Shown: positions 1-64,000 of the stretch, one piece after another
Numbering within the stretch: the stretch's first letter is position 1
Layout: each line of letters starts with the position of its first letter
IMG/VR virus record: IMGVR_UViG_3300027744_000019
Span: 2,295 to 66,294 of that record
Direction: 5' to 3' (one strand)
Source of the DNA: a virus
Taxonomy: Duplodnaviria; Caudoviricetes
Length of the DNA stretch: 64,000 bases
Notes under the pieces: model-generated
What the model saw: the letters and a program-made list of their open reading frames with translations, nothing else
What the model was told of the DNA's origin: nothing
Databases searched by the model: none
Position numbers and translations under genes: made by a program

Positions 1-1
1 T

Positions 2-3000
2 GAGTCATCTAACTTTTTATGTGCTACAACAGGAGCTACTATGCCTTCTTTTGGACCTGATCCTGTTGTCTTTAGGTATATTATAGGTGCTATTCAAATA
101 TTTTCAGATAAATGGATAATATACACAGCCGGACATAATGCTGGTGGAGTTGCTCTTATGTCTGAAATAGGTTTATTAGAAGAAGAAAGATGTATCTATA
201 GACCAATTGTTCAAGATTCTTGTCTTGGATTTGATAAAAGATTTTTAATTTCTGGTTCAGCAAGAGAAAGAGAAGATTGTTCTTGGCAAGTATATTGGGC
301 AGATGGTTTAAATCCAGATAGAATACTTAATGTTGGTGACCCACAAACATGGCCAGATTACTCATATCAATGGGAAGCTAATACTCTTATTAATCCTAAT
401 CAAGGATCTTATAATAATGCTATTAACTATTATGTTGACAATAATGGTAATAGACAACTATGGCCAGGTGTTGCATGGATTCAAGATTGTGATCCTTCTC
501 CAGCATGTCTTATTTGTAATGACACTAATGAATTAGACTGTGATGCAATAAGATTAGCTAGATTAGTAAATACCCCTTGTTTAAATGTTAAACTTGGAGA
601 AGCTGGAGGTAACTTAAGAAATGGTACTTATTTTGCTACAATTGCATATGCAATAAAAGGTCAAAGAGTAACTGATTATTTTTCTCCTAGCAATACACAA
701 CCTATTTATTTTCCAGATGATTTACAAGGAGCAATAACTATTGATATTGAAGCTGACACAGAAAATTTTGATGAATTTATATTAGTTGTTGTTCAAAATA
801 TTAATCAAGGAACAGTAGCAAAAGAAATTGGTATATACTCAACTAGAACAAATACAGTTGAATTAGATCAAATCAAAGATGAATTAATTACTGTTCCATT
901 AGAAATTATTCCAATAACTAATCCTGTATATGAAACATCAGACCAAATGACTGATGTTAACAATTACTTGTTAAGAGTTGGGCCAAGATCTAAATTTGAT
1001 TTTAATTATCAGCCTTTAGCAAATCTTATTAAAACTAAATGGGTATCTGTTGAATATCCTGCAAACTATTATACTAAGGGAGGTAATAAAGGAAGTTATT
1101 TAAGAGATGAGGTATATGCTTTCTTTATTCGTTGGGTGTATAATACAGGTGATAAATCTGCATCATATCATATTCCTGGAAGAATAGCAAAAGATTATAC
1201 CTATATTAGAAGCGGTTCTAATGTTCAAGTAACAGGGAATGAAAGAGATGAAGTTGTTCCTAATGGTATTCAAGACTTTAATACTCTTACATCTACAGAT
1301 CAATTATTTGAATCATATAATACAGCTAATTTAAATGGTAACCCAAATATTTTAAATACTATTTTACCAGATGGTGGGAAAGTTATTGCATCTGGAGAAA
1401 TGGGGTACTGGGAATCAACAGAAATATATCCAGACAATCAACCTGAAATTTGGAACTCTAGTCAATACTGTTGGACAGGATTAGATGGACACGCAGGTAT
1501 AATAGATCCTGTTATAGGAACAATTAGTTACTTTAATGACTTATGTGGTTTACCTATTAGACATCATAAATTTCCTGATAATTATCTAAGTCCTAACACA
1601 TTGCACTATGAACCTGCAGCAGGTCAAAATGATCCTAATCTTTTAAAGATTAGATTGATGGGTGTAATATTTGAAAATATACCATTACCAAAAGATAATG
1701 AAGGTAACGATATTCCAGGTATTGTAGGTTATGAAATCTTAAGAGGTTCAAGAGAAGGTAACCGAAGCATTATTGCTAAAGGTATGATTAATAACTTTAG
1801 AACTTATGAAATTAAAGGAGATGTGCAAAGAGATAGATTAGGCCTGTATGCTAACTATCCTTTTAATACAATTAAGTCTCCGCTAAATACTGGAACAGGT
1901 AGCCAACATAATACAGGTTTTAATGATCCATATATTAAAACATCTCCGTATCAACAGTCAGTACCTAAAGAAATTATAAGTTTCCATTCACCAGATACAA
2001 TGTTTAGGACTCCATTCTTAGAGTCTACTGAATTAAAATTATATGGTGCATTGTCTGGTTGGTCAGATCAAAGATTCCAAGAACCAAGTCAGCATCCTAA
2101 GTTCAAATTACTTAGTGACCTTACTATGACATTTGCTTTTGTAGCTGGTGTAGCGGAAGGTTTAGTTTCTATGCTTGGAAGTAAAAAGATTACTCAACCT
2201 GGTGCAAGTTATACTAGAATGTTTGGTCCTGATATAAGTGGTGGTGCTGCTGTTAATACAATTAATGGACCAAATGGACCTATACCAGGTACTATTGTAA
2301 CTACACCAAGTAATATTAATACTAATATTGATACTACCACTGAAGAATACACAAGTGCTGATCAAGGAACGGTTCAGACTGACCAAGTAGGTAACCCTGG
2401 AACACCATTACCAAACTCTTTCTTTGGTAAATTAGAAGCTTATTTTGATTTTGGCAGTATATTTACAAACACTTCTCAAGTTACAAATACTATTGAACCT
2501 ATTTTTGAAGACTTTAATTATAAAACTGGTTTTAAAAAAGGAGGGACTTTTACCGCACCTTCAATTGAAACTGATATTTCAGCTGCAGTATTCTTAGGAG
2601 GTGCCACAGGACAAGCTATATTAGCTGGTTTAGGTATAGCAAATAAATTTTTATATTACTTTGCTGAAGGTACTGATGTAGCTCTTCAAGCTATTTATGC
2701 ATTTATTAAATTTGATCAGTATGCATTACAAATGATATCACATGGATTATATGATTCATTTATATCTCCTATAAGTTTACAAACATCAATTGTAAATGGA
2801 CAAGTAGTTCAAGATGCTTATATAACAAGATTTAGAATTGGTGATGCTTTTTATATTAGAGATAATATTCAGGAAGTACAAACATTTGGACCACCAGCAT
2901 CTCAGAAAAGATATAGCATTAATAACTTAAAAAGATCTGATACAGTTACATTAAGAACTTTAACAGGTCCTTATGCTGTTCCTGGTTTTCCACAAGGTGC

Positions 3001-5482
3001 TGATGATGGTCCAAAATATATTCTTACTCCTGGCGGTATATATTATGATCAGTCTCTTGTAACATTATCTTATTTTGATAATGATGCTTCAGGACAAGGC
3101 AATGCTTGGGGTAATGCAGGAAATCCAAACTTTAAAAATAACATTGATACACCTTTCTCATTACCAATTGCAAGTCATTATGGTGCAATTAAAATAAGAA
3201 AAAGAAATCAGTATGGACAACTACAGTCAATTAAACAGATAACAATAACACCATGTGAACAAAAACTATCTGATTCTTATTATCCTTCACATACTACTAC
3301 TGAACAATATTTTTGCGCTGCTGATAGCTCAACATATTTTATTAAAAAAATTACAATGACTCCAGTGTTTTTTGGAGGTGACACATTTGTAAATAGATAT
3401 ACAGAAAAGAATACAATGTTCTTTTTCTATGATTGGTTATATAGTCAACCTGATGGTTTTGAATTTAACTATCTACTTAGGCAGATGATACCAGAACCAA
3501 GATTCTGGGTTAACTCTGCAGAGTATGATTTTGCAGAATTTTCAGATTTATTTGTTAACATATTTACACCAGGTAACAATCCTCCAGGTACGGGTTGGAA
3601 GCCAACTAATTTCTATAACATGGATTGTAATAACTATGATTATAGAGATGATTCAATTTTTAATTATCCTGGACTATTTAGACCAAAAGATTGTTATTTC
3701 TATTTAACTGCGTCAGCTGTAAGAGATTTCTTTGTTGAATCTGAAGTACTTGTAGATTTTAGAATTCAAGGTATTACTGATGCTGAAAAGCATTATGATC
3801 CATATAGATACACAGATCTAGATGCAATGTTTAATATGGACCCCCAAATTATTACAAGAGGTAATGAGTATAGATATGATTACTCATTAAGTATAACTAA
3901 AGCTTTTAGTCAGTATTTTTCTGCGGGTAATTTACAGAGTAGATATTATGATCCTTTTGTAGCACAATTATGTTATACTTACTATCCAGATAGAATCATT
4001 TATTCTTTACCACAACAACAAGAAGCTTTTAAAGATAGTTGGTCTGTATACTTAGTAAACAATTATAAAGAATTCAAGTCTCAGATTAGTGGTGTTAAAA
4101 GTGTAAATAAGAGTGGTATTATAATTACTTTTAAAAATGATAGTCCAATAATGTATCAAGGTGTTGATACACTACAAACAGATCTAGGTACTAAGATTAC
4201 TATTGGTGATGGTGGATTATTTAGTCAACCTGAACAATCTGTAGTTAACGCTGATAGAGCTTATGAATATGGTTCTTCTCAAAATAGATTATCAATACTT
4301 TCATCACCAGCTGGTATTTATTATATCTCACAAAACCAAGCTAAGATATTTGCATTTGGTCAAGGATTAAAAGAGATATCTCAGATTGGTCTTAAGTGGT
4401 GGTTTAATAATTTCTTACCTTATAAGTTAACTGAAGATTTTCCTGATTATCCATATCAAGATAATCCAGTTTCAGGTATTGGTTGTCAGTCATTGTATGA
4501 TAATGAGAACACTGTAATTTATTTTAGTAAAAAAGATTATAGACTTAAACCTGAATGGAAAAATAAAGTTGTTTATGTTCCATTAATTACTTTTGGTAGA
4601 AAGAAAGGACAAGGAGATTACTTCCAAATATTAAATCTTGACGGTAGTGTTCAACCAGGAATATATCAATTAGGGGATCCTATTTTATTTGAAGATGCTT
4701 CTTGGACTTTAAGCTTTGACCCTAAGAATGAACTATGGATTTCATTCCATGACTGGCATCCTAATTTATCTATTCCAACTAAGAATACTTTCCTTACTAC
4801 AAAAGGAAATACTATTTGGAAACATAATTCAGTATGTGATAATTTTTGTAATTTCTATGGTACTCAATATCCTTTTGAAATTGAGTTACCTATTACAACC
4901 GGACAAACGGTTACCACAATGAAGTCTGTAGAATATGTTCTTGAATGTTATAGAAGAAAAGCATTTAATTGTATTGATCAGTTTCATGTATTAGATTATA
5001 ACTTTGACAGAGCTGTTGTATATAATTCAGAACAAGCGTCTGGATATCTAAACCTTAATATTTTTCCTAAAAACAATGTAGTATTAAGCCAAACATATCC
5101 TCAGTTAAATCAATCTAACTTGTCTTCTTTTGATATTTTATTTAGTAAAGAAGAAAATAAATATAGATTTAATCAGTTCTGGGATATAACAAAAGACCGC
5201 GGAGAATTTCCAGTTGGTTCTGATTATCCACCTACTGGACCAGTAGTACCTGGAACTACAGTGCTTCAAGGTAATTATGATGAAAACATTCTTTGGAATA
5301 CATCATCTAATGGTTATATAAGAGAATTAAATCAAGGAAATCTAGACTATAATAAACCTCAATTACAAAGAAAGAAGTTTAGACACTACTTAAATTACTT
5401 GACCTTGATTAGAGAAAATAGTTCAGATACTAATATGATTTTAAAACTTGTAAATACTAAAAATCAAATATCTCTTAGATAA
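2..5482 (+). CDS. crAss-like tail stabilization (muzzle-type) protein, 5'-partial
   Basis: The frame is open from base 2 (ESSNFLCATTGAT precedes the annotated ATG at 41), so the gene starts left of the window. It is >1800 aa with motifs I recognise from crAss-like stabilization proteins (SYHIPGR, VFFGGDTFVNRY, DFFVESEV, YEYGSSQNR). It lies immediately before the cargo/RNAP block. Confidence 0.75.
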   Translation, partial: ESSNFLCATTGATMPSFGPDPVVFRYIIGAIQIFSDKWIIYTAGHNAGGVALMSEIGLLEEERCIYRPIVQDSCLGFDKRFLISGSAREREDCSWQVYWADGLNPDRILNVGDPQTWPDYSYQWEANTLINPNQGSYNNAINYYVDNNGNRQLWPGVAWIQDCDPSPACLICNDTNELDCDAIRLARLVNTPCLNVKLGEAGGNLRNGTYFATIAYAIKGQRVTDYFSPSNTQPIYFPDDLQGAITIDIEADTENFDEFILVVVQNINQGTVAKEIGIYSTRTNTVELDQIKDELITVPLEIIPITNPVYETSDQMTDVNNYLLRVGPRSKFDFNYQPLANLIKTKWVSVEYPANYYTKGGNKGSYLRDEVYAFFIRWVYNTGDKSASYHIPGRIAKDYTYIRSGSNVQVTGNERDEVVPNGIQDFNTLTSTDQLFESYNTANLNGNPNILNTILPDGGKVIASGEMGYWESTEIYPDNQPEIWNSSQYCWTGLDGHAGIIDPVIGTISYFNDLCGLPIRHHKFPDNYLSPNTLHYEPAAGQNDPNLLKIRLMGVIFENIPLPKDNEGNDIPGIVGYEILRGSREGNRSIIAKGMINNFRTYEIKGDVQRDRLGLYANYPFNTIKSPLNTGTGSQHNTGFNDPYIKTSPYQQSVPKEIISFHSPDTMFRTPFLESTELKLYGALSGWSDQRFQEPSQHPKFKLLSDLTMTFAFVAGVAEGLVSMLGSKKITQPGASYTRMFGPDISGGAAVNTINGPNGPIPGTIVTTPSNINTNIDTTTEEYTSADQGTVQTDQVGNPGTPLPNSFFGKLEAYFDFGSIFTNTSQVTNTIEPIFEDFNYKTGFKKGGTFTAPSIETDISAAVFLGGATGQAILAGLGIANKFLYYFAEGTDVALQAIYAFIKFDQYALQMISHGLYDSFISPISLQTSIVNGQVVQDAYITRFRIGDAFYIRDNIQEVQTFGPPASQKRYSINNLKRSDTVTLRTLTGPYAVPGFPQGADDGPKYILTPGGIYYDQSLVTLSYFDNDASGQGNAWGNAGNPNFKNNIDTPFSLPIASHYGAIKIRKRNQYGQLQSIKQITITPCEQKLSDSYYPSHTTTEQYFCAADSSTYFIKKITMTPVFFGGDTFVNRYTEKNTMFFFYDWLYSQPDGFEFNYLLRQMIPEPRFWVNSAEYDFAEFSDLFVNIFTPGNNPPGTGWKPTNFYNMDCNNYDYRDDSIFNYPGLFRPKDCYFYLTASAVRDFFVESEVLVDFRIQGITDAEKHYDPYRYTDLDAMFNMDPQIITRGNEYRYDYSLSITKAFSQYFSAGNLQSRYYDPFVAQLCYTYYPDRIIYSLPQQQEAFKDSWSVYLVNNYKEFKSQISGVKSVNKSGIIITFKNDSPIMYQGVDTLQTDLGTKITIGDGGLFSQPEQSVVNADRAYEYGSSQNRLSILSSPAGIYYISQNQAKIFAFGQGLKEISQIGLKWWFNNFLPYKLTEDFPDYPYQDNPVSGIGCQSLYDNENTVIYFSKKDYRLKPEWKNKVVYVPLITFGRKKGQGDYFQILNLDGSVQPGIYQLGDPILFEDASWTLSFDPKNELWISFHDWHPNLSIPTKNTFLTTKGNTIWKHNSVCDNFCNFYGTQYPFEIELPITTGQTVTTMKSVEYVLECYRRKAFNCIDQFHVLDYNFDRAVVYNSEQASGYLNLNIFPKNNVVLSQTYPQLNQSNLSSFDILFSKEENKYRFNQFWDITKDRGEFPVGSDYPPTGPVVPGTTVLQGNYDENILWNTSSNGYIRELNQGNLDYNKPQLQRKKFRHYLNYLTLIRENSSDTNMILKLVNTKNQISLR

Positions 5483-8400
5483 TGAAAAAGTTAAAAGTAG
5501 ATAAATCTAAGATTGCTGGCAAAGGATTGTTTACCACAGATACTTTTGAGCAAGGAGAAATGATTGGATTGGCACATGAGAATGACCAACCCAGTACTTT
5601 TATTGGTAAGTACCATAATCACTCTGATGAACCAAATGCAGTAAGTATTAAGCTTGGAAATAAAAGATATATAATGGCTAAGAGACCTCTCAAGAAAGGA
5701 GAGGAGATTACTACTAATTACAGACTACAACCAGAGTTAGAACAACCAGAAGATTTTGCAAAGGGAGGACTTGTAAAGATGCCAAAGCCTAGTAAGCAAG
5801 GTCTTGCATCTAAAAAGTTTTCTAAAAGCTTAGAAGCAACAAATAGATTATTTACTGAGAACTATTTATTTTCTAAACCTAAGTCTAAAAAGAATAAAGT
5901 ATTTGATCCAAATGCTAAATATGAAGACGGAGGATTTTTACCTATGGCTGAATATGGAATGCCTTTAGGTGCTGGAATATCTCAGAACTACCAAGGAAGA
6001 AGAAAGTTTATTCATCAGGATGGCGGAGTAATATCTCAAGAAGATATTGATGCTGCTAACAATGCTATGATGAAAGCAAGATTAGCATATGCAAACATGC
6101 ATGGTAATCCTGCTGCACAGAGAATGGTTGTTGCACCAGACCTACCTTATGACTTTGGCAATGGCATGACAGGCACACACTATATGGCATCTATGGATAA
6201 TTATGCAGTGCCACAAATTCAAGATATTGATGGTCAACTTATGCTTGGTGATTTTGGTCCTGAGTCTGCAGAAGCAATTAGATTTGACAATCCTGAAGAT
6301 GCAATGTATTTTGCAGAACACTATAAAGAAGTTACACCTGATGAATCTTATAGACAAGAAGAATATGCAACAGGTGGTGTAGCTTTTCCATTAGATCTCA
6401 ATCCAGAGACTATGAAAAAATATAGAGAGGTTCTTAAAGTTCAAGAAAATTCTCTTAAATCTGGATATAGAAAAGCTGAAGATAAATGGTATCCTCATAG
6501 AAGTCCTGAGGGTGGTGCGGATACAGTTGGATTTGGTCATAAACTTATAGGACCAGATGCAAATAAATACAATAAAGGCTTAACTACAAAAGAAGCTGAG
6601 AACTTACTTGATTCAGATATATTAAAACATCAAACTGTTGCTGAAAATCTAATAGATAAAAAATACGGTAAAGGTACATTTGACAGTCTTCCTCAGGATT
6701 CTCAAATGTTACTTGTAGATTATGCATATAATGGTGTATTAAATAGTTTTCCAACATTTACAGATGCACTTGTAAAAGGAGACAAACAAACTATGCTCAA
6801 AGAATATGAAAGGTTTGGAAACACTGGTCCATTGAAAGAAAGAAATGCTTGGACACAAGACACTATACTTAAGGGAAATTTTAATCCAACACCTAAAGCT
6901 TTACCAAAAAACAATACCTCTACATCATTACAAAATAATAAAGATAAATGGGGTAGGTCTCCAAATACTATTTGGTATGGATTTAATCCTGATACAAAAC
7001 AATATGAACAAGAAGGTTTAGATTGGGAAAAATATGGTGATCCAGGACCAGGAATTGGGGGACCGGGTGCAGGAGCATATATTACTCCCGGAGAAAGATT
7101 ATCAGATTATCAAAACAATAAGACTAAAAAACTTCAAGAAGGTGGTGATATTATATCTCAACAAGGTTGGGATTATATGAAAGAAGGTGACAAGTATTTA
7201 ACGAGAAGAGCTGGTGCACAAGATTGGATTGAAGCACAAGGTAAGCCTTTACAAGCCATTAAGCAAAATATATTTCAAGAGGCTTCTGCTTCAGTACCAG
7301 TTGCTCCAGTAACAACACAACCTATACAACCTACTACTCAACCCGCATCTGGAGATCCAAAAGTTTTAGAAATACAAACTAAGCTTAAAGAGGCAGGATA
7401 TGATTTAGGTAACTACGGTCCTAATAAAGATGGTATAGATGGTGTAATGGGTAATAGAACTAAACTTGCATATGATGCTTTTAAAGCCAATGTTCCACCA
7501 GAAGCAGTTAAAGTACCTAAGACAACTACAAAACCTACTTTAAATTATACTGTAAATAGAAATCTTCCAGAAGGCTATCTTCCTGTAATGCAAGGGTATG
7601 GACAAGAAATTTGCACTAAAGATAAGGGTTGTTCAGCCAATGTTAGTATAAAAATGGAAAACCTTTTGGGTAATCTTGCAGATGGATCATTATGGGCTAA
7701 TGACGCATGGTTTAATAAATCAGATATACTCAATAAAGGAGGAGACCTTGTTTATGATAGTAGTTCTAAAAACTATAAAGAAATGGGTAAAGTTCCAAAA
7801 GAAGTTTACTCTAAATTACAAGTAGGGGATTACGTACAACTTAATAGAACTGATACTGCATCTAGTGGTAAGTTTGCTGCACAAACCAAAGATGGATTAC
7901 AAAATGAACAGATAGAACATTTAGGTTTTGTTGTAGGTAAAGATAAAGACGGTACCCCATTGATATGGCATGGTTCTGAAACTGGTAAAGCTTTTATTAA
8001 AAGAATAGATGAGCCAATTACTTTAGATGATCATGATAAAAACATCTTTACATATAAAGTATCTTCTATTGTAAGATCACCTAATCTTAAAGATGTAGAC
8101 TTTTCTGGTCTTCAGAATTCTCCATACTATACTCCTGTTGATCCTAACAAAAAGTTAGTACCTAAGCAAGGAGCTACTGAAGTACAAACCCAAGCAACTA
8201 AAACATTTAATAATGCAGTAGGACAGTTTAAGAATTTAGGATACTCTCAAGATGATGCTAACTATGTTGGACAGATTCTTATTGGAGGGATTATGCAAAA
8301 TGAATCTGAGTCCGGAGAGTCATGGTCAAGATTACCAAAAGAAGCTGCAGCAACTGTAGTAAAAAATTATTTAGGATATGGTAACTTTGAAGGAGATGAA

Positions 8401-9291
8401 GCTAGTGTAGGTTATTATCAAATGAAACCTAACTACAACTTTAAAAATAAAGATGGTGCATTAAATCCATTAGGTAAAAAATTACAAAAGTTAGGTGTTG
8501 AAGTAGATGATATTACCAGTAACAATATTGATGCACAAACATTAGCAGGCACATTAATACTTCTTGATAACTATAAAAAACTAAAAGAAAATCCAGACTT
8601 TGATTCTAAGACTAATTTATATAAAGGTAAGATACCTGCATCTTATATTCTTGCAAAATCATGGCAATCAGGTTCAGGATGGGAGTCAAGAGAAAAGTAT
8701 CAGAAGTTTTTAAATGACTTAGATATAGACTATAGTGATAATGCTTTAAATTCAGCAGCAAATTTAATTGGTGTTACAGAAGGTAAATCTATTGATCCAG
8801 AATTAGCAAAACTTCAACAACAACAAGCAGCTATAAGAGCTAAGAAAGTTGAAGAAAATAGAAAGAAGGTTTTTGCAGAAGAACAAAAATATCAAACTGT
8901 AAAAGCTGACACTGCTAGAAAACTTCCTACAGTTGCGGAGTCTACAGCTATAAATCCAATTTATAACCAAAGAGGTCCTAAGTCTTTTGATGCTGCTTCA
9001 TATATAGCACAAGGTCCTAGCAAAACTATTTATACTTATGCTGGTAGACCTGGTGCAATGTATAAAAAAGATGACAAAGGAAACTGGTATATTAATCTTG
9101 GTTCACAAACAGGAAATCAATTTGTTAAGATAGAAGATAAAGATGGTAGTAGATCTGCAATATTAAATAAATCTGCAGTACCTAGCGCATCAAAAAAATA
9201 TAGTCAAGGTGGTGGTATATACATGGAACTAACAGATTCAGAAATTGAACAGTTTAGAAGAGGTGGTTATATTATTGAGGATCTGGATTAA
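5482..9291 (+). CDS. Multidomain virion protein: SET domain + lysozyme-like muramidase + PG-binding domain + NlpC/P60-like amidase + SLT-like transglycosylase
   Basis: SET: KSKIAGKGLF, YHNHSDEPN (5611-5637), EEITTNY. Lysozyme-like: HRSPEGGADTVGFGHK...LLVDYAYN (about 6420-6870). PG_binding_1-like: VLEIQTKLKEAGYDLG...GIDGVMGNRT (about 7360-7480). Cys/His pair: GCSANVS...IEHLGFVVG...WHG (about 7610-7980). SLT-like: IMQNES...SVGYYQMK (about 8290-8430). TAATG coupling to the upstream gene. Confidence 0.7.
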   Translation: MKKLKVDKSKIAGKGLFTTDTFEQGEMIGLAHENDQPSTFIGKYHNHSDEPNAVSIKLGNKRYIMAKRPLKKGEEITTNYRLQPELEQPEDFAKGGLVKMPKPSKQGLASKKFSKSLEATNRLFTENYLFSKPKSKKNKVFDPNAKYEDGGFLPMAEYGMPLGAGISQNYQGRRKFIHQDGGVISQEDIDAANNAMMKARLAYANMHGNPAAQRMVVAPDLPYDFGNGMTGTHYMASMDNYAVPQIQDIDGQLMLGDFGPESAEAIRFDNPEDAMYFAEHYKEVTPDESYRQEEYATGGVAFPLDLNPETMKKYREVLKVQENSLKSGYRKAEDKWYPHRSPEGGADTVGFGHKLIGPDANKYNKGLTTKEAENLLDSDILKHQTVAENLIDKKYGKGTFDSLPQDSQMLLVDYAYNGVLNSFPTFTDALVKGDKQTMLKEYERFGNTGPLKERNAWTQDTILKGNFNPTPKALPKNNTSTSLQNNKDKWGRSPNTIWYGFNPDTKQYEQEGLDWEKYGDPGPGIGGPGAGAYITPGERLSDYQNNKTKKLQEGGDIISQQGWDYMKEGDKYLTRRAGAQDWIEAQGKPLQAIKQNIFQEASASVPVAPVTTQPIQPTTQPASGDPKVLEIQTKLKEAGYDLGNYGPNKDGIDGVMGNRTKLAYDAFKANVPPEAVKVPKTTTKPTLNYTVNRNLPEGYLPVMQGYGQEICTKDKGCSANVSIKMENLLGNLADGSLWANDAWFNKSDILNKGGDLVYDSSSKNYKEMGKVPKEVYSKLQVGDYVQLNRTDTASSGKFAAQTKDGLQNEQIEHLGFVVGKDKDGTPLIWHGSETGKAFIKRIDEPITLDDHDKNIFTYKVSSIVRSPNLKDVDFSGLQNSPYYTPVDPNKKLVPKQGATEVQTQATKTFNNAVGQFKNLGYSQDDANYVGQILIGGIMQNESESGESWSRLPKEAAATVVKNYLGYGNFEGDEASVGYYQMKPNYNFKNKDGALNPLGKKLQKLGVEVDDITSNNIDAQTLAGTLILLDNYKKLKENPDFDSKTNLYKGKIPASYILAKSWQSGSGWESREKYQKFLNDLDIDYSDNALNSAANLIGVTEGKSIDPELAKLQQQQAAIRAKKVEENRKKVFAEEQKYQTVKADTARKLPTVAESTAINPIYNQRGPKSFDAASYIAQGPSKTIYTYAGRPGAMYKKDDKGNWYINLGSQTGNQFVKIEDKDGSRSAILNKSAVPSASKKYSQGGGIYMELTDSEIEQFRRGGYIIEDLD

Positions 9292-9293
9292 AC

Positions 9294-9340
9294 CTATAAA
9301 GTTTATAGCTTAAAATAAAATTTATTATATTTAGTATATA
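9294..9340 (+). promoter_or_regulatory. Putative late promoter (AAGTTTA-N20-TATATTTA) overlapping a 7-bp palindrome
   Basis: AAGTTTA at 9299-9305 and TATATTTA at 9326-9333, inside the palindrome CTATAAA-G-TTTATAG (9294-9308). The same two elements with the same spacing occur at 15240/15267. Confidence 0.55.
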
Positions 9341-9349
9341 CCCAACGTA

Positions 9350-12300
9350 ATGAAAAAAAGAGTCAAAGTATATAAAGCAGAAAATGGCCAAGGTGCCTAT
9401 ATGAGCAACCTTGCTAAATTTATGCAAAAAGCTCAGATGGGTGGTCAACCTACTATGGAACAAATGAGTTATCCAGGGGATCAACAAGGTCAAGAAGGTC
9501 AGCAAATGGACCAGGATCAAGTAATCAATATGATTGCTATGGATATTACTAATGGTAGACCAAAGGAAGAAACTATGGCTAAACTTACAAATATTGTAGG
9601 TTTAGATTTTCAAACAGCAGACCAATTCTTTGAAGGTGTAAGAGCACAAATTAATAATAGAGAAGAAGAAGTAGAAGAAGAATCTGTTGAAGAAGAAGCT
9701 ACTCCTCCAGATCCTTCAGGCAATCTAGAAACTGTTGAAAAACAAGAAGAGGAAGAAGGTCCTTCTAATAATGATATTGCTTATCAAGATGCTTTAAATG
9801 ATGATTCAGATGAAGCTGTTATGGAAGGTGATGTTGAAGGCATGTTTCAAATGGGTGGTGATGTAAGTGAAGATTTTGGTGATGAGTATCCAGTTACTCT
9901 TCCAGATGTTTCTGCTTATCTTCCTTCTGATATGTATAACTTTTGGGATCCACAAAACCCAGCTGCACAAATTGCTTTTAGTGATCAGATGTATATGAAT
10001 CCTACACAACAAGAAGTTGATAGTTCATATACAGAAATGCCGGAAGAACCACAAATGGCTAAGTACGGTGGTTATAAGAAAGAAAAGAAAACTTATGTTA
10101 ATGCTATTCTAAAAGCAAATAGAAAGCAGATGGGTGGAGATGCTGTATCTGAAGAATCAGAAGCAGACGCTACAGGTCAAAATTATAGAACAGCAAAGCT
10201 TAAAGGTTTTGTTGGTATACTCAAAAATAATGCTACAGAATCTTTATTAAGAGAACAAGCTGAACAACAGTTTGATCAAATGATGCAGATGGGTGGAATG
10301 GAACAAGATGTTGAAAATCCCATGCACCATCTTGAAGCATTTTCTAATGCTACTGGTAATATCTTTAATGAAGATATGAATCAAATTGCTATGGCACAGC
10401 GCGGTGGTTTTTTACAAAGACTTAGAGATAGAAATCAGCAAGCACCAAACATGGGCTTTATGCAACGTAGAGGTTTTATGAATCCTATGATGCCTATTGA
10501 ATCAATTGATGTAAGAAGATCTGGTAGATTGTTTGGTAGACCAAAAGAATATACTGTAACTTTTGGACCTCCAACATTACCTGGTGGAGCTAATGGTGCA
10601 TATCCTGGTGCATTTTATGGATATGGTGCAGGGTATTCTGGAGTACCTGGTACAACAAAAAAAGTTACTACAAAAGGAACTATAATTAATGAAGCTGCAA
10701 AAACAGTAAATCAAGAAGCATCTAAAGAAGTAGCTAAAAATACTCCAGAGTCTGAGGCTACACAAAAGTCTGCAGAATCTACAAATCAAGCTGAAGGTAC
10801 TACAACTACAAATACAGGAGGAGGTGGTGGTAGTGCTACTACAACAACTAATCAAACTCAACAACCAGTTGCACCTAAAGTAATTACTAAGCCAGTAGTT
10901 ACATCTAATGTAAAAAGAGACAAATGGGGAAGACCAGAAGGAGATAAATGGTATGGCTTTAATCCTGCAACTAAAAGGTATGAAGCCGGACCTAATGTTA
11001 AACCATTAGACTTTAGAACAGTAAATGCTACTCCAGGATTATCTAATGTACAACAAGGTGTTCAAAGCTTTGTTGCACCTAAGTCTAGAGATGAAGCAAT
11101 TGCTGTTAATCAACAGTATTTTGAAAATCAAAGAGCTAACTGGTTACAGCCACAAGGAATGCTTGTTGATGTGAATGCTAATCCAATCGGTAAAGTTACT
11201 GAAGAAGATGTAAAGAGAGCAAAACAAAATGTTGCTATTAAACAAGAAGCTGATAAAGTTAAAAAAGGTGACACAAGTGGTTTATCTAATACTCAGATTA
11301 TAGCCTTAAGACTTAACTATAGCCGTCCTGGTGAAGCTGCTAAATTAAAAAAATCTAATCCTTCTCTTTATAAAACATTATTTGGTCAAGAAGAAGGTGG
11401 GGTAGTGGACTTTGATCAACTTCAAAATATGGAGTATCTACAAAGATTTATATATGGGGGCAATGAAGATCCTTCTCTATCATATATTAATCAAGCAGAT
11501 ATGGACTATACTAATTCTAAAGATGTTACTGATCCTTATTTCCAATATGGTGGAGTAAATCAAATTACAGGAATTAGAGATGATAGAGGTCAACAAATGC
11601 AAGGATATGTAAGACCAGATGGTACTTATATAAAAGATATTACTGTTAATAAAACAGGAATGTTTGGTAGACCAAAACAATACAGTGTTACCTATGGTCT
11701 TTCTAGTGAAGGAAAAAATCCTACAGCTGCACAGTTTAGTTTAAACAAACCAGCTGATGGTAAAGATGCGGATACTAAAAAAGAAACTCCACCACAAGCC
11801 TCTACTACCAATACTGATACTAGAACTAATACAGAAGGTTTAGACTTTAAATCAGCAAGAGCTATTAGAAAAGGTGAAAGACAAACGGCTAGACAAACAG
11901 CAAGAGGAGAAAGAAAATTTGGAAATGCAGAAGAAGCAGCTCAACAATATTATAGAGATAATCCAATGGAAACAATACCTACAAGAAAGGTAGGTAGAAT
12001 TGAAGCTAATCCTTTACAGCCAATGCCTCTTGGAAAGTTACCAAGTAGAGTTGATATGCCACAACGCAATTTTGTTTCTCAAAATCCAATGGAAGTTGAA
12101 AGACAGAGAAATCTAGAATTGTTTAATACTTATATGAGTCCTGGTCGTTATTCACCACAATTAACTGCTAATCAGTTAGAAGACTTTAGTACTCTGTCTC
12201 AAAATCCTTCTGGTTTACCGGATTATGGATCTATGCCACAAACACGTCCTAATATTTATAGAGAAAGGCAATCTACTGAACCATCAGGCACTAGTTATGA

Positions 12301-13018
12301 AAATTATTTAGATTTCTATAATAGTGGTTATCCTACAGAACCAGGAATGGCTAAAGAAGCTCCTCTTACAAGAGAACAATTTTTTAATTGGGCTGGTCGT
12401 TATGATGATGGTGGTTTTATTGGAGCTAATCCTGTGGTATATACAGATAACCCAGCTCTTGTTGGCCAGTCAAATGTAGATATGATTACATTAAATCCTG
12501 GTATTCAAGGTGCACAAGGTCAAGTTAATTGGGCTGACTTAAATAATAATAGAGGATTTAATTTAAATCAACCTCAACAATATACACAAGATCCTAATCA
12601 AATTAATAGTGATCAAGCTCAAAGAGCATACTCAGGTGATGTTACTGTAGATGTAAGAAATAGATTATCTAATGATCAGTTACAAGCAGGAATGAATCTT
12701 GCTAATGCAGGCATTAGAGGTATTACTGGAATGAAGAACAAAATGGATGATGCCAGAATTGCTCAAGATTTCTATGATAATTTTACTTCAGATAATATTT
12801 ATGCTTCTGATCCAAGTAAAGATGTAGGAGACTATTCAGAAGCTGGACTATACCAACCAAGTGCGCAAGGTCAAGTATGGGGTAGTAGATCTAAACAATA
12901 TGGTGGTGACATTTCTTTTGGAGAAGATCCAGATTATGTTGAGGGAGATGAAGTCTATATGACAGATGATGAGATCAGACAATATATGGCCAATGGTGGT
13001 CAAGTAGAATATCTATAA
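9350..13018 (+). CDS. Putative virion cargo protein (acidic, Q/M/G-rich, about 12 xxGG motifs)
   Basis: 1222-aa ORF in the structural block. It has an internal repeat (FGRPKEYTVTFG / FGRPKQYSVTYG) and shares DKWGR..WYGFNP and a C-terminal motif with the upstream gene. Confidence 0.6.
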   Translation: MKKRVKVYKAENGQGAYMSNLAKFMQKAQMGGQPTMEQMSYPGDQQGQEGQQMDQDQVINMIAMDITNGRPKEETMAKLTNIVGLDFQTADQFFEGVRAQINNREEEVEEESVEEEATPPDPSGNLETVEKQEEEEGPSNNDIAYQDALNDDSDEAVMEGDVEGMFQMGGDVSEDFGDEYPVTLPDVSAYLPSDMYNFWDPQNPAAQIAFSDQMYMNPTQQEVDSSYTEMPEEPQMAKYGGYKKEKKTYVNAILKANRKQMGGDAVSEESEADATGQNYRTAKLKGFVGILKNNATESLLREQAEQQFDQMMQMGGMEQDVENPMHHLEAFSNATGNIFNEDMNQIAMAQRGGFLQRLRDRNQQAPNMGFMQRRGFMNPMMPIESIDVRRSGRLFGRPKEYTVTFGPPTLPGGANGAYPGAFYGYGAGYSGVPGTTKKVTTKGTIINEAAKTVNQEASKEVAKNTPESEATQKSAESTNQAEGTTTTNTGGGGGSATTTTNQTQQPVAPKVITKPVVTSNVKRDKWGRPEGDKWYGFNPATKRYEAGPNVKPLDFRTVNATPGLSNVQQGVQSFVAPKSRDEAIAVNQQYFENQRANWLQPQGMLVDVNANPIGKVTEEDVKRAKQNVAIKQEADKVKKGDTSGLSNTQIIALRLNYSRPGEAAKLKKSNPSLYKTLFGQEEGGVVDFDQLQNMEYLQRFIYGGNEDPSLSYINQADMDYTNSKDVTDPYFQYGGVNQITGIRDDRGQQMQGYVRPDGTYIKDITVNKTGMFGRPKQYSVTYGLSSEGKNPTAAQFSLNKPADGKDADTKKETPPQASTTNTDTRTNTEGLDFKSARAIRKGERQTARQTARGERKFGNAEEAAQQYYRDNPMETIPTRKVGRIEANPLQPMPLGKLPSRVDMPQRNFVSQNPMEVERQRNLELFNTYMSPGRYSPQLTANQLEDFSTLSQNPSGLPDYGSMPQTRPNIYRERQSTEPSGTSYENYLDFYNSGYPTEPGMAKEAPLTREQFFNWAGRYDDGGFIGANPVVYTDNPALVGQSNVDMITLNPGIQGAQGQVNWADLNNNRGFNLNQPQQYTQDPNQINSDQAQRAYSGDVTVDVRNRLSNDQLQAGMNLANAGIRGITGMKNKMDDARIAQDFYDNFTSDNIYASDPSKDVGDYSEAGLYQPSAQGQVWGSRSKQYGGDISFGEDPDYVEGDEVYMTDDEIRQYMANGGQVEYL

Positions 13019-13027
13019 CTTTGTAAC

Positions 13028-15226
13028 ATGTTAAGAAAAGTTAGAATTAAAGCAGTTCCTAAAGCAAGAACTGGATATCAAGTACAAGGCTCTTTAGCAA
13101 ATGATGTACCTGCCTTTGGTGGTGCAGACTATAACGCATATATTGGTGCTCCTAGAACTGAAGTTTCTAGAACATTAACTGCTGTACCTAGAGAGGTAGC
13201 AAACTTAGAAGCAGAAGGTGGAGAAACTGTAGTAGGGGATCTTGATGGTAGCACAATGCCATCATTTAAAACTATTGTAGGTCCTCGTCACTCTCAAGGT
13301 GGTGTACCATTAGCTTTGCCGGATGATAGCTTTATCTTTAGTGATACAAAGTCTATGGGGATTTCTGATCCTAAGATTTTAAAAATGTTTAATAAGTCTG
13401 CTAAGAAAGGTGGTTATACACCGGCAGAGCTTTCTAAACAATATGATATCAATAAATACAGAAAGATACTTCAAGATCCTAACTCAGATAAGATTTCTAG
13501 GAATACTGCTGAGATAATGATTAAGAACTATGTAATGAAATTAGGTGCATTAGCTCTTGCTCAAGAATCTAAGAAAGGTTTTCCACAAGGTATTCCACTT
13601 ATTGCTCAACCTTACATGGAAGCAAATAAGATTGCTGAAGAAGATCTTATTCCAGAACTTGCAGCACAAAAAGAGCAAGAAGCACAAATGATGCAGGCTC
13701 AACAACAAATGCCTCAAGAGCAAATGGCTCCACAAACTATGCCTGATGGACAACCTATTGCAATGCCACAAGAAGGTGCTGGAATGATGCAAGATCCTTC
13801 AATGATGAGTGCACCTCAAGAGATGGCTCCTCCTTCACCAGAGATGATGCAACAAGCTCCAATGGCAGCATATGGTATGGAGATGGGTGGTTTCTATCCT
13901 GAATATGCTTTTGGTGGTTATTATCAAAAAGGTGGAAGTAAAGCTAGACCCAAAACAAAAGAAGAGTTAGAAAAAGATATTGCTTCTGGTAAAGTAAAAC
14001 CTGAAAGAGTAAAAACATTACCAGATGGTACAACAGAAATTACAACAAAAGACGGTAAAAAAGTTTATGCAATAGGTACTGTTGAAGAACAAGAAGAAGA
14101 TTTTAGTAACATTAAAAAATCAAAAGTTACTAATCTTGCAACAGATAAAGAAAAATACGAAAGAGATATTTGTGCAAAAATTAAAGCTTCAAAAAAACCA
14201 ATTGCATATGCAATTGCAAAAGGATGGATTTCTGCAGCAAGAGCAGGTGAATTTGCAGGATGTGTAAGTGCAGAAGCATCTGCAAAAAAAGAAACTTTAC
14301 AAGTTTTTGATTTAGAAGAAACACCTTCAACTATCCCAGGTAAGAAAAAGTGTAAATGTACTGATCCTACAACTGGAGAAGTTAAAATCTTTGAAATAGA
14401 AAAAGAAGAAGAATGTATCTGTGAGTCTGAAGAAACTACAGAAGGTTCTTCTTTTCAAGCAGCTCCTCAAAGAAATGCTGAATTCTGGCAACAAGATATA
14501 ATTAATGCTGCTGGAGCTTTTGGTGATAGAATGGGATTAAGAAAAAGAAATGCTTGGGAACCAAGGGCAGACTTAGAAGAACCAAGACCAACATTTAAAG
14601 ATCAAACACAAAGACAAGCTCAAGGTGCTGCTGCTGCTAATATTGCTTCACAAGCTACTGCTCAATTTGCTGGACCACAAAATACTGCTAGACTAATGGC
14701 AATTCAAGGTCAACGTGCACAGGATGCTTCTAATGTTAGTAGTCAATTTGATAATGAAAATGTGGGTATTGCAAATCAGTTTGAAGCAAATCAGGTTGGT
14801 GTAAGAAATCAAGAGGCAGCAATGAATCAACAAATTGCTGCTAGATTGTATGATAAAAATATTATTGGACAACAACAGTTTGATAATGCTAAAAGACAAG
14901 CTGCTGCTAATATGCGTCAAGCATACAATACAGCACTTACAAATAAATGGAAGACAGATGCATTAAACCAAATGTATCCTAATTATCAAGTGGATCCACT
15001 ATCTGGAGGTAGAGTACAATATACTCCAACACCAAAAACAGTAACTCCAAATAAAGCCTCTCAAGATGATATTGAATATATCAGAGATTTAGAAAAAGCT
15101 GGACTTTCAAAAGATGCAATTTCAGCTGCAGTTAAAGCAAGATTTGCTACTAAAAAGTTCGGTGGACCAACAATGTTTGAAGACGGAGGATTTATTTATA
15201 CAGTGTTTCCAGCTGTAACTCTCTAA
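13028..15226 (+). CDS. Putative crAss-like virion cargo protein
   Basis: 732 aa. The N-terminal motif NLEAEGGE...GPRHSQGGVP...FIFSD resembles conserved crAss-like cargo proteins. It has an M/Q/P-rich linker and a Q/A/N-rich helical C-terminal half. Confidence 0.6.
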   Translation: MLRKVRIKAVPKARTGYQVQGSLANDVPAFGGADYNAYIGAPRTEVSRTLTAVPREVANLEAEGGETVVGDLDGSTMPSFKTIVGPRHSQGGVPLALPDDSFIFSDTKSMGISDPKILKMFNKSAKKGGYTPAELSKQYDINKYRKILQDPNSDKISRNTAEIMIKNYVMKLGALALAQESKKGFPQGIPLIAQPYMEANKIAEEDLIPELAAQKEQEAQMMQAQQQMPQEQMAPQTMPDGQPIAMPQEGAGMMQDPSMMSAPQEMAPPSPEMMQQAPMAAYGMEMGGFYPEYAFGGYYQKGGSKARPKTKEELEKDIASGKVKPERVKTLPDGTTEITTKDGKKVYAIGTVEEQEEDFSNIKKSKVTNLATDKEKYERDICAKIKASKKPIAYAIAKGWISAARAGEFAGCVSAEASAKKETLQVFDLEETPSTIPGKKKCKCTDPTTGEVKIFEIEKEEECICESEETTEGSSFQAAPQRNAEFWQQDIINAAGAFGDRMGLRKRNAWEPRADLEEPRPTFKDQTQRQAQGAAAANIASQATAQFAGPQNTARLMAIQGQRAQDASNVSSQFDNENVGIANQFEANQVGVRNQEAAMNQQIAARLYDKNIIGQQQFDNAKRQAAANMRQAYNTALTNKWKTDALNQMYPNYQVDPLSGGRVQYTPTPKTVTPNKASQDDIEYIRDLEKAGLSKDAISAAVKARFATKKFGGPTMFEDGGFIYTVFPAVTL

Positions 15227-15234
15227 CAATAAAC

Positions 15235-15281
15235 TTTTTAAGTTTACTAAACTTAAAAAATTTTGATATATTTATAATATA
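15235..15281 (+). promoter_or_regulatory. Putative late promoter (AAGTTTA-N20-TATATTTA) within a perfect 11-bp inverted repeat
   Basis: TTTTTAAGTTT-ACT-AAACTTAAAAA at 15235-15259, AAGTTTA at 15240-15246 and TATATTTA at 15267-15274. Spacing is identical to the 9299/9326 copy. Confidence 0.55.
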
Positions 15282-15294
15282 GAAGAAAGAACTT

Positions 15295-18123
15295 ATGGCA
15301 ACTTACCTACAGGGTGTCACGGATTATATACCACAGTTTCAGCCTTTTCAGCCTGACTTAAACTTCTATGGTAATATAATGCAAACAAAGCAAACCCAGT
15401 ATGACAATAACTGGAAAGCTTTAAATGACATGTACGGCAAATATTATTACGCTGATCTTACAAGACAGAGTAACGTAACTAATAGGGACCAATATATTAA
15501 AAATGCAGAGTTTAATCTACAGAGAGTTTCTCAGATGGATTTATCTCTAGAGCAAAATGCAAATCAAGCACTACAGGTTTTCAAACCATTTTATGAAGAT
15601 AAGAATCTCATAAAAGATATGGTTTGGACAAAGAACTTTAACTCTGAAATGAGTAGAGCAGAAGCTCTTAAAGGTTCTTCAGATCCAGAAAGAAATAAGC
15701 AATACTGGAGTACTGGTGTAGCAGCTATGCAATATCTTAAAGAAGAATTTAAGAATGTAGATGATGCTAAGGCTTCTTCATTTGGTAATGTAGCATATAC
15801 TCCATTTGTAGATGTTCAAGAAAAGGCTATGGATATTGCTAAAGACTTTGGAGATATTGAGTCTGCAAACTTTAGTAAAGATGGTAGATGGATTATCAAA
15901 TCTAAAAATGGTCAGCAACTTGAAGAACCATTGACTAAGTTATTTGAATCCAGATTAGGTAATGACCCTGCTGTACAGGAGATGTATAAGACACAGGCAT
16001 ATGTAGACAGAAAGACATATGCTAAAACTAATGCTGCTCAGTTTAATGGAGATGAGAATGCTGCAGAGATGAAGTATTTAGAGAATCAGTTTACTGTTCT
16101 CAAAGCACAAAACAATCTACGGTACATGCAACTCCAAGAGAATCAAGGTACGTATGATACAAGAATAGCAGATATTCAAAAGCAAATAGATAATGGTACC
16201 GCAGGTCCAGATGCTAAGATGCAACTTGAAGCTCTTAAAATGAACAAAGACATTAATGGTCAAGTTCTTGATAGAGCTAAGAAAGAAAATGATTTACTTA
16301 ATGGTGGTCAAGTAGATAATGCTGCTGGCTCTAATGGGTTTAAAAATCCTTATGGTGATATTGAGTCGCTAAGATATAAAGTAGATAGTGGTGTTGCTTC
16401 TTCATTAATGCAAAAATCATTAGGTGAAGCAGCTCATGTTCTTGCTTATAGAAACTCTAAAGTAGATCTTGATGCAAATATCTATAAGGTAAATGAGGAG
16501 AAGTTCCAACAGAATGCCGCACTTACTAAGATGCGTATTCAAGGAGCTAAAGAAGTTGCAATGCTTAAAGAAAACATGGCAGCTAAAAGAGAAGCTGACA
16601 AAGCAAGAGTTGCGGCAGGTACTCACTACTATGATGAAAATAATCAAGCTACTGCTTATGAAGATCAAAAGAACTTCTTTGTAATTAAGAATGCTAAAGG
16701 ATCCGCAACAGATAAACAGAATGTTATTGGTCTTAGCCGTGATATGGTTAAGATGAAAACTACTGATGCTGCAATGCCTTGGGCTAAGACTACAGTTAGC
16801 ACATTGTTTGAATTGTATAACAACGGTAAAATCTCAAAACAAAAATTAAATGAGATCTTACACTATGACAAGAATCCAAACATTAGTCTTACTGAATTCA
16901 ACAAGAAACTACAAAACAATCCTGTAGCTTTCTTAACCAGAGAAGTTGGAACAAAAGATCTTGAAAACATTAAGGATAGATATGACAACTGGATTAGATC
17001 TAATTCACAGTTATCTGAACTTAAAAGAGGTGATAGAGCTAAGCAAATTGTAGCTTCTAATGTTGAGTTTCAGGATTATATCAACTATGTAAAAGAAGAT
17101 AAAGCTTGGAGACAAGAATCTACTAAAGCTGTTGAAAGACAACTTATGAAAGGTGGATACGGAGATGCTGCATTCTTATATGACCAATCAGGTACACTTA
17201 GAAGTGAGAAAGAATTTAAAGCTGCTGTTTTTAATAAAACAGGTAGAAGCGCAAATGTTGACTATAAAGATATGTTAACTGCAGCTGATGAAGCTTGGAG
17301 ATCTGAAAAAGTTGTAAGAAAACCTGTTGTAGGTTTATCAGAATTTTATACAAAAGGTACTGGTGTATTTTCTGAAGGTGCAACAGCTCTTCAAATTAAT
17401 CCAAGAAGTTCATATGGTAGAAAATACTATGGTGAAGTTTATAATGATTTAAGAAACTTAGACTTTGGTGATACAACTAAAGTAAGATCTTCTTTCCAAG
17501 GTTATTCTAAATCAAACTGGGAACAAGTCGGTGGAGCTAAAAATGCTAAGACAGCTGCATTGTTGTCTCAGTTACAAGCAGACATGAACTCACCTAAATC
17601 AAAAGTTGGAACATTTACATTAGGTGTTGCACCAGTTGCAACAGGTAGTACAAAAAGAGCTGCTATAATAATTAAGCCAACAAATGAATGGCTTAAGCAA
17701 TATGTATCTACAGATAAAGATCAAAAGAATAATTTGCTTACTCAACAAGAAGCACAGGCAATCTTAAAGAATGGTATTAACATTATGACGGATGCTAAGT
17801 CTATGAATAATAGTATGTACAATGCTTCCTTTAAAGATCCACTCTCTGCATATGTAGATTCAAAAGGTAAATATACTTACTCAGACCCACTAGATAGTAG
17901 ATTTAGAATTGATATTACAAAGAATGAATTTGGTACAGGAGACTATACAGTAACTACACAGTATCCAGTTTGGAATCCTGAAACTAATAAATATGTGTTA
18001 ACTACAATGACAGAGACTCAAACTCAATTTGGTAACAATCTTACTTCAAATAGAAATGAGCTGGCATTTGACTATTTTGATCAAGTAAAACTAACAAATC
18101 AATATTATTATAATGGCCAGTGA
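15295..18123 (+). CDS. Putative virion/ejection protein
   Basis: 942 aa with N-terminus YIPQFQPFQPDLNFY...KQTQYD, of a kind I recognise from crAss-like structural blocks. Mostly predicted helical. Confidence 0.55.
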   Translation: MATYLQGVTDYIPQFQPFQPDLNFYGNIMQTKQTQYDNNWKALNDMYGKYYYADLTRQSNVTNRDQYIKNAEFNLQRVSQMDLSLEQNANQALQVFKPFYEDKNLIKDMVWTKNFNSEMSRAEALKGSSDPERNKQYWSTGVAAMQYLKEEFKNVDDAKASSFGNVAYTPFVDVQEKAMDIAKDFGDIESANFSKDGRWIIKSKNGQQLEEPLTKLFESRLGNDPAVQEMYKTQAYVDRKTYAKTNAAQFNGDENAAEMKYLENQFTVLKAQNNLRYMQLQENQGTYDTRIADIQKQIDNGTAGPDAKMQLEALKMNKDINGQVLDRAKKENDLLNGGQVDNAAGSNGFKNPYGDIESLRYKVDSGVASSLMQKSLGEAAHVLAYRNSKVDLDANIYKVNEEKFQQNAALTKMRIQGAKEVAMLKENMAAKREADKARVAAGTHYYDENNQATAYEDQKNFFVIKNAKGSATDKQNVIGLSRDMVKMKTTDAAMPWAKTTVSTLFELYNNGKISKQKLNEILHYDKNPNISLTEFNKKLQNNPVAFLTREVGTKDLENIKDRYDNWIRSNSQLSELKRGDRAKQIVASNVEFQDYINYVKEDKAWRQESTKAVERQLMKGGYGDAAFLYDQSGTLRSEKEFKAAVFNKTGRSANVDYKDMLTAADEAWRSEKVVRKPVVGLSEFYTKGTGVFSEGATALQINPRSSYGRKYYGEVYNDLRNLDFGDTTKVRSSFQGYSKSNWEQVGGAKNAKTAALLSQLQADMNSPKSKVGTFTLGVAPVATGSTKRAAIIIKPTNEWLKQYVSTDKDQKNNLLTQQEAQAILKNGINIMTDAKSMNNSMYNASFKDPLSAYVDSKGKYTYSDPLDSRFRIDITKNEFGTGDYTVTTQYPVWNPETNKYVLTTMTETQTQFGNNLTSNRNELAFDYFDQVKLTNQYYYNGQ

Positions 18124-21100
18124 AAATAATACTGATAACTTTAGCGCATTAGATTCTTTAGGACCACAGTTTGGTGGAATAAACAGACCTAACATAGATA
18201 TACAAAGCTATAAACCTTTTGAGGGAGATAGAATATCTATGCCTGAAATTAATTTTCCTACGGCTGGGAATTATAATTCTCCTATTCCCTCTTTTGATTC
18301 TATAGATAGACCTAACTTAAGCATTGAAAAAAATATAGTTAGACCTAAAGGTAAGACACCAAGGTTTGAAGATATTCAAAGTAGTTTACATGATTATGGT
18401 AAATCTATTCTTCAAAGTAATCAAGATCAGAACCAGTACGCTAAGATGTATTCTTACAATGCAGGTTCTAGTGGTAACTCTTATTATAAGAGATATGCTG
18501 CATATGGTCAAAAGAAATTTGATGAGATTGGTTTTACTCCATTAAGAGACAATGAAGCTGTCTTTAATGAAAGAACTACAGGTTGGAATGACTTTACTAG
18601 AATGATGCAGTACTCATTCTTTCCATTAGCATGGCAAGGATTTAAGTCAGCACCTAAGAGTCTTTTTAAACTTCTTCAAGGTGATCTTAGCGGAGACACA
18701 GAAGATGCTAGATTATATGAAGAAGCAGCTGGTATAGGTCAATCTACCAAAGGTGGTGTAGGTGGATTTATGAATAATGCTTTGATGAACTTTGGTTATA
18801 CAGCAGGTATTATGACAGAAGCTGTAGCAGAGTTTGCAGCAGAAGCATTAATTACTGGAGTAACCGGTGGTACTACAGGTGGAGTATTGGCAGCAAGAAC
18901 AGCAGCTAACTTACAAAGAATTGGAAAAGGTTTTTCTAAATTTACCATGCTTGACAAAGGCGGTGATTTATTTAGAAGTAGTCTTCAAGCTTTAGGTAAC
19001 TCACAAAATGCAAGAAATTTTTATAAGGCCGCAAATAGTAAAGTAGGTCAGTTCTTTAATCCTCTTACAAATACATTTGAAGCAGTAGCAGATGTGTATA
19101 AGATTGGTAAGTTTGATAACTTATCAGGTCTTGCTGCATTATCTAAAACAGCTGGTGGATTCTATAGAGATGTTAAAGGTATTAACCTTGCTCTTGCTGA
19201 AGCAAGACTTGAAGGCGGTATGGTTCAGAACTCTGTGTATGATAGTCTATATGACAAATACTATGAGAAGAATGGCAAAGCTCCATCTAATGAAATCCAA
19301 AAGGCATTTGAACAACAAGCTAAAGCTGCTTCTGCAGAAACAATTGCTTGGAACACAGCCCTCATATATGGTAGTAATAAAATTACTTTTCCTAATATTA
19401 TAAACCCTAAGGGTGGAGCAGGTAAGTTTTTAAGAAATGCTACAGAAGATATTTTAGAATTTAAAAATGCTGGTAAGGTTGTTTTCCAAAAAGCAAAAGA
19501 TGCTGCTGGTAAATTAACCAAAGGTGAGTTTAAATATCTTGATGGTAGTTTTAAAACTTATATGGAAACATTGAAAGATGTAGGTTTTAAAACGGCTACT
19601 AAAGATTTTGCAATAAAGGGAATTAAAGGATCTGTAGGATATTTTAAATCAAATGTTACTGAGGGTATTCAGGAGAACTTACAAGAGACTATTGCAGGTG
19701 CAATGGAAGGATACTATACTGATGCCTTTAATAATCCGGCAGTAAGATCTTATTTATATGCCCAAGGCTCAACTACCAATGCAATGAGAGATAAGTACTC
19801 TTATTTTGCAGATAAGTGGGCAGAAGAAAATCCATTTACTGAAAAAGGATTTGAAACATTTGCATCTGGTTTTGTAATGGGTATGTTTGCTAAACCTTTA
19901 AACAAAAGTGTTGAGTGGTTAAGTTTAGGTTATAATAAAATATTTGATGCTGAAGCATTTGAAGATTATAAAGAAAAGAAAGCTAACTACGGTAAACAAG
20001 TAGCTGCTCAATTAAATGCTTTATACTCAGATCCTAAACAATTCTTTGACTCAAAGATTTTTAATTATGCTACACAAAATAAAATAGCAGATATTAGAAA
20101 CTCTGGTAATAAAAAACAAACTCTTGATGCTGAAGATCATGCATTAGTTAGTGCTGTAACTTCAGCTTTACAAACTAATAGTATTGGTTTCTTTAGAGAT
20201 AACATTGCTGCAGTTAAGGAAATGACTCCAGAAGAAATTGAAACAGAGTTTGGTTTAGAAAAAGGTAAGGGTGTTGAATATCAACAAAGAGTAGATGAAG
20301 TTCTTACAAGAGTTGATAAGATATCTGAAAGATATGAGCAAATGGAATCTAGATATCCTAATCCTGTGGATTTAAGTGGATATGAAAAAGGTACAGATGC
20401 TTATAAAAAAGCAGCAATCTTTTCATCAGCATGGGATGTAGCAAAAGCAAATGCTATATTCATGAATGAAAGCTATGACAACGCTCGTAAGAGAATGGAT
20501 AGTATTGAAAGAACTATCAGAAGTCAAAAGCCATTATCCAAAATGACAGACTCTGAAGTTCAAGTTTTATTTAATCCATCTAGACTTAAGAATGAAGCTG
20601 AACTTTTACAAAGTGAGTTAGATTCACAAAGAGATACACTTTCTCCAGATGAAATATCTAAGAGAGAAAGAAAGATTGAAGCTGTTAAAGAACTTAAGAA
20701 GGCTTATGACTATTACTTTAAATACAATGTAATAGACAAAGAAGCTCAGATTGAGAAGATGCGTAGCCAAGGTCTATTTGATAATCAAGTAGATGATGAA
20801 GGTAATGCTATTGATCCAAAAGAACTTGAAGCAGAAGCAAGAGCAGAAATTGACAGACAACTGAGAGTTAAATCTAAGTCTGAAGAAAATACAACTAGAG
20901 CAGAAGCGGATCTTGAAGTAGCCTACAAAGAATACTTAAGATCTATTGCTAATCTTAATGATGAAGATTATTTTGATAGCAAAGCAGAAGAAGCTTTTGA
21001 ATTACTAATGGATAACTATAGACTAGGAAGAGAAGCTAATACTTTATCTTCTTATGTTAATATGCTCCATAATCCAAAAAGTTTTACTGAACATGTGGAA

Positions 21101-24100
21101 AGAAACTACACATGGATGCAGAAACTTTATGATAATAGAAAAGATTACTATGAGAATTTAATTAATCAAGAAATAGATCTTCGTGAACTTAACACTCTAT
21201 TAAATAAACTTGCTGATAAGAATATATTTATTAGTGCAGATGATGCATATGAGTTCCAAAGAAATGGTACTTTTCCTAATGAGTTTTTTGACGCAACAAG
21301 AAAAGCAGTAATTAGAGAAGGTCACCCAGATTATGATGAGTACATAGATCTATTTGACAAGGCTCTTAGACTTAAGATGCAAGATCCAAGAACTTATGCA
21401 AGAACTTTGGATGACATGCTTAATGCTGAGTTAATTAATCTTGATGTTGAACTCTCTAGAGAAATTGAAGCTTTACCAAAATCAGAAAGAGTAACTAAGA
21501 AAGGTAAACTACAGTTAAAGAATAACCTAGCTACAATAGAAGAACTCTCTGAGCAGTTAGCTGACGGAGATTATATTGATGCTAAACTTGTACAGGGTAA
21601 AGATGTATCTGAGATTACTGTTTACAAAGATGGTAATGTATTAAAACTTGGAGACAAGAATGGTGAGGAAATTACTATAGATGAATTTAATGGAGGATTT
21701 ACTTCCGGGGATATCTATAGAGTAGAGCTTAAACCAGATCCAGTTGAAGTTAAAAAATTAGAGAATCAATACTCTGAAAGAAAGCAAGATGTTATTAGAC
21801 TTAATATCCAAAAGCTTGAGGATGATGTACAGTTACAACAAAATGAATATGTACGCTTTACTGTTAATTCTCCATATGAATCTATGGATCCAGAGTTACA
21901 AGAACGTTTAAGTAATGCATTCAATAGTTACATAGAAACTGATGAAAAATTAATTGAGCAAGTTTCTGAAATGGAGGATGTTGAGATATTAAACATGCTT
22001 GATGACTTTATAAAAACTAATAAGGTTGCTGCAAATATCATTGAAGAATATAATATAGAGAAACTTGATGAAGCTGCTCAAAGACTTGCTGAAGCTAATG
22101 GTGCTCCTGAAATTGAATTTGAAGGACAAACATATGATCTTGAAACAATGGATCTTTCTGAAGTTAAAGACTTAGCTAAAAAATTAAAGTCTCAATATGA
22201 TAGACTTAACAAGAAACCAAATTCTGAAAAAACAAATGAAGAGAAAGAAACTGCATTAAGAGTGAAGTTTACTCTTGATTTAGTTCAAAGATATATTACA
22301 AAAAATGCTGAAGCTGAAGCAATTGCTAAAGAAGAAACATCTTCTGAAGAAACTCCAGTAGAAGAACCGCAAGCTGAACCTGCACAAAGTGTAGAAGGTA
22401 TCAATAAAGATATTAAAGCAAGAAGAGAAAGAGCTAAGAAAGCTCTTGCTAAAAGGGTTGCATTACTTACTGAAAAGAAAAATAGACTTGCTTCAGATGA
22501 AAGTGCTATTAAAGATACACTGAAACATTTACAAGAATTACTTGACAATAGTGTAGAGCTTACAGGTGTACAACTTGAAGCTGCAATGGGTGATGCTCAG
22601 CAAGTTACTGAAATGATTAAGGCTATTGTAGATTTTAAATACAAGAACCGACCTAAGACTAGAATTCTAAAAAGAGATATTAAAGCTCAAGTAGAAAGAG
22701 AATTTGAATTTGCAAAAAATACACTAGCTAAAATTGCCGAACTTAAGGCAGACCTTAAAGTAGTAGAAGCAAATAAGAAAGATCTTACTAACCAGATCAA
22801 CTATTATAATAATATGATAGCTGATCCTAATCTTAGTATTCTTACTAGGGCTGATATCCGCCAAAAGATTTCTAAGTTAGAAAAGAAACTTACTACAGTA
22901 GAAAAGTTAATCTCTATTCTGAAGAATGCTATTTCTAAATCTGTGGCTTATTTGAAAGAGTATCTAAATGTTTGGAACTCAAGATATAAGACAATGACAG
23001 ATTTCCAAAAGAAAACCGGATTCAAAATTTTATCTAAAGATGAACTTGGTGCTTTAATTAAATCTACCAATGCTAATTCTATTGCAAAAGCTGATTCATA
23101 TGCTGGATTAAAAGCTCAGTATGATAGTCTTGAACAAGCAGTTCTAGAAACTATTGATGATGTAGAATTCTTAGAGAAAGTACAGGATCAAGAACGCACA
23201 AGATTAAGTCAACTTGAAGCGGCAGCTGATAAATACTATGATCAAATTAGATATCTATATGAGTTATTAGATGATGTAGCTGAAGATATAGTAGCTAAGA
23301 ATACTCTTGAGGGTGCAACACCAGGATCTCCTAAAGCTGAAGCAACAGCTGCAACATCAGAAGATTTTTCTGGTGTAACAGATGTAACAGATAAAACAGC
23401 TCCTGTAGCTACATATAGCTTTGTTGATGCAGCAGAGACTGCAGACTTAGATGATATTGTTGGACCACCATCTGATATAGAAGCTAAAAAAGCTGATATA
23501 GAAAGAAGAAGACAAGAAGAGTTAAACAAAACCTTTGACAATAATAAAGGAGCTTTAGAAAGTCAGATTGAGAATGCTGTAAAAAGTAAAGGATGGGCTA
23601 TAAATAATGTATTGTTTCATGGAGGTCCTAAGTTTGACAAGTTCAAAAGAGAGTTTTTTCAAACTGGAGAGTACTCTAACGTAGATATGCGTAGAGTTGC
23701 TCAGTCTATGGGAGTTAGAATTCCTGAAGGAAGTTTTAGCTTTTCTGCTACTCCTATGACAGCTATTAACTATGCATTAACGTATGGAAAAAACAATCCT
23801 ACTTTATACATAGTTAATAATACAAAGGCTATTAATGCTGAGGAGCTGACAGGTAACGCTGAAAAAGATGCTCAAGAGTGGATTATAGATGGTGATAATA
23901 TTTCTGATATAATAACTGTTCCGTTAATTCCAAATGCTGATAAAATTAATGCTAAATATGATGCAGAACTAGCTGCTTTAGAAGAATCTACTCAAGAAGG
24001 TATCCAAGTAGTAACAGAAATTAATCCTGAGTTAAGGTCAATGCTTAACCAAATGGGTTATAAAAATAAGACTATTGATGCTCTTCCTAAGTCTATTCTT

Positions 24101-24505
24101 GAGCGCATTGTTAAAGAAGGTATTCCATCAGAAGAATATGGGTCAAGAGTCATTACTAAATCTCTTGCATCTCAAGCTGCATGGGCAACTCAAGCCACTC
24201 CAGTTACTATAACTGCTATTGAAAAAAGTGGTGTAAAACTTCAAAAAGTTAATGGAACGGAGACTATTTTTCTTACCTTTGATCAACTAGAAAATAGCAC
24301 TGTAGAAAAACAAAAACTACCTACTATGAAAGACACAGAAACAGTTGTTGAGGTCACTCCTGAAGTTAAAGAGTTCTTATCTAAAGGAACTAATGCAGCA
24401 TCCGCATATGCTAAAACAGACATAGACAACTTAGAAGAAACTGTTAAGAATTCTAAACTTGAAGGTTTAGAAAATGATTTATTTAACCTAGAAATTTGTG
24501 AATAA
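18113..24505 (+). CDS. Large ejection-type protein with hydrophobic N-terminal segments, long coiled coil and inserted ADP-ribosyltransferase-like domain
   Basis: 2130 aa. Gly/Ala-rich hydrophobic stretch (FGYTAGIMTEAVAEFAAEALITGVTGGTTGGVLAA), EGIQENLQE motif and heptad-rich region at about 22300-23250. ART-like segment LFHGGPKFDKF...FSFSATPMTAINYA...AQEWII at 23612-23890. Confidence 0.6.
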   Translation: MASENNTDNFSALDSLGPQFGGINRPNIDIQSYKPFEGDRISMPEINFPTAGNYNSPIPSFDSIDRPNLSIEKNIVRPKGKTPRFEDIQSSLHDYGKSILQSNQDQNQYAKMYSYNAGSSGNSYYKRYAAYGQKKFDEIGFTPLRDNEAVFNERTTGWNDFTRMMQYSFFPLAWQGFKSAPKSLFKLLQGDLSGDTEDARLYEEAAGIGQSTKGGVGGFMNNALMNFGYTAGIMTEAVAEFAAEALITGVTGGTTGGVLAARTAANLQRIGKGFSKFTMLDKGGDLFRSSLQALGNSQNARNFYKAANSKVGQFFNPLTNTFEAVADVYKIGKFDNLSGLAALSKTAGGFYRDVKGINLALAEARLEGGMVQNSVYDSLYDKYYEKNGKAPSNEIQKAFEQQAKAASAETIAWNTALIYGSNKITFPNIINPKGGAGKFLRNATEDILEFKNAGKVVFQKAKDAAGKLTKGEFKYLDGSFKTYMETLKDVGFKTATKDFAIKGIKGSVGYFKSNVTEGIQENLQETIAGAMEGYYTDAFNNPAVRSYLYAQGSTTNAMRDKYSYFADKWAEENPFTEKGFETFASGFVMGMFAKPLNKSVEWLSLGYNKIFDAEAFEDYKEKKANYGKQVAAQLNALYSDPKQFFDSKIFNYATQNKIADIRNSGNKKQTLDAEDHALVSAVTSALQTNSIGFFRDNIAAVKEMTPEEIETEFGLEKGKGVEYQQRVDEVLTRVDKISERYEQMESRYPNPVDLSGYEKGTDAYKKAAIFSSAWDVAKANAIFMNESYDNARKRMDSIERTIRSQKPLSKMTDSEVQVLFNPSRLKNEAELLQSELDSQRDTLSPDEISKRERKIEAVKELKKAYDYYFKYNVIDKEAQIEKMRSQGLFDNQVDDEGNAIDPKELEAEARAEIDRQLRVKSKSEENTTRAEADLEVAYKEYLRSIANLNDEDYFDSKAEEAFELLMDNYRLGREANTLSSYVNMLHNPKSFTEHVERNYTWMQKLYDNRKDYYENLINQEIDLRELNTLLNKLADKNIFISADDAYEFQRNGTFPNEFFDATRKAVIREGHPDYDEYIDLFDKALRLKMQDPRTYARTLDDMLNAELINLDVELSREIEALPKSERVTKKGKLQLKNNLATIEELSEQLADGDYIDAKLVQGKDVSEITVYKDGNVLKLGDKNGEEITIDEFNGGFTSGDIYRVELKPDPVEVKKLENQYSERKQDVIRLNIQKLEDDVQLQQNEYVRFTVNSPYESMDPELQERLSNAFNSYIETDEKLIEQVSEMEDVEILNMLDDFIKTNKVAANIIEEYNIEKLDEAAQRLAEANGAPEIEFEGQTYDLETMDLSEVKDLAKKLKSQYDRLNKKPNSEKTNEEKETALRVKFTLDLVQRYITKNAEAEAIAKEETSSEETPVEEPQAEPAQSVEGINKDIKARRERAKKALAKRVALLTEKKNRLASDESAIKDTLKHLQELLDNSVELTGVQLEAAMGDAQQVTEMIKAIVDFKYKNRPKTRILKRDIKAQVEREFEFAKNTLAKIAELKADLKVVEANKKDLTNQINYYNNMIADPNLSILTRADIRQKISKLEKKLTTVEKLISILKNAISKSVAYLKEYLNVWNSRYKTMTDFQKKTGFKILSKDELGALIKSTNANSIAKADSYAGLKAQYDSLEQAVLETIDDVEFLEKVQDQERTRLSQLEAAADKYYDQIRYLYELLDDVAEDIVAKNTLEGATPGSPKAEATAATSEDFSGVTDVTDKTAPVATYSFVDAAETADLDDIVGPPSDIEAKKADIERRRQEELNKTFDNNKGALESQIENAVKSKGWAINNVLFHGGPKFDKFKREFFQTGEYSNVDMRRVAQSMGVRIPEGSFSFSATPMTAINYALTYGKNNPTLYIVNNTKAINAEELTGNAEKDAQEWIIDGDNISDIITVPLIPNADKINAKYDAELAALEESTQEGIQVVTEINPELRSMLNQMGYKNKTIDALPKSILERIVKEGIPSEEYGSRVITKSLASQAAWATQATPVTITAIEKSGVKLQKVNGTETIFLTFDQLENSTVEKQKLPTMKDTETVVEVTPEVKEFLSKGTNAASAYAKTDIDNLEETVKNSKLEGLENDLFNLEICE

Positions 24506-27500
24506 TGGCAATTACTTGCGCACTTGGTCCTAAACATATTGATGCATTAGCAAAAGCAATCTACAAAAAAATGTCAACGCTTCCTCAAGGGGAAGTTTTT
24601 GACATTAATGGGTATATGGATTATCTATACCAGAATATTGCAGAGAAGCAAGGTGTTGATAATGCATTACAATACATGCAACAGTTTCCGTACTTAGCTA
24701 ATATTATTGCAGCTAAGCTTATAGATGTTGTTGAGATTGACCCAAGTGTGAACTTAGGTGCTATGGCTAAAGCTTATAGAAATCCAGATACAGGATGGCA
24801 AGCAGTTAATGCTAGGTTCAATACTGAGCTTACTCCTGAAGCTATGGATGCTTTATCAGACTATGAAGCTAACACTCCATCACAAGAAGATTATGAGGAT
24901 GAGATTCCAGAACCAATTACAGAAGCTTCAGATGATAGATTAAAAGCAAGCACAGCTTTGTCCGGTACATTACAACAGTTTCTTACAAAGAACCCTAATG
25001 ATAAAGCTGAAGATGTAATTGAAACTCCAGATCCAAGTAAGACATATATTAAACTTACTATATCAAAGATTCAAAATATTGCAAAAGATTTAGCAATTGG
25101 TTCTACTATAAATTACCAAGGTAAATTTTTAAGATTAAAAGTTGTTAATCTTGCCTCAGTACCAAGAGATGAAAGAACTCCAGAGACAGATGCTCTTGTT
25201 GGTAGAATGATTGGTATCTCAGATGAGGAAACAAAAAAGAATGATGTTACTCCATTAAATCAGTTATTTGCTCTTGTGCTTACTGATGAAACAGGTAATA
25301 CAATATACTTTAATCAAAATGGAGATGTTACTACCAAACAAAACTTTGGTAAACCTGTGTATCAAATGATGCGGGATGTACGTTTCCAAAACAATAGATT
25401 TACAGTAAGAGACATTTACAATAAAGAAGATCAGATTATTAGTCCTAAAGATGAGGCTATTAATACAATTAGACTTATGGGATATAAATCTATATCTCAA
25501 TATGAGGCTAATGAAAATACTACATTTAAAGAGCTTATTGCTACTATTGATAAACAACAACAAACTCAGTTTAAACAACTATATGACCTTAAGCAACAAG
25601 CAATGAAGAGTAAGGCTCCTTTGTTATTTGTTACAGGAGCTAGTGTAGGGGTATTAAATGAAAGAGTTAAGCAAGATATTAATTTATCTGATGTTGCTGC
25701 AATGCAATCAGATGCAATCAATACTTTTTTAATACTTAATGAGCCTGCTTATGGTTTACGTTCTGGTACTGCCATTATTACTATAAATGGTGAAACATTT
25801 CCTGTTGATAGAACAGATATCCCTAAAGATGTTTCTGAGAAAATAGCACAAGTCTTACAGTCTCAAACTATTAGTAACAACGATAAAATTCTTTTCTACA
25901 ATCAGTTTTTTAATGATGAAGTAGTTAACTTAAAAACTGATAAAGAAAAACAAGATACTTCATTTGTAACTTCAACAAGAAGACATAAATTAGTTAAATC
26001 TAAATCCGGTAAACCATTTTTTGTTTATGCTGATTATACTTTAGCTGAGCTCAATGCTAATAAGCAATTAGTTAATAAAGTAAACTTTGTTCCATTAGAT
26101 GGTAGTCAACAAAGTATTGATAAGATTAAAGAAATTTTAAATGGAGGTAAGGCTTCTGTTAAAGATGGTAATGTAAAAAAGTTTGGTGCTAAACTAAACT
26201 ATATGAATAATAGATTAACTAGTGACTTCTATGACTATGTAGATGGTAAACTAGTTAAGTCTGGTACGTATAAAGATTTTCTTACAAGATTAAATCCTAA
26301 AATTTTAATTTCTAAAACTGCAGGGTTACCGTTATATAACTCATACATTAGATTTGCTATTCCTGATGCAAGATCTTCTCAAGTAAATAAAGCACAAGAA
26401 AGAGCTAAAGAAGATTCAAGATCAGCAGTACGTAAGTTTAAAGATAACATGGTTGAGGTCATTAAAGATGCTGAACCTAAAGCTATTAAAGTTAAAGTCA
26501 CTAATGTAATTGAAAAACAGTATGCTGATAAAAGACCAAGCACTTATAACTATGATGTTGTTATAGAAGGGCAAGAAGGCAAACATAGATTTTATGGTGC
26601 AAAATCAATAGTAAATATAGGAGATACTTATTACTTGACTGTAGAAGATGTTATAGATGGTGGTTTCTTATTTAAAGATACAGTTAAAGCTCGTGTAGAC
26701 TCAAAGAAGAGTGGTGCTCTTGATATGGGTTCACTTGGAGAAAGAGATTTTAAAACTGAAGATTCAAGAGGTATTCCAATTGAAACAGTTGCTGCAGCAG
26801 AAACAGAACAAGCTATAGAATTAGATGAAGTTACACCCGCACCTAATACATTGCCAGAGGATCAAGTTGAAGCTGACCAAGAAGAATATATTAATCCATC
26901 TAATACAACACAACCTTCAGATGGTTCTCCTGTATCAAGAAGATTTAAGAGAGACTATGGTAAATTTAAATTAGATAGATCTGCTGAGTTATCTAATGAA
27001 GTTACACAAGAGCAAATAGATGCTGCAACTACATGGTGGAATAATTCTCCGCTTTCTAAATTCATTTCATTAGAACATGTAGCAAACATTGTTAACTCTA
27101 ATGTATATGCAAGATTTATTGCAGCTGGTTCTGAGCTTCTTGCTGAACAAAATTTAGATGGTAAACTTGGTAAGATCCTTATCAATGAAGCTACTAAAGG
27201 TTCAATGGTAGACACTTACCATGAAGCATGGCACGTATTCTCTCAGTTATTCTTGACAAGAGAAGAGAAATTAAAATTATATAATGAGGTTAGAAATTCT
27301 GATCCTAAGTTTAAAAATCTATCTGCACGCGCTATTGAAGAAGTACTAGCAGAGGACTTTAGATCTTATGCTCTTTCTCCAAAAACTAAAAAAGGTGCCC
27401 CTGTAAGAAATACTTTATTTAGAAGAATACTTAATTTCTTGAAAAAGTTATTTACCGGGAAACAATCTTTAGCTAACCAAATACAACCACAGAAAATTTC

Positions 27501-30500
27501 TACCTATGGTGTAGCAGGAGAGTTGTTTAATAAACTATACTTTGCATCTAACAATCCAGAGTTACTTAATGATTATACTCCATTAGTTGACAATGTTCAA
27601 TGGGACATGCTTAACCGTGGGGTTAGACAACAAGGTGATTATAAAGAAGATGCTCTTAATGATAGAGACTCATTAGATCTTTCTAATGCATTAGATTCAT
27701 TAATCTCAGAAGAAATTGATAATGCTTATCTCTATACTAAAGAACATAATGGAGCTGATGCAAATAAGAGTGGTTCAATTAATATTCTTTTAAAGGATGA
27801 TAATAAAACTGTTCTGTATGAATTCTTAAAAGAAGAACTTCAGGATAGAGTTGATGCCATTAAGGATAAGCTTCCTGTTAAACCAGCTACTCCATTTAAT
27901 ACTTTAAACACTCTTGATAAAATTTCTAAAAATGCAATTGCTGTAATTAAGAATTCTAAAGGAGATGATGAATACTTTTTTCTTAGAACACAAATTGAAG
28001 ACTTTGACAATCTTAACCTAGACAGTAAAAAAGGTGAAAGAGTTAAAGGAGAGATTTACAAAGATGCAGAAGTTATTGGAGACTTTTATACTCACAAATC
28101 AATTAAGGGTGTAGATAAGACTCCTGCAAACATTGTTATTGTAAATAGTATTGAGGAAGCTAGAGCTCAGTTTGAAGCTTATAAAAATGATACAAATTAC
28201 ACTGAGATTATTGAGAACCCAAATGCGGGAACTACTCAACCAGATTTAGACTTTGCTGAACAACAAGATCTTGATAGATTAAGAATTTTCCAAACTGCTA
28301 TTAAAAACTGGAATAATGTAATTAAGTTTCACAAAGAACATTCAGACTTTAACATCATTAATAAAAAAGTTGCTTTACAAGAATCAGATCCAGAATCAAA
28401 TACTGAAGAAGCTAATAATGATAAGAATGAGGAAGGTGGAGAAAATTTTAACTCTAGCGTAGGGGATATTACTCTTCAACAGTTAGCTGATAATGAAGTA
28501 ATCTACATGCTCAAGAGTTTATTTGCTTTGAATAAAGCTGGTAACTATGAGTATGACAGACTTGGTTTCAAAAAGAGAGCAAGTTTTAAAAAGGTGTGGA
28601 ATGCACTTGTAAGATCAACTAACAGTGCCAAAGATCCACAGGAAATCTATAATAGAATACTTGCAGCATCTGCTACGTATCCTGAATTAAAGCAACTTGT
28701 AGACTATAAATTACCTAATCCAGAAGTTGAAGACCATAAGAATGGTACAAGCTTTAGTATTACTACTTCTTTTTGGAATGCATTTAGTCTTCCAAGAGTT
28801 AAGTATATACAATTACTTGTAAATGAAGATAAGTCAGGTACTACTACTGAGGTAACTAATACTTCAATGGATGTTGGTAGTACTAAAAGAAAGTTTACAA
28901 GTTTATTTAAAGCAGAGAAGCCAAATAAATTTATTACTAAAGATAAATTTAATAATAACATCTTAAATCTAAACGCTATTGTTCAAGAGTTTATGGCTCT
29001 TGATGGTACACTGAAAAGCGGTGACAATGCTGAATATAAATTCCTAAGAGCTATTGGATTTAAATATGATGATTTAGGTAAAATTAAAGAAACTTTAAGT
29101 AATCCAGCTAAACGTCAAGAATATAGTATTGCATTTTTATTTAAGGCTGTAAAAGAACTTCGTGATGCGCAGTCATCAGGTAATGCTACAGAAGAAGCTT
29201 GGAAAATAATTAATGCATTTAAGTCAAATCCAATTGAAACTTTATCTAAAGGTTTTCCAGCAGGTGTTGTCGGTGCACCTAATTCTGCTATTTATATAGA
29301 CGGTTTAAAATTAAGCACTGCTGTAAGTAGACTTATTGAGTTGCAAAATAAGTACGGAGCAACAAGTTCTAATTTCAGTGTACTTAATGCAGCTAAGAAA
29401 AGAGTTAATGAGCATACTACTGATAACACATTAACAGTAATTGTTGACGCTCTTAATACTGCTAAAAATAAAACTGATCTATTTAAGCAAGGATCTATTA
29501 CAAGTTACTTAGACCCAAGAAGAAATCCTTGGACTAATAATCTTCAAACATTTAATACATTGTTTGATGCAAGTAATAAAAAGAGAGAAGGTAGATCAAT
29601 TGCAGTTGAAATGTCATCCGGTACTCAAATATCTGGTAAAGATGGTACAACTACAACAGATCTAGATCCAAGAAGTAAATTCATTCAAGAGTTTCATACC
29701 ATGCTTAAGTCTGGTATACAAGAAATTCTTAGACCTGGATCTAAGTCATCTTCATTTGGATGGAGAATAGATGGTGGTATTGAGTTTCCAGGTATTGGTA
29801 AAAAAGATGATAAACATCTTTATATTGATTTAGACACATTCCTCAATCTTAATGATGAGTTAGATGCTATTGAAAAGATAATTCTTCCGTATGTATCATC
29901 TGAAGTAGCTAGAATTAACATCTTTAAAACCAATCCAGAAGCTAAAAACTATATTGGATATAACAAACCTGGCAGAGATGGTAAGCCATCTGGAGAACAG
30001 TTTAATTATTTTGATGGTATATTAACTGATACAACTAAAAAAGAAATTCTATCTAAAGTAAATACAACTGAGATAGATCTTTTAAACTACATCACTACTG
30101 ACCCAGCACTTAAAGAAAAAATTCTTAAGGAAACTCAAAGTTATTTTGAAGCTAAGTCTAAAAAGCTTTATGACTATTTACAAGAAGCTAAATACGTTGA
30201 TCCTAAATTAATGGAAAGATTTAATCTTCCTGGGTTCACTGCAGCACAGAAAGAAAATCTTTTGATGAAGGGTTATATGTATAACTCATGGATTCATAAT
30301 CTAGAGACATCAGTTATATTCTATGGTGATATTGCACAATATGATCATCCTAAACAAGGCTTTCATAAAAGAACTTCCGGTTTAATTTCTAATGGTCGTA
30401 GAGTTAGAACTGATGTTGCTGCTATTAGATATATTAATGAGCAATTTAATGCAAATGGTAAAACCTATGCATCTACACTCCCAGAAAAGTATAATAAATT

Positions 30501-33500
30501 TACATATGATGGCTCATTAAATACTGCAGTAATCCAAGAGATTAGAAGAGATAGTGTTTATCTAGATGATATTAGAGAAGGTCTTACAAAGTTCTATACT
30601 GAAAGAACAAACATGTCTGCCGATGAAGTTAAAAAAACAGTAGATCGTGAAGTAAAAAAATATACTAAAGAAGAAATTAAAGAAGGTGATGGTCAAGGTT
30701 ATATTACATTTGATGCCTATAGAACATTAAAGAGACTTCAGAATAAGTGGGGTGATGAACAAGAAAATTTATTTCAAAAGATTATAAATGGTGAACCTAT
30801 TACAGAACCAATTGATGAATTTTTTCCTGCATATAAATTACAAAACTTTGCATTCTTAGATAATACAGTATTACCAGTAACAGCCTTTCATAAGTTTGCA
30901 TTGTTCCCATTAATTCCTGGTGTAATTAAACCAGGTAGTGATTTTGATAAGATGCATAAGAGAATGTTAGAAGAAAACATTCAGTATCTAACATTTGATT
31001 CAGGTTCTAAAGTTGGCACACTCACTTCAGATGGTGAGCCAGATAGAGCTCATGATGAGAACGGAAGATTTAATGAGTCTGTAGTATTTACTAAAAATAC
31101 ATTTAATGCTGGCTTCCTTAAAGAAGTAACTAATGTGCCTAAAAAGTATAAAGGTAAAGTTGTATTCTCTACACAGTTAAGAAAACTTATTCTTGATGGT
31201 TTATATGAGGAAGGTGCAATGACCATGCCTCAGTATTCTGGGCTAGTTAAAGCATATGAAAATAGTGTAGCATTTAACACTGAGTTGCTCAAAACTGAAC
31301 TAATGGAAGAGATTGGTTATGTAGAAGGTAAAGGTGTTACACAACCAGAAAAGTTCTTAAAAGTAATTAAGGAGAACTTAAGAAGAAAAGATTATCCTGA
31401 ACATTTACTTAGATCTCTTAAAACAAATAGGGACGGTTCATTAAAGTATGACTTGTCTTACTTCTTAGATGCTAAGACAATTGAAGATACTATAATGTCA
31501 ATTGTAGAGAAGAAGTTTGTACGCCAAAAAGTTAAAGGTGAAGCACTTGTACAAGTTGCAAGTTCATTTACCAATAATATGTGGACAACTCCTTCTGAAG
31601 AAGATGTTAAGAAATATATGGGTAGTAATACACTACCTTTTTATTATCCAGGTAAAGATGGCAAAACAAATGCAATGAAAGTTGCTATTGCTATGCAAGG
31701 TGACTTCTTTAAACTATACAATCTTAATCATAATGATGGTCAACCAATTGGAGATATTAATAGGTTAAATGATATGATCAAGAATGATCAGTGGTTAGAT
31801 ACTGATGGTAATAGAAAAGCAATTACTATGACTGCTGTACGTATTCCTGTACAGGGTCTTAACTCTATGGAGTTCATGGAAGTCTATGAATTCTTAGATC
31901 CAGCTGCAGGCTCTCATATTTTTGTACCTACAGAACTTGTAGCTAAGTCAGGTGGTGACTTTGACGTAGACAAGTTAACTACATTTATGCCTAATATAGG
32001 TGAGGATGGTAAAGCTATTACTTCTAATATGACTAAAGAGCAATTCTTTGATGCATATAATAAGGCTTCTAAAGAAGACAAAAAAGAAATGATGAAGCTG
32101 CAGAAGAAAGCTGTTGAAAATAGTTTTATTGAAAACATTAGAGGTATTCTTGAAATTCCTGAAAACTTTGCTTCTTTAGTTAGACCTAATGATACAGCAC
32201 TACTTGAAGAATTATCAAAAGAACTTGAAGATAAAGTAAGTGACTTTGATAAGTATGAAAAAGTAAATGGCGAATCTACAAACTTAGATGGTAAAGGTGA
32301 AAAAATGATTAGCCCTACTACTGTACTTGAGCAAAGATACAATGTAGCTAAACACGGACATAATATTATTGGTAAATCAGTATTAGGTATTGGTGCTAGT
32401 GAGAATGCAATGAATCCTGTATTTAATCAAGCAGGTGTTATTCTACCTAAAAAATATAAAGCTTCAAATTATGATAAAGATTTAGGTAAATTTGTAGAAT
32501 TTGGGGAACCTATATATGACATGAGACTTTTCATGCCGCACAACAAAACTAAAGACGGTAATATTTCTCTTTCTAATATTTATGGTGTTGATGGAGTAAC
32601 TAGAATTGCTGATTTATTTTCACAAGGTATAAATGGTTGGGTTGACGTAGAAGCAAATGAATGGATATTTTATATTCAAGGTAATTATGAGCTTGCACCA
32701 ACTATGCTTTATTTATTTAAATCTGGTGTAACTGAAGAATATGCAGTTAAGTTTGTATCATCTCCATTCATTAGAGAATATGCTGAAGAGTTAAGAAAAA
32801 TTCAAGGGCCGTTTGCTAAATCAATGGGTATAGCAGCAAAAGAAAAACCATATGAAAGATACGAAGCTACTAAAAGAGTTATACAAAGGCACATGCTGCA
32901 ATACCTCAATGCTTCTACTTCTATGCTACAAGCTAATGATCAAATCACAGTATATTTTAAAGAAAGAACTAAAAGAGGATGGGAAGATATTCCTTATCAA
33001 ATGACTTATGGTGAGTTACAAAATAACATAAACAACTCTACATATGATCTAAATTCAATTTCCACAATAGATATTAATTTACCAGGAATTCAAAGAACTC
33101 TTTACGTTAAACCATCTGCTGAGAATGCAACTTATTACAATTCAACATCAAAAGCTAATGAACGGTATGAGAATGGATATTCTCTTGAGTTAATGAATAG
33201 CCTTATTGATAAGAAACCTAGTGAGTTTAACGCTAATGAGACTATAGCTGCTATGGGAATGCTTTTACATTTTAATGAAATTCAAAAGCAAATCCAAGGT
33301 GTAGGTAGGATGAAAAGAAGAGGTAAACCAGACACAACTCTTTTCAGAAACATTCAAGAAATTATTTTAAGAGACCTTGATATAGAATCCTTAGATAACG
33401 ATAGTAAAGTAGATAAAGCATCTAAGGATAAAATCTTTAATGAAAGTATTACAAGTTCATTAGGAGATAAGAAAATTATTGTTGATGTAGTTTCACAAAT

Positions 33501-36500
33501 GCTTGTTCTTAGAAATGGTAACCAAACAACAAACTATATACAAGGGCTTTTAACAAATGCTAAAAACAAAGGTTTAATAGGTGCAAAATTTGGGAAAACT
33601 AATGATGGAATGGTAAATTTTGTTGATGCATTTAAAAACAATATCAGCAACTTTATCTTACAAAACTACTTATCTAACTTTATTGACCCTAAAGGGAACA
33701 TTGTAAAAATTCCTCAGGAGTTTAATGAGATGCCAGTCAAGCTATCTAAGAATCTTTCAACAGATGTTGAGATAAAAGATGGTGTGGTATATGTAAACTC
33801 ACAAAATCTTAGAGAAGACTTTTCTAATAAGAGTTATTTAGATACAGCGCAAGGTCCTAGAAGCTATGCTCAAAGACCAGGACTTGAACCATTTAAAATA
33901 GAACAAGATCCGTTTGCATCTGAAGAAGCATATATCAAGTATGCTATGATCAGAGCATCTTTACAAAGTCAAGGGCTTACGGGAGCTGAGTTAAATAAAA
34001 CAGCTCTTATTGAAGCATTCAACTTTAATGCATTGATGAGAAATAATGATTACTCATATACTAATGAAGTAATTGATGTGATTCAAAAGTATCCTAAGCT
34101 TATTATTGATTTCCCTATCCTAGAACAGATATCTATTTTAAGCACGTCTGCATTTACTGACTTTAATGTTCTTACACTTACTGACAGAGATGCAATAGAT
34201 GGTAAGACAAAAGATGTTTATGCAAATAACATTAGAGCTTTAGGTAATCCTAGAATTCAAAAAGTAGCTGACCCTAAAGAGAATCAAAGAATCAGTAATC
34301 TATTCCAAATGCTTCCTTTGGTAGCAGTGTATCAACACGGTGTGGGTTCTACTCTATATGGATTTGATCAAGTTCTTCCACAAGATATGATCCAGTCTAC
34401 AATGCAGAATGCATCTAATTTATTTAAACTTAACTATTGGAATGATAAAGGCTTAAGTCATGTATTTAATTCTACAGTTAATAAGGAGGAGAAACAATTT
34501 AAAAACTTTGTTTTAACTGAAGCAGAACTAGGTACAGAAGCACCAATACGTGCAACATTTGCTGAGGTAGATCCATTTGAAGAAATAGATAATGAACCGT
34601 TCTTTGCACCTCAACTACAAACAACACCAACTTTAACAAGTTATACAAATCATTCTGGCGGTGCAATTGGAGCAGATACAGTATGGGATAACATTGGTAA
34701 ACAATTTGGAATGGTAACCAATAGACATTATTGGATGAATAATAAAACTCCAAATGGTAATGTTGAAATTTCTAAAGAAGATGCAATTGAAGGTCAGCAA
34801 AAAGTAACTGAAGCTGCAAGAGCAATGGGTAGAATTGAACCTACCTATCAGGTTAGAGATGAAAGATTGATTAGAAACTGGTCTCAAGTTAAATATTCTG
34901 ATGCTGTATTTGCAATAACAACTATGTTAGGTGTAGATGCTGAAATGAATTATGGTAAAAAAGCTAAAATTAGACAAGGTAAAGGAGGCACAGGTTATGC
35001 TATTGAAATGGCAATACAAGCTGGTAAACCTGTTTATGTTTTTGACCAAGAAAGAAAAATGTGGTTTAAAAATATTGATGGTCAATGGTCTGAATCTGAT
35101 GTACCTACTCTTACTAAAAACTTTGCCGGTATAGGCACAAGAGAAATTAATGAAGCAGGTAAACAAGCTATCAGAGATGTCTATGCTAAAACATTAGCTG
35201 AAACACAACCTACACAGCCAATAGATGATCAAACACAAATTGAAACTAAAGCTACAGACCAATACAGATACTTTGGTTCTATGTATACTATTAAGTTACA
35301 AGATGGTATTGGTGTAGATGTAGAAGGTTACAAAGGTAAAGCAGCTGCTAAAGCTAAATTGCTTAATGCATACAATACTGATCCAAATGTAGACCCACAA
35401 AATGGTAGAGCATTTAGAGAAACTCCTACACAGTTAGATGTTCAATCTCAAAACTCTGCAGACACATTTGTATTTGCAGATGGTATTTCTATTAGTGTTC
35501 CGTTCCAACTTAATGCTGAACAACAAGCAGCACTATACAAACTAGAAGACTTCTATAATAACCCAGGAGCTTATGATAATGAAATTACATTATCAGGATA
35601 CGCAGGAACAGGTAAGACAACTATTCTTGGAATCTTTGATAAGTATTTAAAAGAGAAGAGTTACGTTAAACCTATCTATACTTCACCTACTCACCGTGCT
35701 AATGCGGTAACTAAGATGAAGAATCCTAGAGCTAAGGTTAAAACATTACACTCTTTGTTTGGTCTTAACCCTATGCTTAATCTTGAGGGAGACGCATTAG
35801 ATATTAGAGATGTTAAAACTGAATCTTTCAGAAAGCCAGAACTTAACAGAAGAGATGTTATTATTGTAGATGAATCTTCTATGGTTACAAATGAGTTGTA
35901 TGATTTAATTCAGCAGTTCAAAAAAGAGTTAGACCTTAGAATTATTTTTGCAGGAGACAAAGGTCAGCTTGGACCAGTTCAAGATAATACTAAATTAGAA
36001 TCTAAAGTATTTGATGACCCTAAGAATCAAGCTCAACTTACTAAAGTAGAAAGAACGGGTGACAATCCTATCTTATTAAACTCAACTAGAGCAAGAGAAG
36101 GTCAGGACTTTACTTATGTCACTGAAGAAATTAATGGTAATGGTGTAGAGTTCTTAGATACTCCTGATAGATTAAACCAAGTTATGGGTCAGAATCTAAA
36201 AGATATGCAGGAATCTGGTAATATGCTTTACTTTAGAATCCTTTCTTCTCTTAATAAAGATGTAGCTAGAATCAATTTACAAGCTAGAGATATTATGTTT
36301 GGTGAGGAAGCTAAAAAGACTCCTTACATTAAAGGTGATATCTTAATGGGCTATGATAATATTGGTGAAGACTTAATTAACTCAGGTGACTATGTTGTTG
36401 AAGCTGTATCAGAGCTAACTGATATTAAAGTTAGAGTACCTGTTGCTGATTTATCATCTGGATATTTAAAATTCGGAAAAGAAAAAGAAGTATCACTTAA

Positions 36501-37872
36501 AGGTTACTATGTAACTGTTAAAGATATTCTTAATCCTGATAATTTATTTTTAATACCTCTTCCTGCAGAAGGTAATGATGAAGCTCTTACTGAAATTGCA
36601 AAAGGATTATTAGAACTCAAAAGCTATTATCCAAGAGTACAAGGTAAAGACAAAGGCAGACTATTCTCAGAAATTAGTTCTGTAAGCAATCAAATTGTAT
36701 TCAATAAAGACATTAAAGAAAACGGTAGATTCCTTGCTAAGAAAGGTATAGACTATGGTTATGCTCATACTATTCACAAATCTCAAGGAGGAACGTACAA
36801 CAAAGTACTCATCTTTGACGATAGTATCTCAAGCCTAGCAGCAGCTATTGCAGACAAGAGAAAGCTTGGTATGAATGGTCAAAAATTAATGAAAGACCAA
36901 CTCAAGTATGTCGCAATCTCTAGAGCTAGTGAATATGCATATGTGTACAACAGTAAAGATACTGCGGTAGGGGGATTTGATTTCAGAGGTGAGGCACCAG
37001 CAAATATCACTGAGGCAGATATGGATACAGCAGCAGTTGCATCGTTCTCATTTGCTACTGAACAAACTCCAACTCCACAGGTTCAGACTAAGGGAGAGAT
37101 AGAAATGCGCTCAGATAATGTTACTAAAATATTCAGCGGTAACAAGACTGTGACAAATAGAACAAGTCTTATTAATGATGGTAAGTATACAATTAAAGGT
37201 TCTACTGATGTAGTTGAGCTTAAGTATATAGGTAAATCAACAATCAATGGTAATCAAGTTACAATCGTCAATGAAAAGACTAATGCAGTAACTACTAGAA
37301 CTCTTGACCAACTTGCAAAAGCTGAAGGATTCAAAGACGCGGCAGACTTTAGAGCTAACAATAAGTTTAGCACTAACTATCTGAACGGTACTCAGACTAG
37401 ATTTCTTTACCAAGTATCTCCTGTATCTGCGGTATCTGCAGATGCTGAGGCTACCTCAGGTAAAATTCCTGAAACTAACACAGACCTTCAAGACTTTAGA
37501 GATGCAGTTGCTAAAAATAACAACATCTTCCCTAACAAGGTTACTACATCTGCAGGTAGACTTTATGTTCTTAATTCAGATGGATTATATAACTTAGTGG
37601 ATAGTTTAAGCGGAACTGTATTAATGAAGAATATTGACTTAACTACTGGTCAAGTTGGTTTACCAAGTAACATAAATGTCCCTGCAACTAATGCATACAA
37701 AATAGAGTTACTTAACCAAATCCAAGTATTAAAACAACAATATCAATTAGAAGACTTATTAGGTCAATATGGTTATGATATTAAAGACTTGATTGATACA
37801 ATTCAAAATGCTACTACCAAAGACCAAGTTGATGATGTTGCTTCACTTATTAATGAAAAAATCTGTAAATAA
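24505..37872 (+). CDS. Giant virion RNA polymerase polyprotein: zincin HExxH + two-barrel RNAP + SLOG + SF1B (Dda/RecD-like) helicase + ASCH
   Basis: Zincin: HEAWH (27220-27234) with EEVLAEDFR downstream. RNAP: KRTSG (30367), GDGQGY (30685), RIPVQGLNS (31840), GGDFDVDK catalytic motif (31951-31974). SLOG-like: HSGGAIGAD...GGTGYA...FAGIGTR (about 34650-35200). Helicase: GYAGTGKT (35596-35619), VDESSMV, GDKGQLGPV, YAHTIHKSQG, YVAISRA (to about 36930). ASCH-like: IFSGNKTVTNR...AKAEGF (about 37095-37420). Confidence 0.88.
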   Translation: MAITCALGPKHIDALAKAIYKKMSTLPQGEVFDINGYMDYLYQNIAEKQGVDNALQYMQQFPYLANIIAAKLIDVVEIDPSVNLGAMAKAYRNPDTGWQAVNARFNTELTPEAMDALSDYEANTPSQEDYEDEIPEPITEASDDRLKASTALSGTLQQFLTKNPNDKAEDVIETPDPSKTYIKLTISKIQNIAKDLAIGSTINYQGKFLRLKVVNLASVPRDERTPETDALVGRMIGISDEETKKNDVTPLNQLFALVLTDETGNTIYFNQNGDVTTKQNFGKPVYQMMRDVRFQNNRFTVRDIYNKEDQIISPKDEAINTIRLMGYKSISQYEANENTTFKELIATIDKQQQTQFKQLYDLKQQAMKSKAPLLFVTGASVGVLNERVKQDINLSDVAAMQSDAINTFLILNEPAYGLRSGTAIITINGETFPVDRTDIPKDVSEKIAQVLQSQTISNNDKILFYNQFFNDEVVNLKTDKEKQDTSFVTSTRRHKLVKSKSGKPFFVYADYTLAELNANKQLVNKVNFVPLDGSQQSIDKIKEILNGGKASVKDGNVKKFGAKLNYMNNRLTSDFYDYVDGKLVKSGTYKDFLTRLNPKILISKTAGLPLYNSYIRFAIPDARSSQVNKAQERAKEDSRSAVRKFKDNMVEVIKDAEPKAIKVKVTNVIEKQYADKRPSTYNYDVVIEGQEGKHRFYGAKSIVNIGDTYYLTVEDVIDGGFLFKDTVKARVDSKKSGALDMGSLGERDFKTEDSRGIPIETVAAAETEQAIELDEVTPAPNTLPEDQVEADQEEYINPSNTTQPSDGSPVSRRFKRDYGKFKLDRSAELSNEVTQEQIDAATTWWNNSPLSKFISLEHVANIVNSNVYARFIAAGSELLAEQNLDGKLGKILINEATKGSMVDTYHEAWHVFSQLFLTREEKLKLYNEVRNSDPKFKNLSARAIEEVLAEDFRSYALSPKTKKGAPVRNTLFRRILNFLKKLFTGKQSLANQIQPQKISTYGVAGELFNKLYFASNNPELLNDYTPLVDNVQWDMLNRGVRQQGDYKEDALNDRDSLDLSNALDSLISEEIDNAYLYTKEHNGADANKSGSINILLKDDNKTVLYEFLKEELQDRVDAIKDKLPVKPATPFNTLNTLDKISKNAIAVIKNSKGDDEYFFLRTQIEDFDNLNLDSKKGERVKGEIYKDAEVIGDFYTHKSIKGVDKTPANIVIVNSIEEARAQFEAYKNDTNYTEIIENPNAGTTQPDLDFAEQQDLDRLRIFQTAIKNWNNVIKFHKEHSDFNIINKKVALQESDPESNTEEANNDKNEEGGENFNSSVGDITLQQLADNEVIYMLKSLFALNKAGNYEYDRLGFKKRASFKKVWNALVRSTNSAKDPQEIYNRILAASATYPELKQLVDYKLPNPEVEDHKNGTSFSITTSFWNAFSLPRVKYIQLLVNEDKSGTTTEVTNTSMDVGSTKRKFTSLFKAEKPNKFITKDKFNNNILNLNAIVQEFMALDGTLKSGDNAEYKFLRAIGFKYDDLGKIKETLSNPAKRQEYSIAFLFKAVKELRDAQSSGNATEEAWKIINAFKSNPIETLSKGFPAGVVGAPNSAIYIDGLKLSTAVSRLIELQNKYGATSSNFSVLNAAKKRVNEHTTDNTLTVIVDALNTAKNKTDLFKQGSITSYLDPRRNPWTNNLQTFNTLFDASNKKREGRSIAVEMSSGTQISGKDGTTTTDLDPRSKFIQEFHTMLKSGIQEILRPGSKSSSFGWRIDGGIEFPGIGKKDDKHLYIDLDTFLNLNDELDAIEKIILPYVSSEVARINIFKTNPEAKNYIGYNKPGRDGKPSGEQFNYFDGILTDTTKKEILSKVNTTEIDLLNYITTDPALKEKILKETQSYFEAKSKKLYDYLQEAKYVDPKLMERFNLPGFTAAQKENLLMKGYMYNSWIHNLETSVIFYGDIAQYDHPKQGFHKRTSGLISNGRRVRTDVAAIRYINEQFNANGKTYASTLPEKYNKFTYDGSLNTAVIQEIRRDSVYLDDIREGLTKFYTERTNMSADEVKKTVDREVKKYTKEEIKEGDGQGYITFDAYRTLKRLQNKWGDEQENLFQKIINGEPITEPIDEFFPAYKLQNFAFLDNTVLPVTAFHKFALFPLIPGVIKPGSDFDKMHKRMLEENIQYLTFDSGSKVGTLTSDGEPDRAHDENGRFNESVVFTKNTFNAGFLKEVTNVPKKYKGKVVFSTQLRKLILDGLYEEGAMTMPQYSGLVKAYENSVAFNTELLKTELMEEIGYVEGKGVTQPEKFLKVIKENLRRKDYPEHLLRSLKTNRDGSLKYDLSYFLDAKTIEDTIMSIVEKKFVRQKVKGEALVQVASSFTNNMWTTPSEEDVKKYMGSNTLPFYYPGKDGKTNAMKVAIAMQGDFFKLYNLNHNDGQPIGDINRLNDMIKNDQWLDTDGNRKAITMTAVRIPVQGLNSMEFMEVYEFLDPAAGSHIFVPTELVAKSGGDFDVDKLTTFMPNIGEDGKAITSNMTKEQFFDAYNKASKEDKKEMMKLQKKAVENSFIENIRGILEIPENFASLVRPNDTALLEELSKELEDKVSDFDKYEKVNGESTNLDGKGEKMISPTTVLEQRYNVAKHGHNIIGKSVLGIGASENAMNPVFNQAGVILPKKYKASNYDKDLGKFVEFGEPIYDMRLFMPHNKTKDGNISLSNIYGVDGVTRIADLFSQGINGWVDVEANEWIFYIQGNYELAPTMLYLFKSGVTEEYAVKFVSSPFIREYAEELRKIQGPFAKSMGIAAKEKPYERYEATKRVIQRHMLQYLNASTSMLQANDQITVYFKERTKRGWEDIPYQMTYGELQNNINNSTYDLNSISTIDINLPGIQRTLYVKPSAENATYYNSTSKANERYENGYSLELMNSLIDKKPSEFNANETIAAMGMLLHFNEIQKQIQGVGRMKRRGKPDTTLFRNIQEIILRDLDIESLDNDSKVDKASKDKIFNESITSSLGDKKIIVDVVSQMLVLRNGNQTTNYIQGLLTNAKNKGLIGAKFGKTNDGMVNFVDAFKNNISNFILQNYLSNFIDPKGNIVKIPQEFNEMPVKLSKNLSTDVEIKDGVVYVNSQNLREDFSNKSYLDTAQGPRSYAQRPGLEPFKIEQDPFASEEAYIKYAMIRASLQSQGLTGAELNKTALIEAFNFNALMRNNDYSYTNEVIDVIQKYPKLIIDFPILEQISILSTSAFTDFNVLTLTDRDAIDGKTKDVYANNIRALGNPRIQKVADPKENQRISNLFQMLPLVAVYQHGVGSTLYGFDQVLPQDMIQSTMQNASNLFKLNYWNDKGLSHVFNSTVNKEEKQFKNFVLTEAELGTEAPIRATFAEVDPFEEIDNEPFFAPQLQTTPTLTSYTNHSGGAIGADTVWDNIGKQFGMVTNRHYWMNNKTPNGNVEISKEDAIEGQQKVTEAARAMGRIEPTYQVRDERLIRNWSQVKYSDAVFAITTMLGVDAEMNYGKKAKIRQGKGGTGYAIEMAIQAGKPVYVFDQERKMWFKNIDGQWSESDVPTLTKNFAGIGTREINEAGKQAIRDVYAKTLAETQPTQPIDDQTQIETKATDQYRYFGSMYTIKLQDGIGVDVEGYKGKAAAKAKLLNAYNTDPNVDPQNGRAFRETPTQLDVQSQNSADTFVFADGISISVPFQLNAEQQAALYKLEDFYNNPGAYDNEITLSGYAGTGKTTILGIFDKYLKEKSYVKPIYTSPTHRANAVTKMKNPRAKVKTLHSLFGLNPMLNLEGDALDIRDVKTESFRKPELNRRDVIIVDESSMVTNELYDLIQQFKKELDLRIIFAGDKGQLGPVQDNTKLESKVFDDPKNQAQLTKVERTGDNPILLNSTRAREGQDFTYVTEEINGNGVEFLDTPDRLNQVMGQNLKDMQESGNMLYFRILSSLNKDVARINLQARDIMFGEEAKKTPYIKGDILMGYDNIGEDLINSGDYVVEAVSELTDIKVRVPVADLSSGYLKFGKEKEVSLKGYYVTVKDILNPDNLFLIPLPAEGNDEALTEIAKGLLELKSYYPRVQGKDKGRLFSEISSVSNQIVFNKDIKENGRFLAKKGIDYGYAHTIHKSQGGTYNKVLIFDDSISSLAAAIADKRKLGMNGQKLMKDQLKYVAISRASEYAYVYNSKDTAVGGFDFRGEAPANITEADMDTAAVASFSFATEQTPTPQVQTKGEIEMRSDNVTKIFSGNKTVTNRTSLINDGKYTIKGSTDVVELKYIGKSTINGNQVTIVNEKTNAVTTRTLDQLAKAEGFKDAADFRANNKFSTNYLNGTQTRFLYQVSPVSAVSADAEATSGKIPETNTDLQDFRDAVAKNNNIFPNKVTTSAGRLYVLNSDGLYNLVDSLSGTVLMKNIDLTTGQVGLPSNINVPATNAYKIELLNQIQVLKQQYQLEDLLGQYGYDIKDLIDTIQNATTKDQVDDVASLINEKICK

Positions 37873-40800
37873 TGAGAATAGATAGATGCCCTATAGAATC
37901 TGATCCGGAATGGCAAAAAATTCTTTCTGAAACCGGTGGTGACAGAATAGAAGCCCGCAAGAGATGGGAGGCTGAAGAATTTGACAAAGATGATAAAAGG
38001 AATGAGTATAAAGAGATAGAAGAAGATGGTGATGCTACAAGAAAAGCTGAGCCTACTAGAAAAGAGATGGAGGAAGACAAGGTCACAAGACTTGTTGAAA
38101 ACATCCGCATCTATCTAGAGAAGAAGATTAAAGTTCTTGAGAGAAGCAATATTTATAAACAAAAGGAAAAAATCAAGGAAACAAAAGACTTGATGAATAT
38201 CCTTAAAGAATTAGATGGTATTGAAAGTATTAATGAGTTTGTCAAAGATGCATTTAATAAATCTAAGATTGCACATAAGCACTTTAATTATACCATTAAC
38301 AGAATCCAGAACGGAGAGTTATCTAGAAAGGAAGCTATTCAAGAGCTTGTAGCTATGCAAGACTTTGCAAATAGATACAGTATCATTAATGAAATACAGA
38401 AAGCTGATGTACTTAAGTTCTTTTCTACTCCTGTAGATATTGAAGCAATGTCTGCAAGAGATGAAAAAACTTTAACTCCACAAGAGATGTTATCTTTTAC
38501 TAAATCTGTGACAGATAATATTAAAACTAAGTTTATTGCTGAGGGTATTCCATTGATGGCTGACTTCTTATTGGATTATAAACCAATGGGTGTTGACGAA
38601 AGAATTAAAAAAGAAGTTTATCAGTTACAACAAAAGATAGAAGTAATTAAAAATAACCCAAAGAATTCTCCTGAGTTTATTGCTAAGAAGACTGAAGAGA
38701 TTCAACAGAGAATTGATACTATTCTAAACTTTACCCTGGATAAAAAATCCATGATTGAAGTTCTTGAAAAAGCTACTAAAGATACTACAATATTTGATTA
38801 TCTTACTGCACCATTAATTAGTTCACCTGATAGTGCTCTAGGCTTATTTGCAAGAGCTGTAAAGACAGAAATGGAGACAGCAAGGTTAGAAGACATTGCC
38901 CTGAGAAAAAGAGCTGCAAAAGCCTTTAATGAATATAAAGCAAGTGTTCCTGCTTTAATGAGAGATAATCCTGCAAAATTCAATGAAGGATTATATGAAA
39001 CTATTTCTGTACCAAGAACAGATCCTGAAACAGGTGAGTATGTAAGAACTAATGAGGGTAGGATTATTCTAGACAAGAGAGTTGCATTTGTACAGAAGTA
39101 TGATCAGTCTAAGTTCCATAAAGAAAAAGCTAAGTTCTTTGAATCCATTGGAAAGAAACCAGATAATCTTACTGATGCACGTGAGTGGTTTGCAAAAGTT
39201 ACTGCATGGTTTGACGCTAATACAATACCTAAACCTAAAGAACAAATTAGAGAAATACTAAAGCAAAAAGAACTTGAAAAAAACCGTGGTCTTTTAACTG
39301 AAGATGAGTATCAAGATTGGAGAAGAGAAAATCTTAAGGTTGATGAGAATGGTAAAATTATAGGTTATAAATACGGTAAGGCAGGTGAATTAGTAATGCC
39401 AGCTGATAAGTATATTAATGCTAAATGGAATGCCCTATATGATGCAAGCGGTAATCCATTAAATCCAAAAGGTAAGTATCATAAGTTTCTTGTTGAGGAG
39501 TATTTAAAATCTCAAGAAAATTTACCTGACATTCAAAAGCCAGGCTATGTTATACCTTCTATTGAAAAAACAGATGGTGAACGTTTACTTGCAAAAGGTA
39601 TTGTAGACTTAGCAAAAAATAGAGCTACTGAACTTGTTAAAGTAAAAGCATATGATGTAGAATATGGTGTTGACTTAGGACTTGGAGAAGAAGGTAATAA
39701 ATTCTTACCTGTATACTTTGTTCAACCCATGGCTGAAGGTGATATAAGTCTTAACTTAATGCGCTCTGTATTAATGTTTGGCTCCATGTCAAATAACTAC
39801 AATGCTATGAATGGTATTTACAATGAGATAAATCTATTTAAAGAAATTATTGGTGACAGAGAAATTGCTGAAACTAATACTAAAGGTATTCCAATTGTAG
39901 ATTCTATTGCCAAAAGACTTGGATATGATAGATATTTAAAAACACACGGTAGTAATTTTTCATCCAGAAGAGTAAATGACTTTATAGATATGGTAGTCTA
40001 TGGAGAATCTAAAGCAAGATTTGAAGTTGCAGGCATTGCAGTAGATAAGATTATAGATAAAATGATGAACTTCTCTGCTATATCTACGCTTTCTTTGGAT
40101 TTACTTAAAGGTATGAATAACAACCTACAGGGTAACCTTCAATTGCTTATTGAAGCTGCCTCAGGTGAATTCTTTGATATGAAGAGTTGGACTAGAGGTA
40201 AGAAAGATTATTGGACAACTATTCCACAAATGCTTTCTGACTTTGGTAAGTTTACTCCTGAAAGTTTAATGGGTCAAATTATTGAACAATATGATCCAAT
40301 GCAAGGGGAATATAAAGACCAATTTGGTAAAGTAGTAACTGGTAGTGTAGCCAATAAACTATTTTCAACAGATACTATATTCTTTAACTTACACTTTGGG
40401 GAACATGAAATTCAAGTATCTACTTTATTTGCAATGCTTAATTCCCGAACTGTAAAAGATAATGAGTCTGGTCAAGAGATATCTTTAATGGAAGCATATA
40501 AGAAGTATGGTGTAGATGAAATTAAAAACAAAACTGATTTCACTGAAGAAATGAGATTGGATGTTCAGAATAAAATCCATGCACTAAATAAAAGAATGCA
40601 TGGTATCTATAATAACTTTGATAAATCTGTAGCTCAGAAACATACTCTTGGTAGATTAGCATTGATGTATAGAAAGTTCTTAGTTCCTTCTTATACAAGA
40701 AGATTTAAGAAACTTGGTATGGACCAAGAACTTGGAGCAATGACAGAAGGTTTCTATAGAACATTCTGGAATGCATTTGCTAAAGACTTGATAACATTTA

Positions 40801-41288
40801 AAGCAGGTATTGGAACACAATGGAGTAATCTTAGTGACTTTGAAAAAGCACAAGTAAGAAGAACTATGACAGAAATAGGTTTCATTCTAGCTTTATCTAT
40901 GTTAATTTGGGGATTACTCATGCTTGTAGATGATGATGATGAAGAAGAAACTAAAAAAAGCTATGGTTATAACTTCTTGTTCTATCAAGCAATTAGACTT
41001 AGAAGTGAGACTCAACAGTATTTACCAGGTCTTGGTTTTAAAGATGCCTATAGGATTGTTAAGTCTCCAACAGCTATGACAAGTACTGTAGATAATTTTA
41101 TTAGATTTACAGATCAGTTTCTATTTACTTGGGATGATGAAAAACTATCTTACAAAAGAAAAACAGGTATTTGGGAAAAAGGAGATAATAAATCTTGGGC
41201 CTACTTCTTAAAGTTAATTGGATACACAGGAAATAATATTACTCCTGATCAAGCAGTTAAAAACTTCCAGGCAGCTCTGAATAAATAA
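37872..41288 (+). CDS. Putative ejection/virion protein with C-terminal transmembrane segment
   Basis: 1138 aa, helical. Hydrophobic segment IGFILALSMLIWGLLMLV (about 40875-40930) followed by DDDDEEE. TAATG-coupled to the RNAP gene and last gene of the + strand block. Confidence 0.55.
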   Translation: MRIDRCPIESDPEWQKILSETGGDRIEARKRWEAEEFDKDDKRNEYKEIEEDGDATRKAEPTRKEMEEDKVTRLVENIRIYLEKKIKVLERSNIYKQKEKIKETKDLMNILKELDGIESINEFVKDAFNKSKIAHKHFNYTINRIQNGELSRKEAIQELVAMQDFANRYSIINEIQKADVLKFFSTPVDIEAMSARDEKTLTPQEMLSFTKSVTDNIKTKFIAEGIPLMADFLLDYKPMGVDERIKKEVYQLQQKIEVIKNNPKNSPEFIAKKTEEIQQRIDTILNFTLDKKSMIEVLEKATKDTTIFDYLTAPLISSPDSALGLFARAVKTEMETARLEDIALRKRAAKAFNEYKASVPALMRDNPAKFNEGLYETISVPRTDPETGEYVRTNEGRIILDKRVAFVQKYDQSKFHKEKAKFFESIGKKPDNLTDAREWFAKVTAWFDANTIPKPKEQIREILKQKELEKNRGLLTEDEYQDWRRENLKVDENGKIIGYKYGKAGELVMPADKYINAKWNALYDASGNPLNPKGKYHKFLVEEYLKSQENLPDIQKPGYVIPSIEKTDGERLLAKGIVDLAKNRATELVKVKAYDVEYGVDLGLGEEGNKFLPVYFVQPMAEGDISLNLMRSVLMFGSMSNNYNAMNGIYNEINLFKEIIGDREIAETNTKGIPIVDSIAKRLGYDRYLKTHGSNFSSRRVNDFIDMVVYGESKARFEVAGIAVDKIIDKMMNFSAISTLSLDLLKGMNNNLQGNLQLLIEAASGEFFDMKSWTRGKKDYWTTIPQMLSDFGKFTPESLMGQIIEQYDPMQGEYKDQFGKVVTGSVANKLFSTDTIFFNLHFGEHEIQVSTLFAMLNSRTVKDNESGQEISLMEAYKKYGVDEIKNKTDFTEEMRLDVQNKIHALNKRMHGIYNNFDKSVAQKHTLGRLALMYRKFLVPSYTRRFKKLGMDQELGAMTEGFYRTFWNAFAKDLITFKAGIGTQWSNLSDFEKAQVRRTMTEIGFILALSMLIWGLLMLVDDDDEEETKKSYGYNFLFYQAIRLRSETQQYLPGLGFKDAYRIVKSPTAMTSTVDNFIRFTDQFLFTWDDEKLSYKRKTGIWEKGDNKSWAYFLKLIGYTGNNITPDQAVKNFQAALNK

Positions 41289-41319
41289 AAAAGGGGGTTA
41301 TTGACCCCCCTTCTTTTTT
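41287..41319. terminator. Bidirectional rho-independent terminator at the convergence of the two arms
   Basis: AAAAAA-GGGGGT-TATTG-ACCCCC-CTTCTTTTTT: GC stem with an A tract on one side and a T tract on the other, directly after the stop of the 1138-aa gene. Confidence 0.8.
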
Positions 41320-41471
41320 GTAGTAGTTGTTTCTTGAAATAGTTGGTGATTATCTTCAAACCATTCTCTTGCATCTGCTTTAGTTTGCATAGGTAAACAA
41401 CCACATGTCATACTTTCAGCACCGGCTAGATAGGCTTCAATTATTAACTTTTTAAACTGTTGTGGACTCAT
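41298..41471 (-). CDS. Small hypothetical protein (MSPQQFKK...)
   Basis: Likely start at the ATG at 41471 rather than the track start. It overlaps the upstream gene end by 20 nt and its stop falls inside the terminator hairpin. Confidence 0.35.
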   Translation of the reverse strand: MSPQQFKKLIIEAYLAGAESMTCGCLPMQTKADAREWFEDNHQLFQETTTTKKKGGQ

Positions 41472-42072
41472 TGAAAAAGAATATTTGAAACAGTCTTCCT
41501 GTCTCTCTACTGTGACCAAAATAATCATTACCTGAGTGGATTAAACCACCATCAAAAATAACAAGCCTGTTAAATACATTACCTACAGTGTCTTGTCTCT
41601 CAAATGGAGTGGGATCTAAAAATGTCTCCTTAGTAAATACATTACCATTTTCTCCATAATCCCAATCTATATCCTCATTATGAAATACTTTAGAACCTTT
41701 ATGTCTATAAAAACTAGTTCCTGACTGAGGTGGTGCGCCCGGAGTTAAAAATAAAACTCCTGCCCATTGCTGTGCATCACAATGAAATACTTGTGGTACC
41801 CCTGCTATACAAGATTGGAATCTACCGTTAATGCTTGTATCATACCATCCATAACCATCATCTGTATGTTCTGCAATTTTAATCTGCATAATATCTTCAA
41901 ACTTTTCTTTGATACCATCAAATAAAAACTGCATACGGGTTCTTTCTCCTACAGCACCTTCGCCAGGAAAGTAGGTTTGCATAAGAGCATATTCTCTTAC
42001 TGCCATTGGATCTTCGTAGAAGTTATCTACTACAAAGAACCTTTTACGTTGGTCTGGATTAACTTTAAACAT
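41452..42072 (-). CDS. 2OG-Fe(II) oxygenase superfamily protein (DUF6445-like)
   Basis: VVDNFYEDP N-terminus, HxD (FHCD), AGVLFL, GTSFY, NRLVIFDG, distal His (LIHS) and C-terminal RLFQIFFF with the 2OG-binding Arg. Confidence 0.75.
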   Translation of the reverse strand: MFKVNPDQRKRFFVVDNFYEDPMAVREYALMQTYFPGEGAVGERTRMQFLFDGIKEKFEDIMQIKIAEHTDDGYGWYDTSINGRFQSCIAGVPQVFHCDAQQWAGVLFLTPGAPPQSGTSFYRHKGSKVFHNEDIDWDYGENGNVFTKETFLDPTPFERQDTVGNVFNRLVIFDGGLIHSGNDYFGHSRETGRLFQIFFFNESTTV

Positions 42073-42106
42073 AATTATATTTATTTCTGTACAATCAAAA
42101 TTAAAA

Positions 42107-42141
42107 AAAGAAAAGGGAATAGCCTAAACTATTCCCCTTCT
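42107..42141 (-). terminator. Rho-independent terminator
   Basis: GGGAATAG/CTATTCCC 8-bp stem followed on the - strand by a T tract, 30 nt downstream of the 42172 stop. Confidence 0.7.
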
Positions 42142-42171
42142 CTTTGATATTTATTCTTCCCTTTCAGGGTC

Positions 42172-43353
42172 TTAGAAGAATGCTTCATTATCATCCTCAT
42201 CATCTGAGAAATTAAATGCAAAGTCTTCTTCAGTTTCTAATTGTTCTTTTTCAAAAATCATATGTTCTAGAGGAGTTGGTTCTAGAGATGCTGTAGATGC
42301 ATTCTCACCTGTCCATTCTTGATTTTCATCTATCTGGAATTCTTCTTCCTCTTCTTCTGGTTCCATAGATTCAATAACTATTGGTGCTTCAAATGTATTA
42401 CCCATAGGATCAGTATAGCTTACTGTTTCTTCTATAACTTCATTAGATATTTCATCAAGGGTCTCAAGGTTCACAGGGTTCTCAAGGTATTCTTCATTTT
42501 GTTCTAATTCTAATGAAGGTTCCTCAGCTTCTGTTTTCTCAATTTCAGTCAAAATATTAAGCTGATTTTCTGGTTGACCATAATTTGTAGTTAATGGATC
42601 TACCTCAGCTTCTACAACTGGTTGAGGTATAGAAGGCTTAGAAAAGTTATTAACACTTGAAATAAAATAATGTAAAACACGTTGATCTTCCATCCATGTT
42701 TTAGGATGTGAAGACTGTAGTGCAGTAGTTACATAATTATAGAAAGCCCATAGACTACTTGTATCTTCAAATACATGTGTTGGTTTCATCATTTCTGATC
42801 TAACCATACTAGCTTGTTCAGTAGTTAAGATCTGATACTCTGCAAACAAGATACCAAGAAGCTGAGCTTGTTTTCTCTTATTCATCTTGATTTCTTTCAT
42901 TGCATCTTTGTCAGACTTAAGCTGATCATAATACATCTGAGCATCTTTAATCTGACCCTTGATAGTCTCAACAGTCTCTTCATCTGCAGTACCGGTGTGT
43001 TTTCTAGACCAGCTGCCCATGTCTCCGTGTACCATAAAAGTACCCGCTTGGTTCACATATGCACCAACTCCACATTTAAATCTGACTTGCTTGTTGTAAC
43101 TATTAGTCCAAGCAAACATCATAGATAACTCAGGATCAGAATTATAGTTCAAGACATGCACACCATGTGCTATTTGTCCGTCTGCAGTTGCTCTGTAAGT
43201 TTCAGAAACAACTCCAAAGCCTGCAGCTGCAAGCTCTGTATATACATAATTAATTACAGACTCATGACTAATAACAGTGTAGCTATCTCCATGAGTAGGT
43301 AAATCAACAGAAATCAATTGTGCCTTACTGCACTCTTTAATTTTCTTTGGCAT
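42172..43353 (-). CDS. DUF932-like protein with long acidic C-terminal tail
   Basis: Start reassigned to MPKKIKE (ATG at 43353, just after the polB stop). LPTHGDSYTVISH...FAWTNSYNK...CGVGAYV...TSSLWAFYNYVT resembles DUF932/DUF945. The last 130 aa or so are very Glu/Asp-rich. Confidence 0.55.
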   Translation of the reverse strand: MPKKIKECSKAQLISVDLPTHGDSYTVISHESVINYVYTELAAAGFGVVSETYRATADGQIAHGVHVLNYNSDPELSMMFAWTNSYNKQVRFKCGVGAYVNQAGTFMVHGDMGSWSRKHTGTADEETVETIKGQIKDAQMYYDQLKSDKDAMKEIKMNKRKQAQLLGILFAEYQILTTEQASMVRSEMMKPTHVFEDTSSLWAFYNYVTTALQSSHPKTWMEDQRVLHYFISSVNNFSKPSIPQPVVEAEVDPLTTNYGQPENQLNILTEIEKTEAEEPSLELEQNEEYLENPVNLETLDEISNEVIEETVSYTDPMGNTFEAPIVIESMEPEEEEEEFQIDENQEWTGENASTASLEPTPLEHMIFEKEQLETEEDFAFNFSDDEDDNEAFF

Positions 43354-43354
43354 T

Positions 43355-45253
43355 TTAAAATAATTTAAGTTGTGTAATAATTGGTTCAAGGTTCCTTATC
43401 TCCTTGTAGATATTCTCTAGGTAGTAATCATAATTGATATCATACTCACTAAAATCTCTTTCAGTGTAGTCAATAAGAATAGTTTGCATCCATTTCCCAG
43501 CCTCAACCTGGATTTCTCTCCCGTCAGTATTATTCTTCTTAATAATCTTTGACCCGGATTTAGATACAAAATATCTTATAGTATGCTGTAAAGGTTTAAC
43601 CTCATACTCACCATCAACAATATGGTGTTCATAAAAATTCCAGTCTCCTTTTATCTTAACCCCACCACAATAATCAAATATGTTTTGGTTTTGAGCTAGA
43701 AAATCTTCAGGCTGGGTACCATCTACAAAATATGCATGTATTGCTTTAGGAATAATAAGAAAACTCTTATTCTTATGTAGAGCCAGGTTATCATATTCAA
43801 ACCTACCCTTGCATTTAGATTTACCATCTTCAGTAATAGCAATATAATTATTTACATCCCCAAGAATAATCTTACTATAAGTATCATGTTCTAGTTGAAG
43901 CTGTGTTATATCTTCCCATCTCTTGCAGATATCCATATACTTATCTACATACTCTCTTGGGATCAAAGTCTCAAGACCATCTGTATTCTGCATTAGTGGA
44001 ATTGCATTAGGAATCTCTTCACAGATCATTTCATATAGCATAGTCAGACTAAGTTGACCATTAATAGTAATCCTCATAGTAAACTCAGGATCATACAGGA
44101 AACTATTCTCATCATTACTTAACCCATAGGTTGAGTTTAGAATAATCTTGTATACATAATTTTTAGGATCCTTCTTTGGAATCTTCTTTCTTTCTTCAAA
44201 GAACCACTCATACAAATCACAGAATTCTTCTTGTTCCAAATGTGCTGGTGCCCACTTGTTTCTAATAGCCAAGTTGGGATAGAAACTAGTAACGTCAGAC
44301 GTTAGTATTACCATATCCTCATTAGACTCATAGACCTTTGTAGACCTAGCACCATGGATACCACCAAGACCATAATCAGTCTTGACACCTTTGTACTGCA
44401 CAGAATACTTAAAACCACCTTTAGTTTCTCCAGGATAGATAACTACTTCATTAAACTTATTTAGTAAGTTTTGAAATGTTGCTGTCTTGAATTTAATATA
44501 AGGTAGAATAATATTCTTTACTGTAATTCTAGCTCTATGAGTTCTAGCTTGTCTAAGATCCCACTTTTTTACCCCAAGTTTTTGACTCAAGAAATGTAGA
44601 AACAACTCTTTAGAAATCCGTGGCTCAGATGCAGAGAATAAGTTAATGCCATATTCATCAGTAAGAGTCTTTCTCAAACCAATCTGCTCTTTACTGAGCT
44701 TCATGATTTGTTTAGTAGACTTTACATCATTAATACAATATCTAATAATCTCGGGAATCTGTTTAGCTACAATAGTCTCAGTATGATGGATAGGCATATC
44801 CATAATGTTAGGCCAATCCATTGTATACTGAATCCATTTAAGAGAACTTCTCTTGGCATTGTTATCCCAGTGATTAAGTTTAAATACATCTACCTGGTTA
44901 ATCTGTAGATCTCTTGGACTAAACTCTAGAAATTCACCTGCATTCTGTTTACTAATTACATTCTGTGCTCTACCATAAATCCATTTAGCAATTGAATCTC
45001 CTGTGTTATGAATAACAGAGTCTTTATTTCTTAGGATATACTCAGTAATCTGACTGTCAAACCCAAGACCATTAAAACTAACATGCCATTCTTCAGAACT
45101 AATGTTTTCTTGGAGAAACTCTACTAGTTCTAGGATATCATTCTGGCTTTCATGTACCACAAAGATTCTTTGCTCTTCTGAATTTACAGCTTCAAACACT
45201 GCTATGAACGCATTGGAGAGCGTTTCATAATCCATTACATAATGTGTTCTCAT
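43355..45253 (-). CDS. polB: Family B DNA polymerase (crAss-type)
   Basis: Exonuclease motifs DYET, FNGLGFD and YCINDV. Polymerase motifs SDVTSFYPN, KIILNSTYG and NTDG, followed by DVNNYIA. Confidence 0.92.
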   Translation of the reverse strand: MRTHYVMDYETLSNAFIAVFEAVNSEEQRIFVVHESQNDILELVEFLQENISSEEWHVSFNGLGFDSQITEYILRNKDSVIHNTGDSIAKWIYGRAQNVISKQNAGEFLEFSPRDLQINQVDVFKLNHWDNNAKRSSLKWIQYTMDWPNIMDMPIHHTETIVAKQIPEIIRYCINDVKSTKQIMKLSKEQIGLRKTLTDEYGINLFSASEPRISKELFLHFLSQKLGVKKWDLRQARTHRARITVKNIILPYIKFKTATFQNLLNKFNEVVIYPGETKGGFKYSVQYKGVKTDYGLGGIHGARSTKVYESNEDMVILTSDVTSFYPNLAIRNKWAPAHLEQEEFCDLYEWFFEERKKIPKKDPKNYVYKIILNSTYGLSNDENSFLYDPEFTMRITINGQLSLTMLYEMICEEIPNAIPLMQNTDGLETLIPREYVDKYMDICKRWEDITQLQLEHDTYSKIILGDVNNYIAITEDGKSKCKGRFEYDNLALHKNKSFLIIPKAIHAYFVDGTQPEDFLAQNQNIFDYCGGVKIKGDWNFYEHHIVDGEYEVKPLQHTIRYFVSKSGSKIIKKNNTDGREIQVEAGKWMQTILIDYTERDFSEYDINYDYYLENIYKEIRNLEPIITQLKLF

Positions 45254-45293
45254 AATATATATGTTCAGTTAAGCTGTCCCCCCTTTTATCCAC

Positions 45294-45318
45294 AAAAAAA
45301 GGTAGCTGTTGCCACCTT
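45294..45318 (-). terminator. Rho-independent terminator upstream of polB
   Basis: - strand AAGGTGGC-AACA-GCTACCTT-TTTTT (8-bp stem with one G-U pair). Confidence 0.6.
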
Positions 45319-45346
45319 CCCTTGTTGTTACACTCTAAAACAAATG

Positions 45347-45688
45347 TTATGCATTCACAAAGCTAAGATAATCAAAATCTGCATTAACTGCAATAAGATC
45401 AATAAAAGTTTTAATAGATTCTACATCAGAGATATAGTATTCTTGAAACACTTCAAGCTTGTGTCTTTCTTGTTTAACACCTTTAGTACCTTGTGTAGGC
45501 TGACCATACTCATCAAGCTTAGGAAGCATCTGTAGTGTATTTCTTTTTGTTTTAGAAATAATTACAAATACTTTGCTCTCCGGGTCAAAGATACATTCTA
45601 CATAAGGACAATCTGCCGTCATTGGCACTGTTCTAAAACTTGGTTTGCCGTTCCATTCTGAGGCAACCAGCATCATATTTTTTTCCAT
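45347..45688 (-). CDS. Hypothetical protein
   Basis: 113-aa ORF, ATG start with A-rich leader, co-oriented with neighbours. Confidence 0.75.
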   Translation of the reverse strand: MEKNMMLVASEWNGKPSFRTVPMTADCPYVECIFDPESKVFVIISKTKRNTLQMLPKLDEYGQPTQGTKGVKQERHKLEVFQEYYISDVESIKTFIDLIAVNADFDYLSFVNA

Positions 45689-45708
45689 GTTGGTAATTTT
45701 TATACAAA

Positions 45709-46275
45709 TTAACTTATAATCTTTAAGTTTTCCAAATCAGCTACTTTAATTAGTAAACATTCTTTCTCTAAATCAGGCTTATCACATAGTTCACCTACTT
45801 GTTCTATTAAATTTTTATCAACATCAAGAATCTCAGCATATCTTTCAAACCAATTTTCTGGATTTAAATAACTATTAATATAAACATAGTTGCCACTATA
45901 CTGCTCAAAGAAGTTTAGTATAGTAGCTTTAGTTTTTTTGGATAATTTACTATAGTTACCTTTTATTAAATGTTCCCAATCTTCTTTTAAATCAGAAAAA
46001 TCAAATACAAATACACTCTGTTCTGTATTAATTACTTTGTAATCATGTAGTCTAGTGTGTTTTAATAAAACATTTGATTCAAAATTTTTATATTCTAAAT
46101 CAGTTCTTGTATCATATAAACATACTAGTTTCATATCCTCAGGAGTATATGTGTCATTCCATCCAAGATAAGTCTCAGATGGAACAACACTTGTACCCCT
46201 TTTAATTCCCAAGAGCGGATATATAAATATCTTGGACTTTTGAAAGTATTTCTTGTAAAGTGTATTTATGATCAT
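45709..46275 (-). CDS. Hypothetical protein
   Basis: 188-aa ORF closely packed in the replication block. Confidence 0.75.
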   Translation of the reverse strand: MIINTLYKKYFQKSKIFIYPLLGIKRGTSVVPSETYLGWNDTYTPEDMKLVCLYDTRTDLEYKNFESNVLLKHTRLHDYKVINTEQSVFVFDFSDLKEDWEHLIKGNYSKLSKKTKATILNFFEQYSGNYVYINSYLNPENWFERYAEILDVDKNLIEQVGELCDKPDLEKECLLIKVADLENLKIIS

Positions 46276-46277
46276 AA

Positions 46278-47297
46278 TTAAAGTGTTACATTACCTAAAG
46301 CTAACTCATAAGGCAATCTATATTCTTTGTTTTCATAGTGATACTTTATCTTATCTTCTATGTCTTCAAAGTCAGCTAACCATACTTCTAAAGTTTCTTT
46401 GCTTACCTGGTAAGGATACACTTGATTGTACTTGTCAATTACAATAAATGTAATTACAATGTTCCACTCAGCTGGGTCTGCTAATTCTTTAATAAAATTA
46501 GTCCAGGCAAGCTTGTGATAGATAGCAGCCTGAATCCAATATTTATAATAACTTACTGACTCTGGAAAAGAAGCAATATCTTTACCTGTTGTCTTTAAGT
46601 CATTGATAAACAATGTCTTAGTGTCATAATCCATCACAACATTATCTAAGATTCCCTTGTAACCAAATGGTAAATGATCCTGATTAATACTAATCATATG
46701 CTCACTAAATGTTTTTATGTGAACATCATTTGGAGTTTTATCCAATTGTAAGAGAGATCTTACTGCTTGATTTGACTTCAGTTCAATAACAGACTCTTTA
46801 CAATTTGCAAGAGTTGTTGAATCAACTACTGTCTTGTCAAGACTTTGTTTTAGAAAATTAAAGTATGCTTTGTTTTCTTCTGTGAGAACTTTATCTAATC
46901 TTTGAGTATCTGTTTTAAGAGACTGATATAGATTTGCTATAAGTAATTCTGAGAGTATTTCTTGAGAGTAATCATTCAAAGATAGTGTATCATTTCCAAT
47001 TGTGCAATGATATTTAAAAATATTATCAATAATTTTTCTTTGGCTATCAGTTGGAAACTTGCCAGGCATGCTGATAAAATCTCTCTCATAGTTATCAGGC
47101 TCAAATAAAAGGCAGTGTAGGACACGCCCTGCTACCAGGTGCGCGTCCGTACTGTCCTCTCTTTGGTTGAGCACATAATGACTGTAAAACATTCTAGGTG
47201 AGAACAATAGCTTATTAATGCTACTGTAGCTAAAATAGAATTTGTTTTTGTAAAATAATTCTAGTTCATCAGAACCAGTCAATGTCAGTGGACTCAT
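46278..47297 (-). CDS. PD-(D/E)XK exonuclease (RecE/DUF3799-like)
   Basis: FSYSSINKL, GRVLHCLLFEP, KGILDNV...INDLKTTG and YWIQAAIY motifs. Confidence 0.8.
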   Translation of the reverse strand: MSPLTLTGSDELELFYKNKFYFSYSSINKLLFSPRMFYSHYVLNQREDSTDAHLVAGRVLHCLLFEPDNYERDFISMPGKFPTDSQRKIIDNIFKYHCTIGNDTLSLNDYSQEILSELLIANLYQSLKTDTQRLDKVLTEENKAYFNFLKQSLDKTVVDSTTLANCKESVIELKSNQAVRSLLQLDKTPNDVHIKTFSEHMISINQDHLPFGYKGILDNVVMDYDTKTLFINDLKTTGKDIASFPESVSYYKYWIQAAIYHKLAWTNFIKELADPAEWNIVITFIVIDKYNQVYPYQVSKETLEVWLADFEDIEDKIKYHYENKEYRLPYELALGNVTL

Positions 47298-48561
47298 TTG
47301 TTTCTATTTGATGGTTAATTGATTCAGGTTCTGGTTCAATAGTATTTTCAAGCTCAACTAACTGTTCTTTTAGATCAGCTCTTTCAACTCTTGTAATTGC
47401 TTCCTCTAAAAGTTCATCTTCTATTTGCTCTTCCATATACAATGAAGCCATTGCTCTTTCTTCTTCCTCATTCTCAATTTCTCTTTCCGGAAGAATATTA
47501 AATTCAGTTACTGAAGCAACTTCTTTAGAGTCCTCTTTATATTCTATTATACCAGTATAAGAATTATTAATTGCTGTTTGAACTTCTAGAGTAGGAACTA
47601 TTGCACTTACACTAAATGTAGTGCTATGAGCAATATTTCTGATAAACCAATCAGCTCTTTCTTGGAGTAAAACATGATTCCAATCTTTAGTAAGCAAGCC
47701 TAGCTCTATTAATTTCTTAGCTACTCTATCTGGATTTAACCAACCAATCTCTTTTACCGTTATACTGAAATAACTAACCATAGACTTAAAGTTCACATGA
47801 TTTCTAGTATGACATTCTGAAATTCTACCAGAATAATCTTCAAGAAGAAGCAATAGATACAAAGCACTGTCTATATAGTTAGAGTTTGCCATAATCTCCA
47901 TTGCCATGATATGATTATCCTGGTCAGAACTTTGAAACATCTTAACCAACTGCTGATATACTTCAGGAGTAATAGTAACTGCATCATCACCATTAATCAT
48001 AGCAAGTAACTCTGATTCATCAAAGATTGTTTTATTCTGAATATCATCAAGAATATCTTTATATTCATCTTCAACAAAATGAACACTAGAAGAATAACCT
48101 GATAATGTGACAAATCCTTTGTCATTCATATCCCTTGCTGTACTATACTCAATGTATATTTTTTCTGGATTACATGCTGCTATTGCTGTATCATACTTAT
48201 CTGTGTAATACATATCAAAACCCATATGAGGTTTTAACCACTCTACATATTTAGTAAACTCTTCTGTTTTAGCACTATGCAAATAACGTCCACATGTAAT
48301 TTTATTTATAGTAGCTCTACCAGAAATGATAACATTAGCTCTCTCAGCATCTCTAACTACTTTTACTCCAAGATTCAATGCTAAATCTTTAAGCTTAACC
48401 CTAGGAATATTAACTCCCGGCATTAAGAATATGCTATCTCCTTGTGCAGGAACATATCCTTTACTTACGGTATAAATATCATTCTTATTATCAGGTATAC
48501 CATAAAGTAAATCTACATCTAGTGTATCACCGTCTCTATTACAAATTATAATTTGTTCCAT
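47269..48561 (-). CDS. Hypothetical protein with BRCT-like N-terminal segment and MFxSxDxDN motif
   Basis: IFLMPGVNIPRVKLKDL...VKVVRDAERANVIIS resembles a BRCT strand/helix pattern. It contains LVKMFQSSDQDNHIMAMEIMANS and has an acidic C-terminal tail. Confidence 0.6.
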   Translation of the reverse strand: MEQIIICNRDGDTLDVDLLYGIPDNKNDIYTVSKGYVPAQGDSIFLMPGVNIPRVKLKDLALNLGVKVVRDAERANVIISGRATINKITCGRYLHSAKTEEFTKYVEWLKPHMGFDMYYTDKYDTAIAACNPEKIYIEYSTARDMNDKGFVTLSGYSSSVHFVEDEYKDILDDIQNKTIFDESELLAMINGDDAVTITPEVYQQLVKMFQSSDQDNHIMAMEIMANSNYIDSALYLLLLLEDYSGRISECHTRNHVNFKSMVSYFSITVKEIGWLNPDRVAKKLIELGLLTKDWNHVLLQERADWFIRNIAHSTTFSVSAIVPTLEVQTAINNSYTGIIEYKEDSKEVASVTEFNILPEREIENEEEERAMASLYMEEQIEDELLEEAITRVERADLKEQLVELENTIEPEPESINHQIETNESTDIDWF

Positions 48562-48569
48562 AATATAAA

Positions 48570-48594
48570 AATATAGGGGGCTATTACACCCCCT
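48570..48594 (-). terminator. Possible weak terminator after the MoxR gene
   Basis: - strand AGGGGGT-GTAATA-GCCCCCT followed by ATATTTTT. Confidence 0.4.
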
Positions 48595-48600
48595 GGTTAA

Positions 48601-49770
48601 TTACTGAATTGCCATTTTTACTACAGCAGTATCCGCCATTAAAGCAGAGAACTTAACTTTGTTACCGTTTACAATCTCCTTGACCATATAATATCTCAAG
48701 TCATTTGTAAAGCCATCAAACTCAGTAGTAACTTTAGCTAGTCTGTCAATCATAGCTTTAGGAACTGAACCTTTTTCAGCTACAGTAAGTGCATAGTTAA
48801 TTACACGAGTTGCAATTACACTAGAAAGATCTGCACGGAAGTCATCTCCTTCACCAACTGAAGCTAACAAAGCACCTTTTACATATGCTTCATCTTTAGT
48901 AAGCAAATCTTCCGGGGAAATCATCTTGTCAAGCTTGTTATTGATAAACATAGTAAACATGCTAGAGAAATCTGTACCAACAGAACCCTCACCAATCATC
49001 TGAACAAGAGGTAACTCATCTTCAAACTTTGGAATAGAACTAATACCATTAAAGAATGTAGTAATAGATCTTGGATTAACTCTCTGAGTTACAAGTTCTG
49101 GGTGCATCAACATGAAGTTGATACATCTGCCATCAATAGATGCTTTCTCAGCCCACTTAGCCCACACGTTGACATCATACTTCATCTCAACAGAGATAAA
49201 TCTTGTCTTCTGAGCTACGTCAAGACTGGTTACATTATAGTCACCATTGTCTGGATTAGTAGTCAAGATAACATGCCAGTTCTTTGGAAGCTTCCATGAT
49301 ACATATTCTTGGCGGTCCAAGATCTCCATGGTAGCTTGCATAAATCTGTGGTCAGCACGAGTATAGTCATCTAAGATTAGGAAACCACCCTCACCTTTAC
49401 CTTGAATCCACTCAGGAGCAGCATGAGACATTCTCTTATCTGCTACAGTATAACCTGCTTTCATCGCAGCTGGTACTTGAGCTTCAGTAATCCATCTTTG
49501 TTTACCTTCTTGGTTCTTTACTAAGAATTCTTTAACAGGAAAACCAACAAGGTCACCCAACTCCTCAATCTGAGATAGATTAAGTTTTACTACTTCCATA
49601 CCAAGTTCTTTACCTAACTGCAAGATTGCAGAAGTCTTACCAAGACCAGCATCACCCTCAATATTAATAGCCACAGGAATCTTTCCTTCAGACTGAATAT
49701 GTTGATTGTTTTTAACCATGTGACGGATAAAACCTTTTAACTCATCTACGTTCAATTGTACTGTATTCAT
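48601..49770 (-). CDS. MoxR-like AAA+ ATPase
   Basis: Walker A GDAGLGKT, LNLSQIEELGDLVGFP, Walker B FLILDDYTRA, ILTTNP and LDVAQKTRF. Adjacent to a VWA gene. Confidence 0.85.
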   Translation of the reverse strand: MNTVQLNVDELKGFIRHMVKNNQHIQSEGKIPVAINIEGDAGLGKTSAILQLGKELGMEVVKLNLSQIEELGDLVGFPVKEFLVKNQEGKQRWITEAQVPAAMKAGYTVADKRMSHAAPEWIQGKGEGGFLILDDYTRADHRFMQATMEILDRQEYVSWKLPKNWHVILTTNPDNGDYNVTSLDVAQKTRFISVEMKYDVNVWAKWAEKASIDGRCINFMLMHPELVTQRVNPRSITTFFNGISSIPKFEDELPLVQMIGEGSVGTDFSSMFTMFINNKLDKMISPEDLLTKDEAYVKGALLASVGEGDDFRADLSSVIATRVINYALTVAEKGSVPKAMIDRLAKVTTEFDGFTNDLRYYMVKEIVNGNKVKFSALMADTAVVKMAIQ

Positions 49771-49781
49771 AATATTTGTTT

Positions 49782-50522
49782 TTATAATTCTAACTTAATA
49801 ACTTGGCCCTTACACCTAAATCCATGTGTAAGAGCTTTTCTAACTGTGCCTTCATTGGCATTTAATAATAGTGCAGCTTCTTTAATACTTGATACAACAG
49901 TTGTTTCAACTCCATCAAATATGCTAATCTTCTTAATTGAATATGGTTTTCTATTTCTCTTAGAAATACTTGATATAGCATCAAACTTTTCCTTTCTCCA
50001 TTGAAAACCACTAGAAGATTTATAATTTCCACTTGCAGCATCTCCTATGGACTGCTCATTACCGTTAACAGCTAATGCAGCTTCCCTTATACTATTGTAC
50101 TCATTTACATAACAACCATCTAGGGTATATTGATATACCTTAATTGAAGCATGATTGTCCTTACCTAACCTTTTATTAGTGTTAGCCATTCTCAACTTTT
50201 CTTTTGTAATTTCACTTTTTATTCTACTTATAGGATCTCTTTCAGCATTGATATCACATTCATAATAATTAATGTAATGTACTTCTCTCTCAAGATAGTT
50301 CTCACAAAATTCAATAACAGTAAAAGTCATTTCTTCTTTATACAAATTATAGACTCTTTGAAGAAATTCATTGTAATGATTACCTCTCTTTAGAGAATTT
50401 AGATGCTGTTTATACCTAGAGTATATATCAACACTGCTACCCACGTATCTATGGGAATTTGTACTTATGATATACACTCCACACTTCTTATGTATATCCT
50501 GTTTTTGATGTTTTAATTTCAT
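49782..50522 (-). CDS. Free-standing GIY-YIG homing endonuclease with NUMOD3/NUMOD1-like DNA-binding repeats
   Basis: CGVYII...YVGSSVDIYSRYKQH...HYNEFLQRVYN, NUMOD3-like SEITKEKLR, and two NUMOD1-like segments (YNSIREAA; VSSIKEAA). ATG taken at 50522. Confidence 0.85.
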   Translation of the reverse strand: MKLKHQKQDIHKKCGVYIISTNSHRYVGSSVDIYSRYKQHLNSLKRGNHYNEFLQRVYNLYKEEMTFTVIEFCENYLEREVHYINYYECDINAERDPISRIKSEITKEKLRMANTNKRLGKDNHASIKVYQYTLDGCYVNEYNSIREAALAVNGNEQSIGDAASGNYKSSSGFQWRKEKFDAISSISKRNRKPYSIKKISIFDGVETTVVSSIKEAALLLNANEGTVRKALTHGFRCKGQVIKLEL

Positions 50523-50525
50523 ATA

Positions 50526-50533
50526 CAAATATA
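50526..50533 (-). promoter_or_regulatory. Bacteroidota -7 promoter element (TAnnTTTG) directly upstream of the homing endonuclease
   Basis: - strand TATATTTG-TAT-ATG, an exact match to the TAnnTTTG consensus in the short spacer. Confidence 0.5.
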
Positions 50534-50566
50534 CATAAAAAATGTGATTAAGTAATAAAATTGGAA

Positions 50567-51748
50567 TTAAAGTTCAAGTCTGATAACCTGTCCTGGAAGG
50601 TCTTCATTCATGCTTGATTGTTCTGACAAAACCCACAGAACTCTGTTTCTTGGTTTTACAGATGTATAACACTCTCCGTCAGTAAAATACACCAGGCTAG
50701 TATATTTCTTAAGGTTTGCATTGTAATAATCTAGGACGGGATCAAAGTCAGTCCCACCTCTTCCATGTACTTTGAGATCATTCTTGCCTTTGTAGGCTTC
50801 AATAGACCGGATACTTGTATCACATTGTACTATAGTAATATCAACTCCTGCTTTATGTATGTGATGAATCTCATTCATAAACTCAGTAAGTTCTGTATCA
50901 CTAACAGATCCAGAAGTGTCAATAGCCAATAGCATATGTTGCTTCATCTTGATCTTAAGACCAGGATTATCTTCATATCTATAGTTCTCTTTTCTTCGGA
51001 TCTTCTTAGTAAAGATTTTAGTACTTGTACCAGTGAATCTTCTAAGATATCCTTTCCAATCAAATTTAGCTTTGACAACTTCATCTAGAACAATCAGTCC
51101 TTCAATTTCTCCTGGAACATTACCACGTTTCTTAATGGTCTGTTCTTTGGCATCTTTTAGAATTTTCTGTACTTGTTTCTCAATAAGTTTCTTCTCAGCT
51201 TCAGACATGTCTTCAAACTCTTCCCATGTAGAATGATCTGGTATGTCTCCACTTGCAATGTTATCAAGTAGTTTATCCATTTCTTGATCACCACTTGTAC
51301 CATTCTTATCCTTCTCATCTTGAAGGCGGAGAAGCTGGTCATAGTAATATCTACAACCAGCCTTTCTATCTAGTTGAATGTCTGTATAGTCATCAATGTT
51401 GATACCTCCTTCTGGCAGCCAAGAGGCTTCAATATACTGATTAATTTCCATATCCATGGCAACATTTGCAAGTTTTTTGTTGCTAAAAGAACCAAAACTT
51501 ACAAGGTGACCAAATGCAATATGGAGTAATTCATGTTTCAGTAAGCCTGTCTTATGATCATCACTTAGACTATTCCAGAATTCTTCATTAATAGCCAATT
51601 GATAATTAATATTCTGCTTACTTACACCTGCAGTAGGGAGATCTTTTCTCCATACTTTATTCAACATAATGAGAAAGAACCCGTAATAGGGCTCTTTCAA
51701 CATTAGTTCTTTACTAATTTTACTAAGACTCCGTGCTTTGTCCATCAT
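50567..51748 (-). CDS. VWA-domain protein with N-terminal HExxH metallopeptidase-like domain (DUF2201-like)
   Basis: LLKHELLHIAFGH, NVAMDMEINQ, MIDAS LAIDTSGSVS, GRGGTDF and YFTDGE. Confidence 0.85.
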   Translation of the reverse strand: MMDKARSLSKISKELMLKEPYYGFFLIMLNKVWRKDLPTAGVSKQNINYQLAINEEFWNSLSDDHKTGLLKHELLHIAFGHLVSFGSFSNKKLANVAMDMEINQYIEASWLPEGGINIDDYTDIQLDRKAGCRYYYDQLLRLQDEKDKNGTSGDQEMDKLLDNIASGDIPDHSTWEEFEDMSEAEKKLIEKQVQKILKDAKEQTIKKRGNVPGEIEGLIVLDEVVKAKFDWKGYLRRFTGTSTKIFTKKIRRKENYRYEDNPGLKIKMKQHMLLAIDTSGSVSDTELTEFMNEIHHIHKAGVDITIVQCDTSIRSIEAYKGKNDLKVHGRGGTDFDPVLDYYNANLKKYTSLVYFTDGECYTSVKPRNRVLWVLSEQSSMNEDLPGQVIRLEL

Positions 51749-52130
51749 CTTTAATTTTCACATCAATGCTTATTTGATTCATATCATAACCTATCTGACC
51801 CAACATGCTTGTTAGATCTCTGACAAAGTTTTCTATGAATAGCTCAACCAAAAGCTTATCGGCTTTGTATGTAGTTAATAATCCTAGTACTCTTGCACTA
51901 GATAATGACCCTATCTGTTCAGATATAACGGGTAAAACTATCTTATAAGATTTTGGTGCTTGTTTACCCCAAACTGTAGAATCTTTTTTAGAATACTTAT
52001 ATAATACAATTAGCTCTGCTATACTCAAACCACTGTTCTCTATTACTTCAAAAGCAATAGTATGGTTATCTGCATCACTAGAGTTAAACATAGAAATCAG
52101 ATTGTTCAATTCAGCTTTACTTAGTTTCAT
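51723..52130 (-). CDS. Hypothetical protein with MFxSxDxDN motif
   Basis: 135 aa. The N-terminus LISMFNSSDADNHTIAFEVIENS matches the motif in 47269..48561. Confidence 0.7.
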   Translation of the reverse strand: MKLSKAELNNLISMFNSSDADNHTIAFEVIENSGLSIAELIVLYKYSKKDSTVWGKQAPKSYKIVLPVISEQIGSLSSARVLGLLTTYKADKLLVELFIENFVRDLTSMLGQIGYDMNQISIDVKIKDDGQSTES

Positions 52131-52471
52131 TAGTCTTCAATTTTAAGTGTCTTAATCATCCATTCTGTGGGTTTATTAATATTATCAACCCACTCTTTTG
52201 CACTTGGGATATATCCATTGCAGTCTTCTTTTACGTGCTGCTCTCCAATATATCTTACGTACACTTTCTTACCATCAGAGTTTTCAATGATCTGGCCAAA
52301 GATCTTTTCACATTCAAATATGCCCTCACTGTGGTGACGGAACATTCTGTGTTTACTATGGCCAATCCAAGCCTTTGTAGCATCAAACCACTCATGGATC
52401 TCTAGATAGTCTAACCAAGAACCACCAAACTTTCTAGCTGATGATTTTGCATGTTCTACAGGATGTGACAT
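52130..52471 (-). CDS. DUF6915-like protein
   Basis: HPxxHAKSSARKFGG...IHEWFDATK...HRMFRHHSEG...IGEQHVKED, a His-rich pattern I recognise as this family. Confidence 0.75.
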   Translation of the reverse strand: MSHPVEHAKSSARKFGGSWLDYLEIHEWFDATKAWIGHSKHRMFRHHSEGIFECEKIFGQIIENSDGKKVYVRYIGEQHVKEDCNGYIPSAKEWVDNINKPTEWMIKTLKIED

Positions 52472-52890
52472 TAGTCTAGAGATTTATTTATTAAGGATCC
52501 TTCATGTGTATATGTATCAACTTCAGTAACTCTAATATTATTCATTACATCATACTTACCAGATGGTACTAGAATACACATTGTACCATAACCACCTTCA
52601 TTATTCCACCAATCTTCTACATCATTTAGAATCTTTTCCTCAGCAAAATTTTCAATATCAGAAGATAAACCAGAATCAAGATTTCTTAAATACTTAGCTC
52701 CTTCTTCCCAAGAATTAAGAGATCTAAGTTTATCAAAAGCTTTTTCTTCATCTTCAGGAAGTTTATCTGTTGTATAAAGTACTTCATCTATACAGCCAGA
52801 GTCTCCACTACCTTCATAATATATCTGGATACCAGTCACACCAAGGTCAGCCAACTGAATCAGGAGGCTTGTCATCATTGTTTCATTCAT
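52471..52890 (-). CDS. DUF6878-like protein
   Basis: GVTGIQIYYEGSGDSG...WWNNEGGYG motifs. Acidic. Confidence 0.7.
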   Translation of the reverse strand: MNETMMTSLLIQLADLGVTGIQIYYEGSGDSGCIDEVLYTTDKLPEDEEKAFDKLRSLNSWEEGAKYLRNLDSGLSSDIENFAEEKILNDVEDWWNNEGGYGTMCILVPSGKYDVMNNIRVTEVDTYTHEGSLINKSLD

Positions 52891-52892
52891 AA

Positions 52893-53318
52893 CTATTTAA
52901 TTTTGTAAAACCTGCCAAGGATATTGGCATTTAAATATTCTTCTTTTTCTAGCACCTCTCTTGTAAATTGGTACTTGGTCTCATGATATGTTAGTTCTGT
53001 CTTAGAAAAACAGATTCTTACCATGAACCTTTTAATGGGAACACCATTCTTATGTGCATCTTGTAGCACTTTATTGCTACTATAGTAGTTCTGATAGTTA
53101 GGTTTTACCTGGATAGTGTATTTCTTTGCACGTTTGTCTTCCATATTAGCAAGAGCTTTTACTCCAAACTTTTTCTTAGTTGTGGAATAGAAGTTCTTCT
53201 TACCAACATACCTAACAGACTTACCATCTATGATAGTTTCCATTTCATATATAAACCCAATGGCTCCTTCTGGAATCTTGCTGTCATTAAATACTTCTCC
53301 TTTGTATAACCAACTCAT
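52893..53318 (-). CDS. Short GIY-YIG nuclease-fold protein
   Basis: GFIY...RYVGKK...NYYSS...LTYHE...YLNANI, with no appended DNA-binding repeats. Confidence 0.65.
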   Translation of the reverse strand: MSWLYKGEVFNDSKIPEGAIGFIYEMETIIDGKSVRYVGKKNFYSTTKKKFGVKALANMEDKRAKKYTIQVKPNYQNYYSSNKVLQDAHKNGVPIKRFMVRICFSKTELTYHETKYQFTREVLEKEEYLNANILGRFYKIK

Positions 53319-54292
53319 ACTGCTTGTTTTAGTAAAGATAATAATTTGTCTCTAACTATCTCTATACCATGGTCTTTAACAGAATCTGATAGATCCTTAG
53401 ACATCTCAAGATTAATAGCTTTAATACTGTACTTATCTGTATATCTCTGAGCAGCCTTAATACCGGGCTCATCATTATCAAACAGTACAATTATCTTAGA
53501 ATATTTCTCTTGAAGCTTACCTATAATAGATTCTCCAATCATTGTATTCTCACTGTCCGGAGCAATACATTCTATATTACCAATACCAAGCTTCTTAAAA
53601 CTCATAAGATCTTTAAGAGATGATACAATCAGCAAATACTTACAATCATACTGTAGTTGATCCATACCTTGAGTATAGTTCTGGATCTTAATAAACTTTT
53701 TCTCAGGAACCCTTGGCATATAAATTTTATAGAGCTCACCATCATTACGGAAATAACCATAAACATAGGGTCTAGAAAACTTATAGCTTGTGATAGAACC
53801 ATCTGGTTCAGTCTTAGACATTGTAAAGAACTCTAGTGGAACTACATTATACTGACTTAAGATACTAGAACTAATTTTAAATTGTGTCCAGTACTTTTGG
53901 TCTAGTGTATTCCAGTGTCTCATTTCAAAGTCTACAACCTTGAACTTATCATAGAACTGTATAGGACCTCTTTCTGCAGGTGCATTATGTTTTAAATACT
54001 CCTGATAATCGGTCATTATTCTATTAACTGCCTTAAATCTGGCATCATAATTAAATAAACACTTAACAAGTTCTATTTGGTCACCTTGAAATCCTGAAGA
54101 AAAATCCTTGAACTTATACTTACCATCATCTTGATAGACAAACATGCTAGGCACTTTATCTTTAATATTAAATGCAGATAGCATCTTAATATTTTGTCCT
54201 GTAAGTCTTTCTTTTAAGTTCAAATAATACTCAAATACCCATTCTCTGGGTACTTCTTCCAAATCAGATATTAAATTCCTTGTTGAAATCAT
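53315..54292 (-). CDS. DNA primase (TOPRIM), crAss-type
   Basis: Start moved to MISTRNL (54292). IVSSLKDLMS, APDSEN, VLFDNDEPG (DxD) and KDLSD motifs. N-terminal ZBD-like region without Cys ligands. Confidence 0.8.
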   Translation of the reverse strand: MISTRNLISDLEEVPREWVFEYYLNLKERLTGQNIKMLSAFNIKDKVPSMFVYQDDGKYKFKDFSSGFQGDQIELVKCLFNYDARFKAVNRIMTDYQEYLKHNAPAERGPIQFYDKFKVVDFEMRHWNTLDQKYWTQFKISSSILSQYNVVPLEFFTMSKTEPDGSITSYKFSRPYVYGYFRNDGELYKIYMPRVPEKKFIKIQNYTQGMDQLQYDCKYLLIVSSLKDLMSFKKLGIGNIECIAPDSENTMIGESIIGKLQEKYSKIIVLFDNDEPGIKAAQRYTDKYSIKAINLEMSKDLSDSVKDHGIEIVRDKLLSLLKQAV

Positions 54293-54306
54293 AACCAATA
54301 AAATAT

Positions 54307-54373
54307 AAAGGGGGAGCGCCTGATTTAGTTTAAAATCTTGGTTAGACAATAATTAATACTAAACTCCCCCTTT
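54307..54373. other. Long intergenic stem-loop between the SSB-like and primase genes
   Basis: AAAGGGGGAG (54307-54316) pairs with CTCCCCCTTT (54364-54373). Inner TTTAGT/ACTAAA stem after a 7-nt bulge. Confidence 0.55.
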
Positions 54374-54387
54374 AAAGAGAGTAAGTA

Positions 54388-55071
54388 TTAATCTAAACTA
54401 AAGTCAGATGATGTCTTAGGTTTTGTAAACACATCATCATCATCCCCGAAAGATTTAACTTCTTTAACTTCTAATTTTTTAAGATGTTTTGCTTCATCAT
54501 ATCTGATTACAGAACCACCATCTTCTTCACCATAGGCATATTTCTTGCCTTCAGCTTTTGGAAGCCACATGTCATAATTAGTATAACCAGTTTTGCCTTC
54601 GTATTCTTTACCAGCTACACAGAACTCAAGATACTTTTCTCTAAAGTCTGCAGTCTTGTTGAATGCTTTAACAAAATCTTGGATTGTTTCATGCTTACCG
54701 TCTTGTTGAAGGAACCAATCATCAATCTGAAGAGTATGAGCCAAAGTTCTTAAGAAGATCAAGATAGATCTATCTCTCTGAATTTTAATACCAGATTTAG
54801 TCTCACCATCTGCAAATGCATATTGACTTGCTTTAACTCTACCAATCTGACCTCTGTAACGTCCTTTACTTTCATCATCTTTATCAATCATGAAACCTTC
54901 AAAACCATCAATAGGTGCAGTTTCTGTATGTAACATCAGATGATATGCACCATCAATAAACTTGAAATCCTCAAGCTCAATATTGTTAATCTTCAATACA
55001 TGGTTACCTGGTGAAATTGTTTTTGGTAGGCCTGTGCCTTCTTTACCCAAATCAGTTGTGCTTAATGCCAT
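54388..55071 (-). CDS. Putative single-stranded DNA-binding protein
   Basis: Start MALSTTDL (55071). It lies between primase and the AAA_24 gene, has an aromatic/beta-rich core and an acidic tail ending DDDDVF...DFSLD. The call rests largely on context. Confidence 0.5.
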   Translation of the reverse strand: MALSTTDLGKEGTGLPKTISPGNHVLKINNIELEDFKFIDGAYHLMLHTETAPIDGFEGFMIDKDDESKGRYRGQIGRVKASQYAFADGETKSGIKIQRDRSILIFLRTLAHTLQIDDWFLQQDGKHETIQDFVKAFNKTADFREKYLEFCVAGKEYEGKTGYTNYDMWLPKAEGKKYAYGEEDGGSVIRYDEAKHLKKLEVKEVKSFGDDDDVFTKPKTSSDFSLD

Positions 55072-55090
55072 TTTTCTTAAAATTAAATTA

Positions 55091-55813
55091 TTAAATAAAA
55101 ACTTTGTCCCAGTGAAATTGTAATTCACCTGACTCAGTCATTTCTGTTACTACTATTTCTTCATTACGTAAGTGATCAGGTCTTGCACCGCAAGTTACTT
55201 CTTCACTTGTTTTAAATGATAAAATAGTTTTATTTCCTTTTCTATACATGTAGCCAATTGCATCTGCGTTAGCACAGATTAGAGACTTAATCTTACCTGT
55301 CAAATCAATATTTGCAGCAAGAACCATCTCACCCTTATCATCTACCTGTTTGTCTTTAATGTGACCAGATAAAATAATATGGGGTGCTAATGTATCAATA
55401 AAATCTAAAACTTGAAAGAAAGCTTGTCTTAAATATAGATATCCTGCACCGTTAGGTAAGGACAAGACATTATCTCCATCATAGTTTTTACCCATACTAG
55501 TAGCACGGTACAGTTTGATAGCCAACGGCATAACCATATCTTCTAATGCAGTTACAGTATCTATTGTAACATACTTATATGGTTTACCCGCTTCTTTGAT
55601 TGCCTTTCCTGTTTCAAGCAACTCTTGCAAAGAAGTAATCTTTACTTTGAGAGCTTCTACATAATCAGCACCATTTTCTAAATCAATCAATAAATTATTC
55701 TCAAGACCAGCAAATGCTGTGGTCTTTCCAGTCTTTGGCTTAGAATAGATAATTAATCTTTTAGGATTAACTCTTTCTGCCGCAACTTTTTTAGTTGGAA
55801 GTACTATACTCAT
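55091..55813 (-). CDS. AAA_24 family NTPase (Sak4-like recombination protein)
   Basis: LIIYSKPKTGKTT, LIDLENG, VTIDTVTALED and ADAIGYMYR. Confidence 0.75.
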   Translation of the reverse strand: MSIVLPTKKVAAERVNPKRLIIYSKPKTGKTTAFAGLENNLLIDLENGADYVEALKVKITSLQELLETGKAIKEAGKPYKYVTIDTVTALEDMVMPLAIKLYRATSMGKNYDGDNVLSLPNGAGYLYLRQAFFQVLDFIDTLAPHIILSGHIKDKQVDDKGEMVLAANIDLTGKIKSLICANADAIGYMYRKGNKTILSFKTSEEVTCGARPDHLRNEEIVVTEMTESGELQFHWDKVFI

Positions 55814-56400
55814 TACTTAAGTTTTTGTGCTAGTTTCTGAAAGTCTGTTGCAATTCTTAAAAGAATATCAGATGCAGATTCATCAAGAGATAATTCTTCC
55901 TTAGTTTCTTTGAGCTTAGGAATAAATTCATTTTCAAAATCTGGAAATACAGATAAACTTACTTGCTCTTTAGGAGCTTCAGCTTTTCTTTTCTCATAAA
56001 GATTGTAAGTAATCTCAGAACCATCCGGCATAATAACCATTAACTCAGACAATGGAATTGTATAAGCAAAATAGTTATCACCATTAGAGTTAGTACCTTC
56101 TTTTACATCATACTCTTCAGCAAAGTAAGGATTAGATTTGTACTTGAATAAAGGTCTGTCTTCAAATGCTGATTCAATACCTATTTCTTTCCCATTAATA
56201 TCTCTATTAACATCAATGAACTCAATGAAGATGTCTTCATTTCTTTTTAGTTCACCTTCAAATAGCTGTACTTGCCTGCCATACTTACCTTTCTGAAAGA
56301 AGGCAGTCTTTAGGACAAAGAAAGGGTCAGCTATTTGAGCTTTTCTAAACTTATCCGTGTGATAAGTAAAGAACTCTTTTTCTTTTTCTTTTCTACTCAT
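55813..56400 (-). CDS. Hypothetical protein
   Basis: 195-aa ORF with stop/start overlap to its neighbour. Confidence 0.75.
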   Translation of the reverse strand: MSRKEKEKEFFTYHTDKFRKAQIADPFFVLKTAFFQKGKYGRQVQLFEGELKRNEDIFIEFIDVNRDINGKEIGIESAFEDRPLFKYKSNPYFAEEYDVKEGTNSNGDNYFAYTIPLSELMVIMPDGSEITYNLYEKRKAEAPKEQVSLSVFPDFENEFIPKLKETKEELSLDESASDILLRIATDFQKLAQKLK

Positions 56401-56402
56401 AA

Positions 56403-57398
56403 TTATAATTTAAGTTTTGTTGCTTGTGGAGGTGTTTCTATTTCAACTATCCTCATGTTCTCTCTATCTAGCTTAAAGAAGCTTAACCTAGTTGTTCCAT
56501 TCCTAGATTTTAAGAAGTGAAATGCAAGAAGATCTTCATCATTCACTATAAATCTTTCAGGACCATAGAATCTAATCTTTCTGATAGCTGGTTTATTAAT
56601 ACCAAGTACTACATCAGCATGTTGTAATAGAGCATCTGCTCCAAATAAATCAGAATCTAATACATAATTCCCATAGTCACCATCTTTGGATCTGTCTGGA
56701 TTATCTATATTCCTATTCAGCTGACTCAAGACAAGAAATGCCACAGGATAATGCTTCTTCATATATGTTAGAGCTTCCCCTAGAGCATATAATACTTCAA
56801 ACTTATCTCTCTGACCTTTTCCTACTTTAAGTAGCGCTGAGTGGTCAATAGTAACCAGAGCATTTGTGTAGTTACCCTGTTCATCTTTGTGAGCTTCCAT
56901 ATAATAATGTATAGTAGCACACATCTCATCAACGGTACACGGATCATATACTACATCTATGACATCAGTCTTCTCAGTTTCCTCATAGTACTGTACACAT
57001 CTTAAGTATAGATCCTTATCCACGGGTTCCCCCTTGCTCATTAATGTATTGTAATCAGAAGCAGTATTCAGACTCAGCTTTCTGATACCATTGGTTTCAT
57101 CAAGCATTTCAAACTGGAACTTAAGTACTCTAAACTTATGGTCTTTATTCTCTTCAATAATATCAGAGATTAATTGTTCCATAAATAGAGTCTTACCTGT
57201 TCCCGGTCTAGCACCAACTACGGTGATAGTTCTCCATTCCAATCCATCACAGAAGGCATCATTAAATTTGGGCCATGAGCTTTTGAGTGATTTTAGCTCA
57301 CCAGATCTTCTAGCCTTCATCTTAAGAAGGGCTTTTCTAAGAGCGTCTCTCTCACTCACAGGCTTCAGAGCCCGGGCACCGTTATATAATTCCGCCAT
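56403..57398 (-). CDS. dnaB: Replicative DnaB-like (SF4) helicase, C-terminal motor only
   Basis: VVGARPGTGKT, FQFEM, VTIDHSALL, LSQLNR, DLFGADALLQHAD and KSRNG. Confidence 0.9.
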   Translation of the reverse strand: MAELYNGARALKPVSERDALRKALLKMKARRSGELKSLKSSWPKFNDAFCDGLEWRTITVVGARPGTGKTLFMEQLISDIIEENKDHKFRVLKFQFEMLDETNGIRKLSLNTASDYNTLMSKGEPVDKDLYLRCVQYYEETEKTDVIDVVYDPCTVDEMCATIHYYMEAHKDEQGNYTNALVTIDHSALLKVGKGQRDKFEVLYALGEALTYMKKHYPVAFLVLSQLNRNIDNPDRSKDGDYGNYVLDSDLFGADALLQHADVVLGINKPAIRKIRFYGPERFIVNDEDLLAFHFLKSRNGTTRLSFFKLDRENMRIVEIETPPQATKLKL

Positions 57399-57408
57399 AA
57401 TAAAGGAT

Positions 57409-57579
57409 TTATTCTGTAAATCTAAGCTTCATATCATTATAGATATAATGTGAAAAGCCTACTATAAACTCAATTGCCAAGAACTGCAAGATATTCATAT
57501 CTACAAGAACAGTCTTAACTAACAGCCAGGATGCTAAAGTACCTATAGCTGCAATAAGAAATAATTTAAATCTAATCAT
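57409..57579 (-). CDS. Small two-TM membrane protein (56 aa; not in ORF track)
   Basis: Translated by hand: MIRFKLFLIAAIGTLASWLLVKTVLVDMNILQFLAIEFIVGFSHYIYNDMKLRFTE*. ATGA overlap with the upstream gene. Confidence 0.65.
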   Translation of the reverse strand: MIRFKLFLIAAIGTLASWLLVKTVLVDMNILQFLAIEFIVGFSHYIYNDMKLRFTE

Positions 57580-58163
57580 ACAATCTTTTCTTTAAAAAAT
57601 ACAGGTGCTTCATAATCATCTTGTGAAATCATATCACAGTAAGTTGCTAGAGTAGAATCCCAGGTCTTATCTGTACTCTGTTTTCTAATAAAGTACTGTG
57701 AGTTACGCATGTAGTTGTACCTATTAATAGAATACTCCTCTACATATTTCTCAGTAGCTTGAACAACTGTTTCCCAAGAATAGTCAAATGTTTCAAAGAA
57801 CCATCTGAATGCATTTTCTAGACTCTTTACATTAACTCTAGCATAAACACCACTTGGCAACTTACTTGCCGGGAAACATTCATTGTAAGTTTTAATGTTG
57901 TCTAGAAACTCATCCCCCATAAGGTTTTTAGATGTTTTCTTCTTAGACTTCTTGAAATAGCTCTCAATTTCTTGTATAAATTTAAGGCTATTCCCTGACA
58001 ATTCCAAGGATTCTGTAAGGTTATTACCTGATTTTAATTTGGTGACCTCAATAGAAGCATTTACCAAATTACTAGGTACAATCTTATTGTGTATACAGTA
58101 CAATACATAGAATGCATTAGGACTCAGCCCTGCTTTCATTAGTTTGTTAAATACTTCTTGCAT
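57576..58163 (-). CDS. Hypothetical replication-block protein (possible N-terminal HTH)
   Basis: 195 aa between ung and dnaB. Function unknown. Confidence 0.7.
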   Translation of the reverse strand: MQEVFNKLMKAGLSPNAFYVLYCIHNKIVPSNLVNASIEVTKLKSGNNLTESLELSGNSLKFIQEIESYFKKSKKKTSKNLMGDEFLDNIKTYNECFPASKLPSGVYARVNVKSLENAFRWFFETFDYSWETVVQATEKYVEEYSINRYNYMRNSQYFIRKQSTDKTWDSTLATYCDMISQDDYEAPVFFKEKIV

Positions 58164-58864
58164 TACCAGTGAATTGTGTAGTTATATAAATGTTTAACAG
58201 TGGTTTGTACCTCTCTAAAGACACCTTTAGAATCCCATTTGCTACCATTATATGCAGCACTTGCAGGGTGAGAGACCATAAATTTAGTACAATTTTCTCC
58301 ACACATATCTGCCCACTCCTGAGATTTTTTACCCATAAAGACATAAACTAGTCCCGGATGAAAGTTCTTAAAGTAATCAAATAAGTATGCTGTAAGTGGA
58401 GCCCAGAGTTCATAGTGTTTACCAATCTTACCAACTTCAGTTGTAAGAGCAGTATTAAGCAATAGTACACCCTGATTAGACCATCTCTTTAAATCCAGGG
58501 GTCTATCATAGAATGGATACATCTTCTGTGCTTCATCTAAAATAAATCTCAGAGAAGGTTGTTCTTTTTCAGATTTACTACAACTAAACGCAATACCATC
58601 TGCTACACCAATGGTTGGATAGGGATCTTGTCCAACTATTACAACTTTTAGTTCATCATAAGGACATTCTTCAAATGCTCTAAATATATCTTTAAGAACC
58701 GGAGTAAATCTTTGTCCATTATTAGACATGTTGTACAAGTCAGTTAGAATTTTCTCAAACTCTATACTAAATATAAAAGGTTTAAGAACTCTACCCCAAC
58801 CACTGGGTTCAAGTTTATTAAATATTTTTTGTTTATAATCATCAATGTCTAATATATTATTCAT
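58163..58864 (-). CDS. ung: Uracil-DNA glycosylase family 1
   Basis: VVIVGQDPYP, ADGIAFS, PSLR, GVLLLNTALT and SHPAS motifs. Confidence 0.93.
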   Translation of the reverse strand: MNNILDIDDYKQKIFNKLEPSGWGRVLKPFIFSIEFEKILTDLYNMSNNGQRFTPVLKDIFRAFEECPYDELKVVIVGQDPYPTIGVADGIAFSCSKSEKEQPSLRFILDEAQKMYPFYDRPLDLKRWSNQGVLLLNTALTTEVGKIGKHYELWAPLTAYLFDYFKNFHPGLVYVFMGKKSQEWADMCGENCTKFMVSHPASAAYNGSKWDSKGVFREVQTTVKHLYNYTIHW

Positions 58865-58871
58865 AATGGTG

Positions 58872-58879
58872 TATATTTG
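58872..58879 (+). promoter_or_regulatory. Bacteroidota -7 promoter element in a divergent spacer
   Basis: TATATTTG, an exact TAnnTTTG match 18 nt before the ATG at 58898. Confidence 0.5.
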
Positions 58880-58897
58880 TATAAAAAGTATAATATA

Positions 58898-59185
58898 ATG
58901 GCTACAGTTAAAGAATTAAAAGATGATGCATTAATAAAAATTGAAGTAAATAAAAGCTTCTATTTTATGGTAAAGAATGCTCTTTTCTTTTTATTTAGAA
59001 ATATGGATATTAAGGAAGAAGATAGAGAAAATGTTCTTAAAGAACTTATGACTAAAAACTTCAATGATATGACTCATTGGGAGCAATCTTTTTATGCAAT
59101 TACACTTTTACTTGCTGAAATTGAAAGACAAGCTAGTCTTACAGATCAATTTCAAGATGTAGAAATTGATTCTAAGCAAGATTAA
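58898..59185 (+). CDS. Hypothetical protein
   Basis: Start at MATVKEL (58898). Divergent from ung. Confidence 0.7.
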   Translation: MATVKELKDDALIKIEVNKSFYFMVKNALFFLFRNMDIKEEDRENVLKELMTKNFNDMTHWEQSFYAITLLLAEIERQASLTDQFQDVEIDSKQD

Positions 59186-59546
59186 TATTAAATTCTCTAC
59201 CTATTTGTATACAAGCTTCAATAGCTAGTACTAATTCATCTTTACTACAGTCTGCAAAAGACTTACAGTATTCAGCACCTTCTGCATCATAACATAGACC
59301 AGAATGTTGCTTTATAATAATTTTCATTTCATCAAATGTATAGCCAGATTCCTTGGCTAATTCACGTATGCATGCATGGACTTTAGCTAACTGTGCTACA
59401 GAACCATCATCTGATGTAAGTCCCATAAACACCTCAACTTGTTGTCCATCAGATAGCTTATCCAAAAATATTTGATAATTTAATTTTGATTTATCATCAG
59501 GATAAACTAACTTCCCATCACGTTTCACTAGTTTTACAGTAAACAT
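59172..59546 (-). CDS. NinB/YbcN-like recombination protein
   Basis: SVAQLAKVHACIRELAKESGYTFDEMK...KSFADCSKDELVLAIE resembles the NinB pattern. Confidence 0.5.
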   Translation of the reverse strand: MFTVKLVKRDGKLVYPDDKSKLNYQIFLDKLSDGQQVEVFMGLTSDDGSVAQLAKVHACIRELAKESGYTFDEMKIIIKQHSGLCYDAEGAEYCKSFADCSKDELVLAIEACIQIGREFNINLA

Positions 59547-59577
59547 ATGCTAAATTTTTAGTATATTATTAATAGAT

Positions 59578-60606
59578 ATGACAGCACAGAAAGGTAACCT
59601 AAATGGGAGAGTTAAAGATACTGAAATAATATTAGAGTATCTTGAAAAGTTTCCAAATTCCCCAACTAAAACTCTTGCAAGAAAGATCTATTCTGAGCAT
59701 CCAACTTTCTCATCCTTTGAAGTAGTATACAATAGAGTAAGATATTACCGTGGACAAATAGGTAAGAAAAACAGAAATGTATTGTATACTGCACAATTCC
59801 AAAAAGAACTTAAAGTAGAATTTACTATGAAAGAAAAATTCCTACCAGAGTCTTATGCTACTAAGCGTGATACTTTTGTATTTCCATCAGGCTGTAACTC
59901 ATTAGGAGTTATTGGAGACCTACATATACCATATCAAGATAATGATGCTATAGAAGTAGCATTTGATGAAATGGAAAAACAAAACATAGAATCATTACTT
60001 ATTAATGGTGACATGTTAGACTTCTACCAGATGTCATTCCATGAAAAGGATCCAAGAATGGTTCATTTCAAACAGGAAATTGAAGCTGGTAGACAATTTC
60101 TAGACTATTGCAGATCGCGATTCCCAAATATTCCTATTTACTTCATCCCAGGTAACCATGAAAATAGATTTGAAAGATACCTTAGAGTTAAGGCATCAGA
60201 ACTATTAGACATGGATGAATTCAGATTAGATGTACTTCTACATGTAGCTGAATATGGTGTACAGTATATACCATTTAGATCTAAAGTTGTCTTTGGTGAC
60301 TTCTTAATAGAACACGGAGATAAAATCCCTGGTGCAGGTGGTGTTGTACCAGCACGTACTGCTATAATGAGGTTAAAGACTAATTGTCTTATCAATCATT
60401 TTCATAAAACAAGCTCTAGTTCACAAAGAGTATATGGTCCAGGAGATTCTACAATTATCCGTGGTTATAGCCTTGGATGCTTGTGTGAACTTACTCCAGA
60501 ATATCTAGAAATAAATGAATGGAACCATGGATTTGCTATTCTAAAAAGAAATGGTAACTTAGTACAAGTTAGCAATTGTAAAATAGAAGGTAACCAAATA
60601 GTCTAA
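59578..60606 (+). CDS. Calcineurin-like metallophosphoesterase with N-terminal helical extension
   Basis: GDLHIP, NGDMLDF, GNHE, EHGD and NHFH metal-binding motifs. Confidence 0.85.
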   Translation: MTAQKGNLNGRVKDTEIILEYLEKFPNSPTKTLARKIYSEHPTFSSFEVVYNRVRYYRGQIGKKNRNVLYTAQFQKELKVEFTMKEKFLPESYATKRDTFVFPSGCNSLGVIGDLHIPYQDNDAIEVAFDEMEKQNIESLLINGDMLDFYQMSFHEKDPRMVHFKQEIEAGRQFLDYCRSRFPNIPIYFIPGNHENRFERYLRVKASELLDMDEFRLDVLLHVAEYGVQYIPFRSKVVFGDFLIEHGDKIPGAGGVVPARTAIMRLKTNCLINHFHKTSSSSQRVYGPGDSTIIRGYSLGCLCELTPEYLEINEWNHGFAILKRNGNLVQVSNCKIEGNQIV

Positions 60607-60914
60607 TGTTTCTACCAGTAGAATTTCAAGATCAAGATGGCCCATACTTTGAGCATCTAAATGTTACTCACATAACAAGAATATCTTTTATTAATCCAAG
60701 AAATCCTGATGCAGGTGCTAGAATTCACCTAAGAACAGGTGATGTTCTATCTACCAAGATGCCATTTGATCAACTATCCCAAGCTATTGATGAAGCCTGG
60801 GAATCTGCTGCTTGTCTTGTACTTAGTACTCTTCTATCTGAAAAAGCTAAACTTGTACCTGGTAACCTACGCTCTGAAGAAAAGAATCAACTTCCTGAGG
60901 AGTTTGAAGCCTAA
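60606..60914 (+). CDS. Hypothetical protein
   Basis: 102 aa, stop/start overlap with the phosphoesterase gene. Confidence 0.65.
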   Translation: MFLPVEFQDQDGPYFEHLNVTHITRISFINPRNPDAGARIHLRTGDVLSTKMPFDQLSQAIDEAWESAACLVLSTLLSEKAKLVPGNLRSEEKNQLPEEFEA

Positions 60915-61104
60915 AATGATCAGGCCATTCTAAATTTGTAACATACCAGTTATCATCACTTACCATATCACTGTCTACTGAACAGAGAGTTAAACCCTCA
61001 AATACTTCAAAAGTATAATAATAATAATCATATCCATTTTGACTCTCTAAGTCCTTGATTTCTACTTTGTTAAATCCAAGAATTGTTAAATCATGTTCTG
61101 TCAT
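60847..61104 (-). CDS. Hypothetical protein
   Basis: 85-aa acidic ORF whose 3' end overlaps the convergent + strand gene by 68 nt. Confidence 0.6.
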   Translation of the reverse strand: MTEHDLTILGFNKVEIKDLESQNGYDYYYYTFEVFEGLTLCSVDSDMVSDDNWYVTNLEWPDHFRLQTPQEVDSFLQSVGYQVQV

Positions 61105-61258
61105 CTGTTAATTGTTTAGCAATCTTTTTAGCTAAATAGGGGCTACACTTATATTTGTGCATCACATAGCCAGCTACAACTTTTGGACTCATAATTTGTA
61201 TGTCCTTATTCTCTAGCTTTATTTCTTGTACTATGTGTTCTTTTATTAAGTTTGCCAT
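61091..61258 (-). CDS. Small hypothetical protein (55 aa; not in ORF track)
   Basis: MANLIKEHIVQEIK...KCSPYLAKKIAKQLTDDRT*, TAATG-coupled to the upstream gene. Confidence 0.6.
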   Translation of the reverse strand: MANLIKEHIVQEIKLENKDIQIMSPKVVAGYVMHKYKCSPYLAKKIAKQLTDDRT

Positions 61259-61698
61259 TATTTAGCTGCCATTGTTTGCATGAATATTTCATGGTTAAGT
61301 ATTTCATTTGCATAGTTTTTAGCAATACTCCAGTATGCTTTATTTACTTTACTGTACTCACCATGCTCTTGTAATCTTAGGTTTCTAAAATTCTTTATTG
61401 ATAAAGTAACCATATGAAGATTGTCCTGGTCCTCAGACTCAAGCATTCTAATCATGTTCTTTATCTCAACATCATTTATATAACCCATGTGTTTTAGCAA
61501 CTGTAGTTCGGCCATATATACAAATGGCCGAAACATACCCGCTTTACTACCTTTATGGTACATATACCATAGATAATGTAGATTCTGATCTACACCATCT
61601 GTAATGTTATAATGCTCTTCTGCAATCTTGGCAGAAAGTGCTTCCATCTCTGTTCTGATAGCTCTATCCATTTTAATAATCTTTTCTACAATACTCAT
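61258..61698 (-). CDS. Hypothetical protein with MLxSxDxDN motif
   Basis: 146 aa, contains MIRMLESEDQDNLHMV. Confidence 0.7.
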   Translation of the reverse strand: MSIVEKIIKMDRAIRTEMEALSAKIAEEHYNITDGVDQNLHYLWYMYHKGSKAGMFRPFVYMAELQLLKHMGYINDVEIKNMIRMLESEDQDNLHMVTLSIKNFRNLRLQEHGEYSKVNKAYWSIAKNYANEILNHEIFMQTMAAK

Positions 61699-61744
61699 AA
61701 TCTCTTAATCCGTTGTACTTTTCCTAACACTTCTGTAGAATTGA

Positions 61745-61921
61745 TTATTTTAGGAAATTGATATATGACTGAGCTGCTCTCTTAGTGTCATATGCTACAT
61801 CAAATCCTGCATTGTTCTTTACTGTCTTCCAGAAAATCCAGAAAACTCTTTTCTTTACAGTATACTTGGTCTGAAAACCATGTGTTACTTCTACAATCTT
61901 GTAGTCTTTCTTTTTATTCAT
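61745..61921 (-). CDS. Small basic hypothetical protein (58 aa; not in ORF track)
   Basis: MNKKKDYKIVEVTHGFQTKYTVKKRVFWIFWKTV...*. Start overlaps the upstream stop. Confidence 0.55.
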   Translation of the reverse strand: MNKKKDYKIVEVTHGFQTKYTVKKRVFWIFWKTVKNNAGFDVAYDTKRAAQSYINFLK

Positions 61922-62157
61922 CAGTCTAGGTTTAAGTTGAATTCTTCTAATATTTCTCTAAGTGTTGTTCTAAGTTTTTCAGCTAACTCTCTTTCTTCTT
62001 CAGTAGCTTCTATTTTACCAACATAACCATATTTGGTTATCTCACGTAGTTTTTGATCAAGATCCCAAACAGCACCTTTCCACTTGTAAGCATCAAGTGC
62101 TGTTCTAGCCTCATCTTTTTCTTCATAAGAGTCAAACTCTAGTATTATCTTTCCCAT
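61921..62157 (-). CDS. Hypothetical protein
   Basis: 78-aa ORF in the small-gene run. Confidence 0.65.
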   Translation of the reverse strand: MGKIILEFDSYEEKDEARTALDAYKWKGAVWDLDQKLREITKYGYVGKIEATEEERELAEKLRTTLREILEEFNLNLD

Positions 62158-62314
62158 CTTTTACATTTTTCCAATAATAATCACATGACTTAGTGTCCTC
62201 ATCATACTCAAAGTTAGCATAAGTCTGCATAAATTCACTTGGTGTAGCATTATATCTATAACAAGTTTCTTTAAGTGGACACTCTTCATTAACACACATA
62301 CTAATATCTGGCAT
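62132..62314 (-). CDS. Small Cys-containing hypothetical protein
   Basis: MPDISMC...CPLKETCYRY...C: four cysteines, possible metal binding. Confidence 0.65.
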   Translation of the reverse strand: MPDISMCVNEECPLKETCYRYNATPSEFMQTYANFEYDEDTKSCDYYWKNVKDGKDNTRV

Positions 62315-62381
62315 GACTATAATATTACATTAAACAATATGTGACCAAAGCCAATTCCGGCTAAAAAGTAAACAAGATTGT

Positions 62382-62759
62382 TTACCCATTTTGGATAGTT
62401 TTCCATCTTTCTATTTTGTTAAGGAGTTTGTAATGTAACCAGAAAAACATATAAGTAAATATTCCTAAGAAATTATACTCTATATCATCTGTGTCAAAGT
62501 TTCCGTGTATCTTTCTACCTACAAAATCATTAGACAACTCTTGAGTAAATTCTACAAATACCCCAAACATAAATAATATCCCAATACTTACTAAATAAGT
62601 AAAAGAACTTCTTTTAAATAATACAACTGATAAAAACATTGATGCAAAAAAGTAAAATGCAAAATGTAGTTCTTTATCCATACCTGCAAAAATACTAGGT
62701 AGTTTAATCATAAATCCAGTGTAGCTAATAATAGCAAACACAATAAGGTATTTTATCAT
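62382..62759 (-). CDS. VanZ-like membrane protein
   Basis: DKELHFAFYF...FGVFVEFTQ...GN.DTDDIEYNFLG matches the VanZ-like DKxxH / ExxQ / DxxDxxxN pattern, with several hydrophobic segments. Confidence 0.65.
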   Translation of the reverse strand: MIKYLIVFAIISYTGFMIKLPSIFAGMDKELHFAFYFFASMFLSVVLFKRSSFTYLVSIGILFMFGVFVEFTQELSNDFVGRKIHGNFDTDDIEYNFLGIFTYMFFWLHYKLLNKIERWKTIQNG

Positions 62760-62896
62760 AATATATTAAAAATTGTTTGTAAAGTAAAAGCAATGATACC
62801 TATAGTGATAACAATAAGAATTAATATAGCACCAATAGCATTCATCTCCGCTCTGCTTTTATCTTGTCGGGTTGGTTTATATTCTTTTTGTTTCAT
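62756..62896 (-). CDS. Small single-TM protein (46 aa; not in ORF track)
   Basis: MKQKEYKPTRQDKSRAEMNAIGAILILIVITIGIIAFTLQTIFNIL*. The start lies in junction repeat A. Confidence 0.55.
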   Translation of the reverse strand: MKQKEYKPTRQDKSRAEMNAIGAILILIVITIGIIAFTLQTIFNIL

Positions 62897-62914
62897 CTTA
62901 TTCTGATTTAAAGG

Positions 62915-63001
62915 TTACTTTTCTAATAGTATTAGGATTAATGAAACCCAGAATACAACTATTGCTGTGAGTCCAATGACTCCTATGAGCATATATCCCA
63001 T
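62915..63001 (-). CDS. Small hydrophobic peptide (28 aa; not in ORF track)
   Basis: MGYMLIGVIGLTAIVVFWVSLILILLEK*, bounded on both sides by repeat A copies. Confidence 0.45.
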   Translation of the reverse strand: MGYMLIGVIGLTAIVVFWVSLILILLEK

Positions 63002-63002
63002 C

Positions 63003-63251
63003 TTATTCTGATTTATTTAGTTCGTGTTTTTGTTTTAGTGATTGAATAAAGCCATTTATTTGAAATTCTTCTTTCCAAAGCTCCATACCTTGCCCGAATA
63101 AAATTGCTTTTCTAACATCTTCCTCACTATAACTTCTTTTCTGTTGCCATTTAGCACCATTAATAAAACCTATAATAAAATCTGTGTCATGTTCAACTTC
63201 TGAACTTGGTAGGAATGACAAAGCAACTTCTTCAAGTGTTTGTTTTTTCAT
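63003..63251 (-). CDS. Hypothetical protein
   Basis: 82 aa. Starts in repeat B and ends ...NKSE* in repeat A. Confidence 0.65.
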   Translation of the reverse strand: MKKQTLEEVALSFLPSSEVEHDTDFIIGFINGAKWQQKRSYSEEDVRKAILFGQGMELWKEEFQINGFIQSLKQKHELNKSE

Positions 63252-63578
63252 TGTTCTTATTGTTTAAAGGTTTTGATTACAATCCGTTCTTTGGCAACTA
63301 TATCCACCAACTTTTGGATGACCACACCTGCATTGTTCTTGTTGTTTAAAGGTTTCATCCCAATACTCTTCAAATGTTTGCCAATTTTCTTCTGCAATAC
63401 CTTTGCCTTCAAATCTACCCGCTTGATGTGCTACATCCCAAGTTTCTTTGTGGGCTTGTTTATCCATTTCTTTAGCTTGACTTAGAAGATTAAGTACTAA
63501 GCCTTTTGTTAAAATTCCATATTGGTTTACTTCTTTTTCAAGCCATTCTACTGCTGTTTTCATTGTTCTTGTTGTTTA
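63249..63578 (-). repeat. Junction repeat B, 3 copies (- strand AAACCTTTAAACAA(C/T)AAGAACAATG)
   Basis: Copies at 63249-63273 and 63331-63355 (24/25 identical), and an 18-bp copy at 63561-63578. Confidence 0.85.
63264..63563 (-). CDS. Hypothetical protein (MKTAVEWL-type) with Cys-rich read-through tail
   Basis: Starts in repeat B and contains an internal repeat B copy (ETFKQQEQ) before a 22-aa Cys-rich tail. Confidence 0.65.
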   Translation of the reverse strand: MKTAVEWLEKEVNQYGILTKGLVLNLLSQAKEMDKQAHKETWDVAHQAGRFEGKGIAEENWQTFEEYWDETFKQQEQCRCGHPKVGGYSCQRTDCNQNL

Positions 63579-63737
63579 GTCTACAATAAATTCATCCGTC
63601 TTTACAACCTCCACTCCTTCAACTAACTCTGCAACATTTCCCGTTACAATTGCTGTTGTGTGTGGATGTGTGTTCTCACATAGCCATTTCATTAATGGCT
63701 TTACTGCTTGTTCAAATGTTTGTGCTTCTTCTTTCAT
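63576..63737 (-). CDS. Small hypothetical protein (53 aa; not in ORF track)
   Basis: MKEEAQTFEQAVKPLMKWLCENTHPHTTAIVTGNVAELVEGVEVVKTDEFIVD*. The stop abuts repeat B. Confidence 0.6.
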   Translation of the reverse strand: MKEEAQTFEQAVKPLMKWLCENTHPHTTAIVTGNVAELVEGVEVVKTDEFIVD

Positions 63738-63748
63738 TTTATTTTATT

Positions 63749-63964
63749 TTAAATTGTTTTTTTATACCATCTTATTCCATTTGGCTCACCAAATACAAGG
63801 CTACCAAAACACGATTCACACACCTTTTCTGCTGAATCTCTTCTAACTATTTCTATTGTTCCATTTGGATAAACAAGCCAAGTCTTATAGTTTTTACCCT
63901 CTGTGCATTGAAGTAAAGCACCATTCATTAAGGCTGTTTTTATTTTTTCTTGATATGCTGTCAT
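63749..63964 (-). CDS. Hypothetical protein
   Basis: 71 aa. The start lies in repeat A. Confidence 0.65.
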   Translation of the reverse strand: MTAYQEKIKTALMNGALLQCTEGKNYKTWLVYPNGTIEIVRRDSAEKVCESCFGSLVFGEPNGIRWYKKTI

Positions 63965-64000
63965 CTTATTCTGATTTAAAGGTTAGTTCATCATATGGGG

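Follow-up and report, generated by a model that had tools for sequence, protein, structure and literature searches.

A conserved aromatic/Gln/Gly-Gly motif at the joints and ends of three cargo-position proteins of a crAss-like phage

Three consecutive genes of an uncultured crAss-like phage encode proteins that share a short recurrent motif, with the consensus [F/Y/M/K]-Q-[Y/F/M]-G-G. In the window, by which we mean the whole 64,000-nucleotide stretch of DNA that was analysed (56% of a genome), the motif is specific to these three proteins; it is conserved, it lies in linkers and at termini, and it falls at breakpoints of module exchange. On balance, we favour the reading that the motif is the uncut joint of ejected cargo proteins built as beads on a string, serving both as a hinge and as a loading handle. 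No published description of this Gly-Gly motif was found in the literature searched.

The three motif-bearing genes lie directly downstream of the tail muzzle gene, which is the position where ejected cargo proteins are encoded, and proteins 1–3 are most likely carried in the phage particle and injected, with a beads-on-a-string architecture. Crassviruses rank with the phages of highest known abundance. By what means several megadaltons of protein are packed into their heads and tails, to leave later in a set order, is a question that is still open (PMC10172136), and there is still a need for structures of the proteins that crassviruses eject (PMC13434306). The GenBank phage collection held neither a DNA nor a protein match to the lineage of the window. 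Protein 3 has more than 2000 homologues and worked as a query in a scan for related loci, while the same scan with protein 2 as query returned no loci. A zincin-VWA gene is found at 50567–51748. The features of the cargo block are given below; core sites are those in which GG is found in the context [FYM]xxGG or QxGG.

41–5482, plus strand: tail muzzle protein gene (Pfam PF25731 crAss_MUZ, E 2.6e-24), start of the cargo block.
5482–9291, plus strand: cargo-position protein 1, 1269 aa, with SET, lysozyme, a weak PG-binding-like stretch and a C-terminal mini-module; 7 core motif sites.
5755–5769, 5920–5934, 6013–6027, 6364–6378, 7132–7146, 9199–9213 and 9253–9267, plus strand: core sites of protein 1.
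9193–9288, plus strand: C-terminal acidic strand-helix-Gly-strand mini-module of protein 1, aa 1238–1268 (A3 profile i-E 5.6e-14).
9350–13018, plus strand: cargo-position protein 2, 1222 aa, mostly predicted disordered; 10 core motif sites.
9350–9379, plus strand: basic N-terminal leader of protein 2, with a predicted beta strand at aa 2–9; conserved in alignment A2.
9431–9445, 9845–9859, 10124–10138, 10283–10297, 10394–10408, 11447–11461, 11540–11554, 12401–12415, 12893–12907 and 12986–13000, plus strand: core sites of protein 2.
12917–13015, plus strand: C-terminal acidic mini-module of protein 2, aa 1190–1222 (A3 profile i-E 2.4e-18).
13028–15226, plus strand: cargo-position protein 3, 732 aa, with a possible remote structural likeness to crassvirus cargo protein 1; 4 core motif sites.
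13028–13078, plus strand: basic N-terminal leader of protein 3, then a P-K-A-R-T-G element; conserved in alignment A1.
13877–13891, 13904–13918, 13922–13936 and 15176–15190, plus strand: core sites of protein 3.
15152–15223, plus strand: C-terminal element of protein 3, two GG sites and then an aromatic/Pro-rich end.

The three proteins differ in content. Protein 1 carries a SET domain at aa 38–80 (Pfam, E 3e-8), a Phage_lysozyme domain at aa 344–447 (Pfam, E 4e-4) and, below threshold, a PG_binding_1 match near aa 626–663 (E 0.019). Protein 2 has no match in Pfam or PHROG; it is rich in M, Q, Y and G, and the AF2 model of a 92%-identical homologue is largely of low confidence, with a mean pLDDT of 44 and 805 of 1164 residues below 50. 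Its leader has invariant M1, K2, K3, V5 and Y8 in alignment A2, with the strand at 2–9 modelled at a pLDDT of ∼66. The AF2 model of protein 3 (mean pLDDT 58) has a domain at 41–225, a linker at 228–304 and a long helix at 552–649.

A preliminary description of this DNA had proposed, from a reading by eye, that a recurring [aromatic/hydrophobic]-x-x-G-G pattern delimits modules in the three genes. The pentapeptides it listed are all present in the genes apart from one that was misplaced, since AEYGM, assigned to the third gene, is actually found at aa 159 of the first. The GG sites in that list are real, but sites that do not fit were left out (SPEGG, GIGGPG, LNKGG, ILIGG and TLPGG, and further a G5 run, PAFGG, EAEGG, HSQGG and PLSGG). 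Similarly, the motif in the three genes stands, but its first definition was too loose, as A, K, Q, H and L were allowed at −3. An unbiased logo built on 738 unique GG sites of 68 family members, among which homologous sites inflate the counts, has F, M, Y or K at −3, Q at −2 (43% of sites, 5.9-fold), Y, F or M at −1, then G-G, and F, M, Y or V at +1; thus the motif is conserved on both sides of the GG pair. The consensus given above is this sharper definition, which was set after the data had been seen.

Measured against Gly content and against the rest of the window, the motif occurs above expectation in both shuffles and density. GG alone is found 39 times in the three proteins, compared to 24.8 expected from within-protein shuffling (P = 0.002), and [FYM]xxGG is found 15 times compared to 2.7 expected (each protein P < 0.004). 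With local shuffles in stretches of 20 or 40 residues, which preserve local composition (n = 2000), the 15 [FYM]xxGG sites compare with 3.2–3.7 expected, 11 QxGG sites with 1.6 expected, and 22 sites in either context with 4.6–5.1 expected; the observed counts were reached in 0 of the 2000 shuffles. The density of the motif is 24–30-fold above that of all other ORFs of the window, and the context is found at 22 of the 39 GG sites in the three proteins but only 5 of 46 elsewhere in the window (Fisher 7e-6). The muzzle gene is not enriched. The motif had also been described as sparser in the giant genes downstream; the five other giant ORFs hold 2 [FYM]xxGG sites compared to ∼4.5 expected. The giant RNA-polymerase-type cargo proteins downstream are without the motif, and it therefore cannot be a universal packaging tag.

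The enrichment extends to relatives of this phage. Three complete relatives show an 8–26-fold enrichment in the three genes that follow the muzzle gene, and an enrichment of ∼5-fold is kept across the 214 listed homologues, the most distant ones included. Some relatives have tandem motif sites just 5–6 residues apart. Profiles of the longer N- and C-terminal tags found few internal copies in the window, with one weak N-tag-like match at aa 142–174 of protein 2 (i-E 7e-4); thus, it is the five-residue word, not the long tags, that repeats here. The motif behaves as a short linear motif, in that it is enriched beyond composition, lies in probable disorder and forms a conserved island within diverging flanks. 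Small basic Gly-rich head-module proteins of relatives begin with tandem K-M-Q-x-G-G.

In alignment A2, with a mean column identity of 31%, the GG pairs and both termini are nearly the sole invariant columns, and GG sites outside the motif (P-G-G, the G5 run) are not conserved. In the AF2 model of the protein 2 homologue, none of the motif GGs lies within a predicted helix or strand, 7 of 12 lie within three residues past the end of a predicted helix, and all except the C-terminal one fall in segments with a pLDDT of 28–41. Such low-confidence linkers are probably disordered; AF2 confidence is low exactly at the motifs, and the helix-stop reading therefore rests on weak models. Likewise, the GG pairs at 712 and 720 of protein 3 have pLDDT values below 50, and they are conserved in 85–100% of 27 homologues.

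The proposal that the motif delimits modules holds for part of the sites. When protein 1 was compared with 23 relatives, the ends of BLAST segments clustered at five motif sites (aa 95, 150, 181, 298 and 1243), which coincide with breakpoints of module shuffling; 29 of 59 segment ends lie within five residues of a motif compared to 8% expected, a count inflated by homologous sites and by ends that are not independent. The proposal holds as well for the C-terminus of protein 3 and for its cluster at 284–303, a triple site at the end of the 228–304 linker and immediately before the next domain. It fails for aa 753 and 935 of protein 1 and for aa 31, 64, 91 and 128 of protein 3, where four GGs lie inside the folded N-terminal domain.

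The acidic mini-module that ends proteins 1 and 2 is a unit of ∼30 residues (strand, helix, Gly, strand) that includes two motif sites in the window. In alignment A3, one Gly is the only invariant column, and T/S-x-x-E stands at the start of the helix. In the protein 2 homologue, AF2 places strands at 1142–1147 and 1159–1163 and a helix at 1148–1156 (homologue numbering, pLDDT 69), and in this model the GG forms the turn that joins the helix to the last strand. Relatives have Q, N, D or K in place of the first Gly of this C-terminal element, with the remainder kept. The mini-module is found in 1056 representative protein clusters, mostly in 2–4 copies per protein; 120 copies are C-terminal and 225 of 345 are internal, including copies inside proteins of relatives, and it flanks payloads such as VanY. 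Of the internal copies, 47% have the motif no more than 16 residues downstream, compared to 7% in the background. A suspected likeness to the SHOCT domain was not supported by Pfam.

In the explanation we favour, the three genes after the muzzle gene would encode ejectosome-type cargo, in which payload or helical modules are spaced by flexible linkers. The motif would be the conserved joint of this string: it would close the preceding helix, with Gly as helix stop and turn, and lead on into a linker or a small connector module. One such connector would be the acidic unit of ∼30 residues, with its T-x-x-E-capped helix, that closes proteins 1 and 2 and recurs within related proteins. With the joints uncut, each module could be kept in store, unfolded and passed down the tail in its turn, and the joints might also be repeated handles with which cargo is loaded and ordered. 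That the motif stays uncut, that it serves as hinge and handle, and that something binds it are inferred. A docking tag had already been offered in the preliminary description as the alternative to cutting, and it fits better, as the motif is confined to cargo-position proteins, is conserved to either side of the GG, lies in linkers and at both termini, and falls at breakpoints of module shuffling.

That the pattern is due to chance, to Gly-/aromatic-rich composition or to selective reading by eye was suggested by the very permissive −3 class of the first definition and by GG alone in protein 1, which is not enriched (12 compared to 10.5 expected), but we consider this probability negligible: it is refuted by the global and local shuffles and by proteome-wide contrasts in four genomes, and the motif is invariant across distant homologues. 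A phage or host protease might instead cut after GG, in head maturation or after ejection, and free the SET, lysozyme and other modules. Known proteases that cut at GG include adenain, the ASFV protease (pS273R), SUMO/ubiquitin proteases and C39 peptidases. Consistent with cutting, the sites are found where flexible linkers are predicted, at the edges of modules and close to both termini, Q-x-G-G is similar to the SUMO-type P4–P1 pattern, the tandem starts of the relatives' head-module proteins recall adenovirus core precursors, and the zincin-VWA gene is present. However, searches with seven Pfam families, which leave room for a novel or a host protease, found no match over cut-off to Peptidase_C48, C39, C5, S78, S77, ClpP or S49 in five relatives that are 97–100% complete. 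There, PF00770 (C5) and PF02902 (C48), the clan CE families to which the preliminary description had pointed, had no match at E ≤ 1; the same was true of PF04586, PF03420, PF00574 and PF01343 (HK97 S78, T4 S77, ClpP S14 and S49), and the best hit to PF03412 (C39) reached 11 bits, within a 2506-aa frame. In addition, Q takes P4 in the motif and is flanked at P5 and P3 by residues that are hydrophobic or aromatic, compared to M/I/L at P4 in the adenain consensus; the residues after GG are likewise conserved, the first Gly of the C-terminal element is replaceable, tandem sites are very closely spaced in some relatives, and cuts at the C-terminal sites would free only 5–8 residues. In crAss001, the C1 segment 425–552 is ordered through the GG at 427–428 (PMC10172136). 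The analysis thus found no support for the proposal that these proteins are cut, and we regard cutting as unlikely. We think it quite improbable that the aromatic/Gln/Gly peptides are multivalent self-associating stickers, of the FG-repeat or prion-like kind, that condense cargo in a DNA-free zone of the capsid. The many copies per protein, the tandem arrays in some relatives, the composition and low model confidence of protein 2, and the cargo zone excluding DNA that has been described for the crAss001 capsid (PMC10172136) would suit this reading, but the positions are strictly conserved at module borders, unlike interchangeable repeats, and the giant cargo proteins lack the motif. Four other ideas had no supporting feature and were dropped: a sortase-type L-P-x-T-G, in which the spacing differs, ribosome skipping of the 2A kind, Gln residues as transglutaminase substrates, and release-factor-type G-G-Q methylation with the SET domain as the enzyme.

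A further possibility refines the favoured explanation and does not exclude it. The acidic C-terminal mini-module may bind the basic N-terminal strand of the next-encoded protein, which would link proteins 1, 2 and 3 into a non-covalent train and fix the order of packing and ejection. The pairing is suggested by the loss of both elements together on gene fusion: in four loci with proteins 2 and 3 as one polypeptide, mini-module and leader are both missing and the flanks join directly, and these fused forms make up one clade (100/100) nested among split forms. In a second clade (96/96), both elements are absent and the genes are still separate. In addition, the next gene encodes a basic leader for all 34 non-identical genes that end in the module, compared to 11 of 77 otherwise, and the charges of module and leader, read from the sequences, are complementary. 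However, only two independent losses are involved, the 34/34 association is mostly inherited synteny, and several lineages have the leader without an upstream module. Moreover, the 225 internal copies have no following N-terminus, and one leader per polypeptide would explain the loss of the leader on fusion equally well. Thus, co-occurrence and joint loss on fusion are both found, with two independent events and with leader exceptions. Complex prediction for the C-terminal region of protein 2 and the N-terminal region of protein 3 gave a score of 0.22 (mark 0.32), which speaks neither for nor against binding. We consider the docking pair possible but rather doubtful. Equally tentative is a broader proposal, a so far undescribed, order-wide crassvirus cargo code in which GG joint, acidic connector and basic leader would jointly label the proteins destined for the internal cargo compartment and link them non-covalently into an ordered train, 1 to 2 to 3, threaded through the tail module by module.

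The motif offers a concrete, easily mutated handle that marks where just this set of proteins is jointed and where it ends. It predicts where modules start and end, which proteins of uncultured genomes are cargo, and which short elements may bear on loading and the order of ejection, and it could be used as an annotation signature for cargo genes without detectable homology.

Several known systems bear likeness to parts of this one. Helix capping motifs include the S/T-x-x-E capping box and the Gly C-cap (Schellman/alpha-L). Similarly, T/S-x-x-E opens the helix of the mini-module and its invariant Gly closes it, and the predicted helices end just before 7 of the 12 motif GGs, but ordinary caps are neither conserved five-residue words nor limited to one functional protein class. 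Clan CE systems (adenain, ASFV pS273R) share x-x-G-G at the edges of domains and close to the ends of virion proteins, but here no C5/C48 gene is found in relatives, GG and the hydrophobic residue are one position further apart, one element can do without its first Gly, and no cleavage products are known. Double-glycine leaders cut by C39 peptidases differ in being N-terminal, whereas the motifs here are mostly internal or C-terminal. The capsid targeting sequence of T4 internal proteins is likewise a short peptide common to otherwise unrelated, injected proteins of the capsid interior. However, the signal in T4 is restricted to the N-terminus and is cleaved off by the gp21 protease, while here the motif is internal, repeated and also C-terminal, and relatives have no S77 homologue. 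PKS/NRPS docking domains offer a likeness to the putative docking pair, as short complementary C- and N-terminal elements of proteins from consecutive genes that are dispensable once fused, but there is no relation in sequence or fold, and the mini-module here is also internal.

Another such system is cargo protein C1 (gp45) of Bacteroides phage crAss001, a long, partly disordered ejected protein with cryo-EM-ordered segments at 214–245 and 425–552 (Bayfield et al. 2023, PMC10172136). Neither BLASTP nor hhalign gave homology to gp45 or gp46 of crAss001, the best local alignments, which were not significant, falling on aromatic-G-G sites only, and PF25725 crAss_CARG1 had no match at E ≤ 1 in the record of the window, in four relatives or in pieces of the three proteins. 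Foldseek with the model of protein 3 found nothing in the PDB, and PDB sequence and profile searches gave only a sub-threshold viral SET match. In BFVD, the same model matched entries named ‘Cargo protein 1 compact domain-containing protein’ (E 3e-4 and 1.8e-3), a possible remote likeness with a TM of ∼0.1 from a model with a pLDDT of 58. The gp45 gene, like the cargo block of the window, directly follows the muzzle gene, and four A-[FY]-G-G sites (aa 209, 332, 427 and 562), of which the crAss001 paper makes no mention (PMC10172136), bracket both ordered segments; the second begins two residues before a GG and continues through it. However, the motif is modestly enriched in gp45 (P 0.01–0.025) and lacks the Gln, while the window has three motif-bearing proteins, with enzymatic payloads and a connector mini-module.

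The 64-kb window covers almost all of an IMG/VR record of 66,294 bases (estimated completeness 56%). It carries a muzzle and probable cargo block and, from 41.4 kb onward, a replication module with most genes on the opposite strand, including a family B polymerase, a primase-like Toprim protein, a DnaB-like helicase, a PD-(D/E)XK nuclease, a zincin-VWA gene and homing endonucleases; the window itself has no head module.

Features of the window
41-5482, plus strand: muzzle protein ORF (crassvirus muzzle PF25731, E 2.6e-24)
5482-9291, plus strand: protein 1, first ORF after the muzzle gene, 1269 aa
9350-13018, plus strand: protein 2, second ORF, 1222 aa
13028-15226, plus strand: protein 3, third ORF, 732 aa
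Next in order after protein 3: ORFs of 942, 2130, 4455 and 1138 aa
50567-51748, minus strand: zincin-like metallopeptidase fused to a VWA-like domain (DUF2201_N / DUF2201 / PhageMetallopep), in the replication module, the sole peptidase-like gene seen within the window

Two GIY-YIG homing-endonuclease-like genes, one GIY-YIG+NUMOD1 and one SegE-like, lie among the replication genes (49782-50528 and 52893-53318, both minus strand). In Bacteroides phage crAss001, the muzzle gene gp44 is followed by the genes for C1 (gp45) and C2 (gp46) and then by RNA-polymerase-associated giants, and C1, C2 and these giants were all detected in virions (PMC10172136). Since proteins 1-3 directly follow the muzzle gene, as the crAss001 cargo genes do, we infer from synteny that they are ejected cargo proteins. 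The fourth post-muzzle protein (942 aa) starts with ~22 residues (15295-15360) that are almost identical across relatives (loci L003-L035) sharing only 40-55% identity in their other proteins; this Q/P/F-rich start has no GG motif and could mark the next cargo protein with an N-terminal signal of another kind. The fifth (2130 aa) keeps the N-terminal word L-D-x-L-G-P-E-[YF]-G (18113-18180) across divergent relatives.

Proteins 1-3 carry a recurring motif that ends in Gly-Gly. Every pentapeptide listed in the preliminary description was found in the sequence, and the motif exceeds expectation under every null model tried. We observed 15 [FYM]xxGG sites compared to 2.7 expected from within-protein shuffling (P<0.004 for each protein), and 22 sites of the form [FYM]xxGG or QxGG compared to 4.6-5.1 expected when shuffling was done locally, over 20 or 40 residues, so that local composition is preserved; 0 of 2000 shuffles got as high as this count. 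Motif density is 24-30 times that of all remaining window ORFs, and 22 of 39 GG dipeptides in proteins 1-3 have the motif context, compared to 5 of 46 in other window ORFs. The motif had been noted by eye to be far sparser in the downstream giant genes; the five neighbouring giant ORFs together contain 2 [FYM]xxGG sites (~4.5 expected). We also derived an unbiased logo from the 738 distinct GG sites of 68 family members, with counts inflated by homologous positions: position -3 is F/M/Y/K, -2 is Q (43% of sites) and -1 is Y/F/M, and G-G leads into F/M/Y/V and then L/I/T/V. In the window (5920-5970, 13055-13078) and in relatives, an L-P-x-A-x-x-G extension comes after some GG sites; instances are G-G-F-L-P-M-A-E-Y-G in protein 1 and, behind the protein 3 leader, P-K-A-R-T-G.

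The lineage had no DNA or protein match in a GenBank phage collection of 50,697 records, and metagenomes yielded 94 homologues of protein 2 and >2000 of protein 3; it seems an abundant yet uncultured and unrepresented crAss-like lineage, with one listed protein 3 homologue from a Tara sample. The ~5-fold motif enrichment holds among the 214 homologues listed, including the most distant. Columns of an alignment of 40 protein 2 family members average 31% identity, and invariance is essentially confined to the GG pairs and to the N-terminal leader and C-terminal element; 10 of the 12 motif GG pairs initially listed in protein 2 are 100% conserved, unlike its P-G-G and G5 run. In each of three complete relatives (120-122 kb, one with terminal repeats), motif density in the three post-muzzle genes is 8-26 times that of the remaining proteome. 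Outside the cargo block, the motif occurs mainly in small Gly/Lys-rich head-module ORFs, candidates for further internal proteins bearing the same motif.

Small head-module ORFs of complete relatives starting with tandem K-M-Q-x-G-G (C1 here is not the cargo protein)
G002:C1:46360-46617
G001:C1:54334-55026
G001:C1:55666-56052
G004:C1:111876-112271

These ORFs encode Lys-tailed proteins of 85-230 aa with 8-19% Gly (15-19% in the three smallest).

The motif had been proposed to delimit modules. In protein 1, the ends of BLAST segments against proteins of 23 relatives cluster at aa 95, 150, 181, ~298 and 1243, and 29 of 59 ends, which are not independent, fall no more than 5 residues from a motif site (8% expected). 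The proposal is therefore right for those sites, among them the SET edge and the one ahead of the lysozyme, but not for aa 753 and 935. The AF2 model of protein 3 (pLDDT 58) has a domain (41-225), an unstructured linker (228-304), a 100-residue helix and, at low confidence, a C-terminus; three motif sites lie in the last 20 residues of the linker, directly before the next domain, two more are in the C-terminus, and four other GG sites, within the first domain, are ordinary structural glycines. The AF2 model of a 92%-identical homologue of protein 2 is mostly of low confidence (pLDDT 44). Its predicted elements contain no motif GG, and 7 of 12 motif GGs are ≤3 residues past a predicted helix end.

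The C-terminal motif sites of proteins 1 and 2 are both part of one ~30-residue acidic unit (the mini-module), which comes after a GG. The unit starts with a short strand, continues with a helix that T/S-x-x-E opens and with a Gly, and closes with a strand that has an acidic end. The second Gly is the sole invariant column; in the protein 1 family, Q, N, D or K often takes the place of the first. No Pfam model matches the unit, and our profile search matched 1056 representative clusters, of which 149 reached E≤1e-10. Most of these best 149 proteins have 2-4 copies (120 C-terminal, 225 internal), and copies border payloads such as VanY carboxypeptidase. The joint motif lies ≤16 residues downstream of 47% of internal copies, compared to 7% background.

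Proteins 2 and 3 both start with a basic leader, a predicted strand, and are fused into one polypeptide at four loci.

Fused protein 2-3 homologues (1475-1862 aa, one clade)
L023, 7910-13498
L027, 7853-13162
L025, 8096-12523
L030, 267-5405

At all four, mini-module and leader are both missing, and the conserved flanks are joined directly via two joint motifs. In the protein 3 homologue tree, the fused forms group in a single clade (100/100) that sits within the split forms, and a second clade (96/96) lacks both elements with the genes still separate. A basic-leader gene comes next after 34 of 34 non-identical mini-module-ending genes, compared to 11 of 77 otherwise, although most of this association is inherited synteny. 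With only two independent events, these observations suggest but do not prove that the module and the leader act together as a non-covalent connector. In one clade (L011, L014, L015-L017, L022; ORFs ending near 9975-9985), the acidic module of protein 2 is replaced by a basic-ended helix-like tail, which may be a second connector type, and protein 3 starts without a V-R-I-K type strand.

The best-supported reading, in which we have slightly better than even confidence, is that the motif serves as a joint that stays uncut, or as a docking element, in cargo proteins that are modular and ejected. The docking tag originally suggested fits this reading; a mini-module-leader connector would be an attractive refinement, although a tentative one. 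The other original suggestion, a maturation protease cutting at the GG sites, survives only as a rival, and an unlikely one. Seven families (Peptidase_C48, C39, C5, S78, S77, ClpP and S49) gave no match over cut-off in five relatives that are 97-100% complete. Moreover, the hydrophobic residue of the logo falls at P5, not P4, conservation continues past GG, and relatives carry tandem sites 5-6 residues apart. In crAss001, the ordered portal-bound segment 425-552 of C1 starts two residues before GG 427-428 and passes through it (PMC10172136), so this GG is not cut in the virion. That the motif sites act instead as cohesive stickers seems less probable still.

The crAss001 paper (PMC10172136) mentions neither cleavage nor the motif, and our literature searches found no description of the joint motif. 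Protein 3 probably corresponds, remotely, to crassvirus cargo protein 1, a likeness that comes from Foldseek BFVD matches of low TM obtained with a modest model; PF25725, the Pfam family of cargo protein 1, gave no match. The crAss001 protein C1 itself has four A-[FY]-G-G sites, which flank its two ordered segments (PMC10172136 for the segments).

Follow-up and report, generated by a model that had tools for sequence, protein, structure and literature searches.

How a crAss-like virion RNA polymerase that prefers ssDNA starts transcription on dsDNA is still an open question. In phage phi14:2, such an enzyme, gp66, transcribes the early genes in vivo, and its in vitro activity on ssDNA or denatured DNA is far greater than on dsDNA (10.1101/2020.03.07.982082). 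The window analysed here (the whole stretch of 64,000 nt taken from IMG/VR record IMGVR_UViG_3300027744_000019) touches on this question through a single gene, in which an initial annotation recognized a virion RNA polymerase fused to an SF1B helicase. Is this join real, are both enzymes intact, and what might the helicase do for the polymerase?

The gene lies inside a co-oriented block of giant ORFs that opens with a match to a ‘virion structural protein’ and adjoins the replication block. It overlaps the stop of the upstream ORF and the start of the downstream ORF by 1 nt each, and its MAITCALG start is shared with its homologues.

18113..24505, + strand: upstream ORF in the same block, 2130 aa, no family match
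24505..37872, + strand: whole RNA polymerase–helicase gene, 4455 codons plus stop
37872..41288, + strand: downstream ORF, 1138 aa, closing the + strand block, with the divergent replication module next

ORF calling and translation confirm that one 4455-aa frame, stop-free across 13,365 nt, contains both the catalytic DFDVD of the polymerase and seven SF1B motifs. The motifs start at aa 3698 (GYAGTGKT), 3727 (SPTHRA), 3789 (DESSMV), 3817 (GDKGQL), 3846 (TKVERT), 4091 (HKSQG), and 4135 (YVAISRA) and together span aa 3698–4141 (about nt 35596–36927). The helicase is downstream, and the distance from DFDVD to its Walker A motif (GYAGTGKT) is 1213 aa, close to the roughly 1200 aa first estimated. 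An assembly or annotation artefact—a chimeric contig or a missed stop, frameshift, or intron—is suggested by related 97-kb genomes, which encode polymerase and helicase in separate ORFs along with a LAGLIDADG or small ORF. We give this explanation a negligible probability. The fusion is not a chimera, because 23 contigs of independent assemblies from several archives (ENA, JGI, Logan, and NCBI) encode exactly the same 4455 aa; the layout recurs in ten further related clusters with core identities of 77–89%, and purifying selection, measured as dN/dS, is continuous over the junction. A chimera or hidden stop, the objection that the initial annotation itself had raised, is thus excluded at the assembly level, and the artefact reading is effectively refuted as far as assemblies show. 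At locus L016, an intron-split single gene was considered and is unproven, as an Rfam search of the stretch separating its polymerase ORF from its helicase ORF found no intron. A megablast search of the sequence against phage records returned no match.

Comparison with relatives indicates that the protein consists of a backbone common to all of them (aa 1–3340) followed by a zone of exchangeable cassettes. The backbone comprises the following features.

24505..26904, + strand: N-terminal conserved region (aa 1–800), no recognized family, matched in 112 of 120 homologues, dN/dS 0.26–0.30
26902..27804, + strand: zincin-like region (aa 800–1100), HEAWH at aa 906–910 (nt 27220–27234), dN/dS 0.02–0.13
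27802..30654, + strand: conserved middle region (aa 1100–2050), no family given, matched in 120 of 120 homologues
30652..33204, + strand: two-barrel RNA polymerase core (aa 2050–2900), gp66 homologue by AF2 model, Foldseek, and tblastn
31957..31971, + strand: catalytic DFDVD (aa 2485–2489), located by motif search
33202..34524, + strand: post-core conserved region (aa 2900–3340), end of the backbone, matched in 120 of 120 homologues

Whole-protein phmmer searches of PDB, Pfam, and PHROGs recovered only the helicase and the DprA-like part and missed the polymerase, which was detected only through tblastn to crAss genomes (E values against crAss RNA polymerase genes as low as 1e-18) and through fold search. 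The AF2 model of the core (pLDDT 82, pTM 0.74) has 6VR4_A, phi14:2 gp66, as its best Foldseek match (E 7.2e-21, prob 1.00, TMq 0.58, 842 columns) and as its sole match with E <0.001; Neurospora QDE-1 is second, and bacterial beta' is also among the runners-up. Identity to gp66 in the structural alignment is only 16%; the model, of 851 aa, aligns with gp66 over nearly its whole length, which implies a predicted core with a pair of double-psi beta-barrels on a single chain. All 26 aligned sequences share an unchanged G-x-D-x-D-x-D-K, and DFDVD carries Val at the fourth position of DFDxD, where Val or Ile is the crAss-type signature (10.1101/2020.03.07.982082). Fold and signature together uphold the polymerase identity originally proposed.

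The resemblance to phi14:2 extends to the setting, a giant late or virion-block gene beside a replication module with an HExxH region tied to the polymerase. In phi14:2, however, gp66 (2180 aa) is separate from gp65, which was assigned as a zincin (10.1101/2020.03.07.982082), whereas both are here in a single 4455-aa chain. The zincin assignment of aa 800–1100 is weak: since a profile search of the protein gave this region no Pfam or PHROG match, the call is based on the HEAWH motif and the gp65 precedent. Y-H-E-x-W-H and a downstream E..AE.FR are near-invariant in the corresponding alignment (A2), and the region is 43% identical to the HEAFH region of the crAss-like phage cr118_1.

The second enzyme occupies much of the C-terminal part of the protein.

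35467..36984, + strand: Dda-type SF1B helicase (aa 3655–4160), motifs I–VI intact, Walker A lysine K3704

Motifs I, Ia, II, III, IV, V, and VI are all present with their catalytic residues. Well above what chance would give, the region matches Pfam AAA_30 (E 3e-18), AAA_19 (E 1e-15), and PIF1 (E 1.5e-6), PHROG 325 ‘Dda-like helicase’ (E 1.8e-70), and, by phmmer, T4 Dda (3UPU; E 1.6e-11). A model of aa 3665–4150 matches 3UPU_A in Foldseek (E 1.3e-21, TMt 0.75) and superposes on Dda with a VIA Z score of 25.9 (rmsd 3.9 Å over 407 of 439 Dda residues), covering the whole Dda domain architecture (residues 1–439) at 20–22% identity. The motifs are invariant in 19–21 homologues that are 30–97% identical (alignments A1 and A3; in A1, which set the C-terminal fragment against full-length proteins, the first ~170 residues of the fragment were scattered over the backbone, and A3 was substituted). 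A dN/dS of about 0.165–0.25 indicates purifying selection on a par with that on the polymerase core. The helicase is therefore intact, as the initial annotation had it, and the fragment models proposed there as a check agree: the polymerase fragment matches 6VR4 and the helicase fragment full-length T4 Dda. Membership in this family predicts ATP-dependent 5'–3' translocation and unwinding. T4 Dda differs in being a free, early 439-aa protein acting at forks and origins, whereas the present module forms part of a virion-block polyprotein.

Everything beyond aa ~3340 is, as comparison among relatives indicates, a recombination-prone cassette zone. It contains three further features.

34582..35244, + strand: swap slot between Q/T/P-rich linkers (aa 3360–3580), delimited by comparison with the closest relative, L021
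34639..35055, + strand: SLOG/DprA-like Rossmannoid domain (aa 3379–3517), HSGGAxGxD ... GGTGYA motifs
36982..37869, + strand: conserved C-terminal tail (aa 4160–4455), following a low-confidence T/P/Q-rich linker

Between this protein and L021, the swap slot is 10–40% identical and its flanks are 95–100% identical; L022 and L023 carry 234 additional residues past aa 3570, and the alternative cassettes of all three have no Pfam match. Relatives with ~50% identical cores have AlkB-like (2OG-FeII_Oxy_2), NADAR, ART-PolyVal, cpYpsA, or kinase (AAA_33/Zeta_toxin) modules in this zone, or none; the P0014 type, with a 54% identical core, is one orthologue that lacks the helicase. The SLOG/DprA assignment is weak: the domain matches PHROG 768 ‘DprA-like’ (E 5.5e-7), and its homologue in cr109_1 carries a DprA-like annotation, but in Pfam there is only a sub-threshold cpYpsA match (E 0.086), a seven-sequence profile found no match among PDB sequences, and this part of the model has low confidence (pLDDT <50). 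The order of modules also varies. The helicase, flanked in the model by long low-confidence linkers, precedes the SLOG module in P0017–22, and the SLOG module is N-terminal in L082 and L083. The C-terminal tail (pLDDT 60–83, dN/dS 0.16–0.18) is found in 58 of 120 homologues, whether or not they carry the helicase; two fold searches with a model that included it returned match lists filled by helicases.

How widely the helicase accompanies the polymerase was assessed with an alignment-based scan, which was required because a single-protein search recovered only three to five close relatives. The survey of crAss-like polymerase genes suggested in the initial annotation finds the helicase in 28 of 120 close homologues, 8 of 150 representatives of 50% clusters, and 6 of 80 IMG/VR loci, and also in the reference genomes cr50_1 and cr118_1. 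In the window and in these two genomes it consistently follows the core on the C-terminal side, about 1100–1300 aa past DFDxD. The polymerase-core tree requires at least seven helicase gains or losses. A genome search, whose loose first filter could let weak free helicases escape, failed to find a Dda-like helicase in 16 of the 19 relatives with genomes at least 90% complete, in 24 of 29 long related records, or in phi14:2, DAC15, and cr109_1; the idea that each genome has exactly one such helicase, fused or free, was accordingly rejected. Intestiviridae and Crevaviridae have a free ~490-aa helicase of the same broad family beside UDG and DNA polymerase, and cr50_1, cr118_1, and the 66-kb part of the present record (56% complete) each have a single Dda-like match, the fused one. 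Polymerase-associated or cargo helicases mostly form a clade of their own (support 0.97), apart from the free ones, and those of cr118_1 and P0249 group with free replication-module helicases, so at least two captures took place. Such repeated joining to crAss polymerase or cargo ORFs fits some functional link.

In the initial annotation, the fusion was not known to have been characterized. This holds for the literature, in that our search found no paper discussing it (10.1101/2020.03.07.982082 mentions polyproteins containing a fused crAss polymerase); it does not hold for sequence records, as comparison with RefSeq/GenBank entries indicates that the join is already known from reference crAss-like genomes. 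The Suoliviridae proteins QOR58058.1 of cr50_1 (4774 aa, annotated ‘DNA helicase’) and QOR58373.1 of cr118_1 (4946 aa, annotated ‘DNA helicase’/‘exonuclease V’) each combine, in one frame, an HExxH region, a GSDFDIDK core, extra domains, and a C-terminal Dda-type helicase. Their polymerase cores are only 22–25% identical to the core described here, and they finish shortly past the helicase, lacking the 296-aa C-terminal tail. The cr50_1 helicase is 36% identical to the present one and falls in the same clade; that of cr118_1, placed among free replication-module helicases, implies a separate capture. In the sister genome, cr109_1, the DprA-like domain is present and the helicase absent. Labels such as ‘DNA helicase’ or ‘exonuclease V’ on crAss ORFs of 4000–5000 aa should thus be read with caution, as they conceal a polymerase.

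Two further systems offer parallels. Injected polyvalent proteins include N4 vRNAP gp50, which has a zincin domain, and the P1 methylase–helicase DarB (Iyer et al. 2017, PMC5512222). The present protein resembles them in pairing a virion polymerase with a zincin-like domain and variable enzymatic add-ons (some relatives have ART-PolyVal itself in their cassette zone) and, in the predicted delivery of a helicase module along with DNA, resembles DarB-type proteins. Like polyvalent proteins, it has several unrelated enzymatic domains in one chain—here polymerase, helicase, and SLOG-like—lies among virion or late genes, and has an architecture that varies among orthologues. N4 vRNAP is T7-like, whereas the polymerase here is two-barrel; the helicases of that study are SNF2 or UvrD-like rather than SF1B/Dda, and crAss-type polymerases were outside its coverage. 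The other parallel is Neurospora QDE-1, a eukaryotic relative of gp66 that needs the helicase QDE-3 and RPA (10.1101/2020.03.07.982082): it, too, is a single-chain two-barrel enzyme with a preference for ssDNA, and it requires a helicase together with a protein that binds ssDNA. QDE-3, a RecQ-family protein (SF2, 3'–5') of a eukaryotic silencing pathway, is not part of the polymerase chain, and the analogy is functional only.

We consider it probable that the gene encodes a polyvalent, injected crAss-type virion RNA polymerase with an optional, swappable accessory helicase module on flexible linkers. By analogy with gp66, the protein would be packaged and would leave the virion along with the DNA, bringing helicase and polymerase to the entering genome together. 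The helicase may then act as an accessory early factor that loads, at the entering end, onto DNA that is frayed or single-stranded and there clears bound host proteins or opens the duplex; it could assist an ssDNA-preferring polymerase that would also work without it. That it occurs so patchily points to a benefit that depends on host or defence, as for the other cassette modules. The stronger proposal of the initial annotation, that the fused helicase supplies the polymerase in cis with single-stranded template, or else draws in the genome, and is required for early dsDNA transcription in the phages that carry it, appears unlikely to us. The template preference of gp66 and the dependence of QDE-1 on QDE-3 and RPA agree with it, as do the equal constraint on helicase and polymerase, the attachment of one helicase clade to crAss polymerase or cargo ORFs over very distant lineages, at least one further independent fusion, and the constant C-terminal placement; so recurrent and long-lived an association is just as compatible with a closer mechanistic coupling than the word ‘accessory’ implies. 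Yet relatives with ~50% identical cores have unrelated enzymes or nothing at this position, long low-confidence linkers surround a helicase whose place relative to the SLOG module shifts, and most near-complete relatives, together with phi14:2, whose gp66 is active in vivo, are without a Dda-like helicase. Genome comparison thus shows the helicase to be dispensable across the family, and as a general route to dsDNA initiation it fails, because 16 of the 19 near-complete relatives, phi14:2, and DAC15 do without it.

A more mundane origin would be a Dda-like replication or recombination helper that was transferred from the replication module to the tail of the adjacent polymerase gene and, once released by proteolysis, works at a later stage, like T4 Dda, at forks or origins. 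The free helicases of Intestiviridae and Crevaviridae beside UDG and DNA polymerase, the solitary fused matches in cr50_1, cr118_1, and the incomplete present record, the two fused helicases that cluster with free ones, and the adjacency of the polymerase and replication blocks are all in its favour. We nevertheless think it improbable, a shade more so than obligatory unwinding in cis: the expectation of one helicase per genome fails, fused and cargo helicases mostly form a separate clade, the window already encodes its own DnaB-like helicase, primase, and polymerase, and a late-expressed virion-block gene is an odd site unless early delivery matters.

A sizeable minority of crAss-type polymerases has a selected, intact, predicted 5'–3' helicase in the same chain, at the end of a protein whose C-terminal zone is hot-swappable among helicase, AlkB-like, NADAR, ADP-ribosyltransferase, kinase, and SLOG modules. 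On the preferred reading of an injected polymerase, such an exchangeable end would turn it into a scaffold that delivers first-minute effectors, much like the polyvalent proteins known from N4-like phages and P1. A less likely reading is that, in the lineages with a helicase, the Dda-type module binds to or cooperates with the co-injected polymerase, so that one polypeptide both opens the entering duplex and transcribes it, as an ATP-driven, self-contained initiation device; helicase-less relatives would then substitute another route, such as end fraying, supercoiling, or host factors. Because only some crAss-type polymerases carry the helicase, helicase-assisted initiation can be tested with natural variants, and pairs with and without it, whose polymerases are about 50–90% identical, would on this less likely reading provide a direct handle on how these enzymes start on dsDNA.

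The giant protein is encoded in the window by a single open frame of 4455 codons without interruption (24505–37872, + strand), the central one of three giant ORFs (2130, 4455, and 1138 aa) that overlap by 1 nt at each join and form the end of a block of giant genes on the same strand. Beyond this block, the opposite strand carries a replication module (with genes for DNA polymerase, a PD-(D/E)XK-type exonuclease, an ATPase, a primase, and a DnaB-like helicase), the same layout as in crAss-like phages. The initial annotation had described a stop-free ORF joining an RNA polymerase (RNAP) catalytic motif to SF1B helicase motifs about 1200 aa downstream, and translation and motif positions bear this out: DFDVD lies at aa 2485–2489 (nt 31957–31971), the seven helicase motifs lie at aa 3698–4141, and Walker A is 1213 residues downstream of DFDVD. 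The source record in IMG/VR is 66 kb long and rated 56% complete (CheckV). In ENA, JGI, Logan, and NCBI assemblies, 23 contigs encode exactly this 4455-aa protein, and ten more protein clusters, with cores 77–89% identical, have the same layout; at the level of assemblies, a chimera or hidden stop is therefore excluded, and we see next to no chance that the join is an artefact.

Features elsewhere in the window:
5482–9291 (+), 1269-aa ORF of the same giant-gene block, with a SET (lysine methyltransferase) domain at aa 38–80 (E 3e-8) and a phage lysozyme domain at aa 344–447 (E 4e-4)
41452–42072 (−), first gene of the minus-strand block, matching PHROG 1644 ‘minor coat protein’ (E 9e-32), with a weak second match to endonuclease V
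48601–49770, ATPase gene of the replication module
49782–50528 and 50567–51748 (−), GIY-YIG-like and HNH endonuclease ORFs between the ATPase and primase genes
53315–54349, primase gene of the replication module

The 1269-aa ORF encodes one more multi-enzyme protein of the virion block, which may be injected; the two endonuclease ORFs are probably homing endonucleases, and ‘minor coat protein’ seems an odd label for a gene among replication genes.

Sequence-library searches (Pfam, PHROGs, and phmmer against the PDB) do not recognise the polymerase part. By tblastn, aa 2001–3332 are 22–25% identical to polymerase genes in 73 records of crAss-like phages, and an AlphaFold2 model of the core (aa 2050–2900; 25 homologues as input; pLDDT 82, pTM 0.74) has only one strong PDB match, 6VR4, the virion RNA polymerase gp66 of phage phi14:2 (E 7.2e-21, TMq 0.58, 842 columns), with QDE-1 and bacterial beta' as the next folds. 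DFDVD also obeys the crAss-specific rule of Ile or Val at position 4 of the catalytic motif (10.1101/2020.03.07.982082). The region is, as had been proposed, a crAss-type, gp66-like RNAP. The region around the conserved HEAWH at aa 906 would, judged by this motif, correspond to zincin-like gp65, which is a separate gene in phi14:2 whereas its putative counterpart here lies inside the giant protein.

Four Pfam families (AAA_30, AAA_19, PIF1, and UvrD_C_2) match the helicase, as do PHROG 325 ‘Dda-like helicase’ (E 1.8e-70) and, in a phmmer search, T4 Dda. In a model of aa 3340–4455, which is confident for the helicase only and moderate for the C-tail (aa 4160–4455), its structure aligns with that of T4 Dda over the full length (Z 25.9, rmsd 3.9 Å, 407/439 residues; Foldseek E 1.3e-21, TMt 0.75). 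Modelling of both fragments, as the initial annotation had suggested, thus returned gp66 for the core and T4 Dda for an intact SF1B helicase in the same chain. Every helicase motif is invariant in alignments down to 30% identity, and dN/dS from codon alignments of the window gene with three relatives is 0.165–0.25 for the helicase and 0.16–0.18 for both the polymerase core and the C-tail. Judged by this conservation, the helicase is a selected, working component of the giant gene. The domain that separates the backbone (aa 1–3340) from the helicase contains HSGGAxGxD and GGTGYA motifs and matches PHROG 768 ‘DprA-like’ (E 5.5e-7), an identity to which Pfam, PDB, and fold searches added no confirmation.

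Such fusions are already in databases. Three tblastn matches of the polymerase region fall under ORFs labelled ‘DNA helicase’ or ‘DprA-like’, and the Suoliviridae reference genomes cr50_1 (QOR58058.1, 4774 aa) and cr118_1 (QOR58373.1, 4946 aa) each encode, in a single frame, a polymerase core with GSDFDIDK that is preceded by an HExxH region and followed by a Dda-type helicase at the C-terminus; cr109_1, by contrast, has the DprA-like domain without the helicase. That some phages join the polymerase to neighbouring proteins in very large polyproteins has been noted (10.1101/2020.03.07.982082), but the helicase fusion is not discussed in the text of that gp66 preprint, the 2021 crAss genomics paper, or a 2023 review, and targeted literature searches found no paper discussing it. 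The remark that the fusion was not known to be characterised thus holds for the literature searched, although the fusion itself was on deposit, and the window protein is, by sequence, a new, divergent member of an existing kind. Many contigs of ~97 kb split the region into a ~3100-aa polymerase ORF, a small or LAGLIDADG ORF, a 1300–1740-aa cpYpsA–helicase ORF, and an ART-PolyVal ORF, with no detectable intron. In the Suoliviridae-like locus L016 (8652–9587; TAG=Q) and one 97.5-kb JGI contig, a small or LAGLIDADG ORF likewise separates the polymerase ORF from the helicase ORF; in L016 the gap between the two gave no match to Rfam introns, and the gene there is either split or intron-interrupted.

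The polymerase core has at least 530 length-matched homologues (1467 cluster representatives matched). The backbone is present throughout the best 120, which differ in what follows aa 3340.

Content after the backbone in the best 120 homologues:
helicase, 28
2OG-Fe(II) oxygenase, 17
ART-PolyVal, 7
cpYpsA, 6
AAA_33/Zeta-toxin-like kinase, 5
NADAR, 4
just 200–400 more residues, many

A C-tail of ~290 aa like that of the window closes about half of these proteins, with or without a helicase. Module order is reversed in clusters P0017–22 (helicase before the SLOG/DprA-like domain), and in two more distant giant polymerase proteins (IMG/VR loci L082 and L083) the helicase is at the C-terminal end but the SLOG-like domain is close to the N-terminus (aa 397–868), so that a given module can sit at either end of the backbone. 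L021, which is the closest relative, is 95–100% identical up to aa 3360 and from aa 3580, with non-homologous sequence between (window 34582–35244), and L022 and L023 carry 234 additional residues following aa 3570; the alternative inserts of all three lack Pfam matches. From these alignments, we read the swap and the insertions as fresh cassette exchanges at Q/T/P-rich linkers.

In a helicase tree rooted on T4-type Dda, one clade (SH-like support 0.97) unites 83 helicases joined to ORFs for crAss polymerase or cargo, among them those of cr50_1 and of the lineage of the window; the fused helicases of cr118_1 and P0249 fall in a separate group (0.91) with the free ones from Intestiviridae, Crevaviridae, and two window relatives. 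The tree implies that helicases were captured at least twice and that one helicase clade has long kept its tie to the injected-protein block, which, as a phylogenetic pattern, is the best argument that co-delivering helicase with polymerase is beneficial.

The proposed survey of crAss-like RNAP genes thus finds a recurrent fusion, but one confined to a minority: 8/150 representatives of 50%-identity clusters and 6/80 IMG/VR loci carry the helicase, and a tree of 255 cores requires at least seven state changes for 32 helicase-bearing tips, with a helicase-less root. Among 29 long IMG/VR records of the window's polymerase lineage, PHROG 325 matched strongly in three (one fused, two free), marginally in two (E about 5e-6, each <80 profile positions), and not at all in 24, including 16 of the 19 rated at least 90% complete; the first-pass filter may miss weak matches, yet Dda-like helicases of 25% identity were readily detected elsewhere. 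In the two free copies (G018 89432–90874 and G028 113742–115019), the sole ones outside the polymerase gene in these records, the matches cross stop codons (one TGA and one TAA; one TAG), yet they fall inside open frames of 531 and 621 aa; the copy of G028 lies on the strand opposite the polymerase gene, just past the retrieved locus. Searches of the complete DAC15, cr109_1, and phi14:2 genomes found no Dda-like helicase either; in phi14:2, early genes are transcribed in vivo by gp66. By its distribution, the helicase is dispensable across the polymerase family; it therefore cannot be the general means by which crAss polymerases start on dsDNA, the question that the initial annotation had hoped it would address. 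A universal replication factor that merely moved is ruled out by the same near-complete relatives.

The architecture is one of beads on flexible linkers, with catalytic sites intact and modules exchanged. By the precedent of gp66 and of polyvalent proteins (N4 vRNAP with zincin and add-ons; P1 DarB) (PMC5512222), the giant protein would be packaged in the virion and ejected, so that all modules would enter the cell with the first DNA. The observation behind the initial annotation stands (ORF, motifs, and folds), and its interpretation is supported in part only: an obligate self-unwinding machine, even if restricted to helicase-bearing lineages, seems unlikely to us, and a relocated replication or recombination helper somewhat less likely still. 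We consider it reasonably probable that the helicase is an accessory, condition-dependent early factor. As such, the 5'–3' Dda-type motor would load onto the entering end of the DNA where this is frayed or single-stranded and remove bound proteins or open the duplex, which could help an ssDNA-preferring polymerase without being required. The giant protein is of value because this hypothesis can be tested and because it shows clearly what a swappable effector zone looks like.

What the first reader, a model, noticed from the sequence alone, without database searches (positions are those of the whole stretch)
34640..37420. SLOG and ASCH domains flank the helicase in the RNAP tail: a nucleotide/RNA-processing accessory arm
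Seen: a SLOG-like block (HSGGAIGAD...RNWSQV..SDAVFAI...GGTGYA...KPVYVFDQ...FAGIGTREI) before the helicase and an ASCH-like block (KIFSGNKTVTNR...LAKAEGF..AADF) after it. Known: SLOG proteins (DprA/YpsA/LOG) bind ssDNA or process nucleotides and appear in NAD-linked conflict systems; ASCH domains bind RNA and include an N4-acetylcytidine amidohydrolase. Inferred: together with the ART insert in the upstream gene, the virion carries a set of polyvalent effectors that protect unwound DNA or nascent RNA, or counter nucleotide-signal defences.
Basis: partly seen in the sequence, partly recalled or inferred. Interest (0 to 1): 0.7.

Follow-up and report, generated by a model that had tools for sequence, protein, structure and literature searches.

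The report
Swappable SLOG and fixed ASCH domains
The giant RNA polymerase of an uncultured crAss-like phage, probably carried in the particle, ends in a DNA helicase flanked by a SLOG nucleotide-binding domain, which related phages swap like a cassette, and a conserved YqfB-type ASCH enzyme domain; this is a sound example of an injected multi-tool protein, not a new kind of system.

Summary

**SLOG.** Residues 3380-3562 of the 4455-aa ORF (24505-37872) fold as a SLOG Rossmannoid domain (AF2 pLDDT 97.5). The closest solved structure is the cpYpsA-type protein 3imk (Z 12.9).

**ASCH.** Residues 4195-4308 fold as an ASCH barrel (pLDDT 87.7). The closest structure is E. coli ac4C amidohydrolase YqfB (Z 9.9). 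The YqfB-type catalytic octapeptide G-x-K-x-x-T-x-R is intact.

**The two domains behave differently.**
- SLOG is a cassette. DNA homology to the nearest relative (92-95% nt) stops at 34615 and resumes at 35210.
- In relatives the same slot holds two unrelated cassettes, an ART-PolyVal domain, or nothing.
- Copies of the SLOG 70-85% identical sit in otherwise about 40%-identical giants, in about 950 standalone protein clusters, and inside the non-homologous N4-type virion RNAP of Klebsiella phage Pylas.
- ASCH travels with the helicase and a 143-aa C-tail.

**Reading.** The tail is a polyvalent effector arm. SLOG is an optional module that probably acts on NAD/ADP-ribose-derived nucleotides. 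The helicase-ASCH unit is fixed and acts on single-stranded nucleic acid. Functions and packaging are inferred, not shown.

This scan has already found similar cassettes on crAss-type polymerases in other genomes. I found no paper describing them.

The parts
24505..37872 (+). 4455-aa giant ORF, a crAss-type virion RNA polymerase polyprotein. Motifs: HEAWH at aa 906, DGQGY at aa 2062, DFDVD at aa 2485.
   Evidence: The DFDxD motif of crAss-like virion RNAPs is described in bioRxiv 10.1101/2020.03.07.982082. No sequence-level PDB hit to the polymerase part.
34616..35209 (+). SLOG cassette with its Thr/Pro/Gln-rich linkers. This stretch has no DNA homology to the nearest relative.
   Evidence: blastn breakpoints against L002 (92-95% nt identity on both sides) and L003; alignments A4 and A5.
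34642..35190 (+). SLOG domain core, aa 3380-3562, closest to cpYpsA. Family-invariant residues: G3385, G3386, A3387, G3389, D3391, R3457, Q3461, G3494-G3497, R3546.
35221..35499 (+). Conserved module of about 90 aa that precedes the helicase in relatives (38-92% identity; 38-69% in the distant ones). No family assignment.
35500..37044 (+). SF1B helicase of the Dda/RecD2/Pif1 type, with an intact Walker A motif (GYAGTGKT) and the DESSM and HKSQG motifs.
37087..37428 (+). ASCH domain, aa 4195-4308, YqfB-like.
37138..37161 (+). ASCH octapeptide GNKTVTNR, aa 4212-4219. K4214, T4217 and R4219 correspond by motif to YqfB K21, T24 and R26. The probable acid is E4274 in AKAEGF.
37441..37869 (+). 143-aa C-terminal tail, conserved together with the ASCH domain, which ends 147-151 aa from the C-terminus in the whole proteins of the clade. 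No family hit.

Best explanation
The last 1090 residues of this crAss-type virion RNA polymerase form a polyvalent effector arm built from two kinds of parts.

**1. A hot-swap slot.** It lies between the polymerase body and the helicase, and in this phage it holds a cpYpsA-like SLOG domain.
- The domain is an optional, horizontally exchanged module with a strictly conserved polar pocket.
- It most likely binds or cleaves a nucleotide derived from NAD or ADP-ribose, such as a host immune signal, as soon as the protein enters the cell with the DNA.

**2. A fixed unit.** It consists of a 90-aa module, a 5'-3' SF1B helicase, a YqfB-type ASCH domain and a 143-aa C-tail.
- The ASCH domain keeps the Lys/Thr/Arg octapeptide of N4-acylcytidine amidohydrolases.
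- It probably acts on, or reads, cytosines in the single-stranded nucleic acid that the helicase produces.

**Shown:** the folds, the motif conservation, the cassette exchange and the architectures in relatives.
**Inferred:** packaging and injection, the ligand, catalysis, and any coupling between helicase and ASCH.
For: **Folds.**
- SLOG: pLDDT 97.5, Z 12.9 to 3imk over 129 residues at rmsd 2.6 A.
- ASCH: pLDDT 87.7, Z 9.9 to YqfB.

**Cassette behaviour of the slot.**
- P0004 and P0005 are 98% identical to this protein just upstream of the slot and 93-94% identical in the helicase. They have no SLOG and carry two different, mutually unrelated inserts.
- P0006 and P0011 have an empty slot.
- The DNA breakpoints are sharp, at 34615 and 35210.
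- P0027 has Pfam ART-PolyVal (32.5 bits against a cut-off of 31.2) in the same slot.
- The insert of the nearest relative resembles Phage_30_3/NADAR clusters in the ESM Atlas (0.89, a lead only).

**Mobility of the SLOG domain.**
- It is 70-82% identical to SLOG domains in giants whose helicase is about 40% identical or absent.
- It is only 37% identical to the SLOG of P0003, whose tail is otherwise 90% identical.
- An 80% nt-identical copy ends a different protein in L005.
- Standalone genes reach 75% identity over a whole 192-aa protein (up to 84% in clusters from contigs of about 1 kb).
- A complete copy sits at aa 983-1160 of the N4-type virion RNAP of Klebsiella phage Pylas (217 bits).

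**Link to NAD/ADP-ribose.**
- P0014 reads helicase-SLOG-NADAR.
- About 49 of the 120 listed giants carry both this SLOG family and Pfam NADAR.
- PMC9503650 predicts that viral YpsA-clade SLOG domains sense or degrade cADPR-type signals, and notes sporadic fusions to SF1 helicases.

**ASCH.**
- 64 of 72 readable homologous domains have G-K-T-R and one has G-K-S-R, at 26-57% overall identity in the distant representatives.
- In YqfB, Lys21, Thr24 and Arg26 are essential and T24S is active (PMC6972931).
- The G-K-T-R and G-K-E-R octapeptide classes are described in bioRxiv 10.64898/2026.02.27.708502.
Against: - No experiment or proteome shows that this tail is packaged or injected. Even the polymerase identity rests on motifs and gene context.
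- The SLOG domain misses Pfam cpYpsA entirely, and family members reach only E 1e-4.
- No ThsA-type cADPR-binding SLOG appeared in the top 50 structural matches, so the ligand is a guess.
- Genomic contexts of standalone homologues are mixed: next to NAD synthetase in Atu_ph07, but next to gp46/47-type recombination nucleases in Cr30.
- Seven ASCH homologues have lost the Thr or Arg (GKIK, GKLS and others), so catalysis is not universal.
- One close variant scores above the Pfam cut-off for DUF669 (22.8 bits).
- The ASCH acid residue (E4274) was assigned by motif, not by a residue-level structural alignment. hhalign against YqfB gave nothing.
Confidence: 0.5

Rival explanations
1. The whole tail is a helicase-coupled repair or de-modification arm for nucleic acid. 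The helicase feeds single strands to base-processing domains: ASCH as an N4-deacylase, AlkB and NADAR in relatives, and SLOG as an N-glycosidase or reader of modified nucleotides within the polymer. These would reverse host-imposed marks on the entering genome or on early RNA. It would be analogous to the eukaryotic ASCC3 helicase, TRIP4 (ASCH) and ALKBH3 set.
For: - Helicase-SLOG-AlkB in P0022 and helicase-SLOG-NADAR in P0014.
- ASCH is fixed next to the helicase.
- The ASCC3-ASC1 structure 8alz appears among the ASCH matches (Z 4.8).
- All 19 ASCH proteins tested in the 2026 preprint deacetylate tRNA ac4C.
Against: - SLOG cassettes also occur without any helicase: at the C-terminus of giants such as P0085, P0086 and P0110, in L005, in the N4-type vRNAP, and in about 950 standalone protein clusters.
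- No substrate mark is known for these phages or their hosts.
- The ASCC analogy comes from my own knowledge and was not tested here.
Confidence: 0.2
2. The SLOG block is a DprA-like single-stranded-DNA binding or recombination-mediator domain, as PHROG-based annotation names it. It would coat and protect the strand displaced by the adjacent helicase. This was one of the first reader's options.
For: - phrog_768 'DprA-like', E 3e-10.
- DprA structures match at Z 5.3-6.3.
- The domain lies directly upstream of the helicase.
- In Caulobacter phage Cr30 the standalone homologue follows the gp46/47-type recombination nucleases.
Against: - The best fold match is cpYpsA at Z 12.9, twice the DprA score.
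- Pfam DprA reaches only E 0.009 in 7 of 53 family members.
- The nearest relatives keep the same helicase (93-94% identity) without the domain.
- The domain also occurs far from, or without, a helicase.
Confidence: 0.1
3. The ASCH domain is a non-catalytic nucleic-acid grip (PUA-like or DUF669-like) that helps the helicase or polymerase hold RNA or ssDNA. The SLOG domain is an inert spacer retained for packaging.
For: - Seven ASCH homologues lack the Thr or Arg.
- DUF669 hits the L003 variant at E 1e-4.
- PUA, YTH and EVE binding domains appear lower in the fold list.
Against: - 65 of 72 homologues keep a nucleophile-competent octapeptide despite low overall identity.
- The SLOG family has 21 invariant columns, including polar and charged residues (D, R, Q, T and further nearly invariant ones), across 53 diverse sequences and exists as a standalone protein. 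An inert spacer would not show this.
Confidence: 0.1

Closest known systems
Polyvalent proteins of phages and conjugative elements, including N4-type virion RNAPs fused to zincin, ART, lysozyme and PBECR domains (Iyer et al. 2017, PMC5512222)
   Same: - A giant protein in the block of giant ORFs.
- An HExxH motif (HEAWH at aa 906).
- A polymerase core plus a variable set of small effector domains.
- ART-PolyVal in the same slot of a relative.
   Different: - The polymerase is the crAss two-barrel type, not the T7-like N4 type.
- SLOG, ASCH and an SF1B helicase are not among the domains that paper lists: the words SLOG, ASCH and crAss do not occur in it.
- Packaging is not shown here.
Viral YpsA-clade SLOG domains and their sporadic fusions to SF1 helicases (Iyer, Burroughs, Anantharaman and Aravind 2022, PMC9503650)
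   Same: - A SLOG domain in a phage protein next to an SF1 helicase, and next to NADAR in relatives.
- The same predicted role in sensing or degrading ADP-ribose-derived signals.
   Different: - Here the fusion sits inside a virion RNA polymerase.
- The domain behaves as an exchangeable cassette.
- The family is not captured by any Pfam SLOG model.
cpYpsA / 'putative molybdenum carrier' protein 3imk (Pfam PF12694)
   Same: Best structural match: Z 12.9, rmsd 2.6 A, 129 aligned residues, 20% identity. Weak PF12694 hits in 6 of 53 family members.
   Different: The window's own domain gets no PF12694 hit even at E 10. It is a sister family of about 190 aa with its own motifs: RNWxQV, KPVYVFDQ and FAGIGTR.
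E. coli YqfB, an N4-acetylcytidine amidohydrolase (ASCH; PDB 9kyf; PMC6972931)
   Same: - Best structural match: Z 9.9, with 92 of 102 residues aligned.
- The same G-x-K-T-[IV]-T-x-R octapeptide.
   Different: - 14% identity.
- It is a domain of a 4455-aa protein, not a 103-aa monomer.
- YqfB His70 has no obvious counterpart.
- Activity is untested.
Cellulophaga phage phi14:2 gp66 virion RNAP (Drobysheva et al.; bioRxiv 10.1101/2020.03.07.982082)
   Same: A crAss-like, virion-packaged large protein with the DFDxD catalytic motif. DFDVD is present here.
   Different: From my own knowledge, gp66 is 2180 aa and has no SLOG-helicase-ASCH tail. No sequence-level match was obtained.

Membership tests
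SLOG superfamily (SMF/DprA-LOG Rossmannoid) | [quoted passage not shown] | tested here: met
   AF2 pLDDT 97.5. VIA-align top ranks are 3imk Z 12.9, 1rcu 6.5, DprA 6.3 and 6.0, MCP 5.8, YpsA 5.8, ShosA 5.4 and LOGs.
SLOG superfamily (SMF/DprA-LOG Rossmannoid) | Gly-rich loop after strand 1 with a conserved polar or acidic residue (SGGxxGxD), plus a second GGxG loop | tested here: met
   HSGGAIGAD at aa 3383-3391 and GGTGYA at aa 3494-3499. G, G, A, G, D and GGTG are invariant in 53 sequences.
cpYpsA (Pfam PF12694) | Match to the Pfam model at or above its gathering score | tested here: not met
   No hit for the window's domain at E up to 10. Six of 53 family members hit weakly, best E 1.3e-4. 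A relative, P0062, carries a true PF12694 domain (42.2 bits).
DprA (Pfam PF02481) | Match to the DNA_processg_A model; ssDNA binding | tested here: not met
   No Pfam hit. Seven of 53 members hit at E 0.009 or weaker. Fold Z is only 5.3-6.3. ssDNA binding cannot be tested with these tools.
LOG phosphoribohydrolases | PGGxGTxxE motif with a catalytic Glu | tested here: not met
   The family consensus is GGTGYAVQMAI, and the Glu position is not conserved. LOG structures score Z 4.4-4.7.
ASCH (Pfam PF04266) | PUA-like beta-barrel fold matching solved ASCH proteins | tested here: met
   The top 19 Foldseek hits are all ASCH. VIA-align: YqfB Z 9.9, PH0355 8.4, 3s9x 8.3, 1t62 7.9.
ASCH (Pfam PF04266) | Octapeptide G-x-K-x-x-[T/E]-x-R | tested here: met
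   GNKTVTNR at aa 4212-4219. G-K-T-R in 64 of 72 readable homologues. The motif is defined in the paper read.
ASCH (Pfam PF04266) | Pfam model at or above the gathering score (21.2 bits) | tested here: not met
   17.3 bits, E 0.008. It is a divergent subfamily with only 79 representatives among 1.84 billion proteins.
YqfB-type amidohydrolases | Hydrolysis of N4-acylcytidine through a Lys-Thr-Glu triad with an Arg oxyanion hole | not testable with these tools
   K4214, T4217, R4219 and a probable E4274 are present by motif. No residue-level structural alignment was available, and hhalign failed.
Polyvalent virion proteins (Iyer et al. 2017) | Large multidomain protein whose domain set varies between related elements | tested here: met
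Polyvalent virion proteins (Iyer et al. 2017) | Packaged in the particle and delivered with the DNA | not testable with these tools
   Inferred from the literature on crAss-like virion RNAPs and from the gene's place in a run of giant co-directional ORFs.

The most novel reading that the evidence does not exclude
One SLOG family has been recruited independently by two non-homologous virion RNA polymerases, the crAss two-barrel type and the N4 T7-like type, because it must be present at the moment of DNA entry to destroy or soak up a host alarm nucleotide. Separately, the conserved helicase-ASCH pair would be an injected 'eraser' that strips N4-acyl or similar marks from single-stranded phage DNA or host RNA. 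That would be a prokaryotic-virus counterpart of the eukaryotic ASCC helicase/ASCH/AlkB repair set.
Probability: 0.15. Interest if true: 0.8.

Novelty: new variant of a known kind. Interest (0 to 1): 0.5.

Why it matters
**What it shows.**
- crAss-like phages are among the most abundant gut viruses, and how they survive the first minutes of infection is poorly known.
- Their virion polymerase has a defined slot where near-identical phages carry different small enzyme domains. This points to a fast-evolving, pre-made counter-defence or repair kit.
- The slot gives a natural set of isogenic-like variants to compare.

**What it offers for follow-up.**
- The SLOG family is large (about 950 clusters of standalone proteins), has no Pfam model and has a confident structure model. 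It is a concrete candidate for a phage enzyme or sponge against NAD-derived immune signals.
- The ASCH domain is a candidate virion-borne ac4C-type amidohydrolase.

**Limits.**
- Fusions of this general kind, namely polyvalent proteins and SLOG-helicase fusions, are already described.
- This scan has met the same theme in several other genomes.

Tried and rejected
**Searches that found nothing or too little.**
- Direct Pfam and NCBIfam scans of the SLOG block found nothing.
- Sequence and profile searches of the PDB found nothing for SLOG or ASCH, and nothing for the polymerase body.
- Foldseek alone was weak for SLOG (3imk at E 0.089). VIA-align was needed.
- hhalign of the giant-protein alignment against E. 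coli YqfB gave no ASCH alignment, so catalytic residues were mapped by motif only.
- Megablast of the tail against the phage collection gave no match, and tblastn of the ASCH block gave no match.
- The word-indexed search found no standalone ASCH relatives. The exhaustive search found 79 representatives, about half of them giants of over 2000 aa and the rest shorter proteins, many probably fragments.
- The search for related loci with a tail alignment added only one new relative.

DNA of the 40%-identity relatives could not be fetched, so their ASCH regions were aligned through whole-protein ids instead.

**Ideas tested and dropped.**
- Compositional signs of recent acquisition: cassette GC is 0.34 against 0.32-0.34 in the flanks, so no signal.
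- DUF669 as the identity of the ASCH block: rejected in favour of ASCH on fold evidence.

**Slot inserts of relatives.** They have no PHROG match at the default cut-off (best E 0.0011) and no Pfam match reaching its gathering score. The ESM Atlas gave a NADAR/GP30.3 lead for one and nothing for another.
Full report
**Anatomy.** The window is part of a 66-kb fragment of an uncultured crAss-like phage. Its + strand carries a run of giant co-directional ORFs.
- The finding lies in the last quarter of the largest ORF, 24505-37872, which encodes 4455 aa.
- This ORF carries a zincin-like HEAWH at aa 906, DGQGY at aa 2062 and DFDVD at aa 2485.
- DFDxD is the catalytic motif of the virion-packaged RNA polymerase found in all crAss-like phages (bioRxiv 10.1101/2020.03.07.982082; PMC7886860).
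- I could not link the polymerase body to a solved structure by sequence. The 'RNAP' label therefore rests on motifs and context.

| Tail part | Residues | Window coordinates |
|---|---|---|
| SLOG block | 3366-3572 | 34600-35220 |
| Conserved 90-aa module | 3573-3665 | 35221-35499 |
| SF1B helicase | 3666-4180 | 35500-37044 |
| ASCH block | 4181-4312 | 37045-37440 |
| C-tail | 4313-4455 | 37441-37869 |

**Observation.**
- The helicase is unambiguous: Pfam AAA_30 E 3e-18, phrog_325 'Dda-like' E 3e-72, T4 Dda 3upu E 2e-11.
- Neither flanking block is found by Pfam at its thresholds. SLOG gets no hit at all. ASCH gets PF04266 at 17.3 bits against a cut-off of 21.2.

**SLOG block.**
- PHROGs places it in phrog_768, 'DprA-like', at E 3e-10.
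- A word-indexed search found 951 clusters of standalone proteins, those listed mostly 175-260 aa. Of the 120 listed, 116 carry no precomputed Pfam domain.
- An alignment of 53 of them (A1) shows invariant HSGGAxGAD, RNWxQV, GGTGYA and FAGIGTR motifs.
- Individual members hit the SLOG-related Pfam models Nuc_deoxyrib_tr, DprA, cpYpsA and LDcluster4, but only weakly.
- AlphaFold2 on A1 gave pLDDT 97.5 and pTM 0.92.
- Foldseek was weak, with 3imk at E 0.089.
- The exhaustive VIA-align search put the cpYpsA-type protein 3imk alone at the top: Z 12.9, rmsd 2.6 A, 129 residues. Below it came only SLOG members: TM1055, DprA three times, MCP, YpsA, ShosA and LOGs.
- The block is therefore a SLOG domain, closest to cpYpsA. 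It belongs to a large sister family that Pfam does not model.

**ASCH block.**
I checked that the sub-alignment is clean.
- AlphaFold2 gave pLDDT 87.7.
- The first 19 Foldseek matches are all ASCH proteins: ZmASCH, YqfB, PH0355, 3s9x, TTHA0113, EF3133 and EOLA1.
- VIA-align gives YqfB Z 9.9 (92 of 102 residues, rmsd 2.3 A), PH0355 8.4, 3s9x 8.3 and 1t62 7.9. PUA, YTH and EVE folds come lower.
- The segment GNKTVTNR (aa 4212-4219) is the ASCH octapeptide in its YqfB form, G-K-T-R. In YqfB, Lys21, Thr24 and Arg26 are essential and T24S stays active (PMC6972931). The G-K-T-R and G-K-E-R classes are set out in a 2026 preprint.
- An exhaustive phmmer search found only 79 representatives of this subfamily in 1.84 billion proteins. 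About half are giants of over 2000 aa and the rest are shorter proteins, many probably fragments.
- Of 72 homologous domains where the octapeptide could be read, 64 have G-K-T-R, one has G-K-S-R and seven deviate. Most also keep A-[KRQ]-x-E-G-F.
- Such conservation, at 26-57% overall identity in the distant representatives, argues for selection on the active site. My assignment of E4274 as the acid is by motif only (one search failed).

**The two domains behave differently in relatives.** I mapped the six tail segments onto 119 related giants.
- ASCH and the C-tail occur together with the helicase throughout one clade. In its whole proteins the ASCH domain ends 147-151 residues from the C-terminus.
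- SLOG does not follow the backbone.
  - P0004 and P0005 are 98% identical just upstream and 93-94% identical in the helicase, yet they lack it.
  - In its place they carry two different, mutually unrelated inserts of 158-171 aa.
  - P0006 and P0011 have an empty slot.
  - P0007 and P0009 have further inserts.
- At the DNA level, homology to the nearest relative (L002, 92-95% nt) ends at 34615 and resumes at 35210, inside Thr/Pro/Gln-rich linkers.
- The window's SLOG is 70-82% identical to SLOG domains in giants whose helicase is about 40% identical or absent. It is only 37% identical to the SLOG of P0003, whose tail is otherwise 90% identical.
- An 80% nt-identical copy forms the C-terminus of a different protein in L005.
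- The other cassettes are mobile in the same way.
- In P0027 the same slot holds a Pfam ART-PolyVal domain.
- The insert of L002/P0005 resembles GP30.3/NADAR clusters in the ESM Atlas (score 0.89, a lead only).
- Elsewhere the SLOG domain follows the helicase and is followed by NADAR (P0014) or AlkB (P0022).

**Outside Crassvirales.** tblastn against 50,697 phage records found the family in several places.
- It occurs as standalone genes of large phages.
- It occurs in crAss giants that RefSeq labels 'DprA-like DNA recombination-mediator protein'.
- It occurs inside the virion RNA polymerases of two Schitoviridae.
  - In Klebsiella phage Pylas it is complete, at aa 983-1160, scoring 217 bits against the A1 profile with all motifs intact.
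  - In Alteromonas phage PT15-A5 it has lost the Gly-rich motifs.
- N4-type virion polymerases are T7-like and unrelated to the crAss type. The same small domain has therefore been attached to two different injected polymerases.
- The polyvalent-protein paper lists zincin, ART, lysozyme and PBECR for N4-type RNAPs, but not SLOG.

**Interpretation.**
- The SLOG block behaves as an optional, exchangeable payload and not as a partner of the helicase. This argues against the 'protects unwound DNA' option and against the DprA-like label.
- Its slot-mates (ART-PolyVal and a possible NADAR) and its neighbours (NADAR) point to NAD/ADP-ribose chemistry. PMC9503650 predicts the same for viral YpsA-clade SLOG domains and mentions sporadic SF1-helicase fusions.
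- The ligand remains a guess. No ThsA-type SLOG appeared among the top structural matches, and the contexts of standalone homologues are mixed.
- The helicase-ASCH-C-tail unit is stable, and its ASCH looks catalytically competent. The simplest model is an enzyme or reader acting on single strands made by the helicase.
- A broader 'de-modification arm' model is a live rival. It would place ASCH, AlkB and NADAR on a ssDNA translocase.

**Novelty and context.**
- I found no paper in the held library on SLOG or ASCH domains in crAss-type virion polymerases.
- The general ideas are published: polyvalent proteins and SLOG-helicase fusions.
- This scan has already reported swappable SLOG, ASCH, AlkB and NADAR cassettes on crAss-type polymerases in other genomes. 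I read those notes only after my own analysis, and they agree with it.
- What this locus adds:
  - A very clean natural experiment: three or more near-identical backbones, one slot, different cassettes, and sharp DNA breakpoints.
  - The link to the N4-type polymerase of a cultured Klebsiella phage.
  - The count showing that the YqfB-type active site is conserved.

Noticed in passing
window 27220-27234 (aa 906-910): An HEAWH (HExxH) motif lies in the N-terminal third of the giant ORF. It recalls the zincin metallopeptidase module always fused to N4-type virion RNAPs in polyvalent proteins. No Pfam hit, and the fold was not tested.
   Followed up: partly
window 35221-35499: A module of about 90 aa (YRYFGSMYTIKLQDG...NGRAFR) precedes the helicase in this protein and in many relatives (38-92% identity; 38-69% in the distant ones). 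It has no Pfam, PHROG or NCBIfam match.
   Followed up: partly
window 37441-37869: The 143-aa C-terminal tail is conserved together with the ASCH domain and has no family match. By analogy with the N4 vRNAP C-terminal domain it could be an encapsidation signal. This analogy is from my own knowledge and was not tested.
   Followed up: no
L003:12005-12400: In a relative whose flanks are about 90% identical, the ASCH segment is only 69% identical and scores above the Pfam cut-off for DUF669. The 'fixed' part therefore also shows local mosaicism.
   Followed up: partly
L004:10607-11332 (relative P0002): In this relative the SLOG cassette is followed by a further 242-aa insert before the helicase module. 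The insert has only chance-level PHROG matches (E 0.01 or weaker) and no Pfam match, so slots can hold two cassettes in tandem.
   Followed up: partly
L019 (Alteromonas phage vB_AemP_PT15-A5 RNAP, aa 1094-1252): The SLOG copy inside this N4-type virion RNAP has lost the HSGGAxGxD and GGTG motifs. It appears to be a decaying cassette.
   Followed up: partly
L018 (CrAssphage cr113_1, gene KNV54_gp38): A 4328-aa giant gene is annotated in RefSeq as 'DprA-like DNA recombination-mediator protein' solely because of this roughly 180-aa domain near its C-terminus. The product name is misleading.
   Followed up: partly
L023 (Agrobacterium phage Atu_ph07) and L022 (Caulobacter phage Cr30): Standalone members of the SLOG family lie one gene away from NAD synthetase in the jumbo phage Atu_ph07. 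In Cr30 the member lies directly after gp46/47-type recombination nucleases.
   Followed up: no

Follow-up and report, generated by a model that had tools for sequence, protein, structure and literature searches.

On the minus strand of the window (the whole 64,000-nt stretch of viral DNA analysed here), a GIY-YIG endonuclease gene stands between a VWA/DUF2201 gene, which we refer to as the target gene, and an AAA-type ATPase gene, with all three in the same orientation (Table 1). The target protein comprises, according to Pfam, a DUF2201_N metallopeptidase-like domain and a VWA-like DUF2201 domain, with the VWA-like match reaching residue 391 of 393; for the product of the downstream ATPase gene no Pfam family was matched, and the name used here is that of PHROGs, 'MoxR' being the label given by an earlier note on this DNA. 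The VWA and endonuclease ORFs are separated by a stop codon and a 44-nt spacer. The endonuclease ATG lies at position 50522, while the longest ORF call begins at a TTG (50528). At its other end, the endonuclease ORF takes its last eight residues and its stop codon from a 27-nt segment that, read in frame, is a second copy of the end of the VWA gene.

Table 1 Features of the VWA–endonuclease–ATPase locus in the window
Feature	Positions	Strand	Basis
VWA/DUF2201 target gene, 393 aa, intact	50567-51748	-	ORF; Pfam PF13203 and PF09967; phrog_1314
Replacement VWA 3' end, last ~12 codons and stop	50567-50605	-	15/40 versus 48/1130 nt difference from L001; fixed ctt/ctt/gga
Upstream repeat copy (last 27 nt of the VWA gene)	50567-50593	-	Lies within the replacement end
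Cassette spacer, 44 nt	50523-50566	-	Kept in all endonuclease-bearing loci, absent from endonuclease-free loci
Endonuclease ORF, GIY-YIG/NUMOD1, 246 aa	49782-50522	-	ORF list; Pfam
Endonuclease body, codons 1-238, mobile part	49809-50522	-	Pfam PF01541 and PF07453; AlphaFold2 model; identity island
Displaced native VWA 3' end, 8 codons and stop	49782-49808	-	1 nt from the L001 VWA end
Native VWA-ATPase spacer, 11 nt, A-rich	49771-49781	-	Identical to the L001 spacer
AAA-type ATPase gene, 389 aa, uninterrupted in the window	48601-49770	-	ORF; phrog_1297 'ATPase' (PHROGs)

An earlier note on this DNA had claimed that the two ORFs share similar ends spelled with mostly different codons, and that the second copy runs into a junction of native appearance; all of this could be reproduced. 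The VWA protein ends PGQVIRLEL and the GIY-YIG ORF ends KGQVIKLEL, with seven of the last eight residues identical and the stops in register, and six of the eight codons differ (9 of 27 nt, stop included). Beyond the second copy come 11 nt of A-rich spacer and the ATPase ATG. When the last eight residues of the 57 window ORFs of at least 60 aa were compared with one another, the VWA/endonuclease pair was the sole one among 1596 to match at more than 5 positions. At the nucleotide level, the longest identical run between the two copies in the window is about 5 nt.

We examined this arrangement in relatives of the locus. A scan of IMG/VR with the VWA protein returned 591 relatives, the best 80 of which were kept for junction reading; after further scans, the endonuclease-bearing set came to 19 loci with 14 distinct VWA tails. 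All close relatives compared are metagenomic contigs from IMG/VR: a DNA search of deposited phage genomes with the 3.1-kb region gave no match, and since protein searches of those genomes yielded only distant relatives (at most 30-34% identity), the close comparisons rest on these contigs. About 66 loci among the best 80 of the 591 relatives are free of the endonuclease and read directly from the VWA stop through a short A-rich spacer, 11 nt long in most of them, into the ATPase ATG. The 178-nt spacer of one locus (L047) was considered as a decayed endonuclease; it holds an unrelated small ORF, which rules this out.

The VWA genes of the endonuclease-free loci finish with the codons tta gaa tta (or cta) taa, and the window's downstream copy is spelled in this way. 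The earlier note had expected such relatives to resemble this copy, and they do: their VWA end and spacer match 49782-49808 and not 50567-50593. The downstream copy is the native VWA end; its last 24 nt are identical to one endonuclease-free VWA tail. Across the endonuclease-free tails (67 in number, 25 of them distinct), the leucine at position -3 is spelled tta in 23/25 and that at -1 as tta or cta in 25/25, with mostly ggt for the glycine at -8. The VWA tails linked to the endonuclease have ctt at -3, ctt at -1 and gga at -8 in 14/14 distinct sequences (19/19 loci), and the recoded VWA end always travels with the endonuclease. Nucleotide distances tell the same story from the other side, as the endonuclease's own tail lies 0-2 nt from some endonuclease-free tail in most loci (up to 4 in one), and the working VWA tail of the same loci lies 4-5 nt from its nearest endonuclease-free counterpart. 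In every occupied locus, it is the endonuclease tail that is nearer to an endonuclease-free VWA tail.

The borders of the inserted DNA could be read from pairs of occupied and empty loci that are otherwise closely similar. Loci L073 (occupied) and L079 (empty) differ at 12 of 40 nt at the VWA end as against 7 of 1130 nt upstream, and 26 of the 27 nt of the endonuclease tail match the VWA end of the empty allele, with the following spacer and the ATPase start nearly identical. For L034 and L031 the corresponding figures are 10/40 and 10/1130, all ten changes being synonymous, and for the window and L001, its closest endonuclease-free relative among the best 80 of 591, they are 15/40 and 48/1130. 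The excess of differences at the VWA end in the three pairs is significant (Fisher p 1e-10 to 1e-14), and the recoding of the replacement end in the window falls mostly at synonymous sites. Because the differences of near-isogenic pairs cluster there, the unit by which occupied and empty genomes differ can be delimited: it begins some 30-40 nt ahead of the VWA stop and ends with the final codon of the endonuclease body, the native tail flanking it on the right. The claim of the earlier note that the element brought a recoded VWA end, while the native end became the endonuclease's C-terminus, is thus in agreement with both the empty relatives and the near-isogenic pairs.

A shared C-terminus might have belonged to the enzyme from the start, rather than having been acquired from its target. 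The endonucleases form 32 protein clusters of 57-95% identity, all of them 246 aa long, intact and ending in [VI]IKLE[LI], and every such copy with readable flanks (19 loci) sits at the same VWA site. A distant lineage (L086, L105 and L106), with VWA and ATPase proteins only 45-50% identical to those of the window and an endonuclease 44-46% identical, was informative: here the VWA gene and the endonuclease both end in GLKIKLN before the stop, with differing codons. The nearest empty relatives of this lineage end in GLVIKLN; over their last five codons, 15/15 nt are identical to the endonuclease copy and 13/15 to the working copy. Because the distant lineage has GLKIKLN at both ends, the tail comes from the host gene. 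In three loci (L082, L052 and L080) the ATPase gene contains a group I intron that houses a GIY-YIG paralogue, 36-38% identical; the intron was recognised by Rfam (RF00028, 82-83 bits) in L082 and L052, and L080 was identified by protein match only. This paralogue ends in GGYRWKKA, an ordinary NUMOD-type ending. The earlier note had raised the prospect that free homologues of the endonuclease already end in GQVIKLEL; none of the homologues outside the VWA insertion site does so, with GGYRWKKA in the intron paralogue and GLKIKLN in the distant lineage.

The endonuclease tail has Q, K or H at position -7, and both this residue and the spacer after the tail go with the recipient lineage. The first tail codon is invariably Gly in the VWA gene; some endonuclease copies have K, S, D or E there, and a few have Ile in place of the last Leu. 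VIKLE is otherwise kept, with V or I in its first place in the cluster pattern. For the residues that do stay constant, either the enzyme constrains them or frequent homing resets them. These observations bear on the suggestion that the likeness of the two C-termini is a product of convergence or chance. NUMOD modules do tend to end in Gly plus an amphipathic strand much like GQVIKLEL, as seen in their G[FY]xW[RK]K-like strands (FQWRKE in module 1 of this enzyme, GYRWKK in the intron paralogue), but the match extends to the DNA level and into a non-coding spacer, the tail tracks the recipient lineage at -7 and again as GLKIKLN in the distant lineage, and nowhere else among the ORF ends of the window is there a pair of similar likeness. 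We regard chance or convergence as refuted by these nucleotide-level and lineage-specific matches, and give it practically no weight.

We then considered the protein itself. The endonuclease has a GIY-YIG catalytic domain (PF01541, E 1.3e-6, above the curated cutoff) with conserved residues, Y17, Y26, G28, R36, H40 and E80 being invariant and N92 nearly so among 34 homologues. It also has a C-terminal DNA-binding region of the NUMOD/helix-turn-helix kind, seen by Pfam (NUMOD1, PF07453, E 2.8e-11, residues 127-162), by module alignment and in the predicted structure. An AlphaFold2 model made with the 34 homologues (pLDDT 86) has as its best Foldseek matches the catalytic domain of I-TevI (1LN0/1MK0, E 3e-5 to 8e-5, TM 0.70-0.79). 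C-terminal of the catalytic domain, it contains two strand-strand-helix-helix-strand modules, the second of which (residues 196-246) aligns to the first at 35% identity. In this model residues 240-245, which belong to the captured tail, make up the last strand of module 2, in the place taken by FQWR (173-176) in module 1, and in the module alignment the opening Gly of the tail falls opposite the Gly in the G[FY]xW[RK]K ending. A BLAST alignment with the intron paralogue sets GFRCK, not GQVIK, against GYRWK, which leaves the register of the tail ambiguous. As modelled, the C-terminal DNA-binding module of the enzyme would have the captured tail as its last beta strand.

The earlier note had also claimed that the endonuclease possesses its own sequence element, and TATATTTG does occur on the minus strand (50526-50533), ending 3 nt short of the endonuclease ATG. 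The box is kept before nearly every endonuclease copy, including the most distant, with TATTTTTG in one locus, and it resembles the Bacteroidota -7 promoter box; we regard it as a putative promoter. As TAnnTTTG is not enriched in the window (83 found versus 92.6 expected), what speaks for this reading is the conservation of the box within the cassette. A sigma-70 scan gave promoter-like matches no commoner than those in shuffled sequence, and a terminator scan found no terminator-like site.

Evidence for mobility came from comparing occupied loci with one another. Counted from the VWA stop, the window and L009 agree at every position between -77 and +791, as against about 91% identity in their flanks, and with L006 an identical block runs from -44 to +885. 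Comparison of the window with L073 and L082 gave endonuclease bodies 96-97% identical within flanks of 74-79%; where the repeated tail begins, at its first codon, mismatches become as dense as in the flanks. L054 and L060 present the converse case, with flanks 91-94% identical and endonuclease bodies at 82%. In a phylogeny of the flanking genes that excludes the junction and does not separate gains from losses, the presence of the endonuclease requires 10 changes for 12 positive rows out of 78, as compared with a mean of 11.3 after shuffling. The element is scattered in its presence and, in the comparisons with the window, more alike than its surroundings; such identity islands and scatter are the marks expected of homing with short conversion tracts of variable length. 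Read at the level of sequence, the alignments show that the cassette moved horizontally between diverged phage lineages.

The same data weigh against the idea of a frozen relic, in which an ancient duplication of the VWA end and insertion of the endonuclease were followed by vertical inheritance and many losses, homing having ended. The arrangement is old, being present in lineages only 45-50% identical, and both the inability of the flank tree to tell gains from losses and the existence of mosaic endonuclease-free tails (see below) are compatible with such a history. The cassette-centred islands (100% versus about 91%, and 96-97% versus 74-79%), together with the converse cases, nevertheless require recent transfer, and all endonuclease copies are full length with conserved catalytic residues. 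We consider a relic of this kind very improbable.

Taken as a whole, we read the locus as a free-standing GIY-YIG/NUMOD1 homing cassette, inserted 24-27 nt before the VWA stop, that carries a spare gene end and spreads by a proposed homing process; we put the probability of this reading at roughly 85%. The mobile unit consists of the recoded VWA end (about 30-40 nt, with its stop), the 44-nt spacer and the endonuclease body. Having no stop of its own, the body reads into the displaced native VWA end and uses the native stop, so that the native spacer and the ATPase start are left untouched. In the process we envisage, the enzyme would cleave alleles that lack the endonuclease, close to where the VWA and ATPase genes meet. 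A co-infecting genome that has the endonuclease would serve as the template for repair, and the cassette would be copied from it; homology would be provided on the left by the VWA body and on the right by the native tail together with the spacer and the ATPase gene. In the occupied allele, the recoded end would then prevent either re-cutting or loss of the cassette by recombination between the repeats.

The fixation of ctt, ctt and gga across endonuclease lineages that are only 60-70% identical suggests selection on the DNA itself. Since the unrecoded native tail persists in the occupied genome, recoding could confer protection only on condition that the enzyme also recognises VWA sequence lying upstream of the tail. 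An I-TevI-like CNNNG motif at the Pro-Gly codons was examined as a clue to immunity and set aside, as it is present in empty and occupied alleles alike. The recoded tail also keeps position -7 (Q, K or H) in step with the recipient lineage, though recoded codons lie on both sides of it, and because of this the simple import of one donor tail fails to explain it.

An alternative view of the recoding is that it is maintained mainly to remove homology between the 27-nt direct repeats and so to block precise deletion of the cassette, immunity being conferred by the insertion itself, which would split the recognition site. The shortness of the identical runs between the two copies in the window fits this, as does the fact that, with an intact native tail beside the endonuclease, recoding of the other copy is not obviously needed for immunity. 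Some endonuclease-free tails are mosaic, with ctt gaa followed by tta taa in L016, L018 and L021 and other breakpoints in L043, L023 and L045; the patterns resemble crossovers within the repeat, and L009, which bears the endonuclease, is the sister of L018 on the flank tree. On the other hand, any synonymous change would serve to break up homology, yet ctt, ctt and gga are fixed across lineages 60-70% identical while other third positions drift, unless the fixed codons only mirror codon preference in an AT-rich genome. We regard it as possible that recombination is the main reason for the recoding, though we lean somewhat against it. The fixed ctt and gga codons could reflect common descent and selection against repeat recombination rather than immunity, and as reasons for recoding, suppression of repeat recombination and protection from cleavage are equally good and do not exclude one another.

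Within the homing reading, a more specific version can be put forward tentatively, on the understanding that it is less probable than its opposite. The enzyme would have become structurally dependent on its insertion site, the captured tail replacing the canonical last strand (G[FY]xW[RK]K) of the DNA-binding module, so that the same 24-27 bp would serve as part of the enzyme, as the right homology arm and possibly as half of the target. Partly recoded empty alleles such as those of L018, L043 and similar loci would have been left by excision or abortive homing, and alleles of the L018/L043 type would be resistant. In that case, a single natural phage population would display a homing element's whole cycle of invasion, loss and acquired immunity.

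The usual view is that homing endonucleases gain access to coding DNA chiefly under cover of introns or inteins, or else remain intergenic. The present locus shows a third route in phages, with population-level evidence: an element that brings a spare, differently spelled gene end. The evidence base comprises about 66 empty sites and about 20 occupied ones (from the best 80 of 591 relatives and further scans), near-isogenic pairs included. In some of the same phages, a related enzyme has entered the neighbouring gene through a group I intron, making the two solutions directly comparable. There are practical consequences as well: gene calling and pangenome clustering will be misled where an endonuclease gene is bordered by short duplicated gene ends, and the natural pairs of empty and occupied alleles are ready substrates for defining a new GIY-YIG specificity.

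Among known systems, T4-like phages carry free-standing GIY-YIG (Seg) and HNH (Mob) endonucleases that practise 'intronless homing' and, as far as is known, lie between genes or split genes into two working pieces. Papers on this group include a review (PMC2988022) and accounts of SegB (PMC2330249) and MobE (PMC2790892). The cassette described here resembles these in being phage-borne and scattered, in having its own, here putative, expression signals, in gene conversion with short flanks and in that the occupied genome differs at the site. It departs from them in its spare gene end and in the borrowed tail of its target; to our knowledge, neither Seg nor Mob enzymes have been described as carrying a duplicate gene end or borrowing their target's end. 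With I-TevI and other intron-encoded GIY-YIG enzymes it has in common the catalytic fold, the NUMOD/helix-turn-helix modules and the invasion of coding sequence without its destruction, but here the gene is kept whole in the DNA by a spare end and not by RNA splicing. The endonuclease is not group I intron-encoded: no Rfam match was found around it (48000-52500, E up to 1), and the only intron match in L082 lies in the ATPase gene. An intein was likewise rejected, given the VWA stop and the 44-nt spacer between the ORFs and the absence of intein domains in the Pfam search.

The closest analogue lies in fungal mitochondria, in keeping with the precedent named by the earlier note, which proved to be real. 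In the 'gene hybrids' formed by mobile endonuclease ORFs (mORFs), an in-frame substitute C-terminal segment is carried into a gene and the native segment is left downstream; examples are atp6 of Allomyces macrogynus, atp6, atp9, cox2 and nad3 of Glomus sp., atp9 of Rhizopus oryzae and cox2 of Mortierella verticillata. In these cases it is the native segment that clusters with close relatives, and the inserted one has diverged from them, mostly through synonymous differences (PMC3630166). The phage locus, like the fungal ones, has an endonuclease ORF in the 3' part of a gene with no intron or intein. Its insert, placed within the coding sequence, provides the gene with a substitute end in frame, stop included (linked to the endonuclease in 19/19 loci), the native end downstream groups with endonuclease-free relatives, and the inserted end is divergent. 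Our search of the literature, with much subscription literature outside its scope, found no published phage example of this gene-end design. There are clear differences from the fungal cases too: the host is a phage, the duplicated segment is only eight codons long, and the endonuclease starts independently, after a stop codon and a spacer, whereas the ORF in Glomus atp6 is in phase with the upstream gene. Most particular to this locus is the fate of the displaced native end, which is no silent remnant: the endonuclease has it as its translated C-terminus and takes its stop codon from it.

In several of the IMG/VR contig loci related to the window's VWA region, the ATPase gene that lies downstream of the VWA gene is itself interrupted by a group I intron, which was detected using the Rfam model with scores of 82-83 bits (L082 and L052) and is inserted after the residues ...LDDYTRAD. 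The intron contains an ORF encoding a GIY-YIG/NUMOD1 endonuclease of 249 aa, which is 36-38% identical to the window's own endonuclease. In three of these loci (L082-L084), the intron element and the VWA-site endonuclease are both present and adjoin each other. The ATPase gene of the window is without the intron.

Location of the features discussed, by contig locus or window position
Feature	Location	Strand	Detection
Group I intron in ATPase gene	L082:2231-3272; also L083, L084, L052, L080		Rfam RF00028 (L082, L052); protein match only (L080)
VWA gene	window 50567-51748	-	
GIY-YIG/NUMOD1 endonuclease	window 49782-50522	-	
SegE-type GIY-YIG domain ORF, 141 aa	window 52893-53318	-	PF19835, E 1.4e-17
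VWA-ATPase spacer	L047:3768-3948		
Region around the start of the ATPase match	L119, L120, L130, about 2400-2500 in each		

The SegE-type ORF is the window's second endonuclease-like gene, 2.3 kb away from the first; the way this ORF ends does not resemble the end of the preceding gene. In one endonuclease-free relative (L047), 178 nt separate the VWA and ATPase genes; we considered this spacer as a possible endonuclease remnant and rejected that reading. The spacer holds a small unrelated ORF, which overlaps the VWA stop.

The VWA gene is ~123 nt longer in nine relatives (L009, L016, L018, L021, L042, L043, L045, L058 and L059; 1302-1305 nt vs 1179 nt); when aligned to the window, the additional sequence falls ~840 nt upstream of the stop. 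Homologues of the metallopeptidase/VWA protein carry the label 'HNH endonuclease', both in PHROGs (phrog_1314) and in many GenBank phage records. Since Pfam detects no HNH domain in the window's VWA protein, this name looks like a propagated misannotation.

Finally, in three distant relatives (L119, L120 and L130), the ATPase match begins only from residue 75, and is preceded, in place of the VWA gene, by a conserved non-coding stretch of ~90 nt, which may represent a second interruption site or intron of the ATPase gene.
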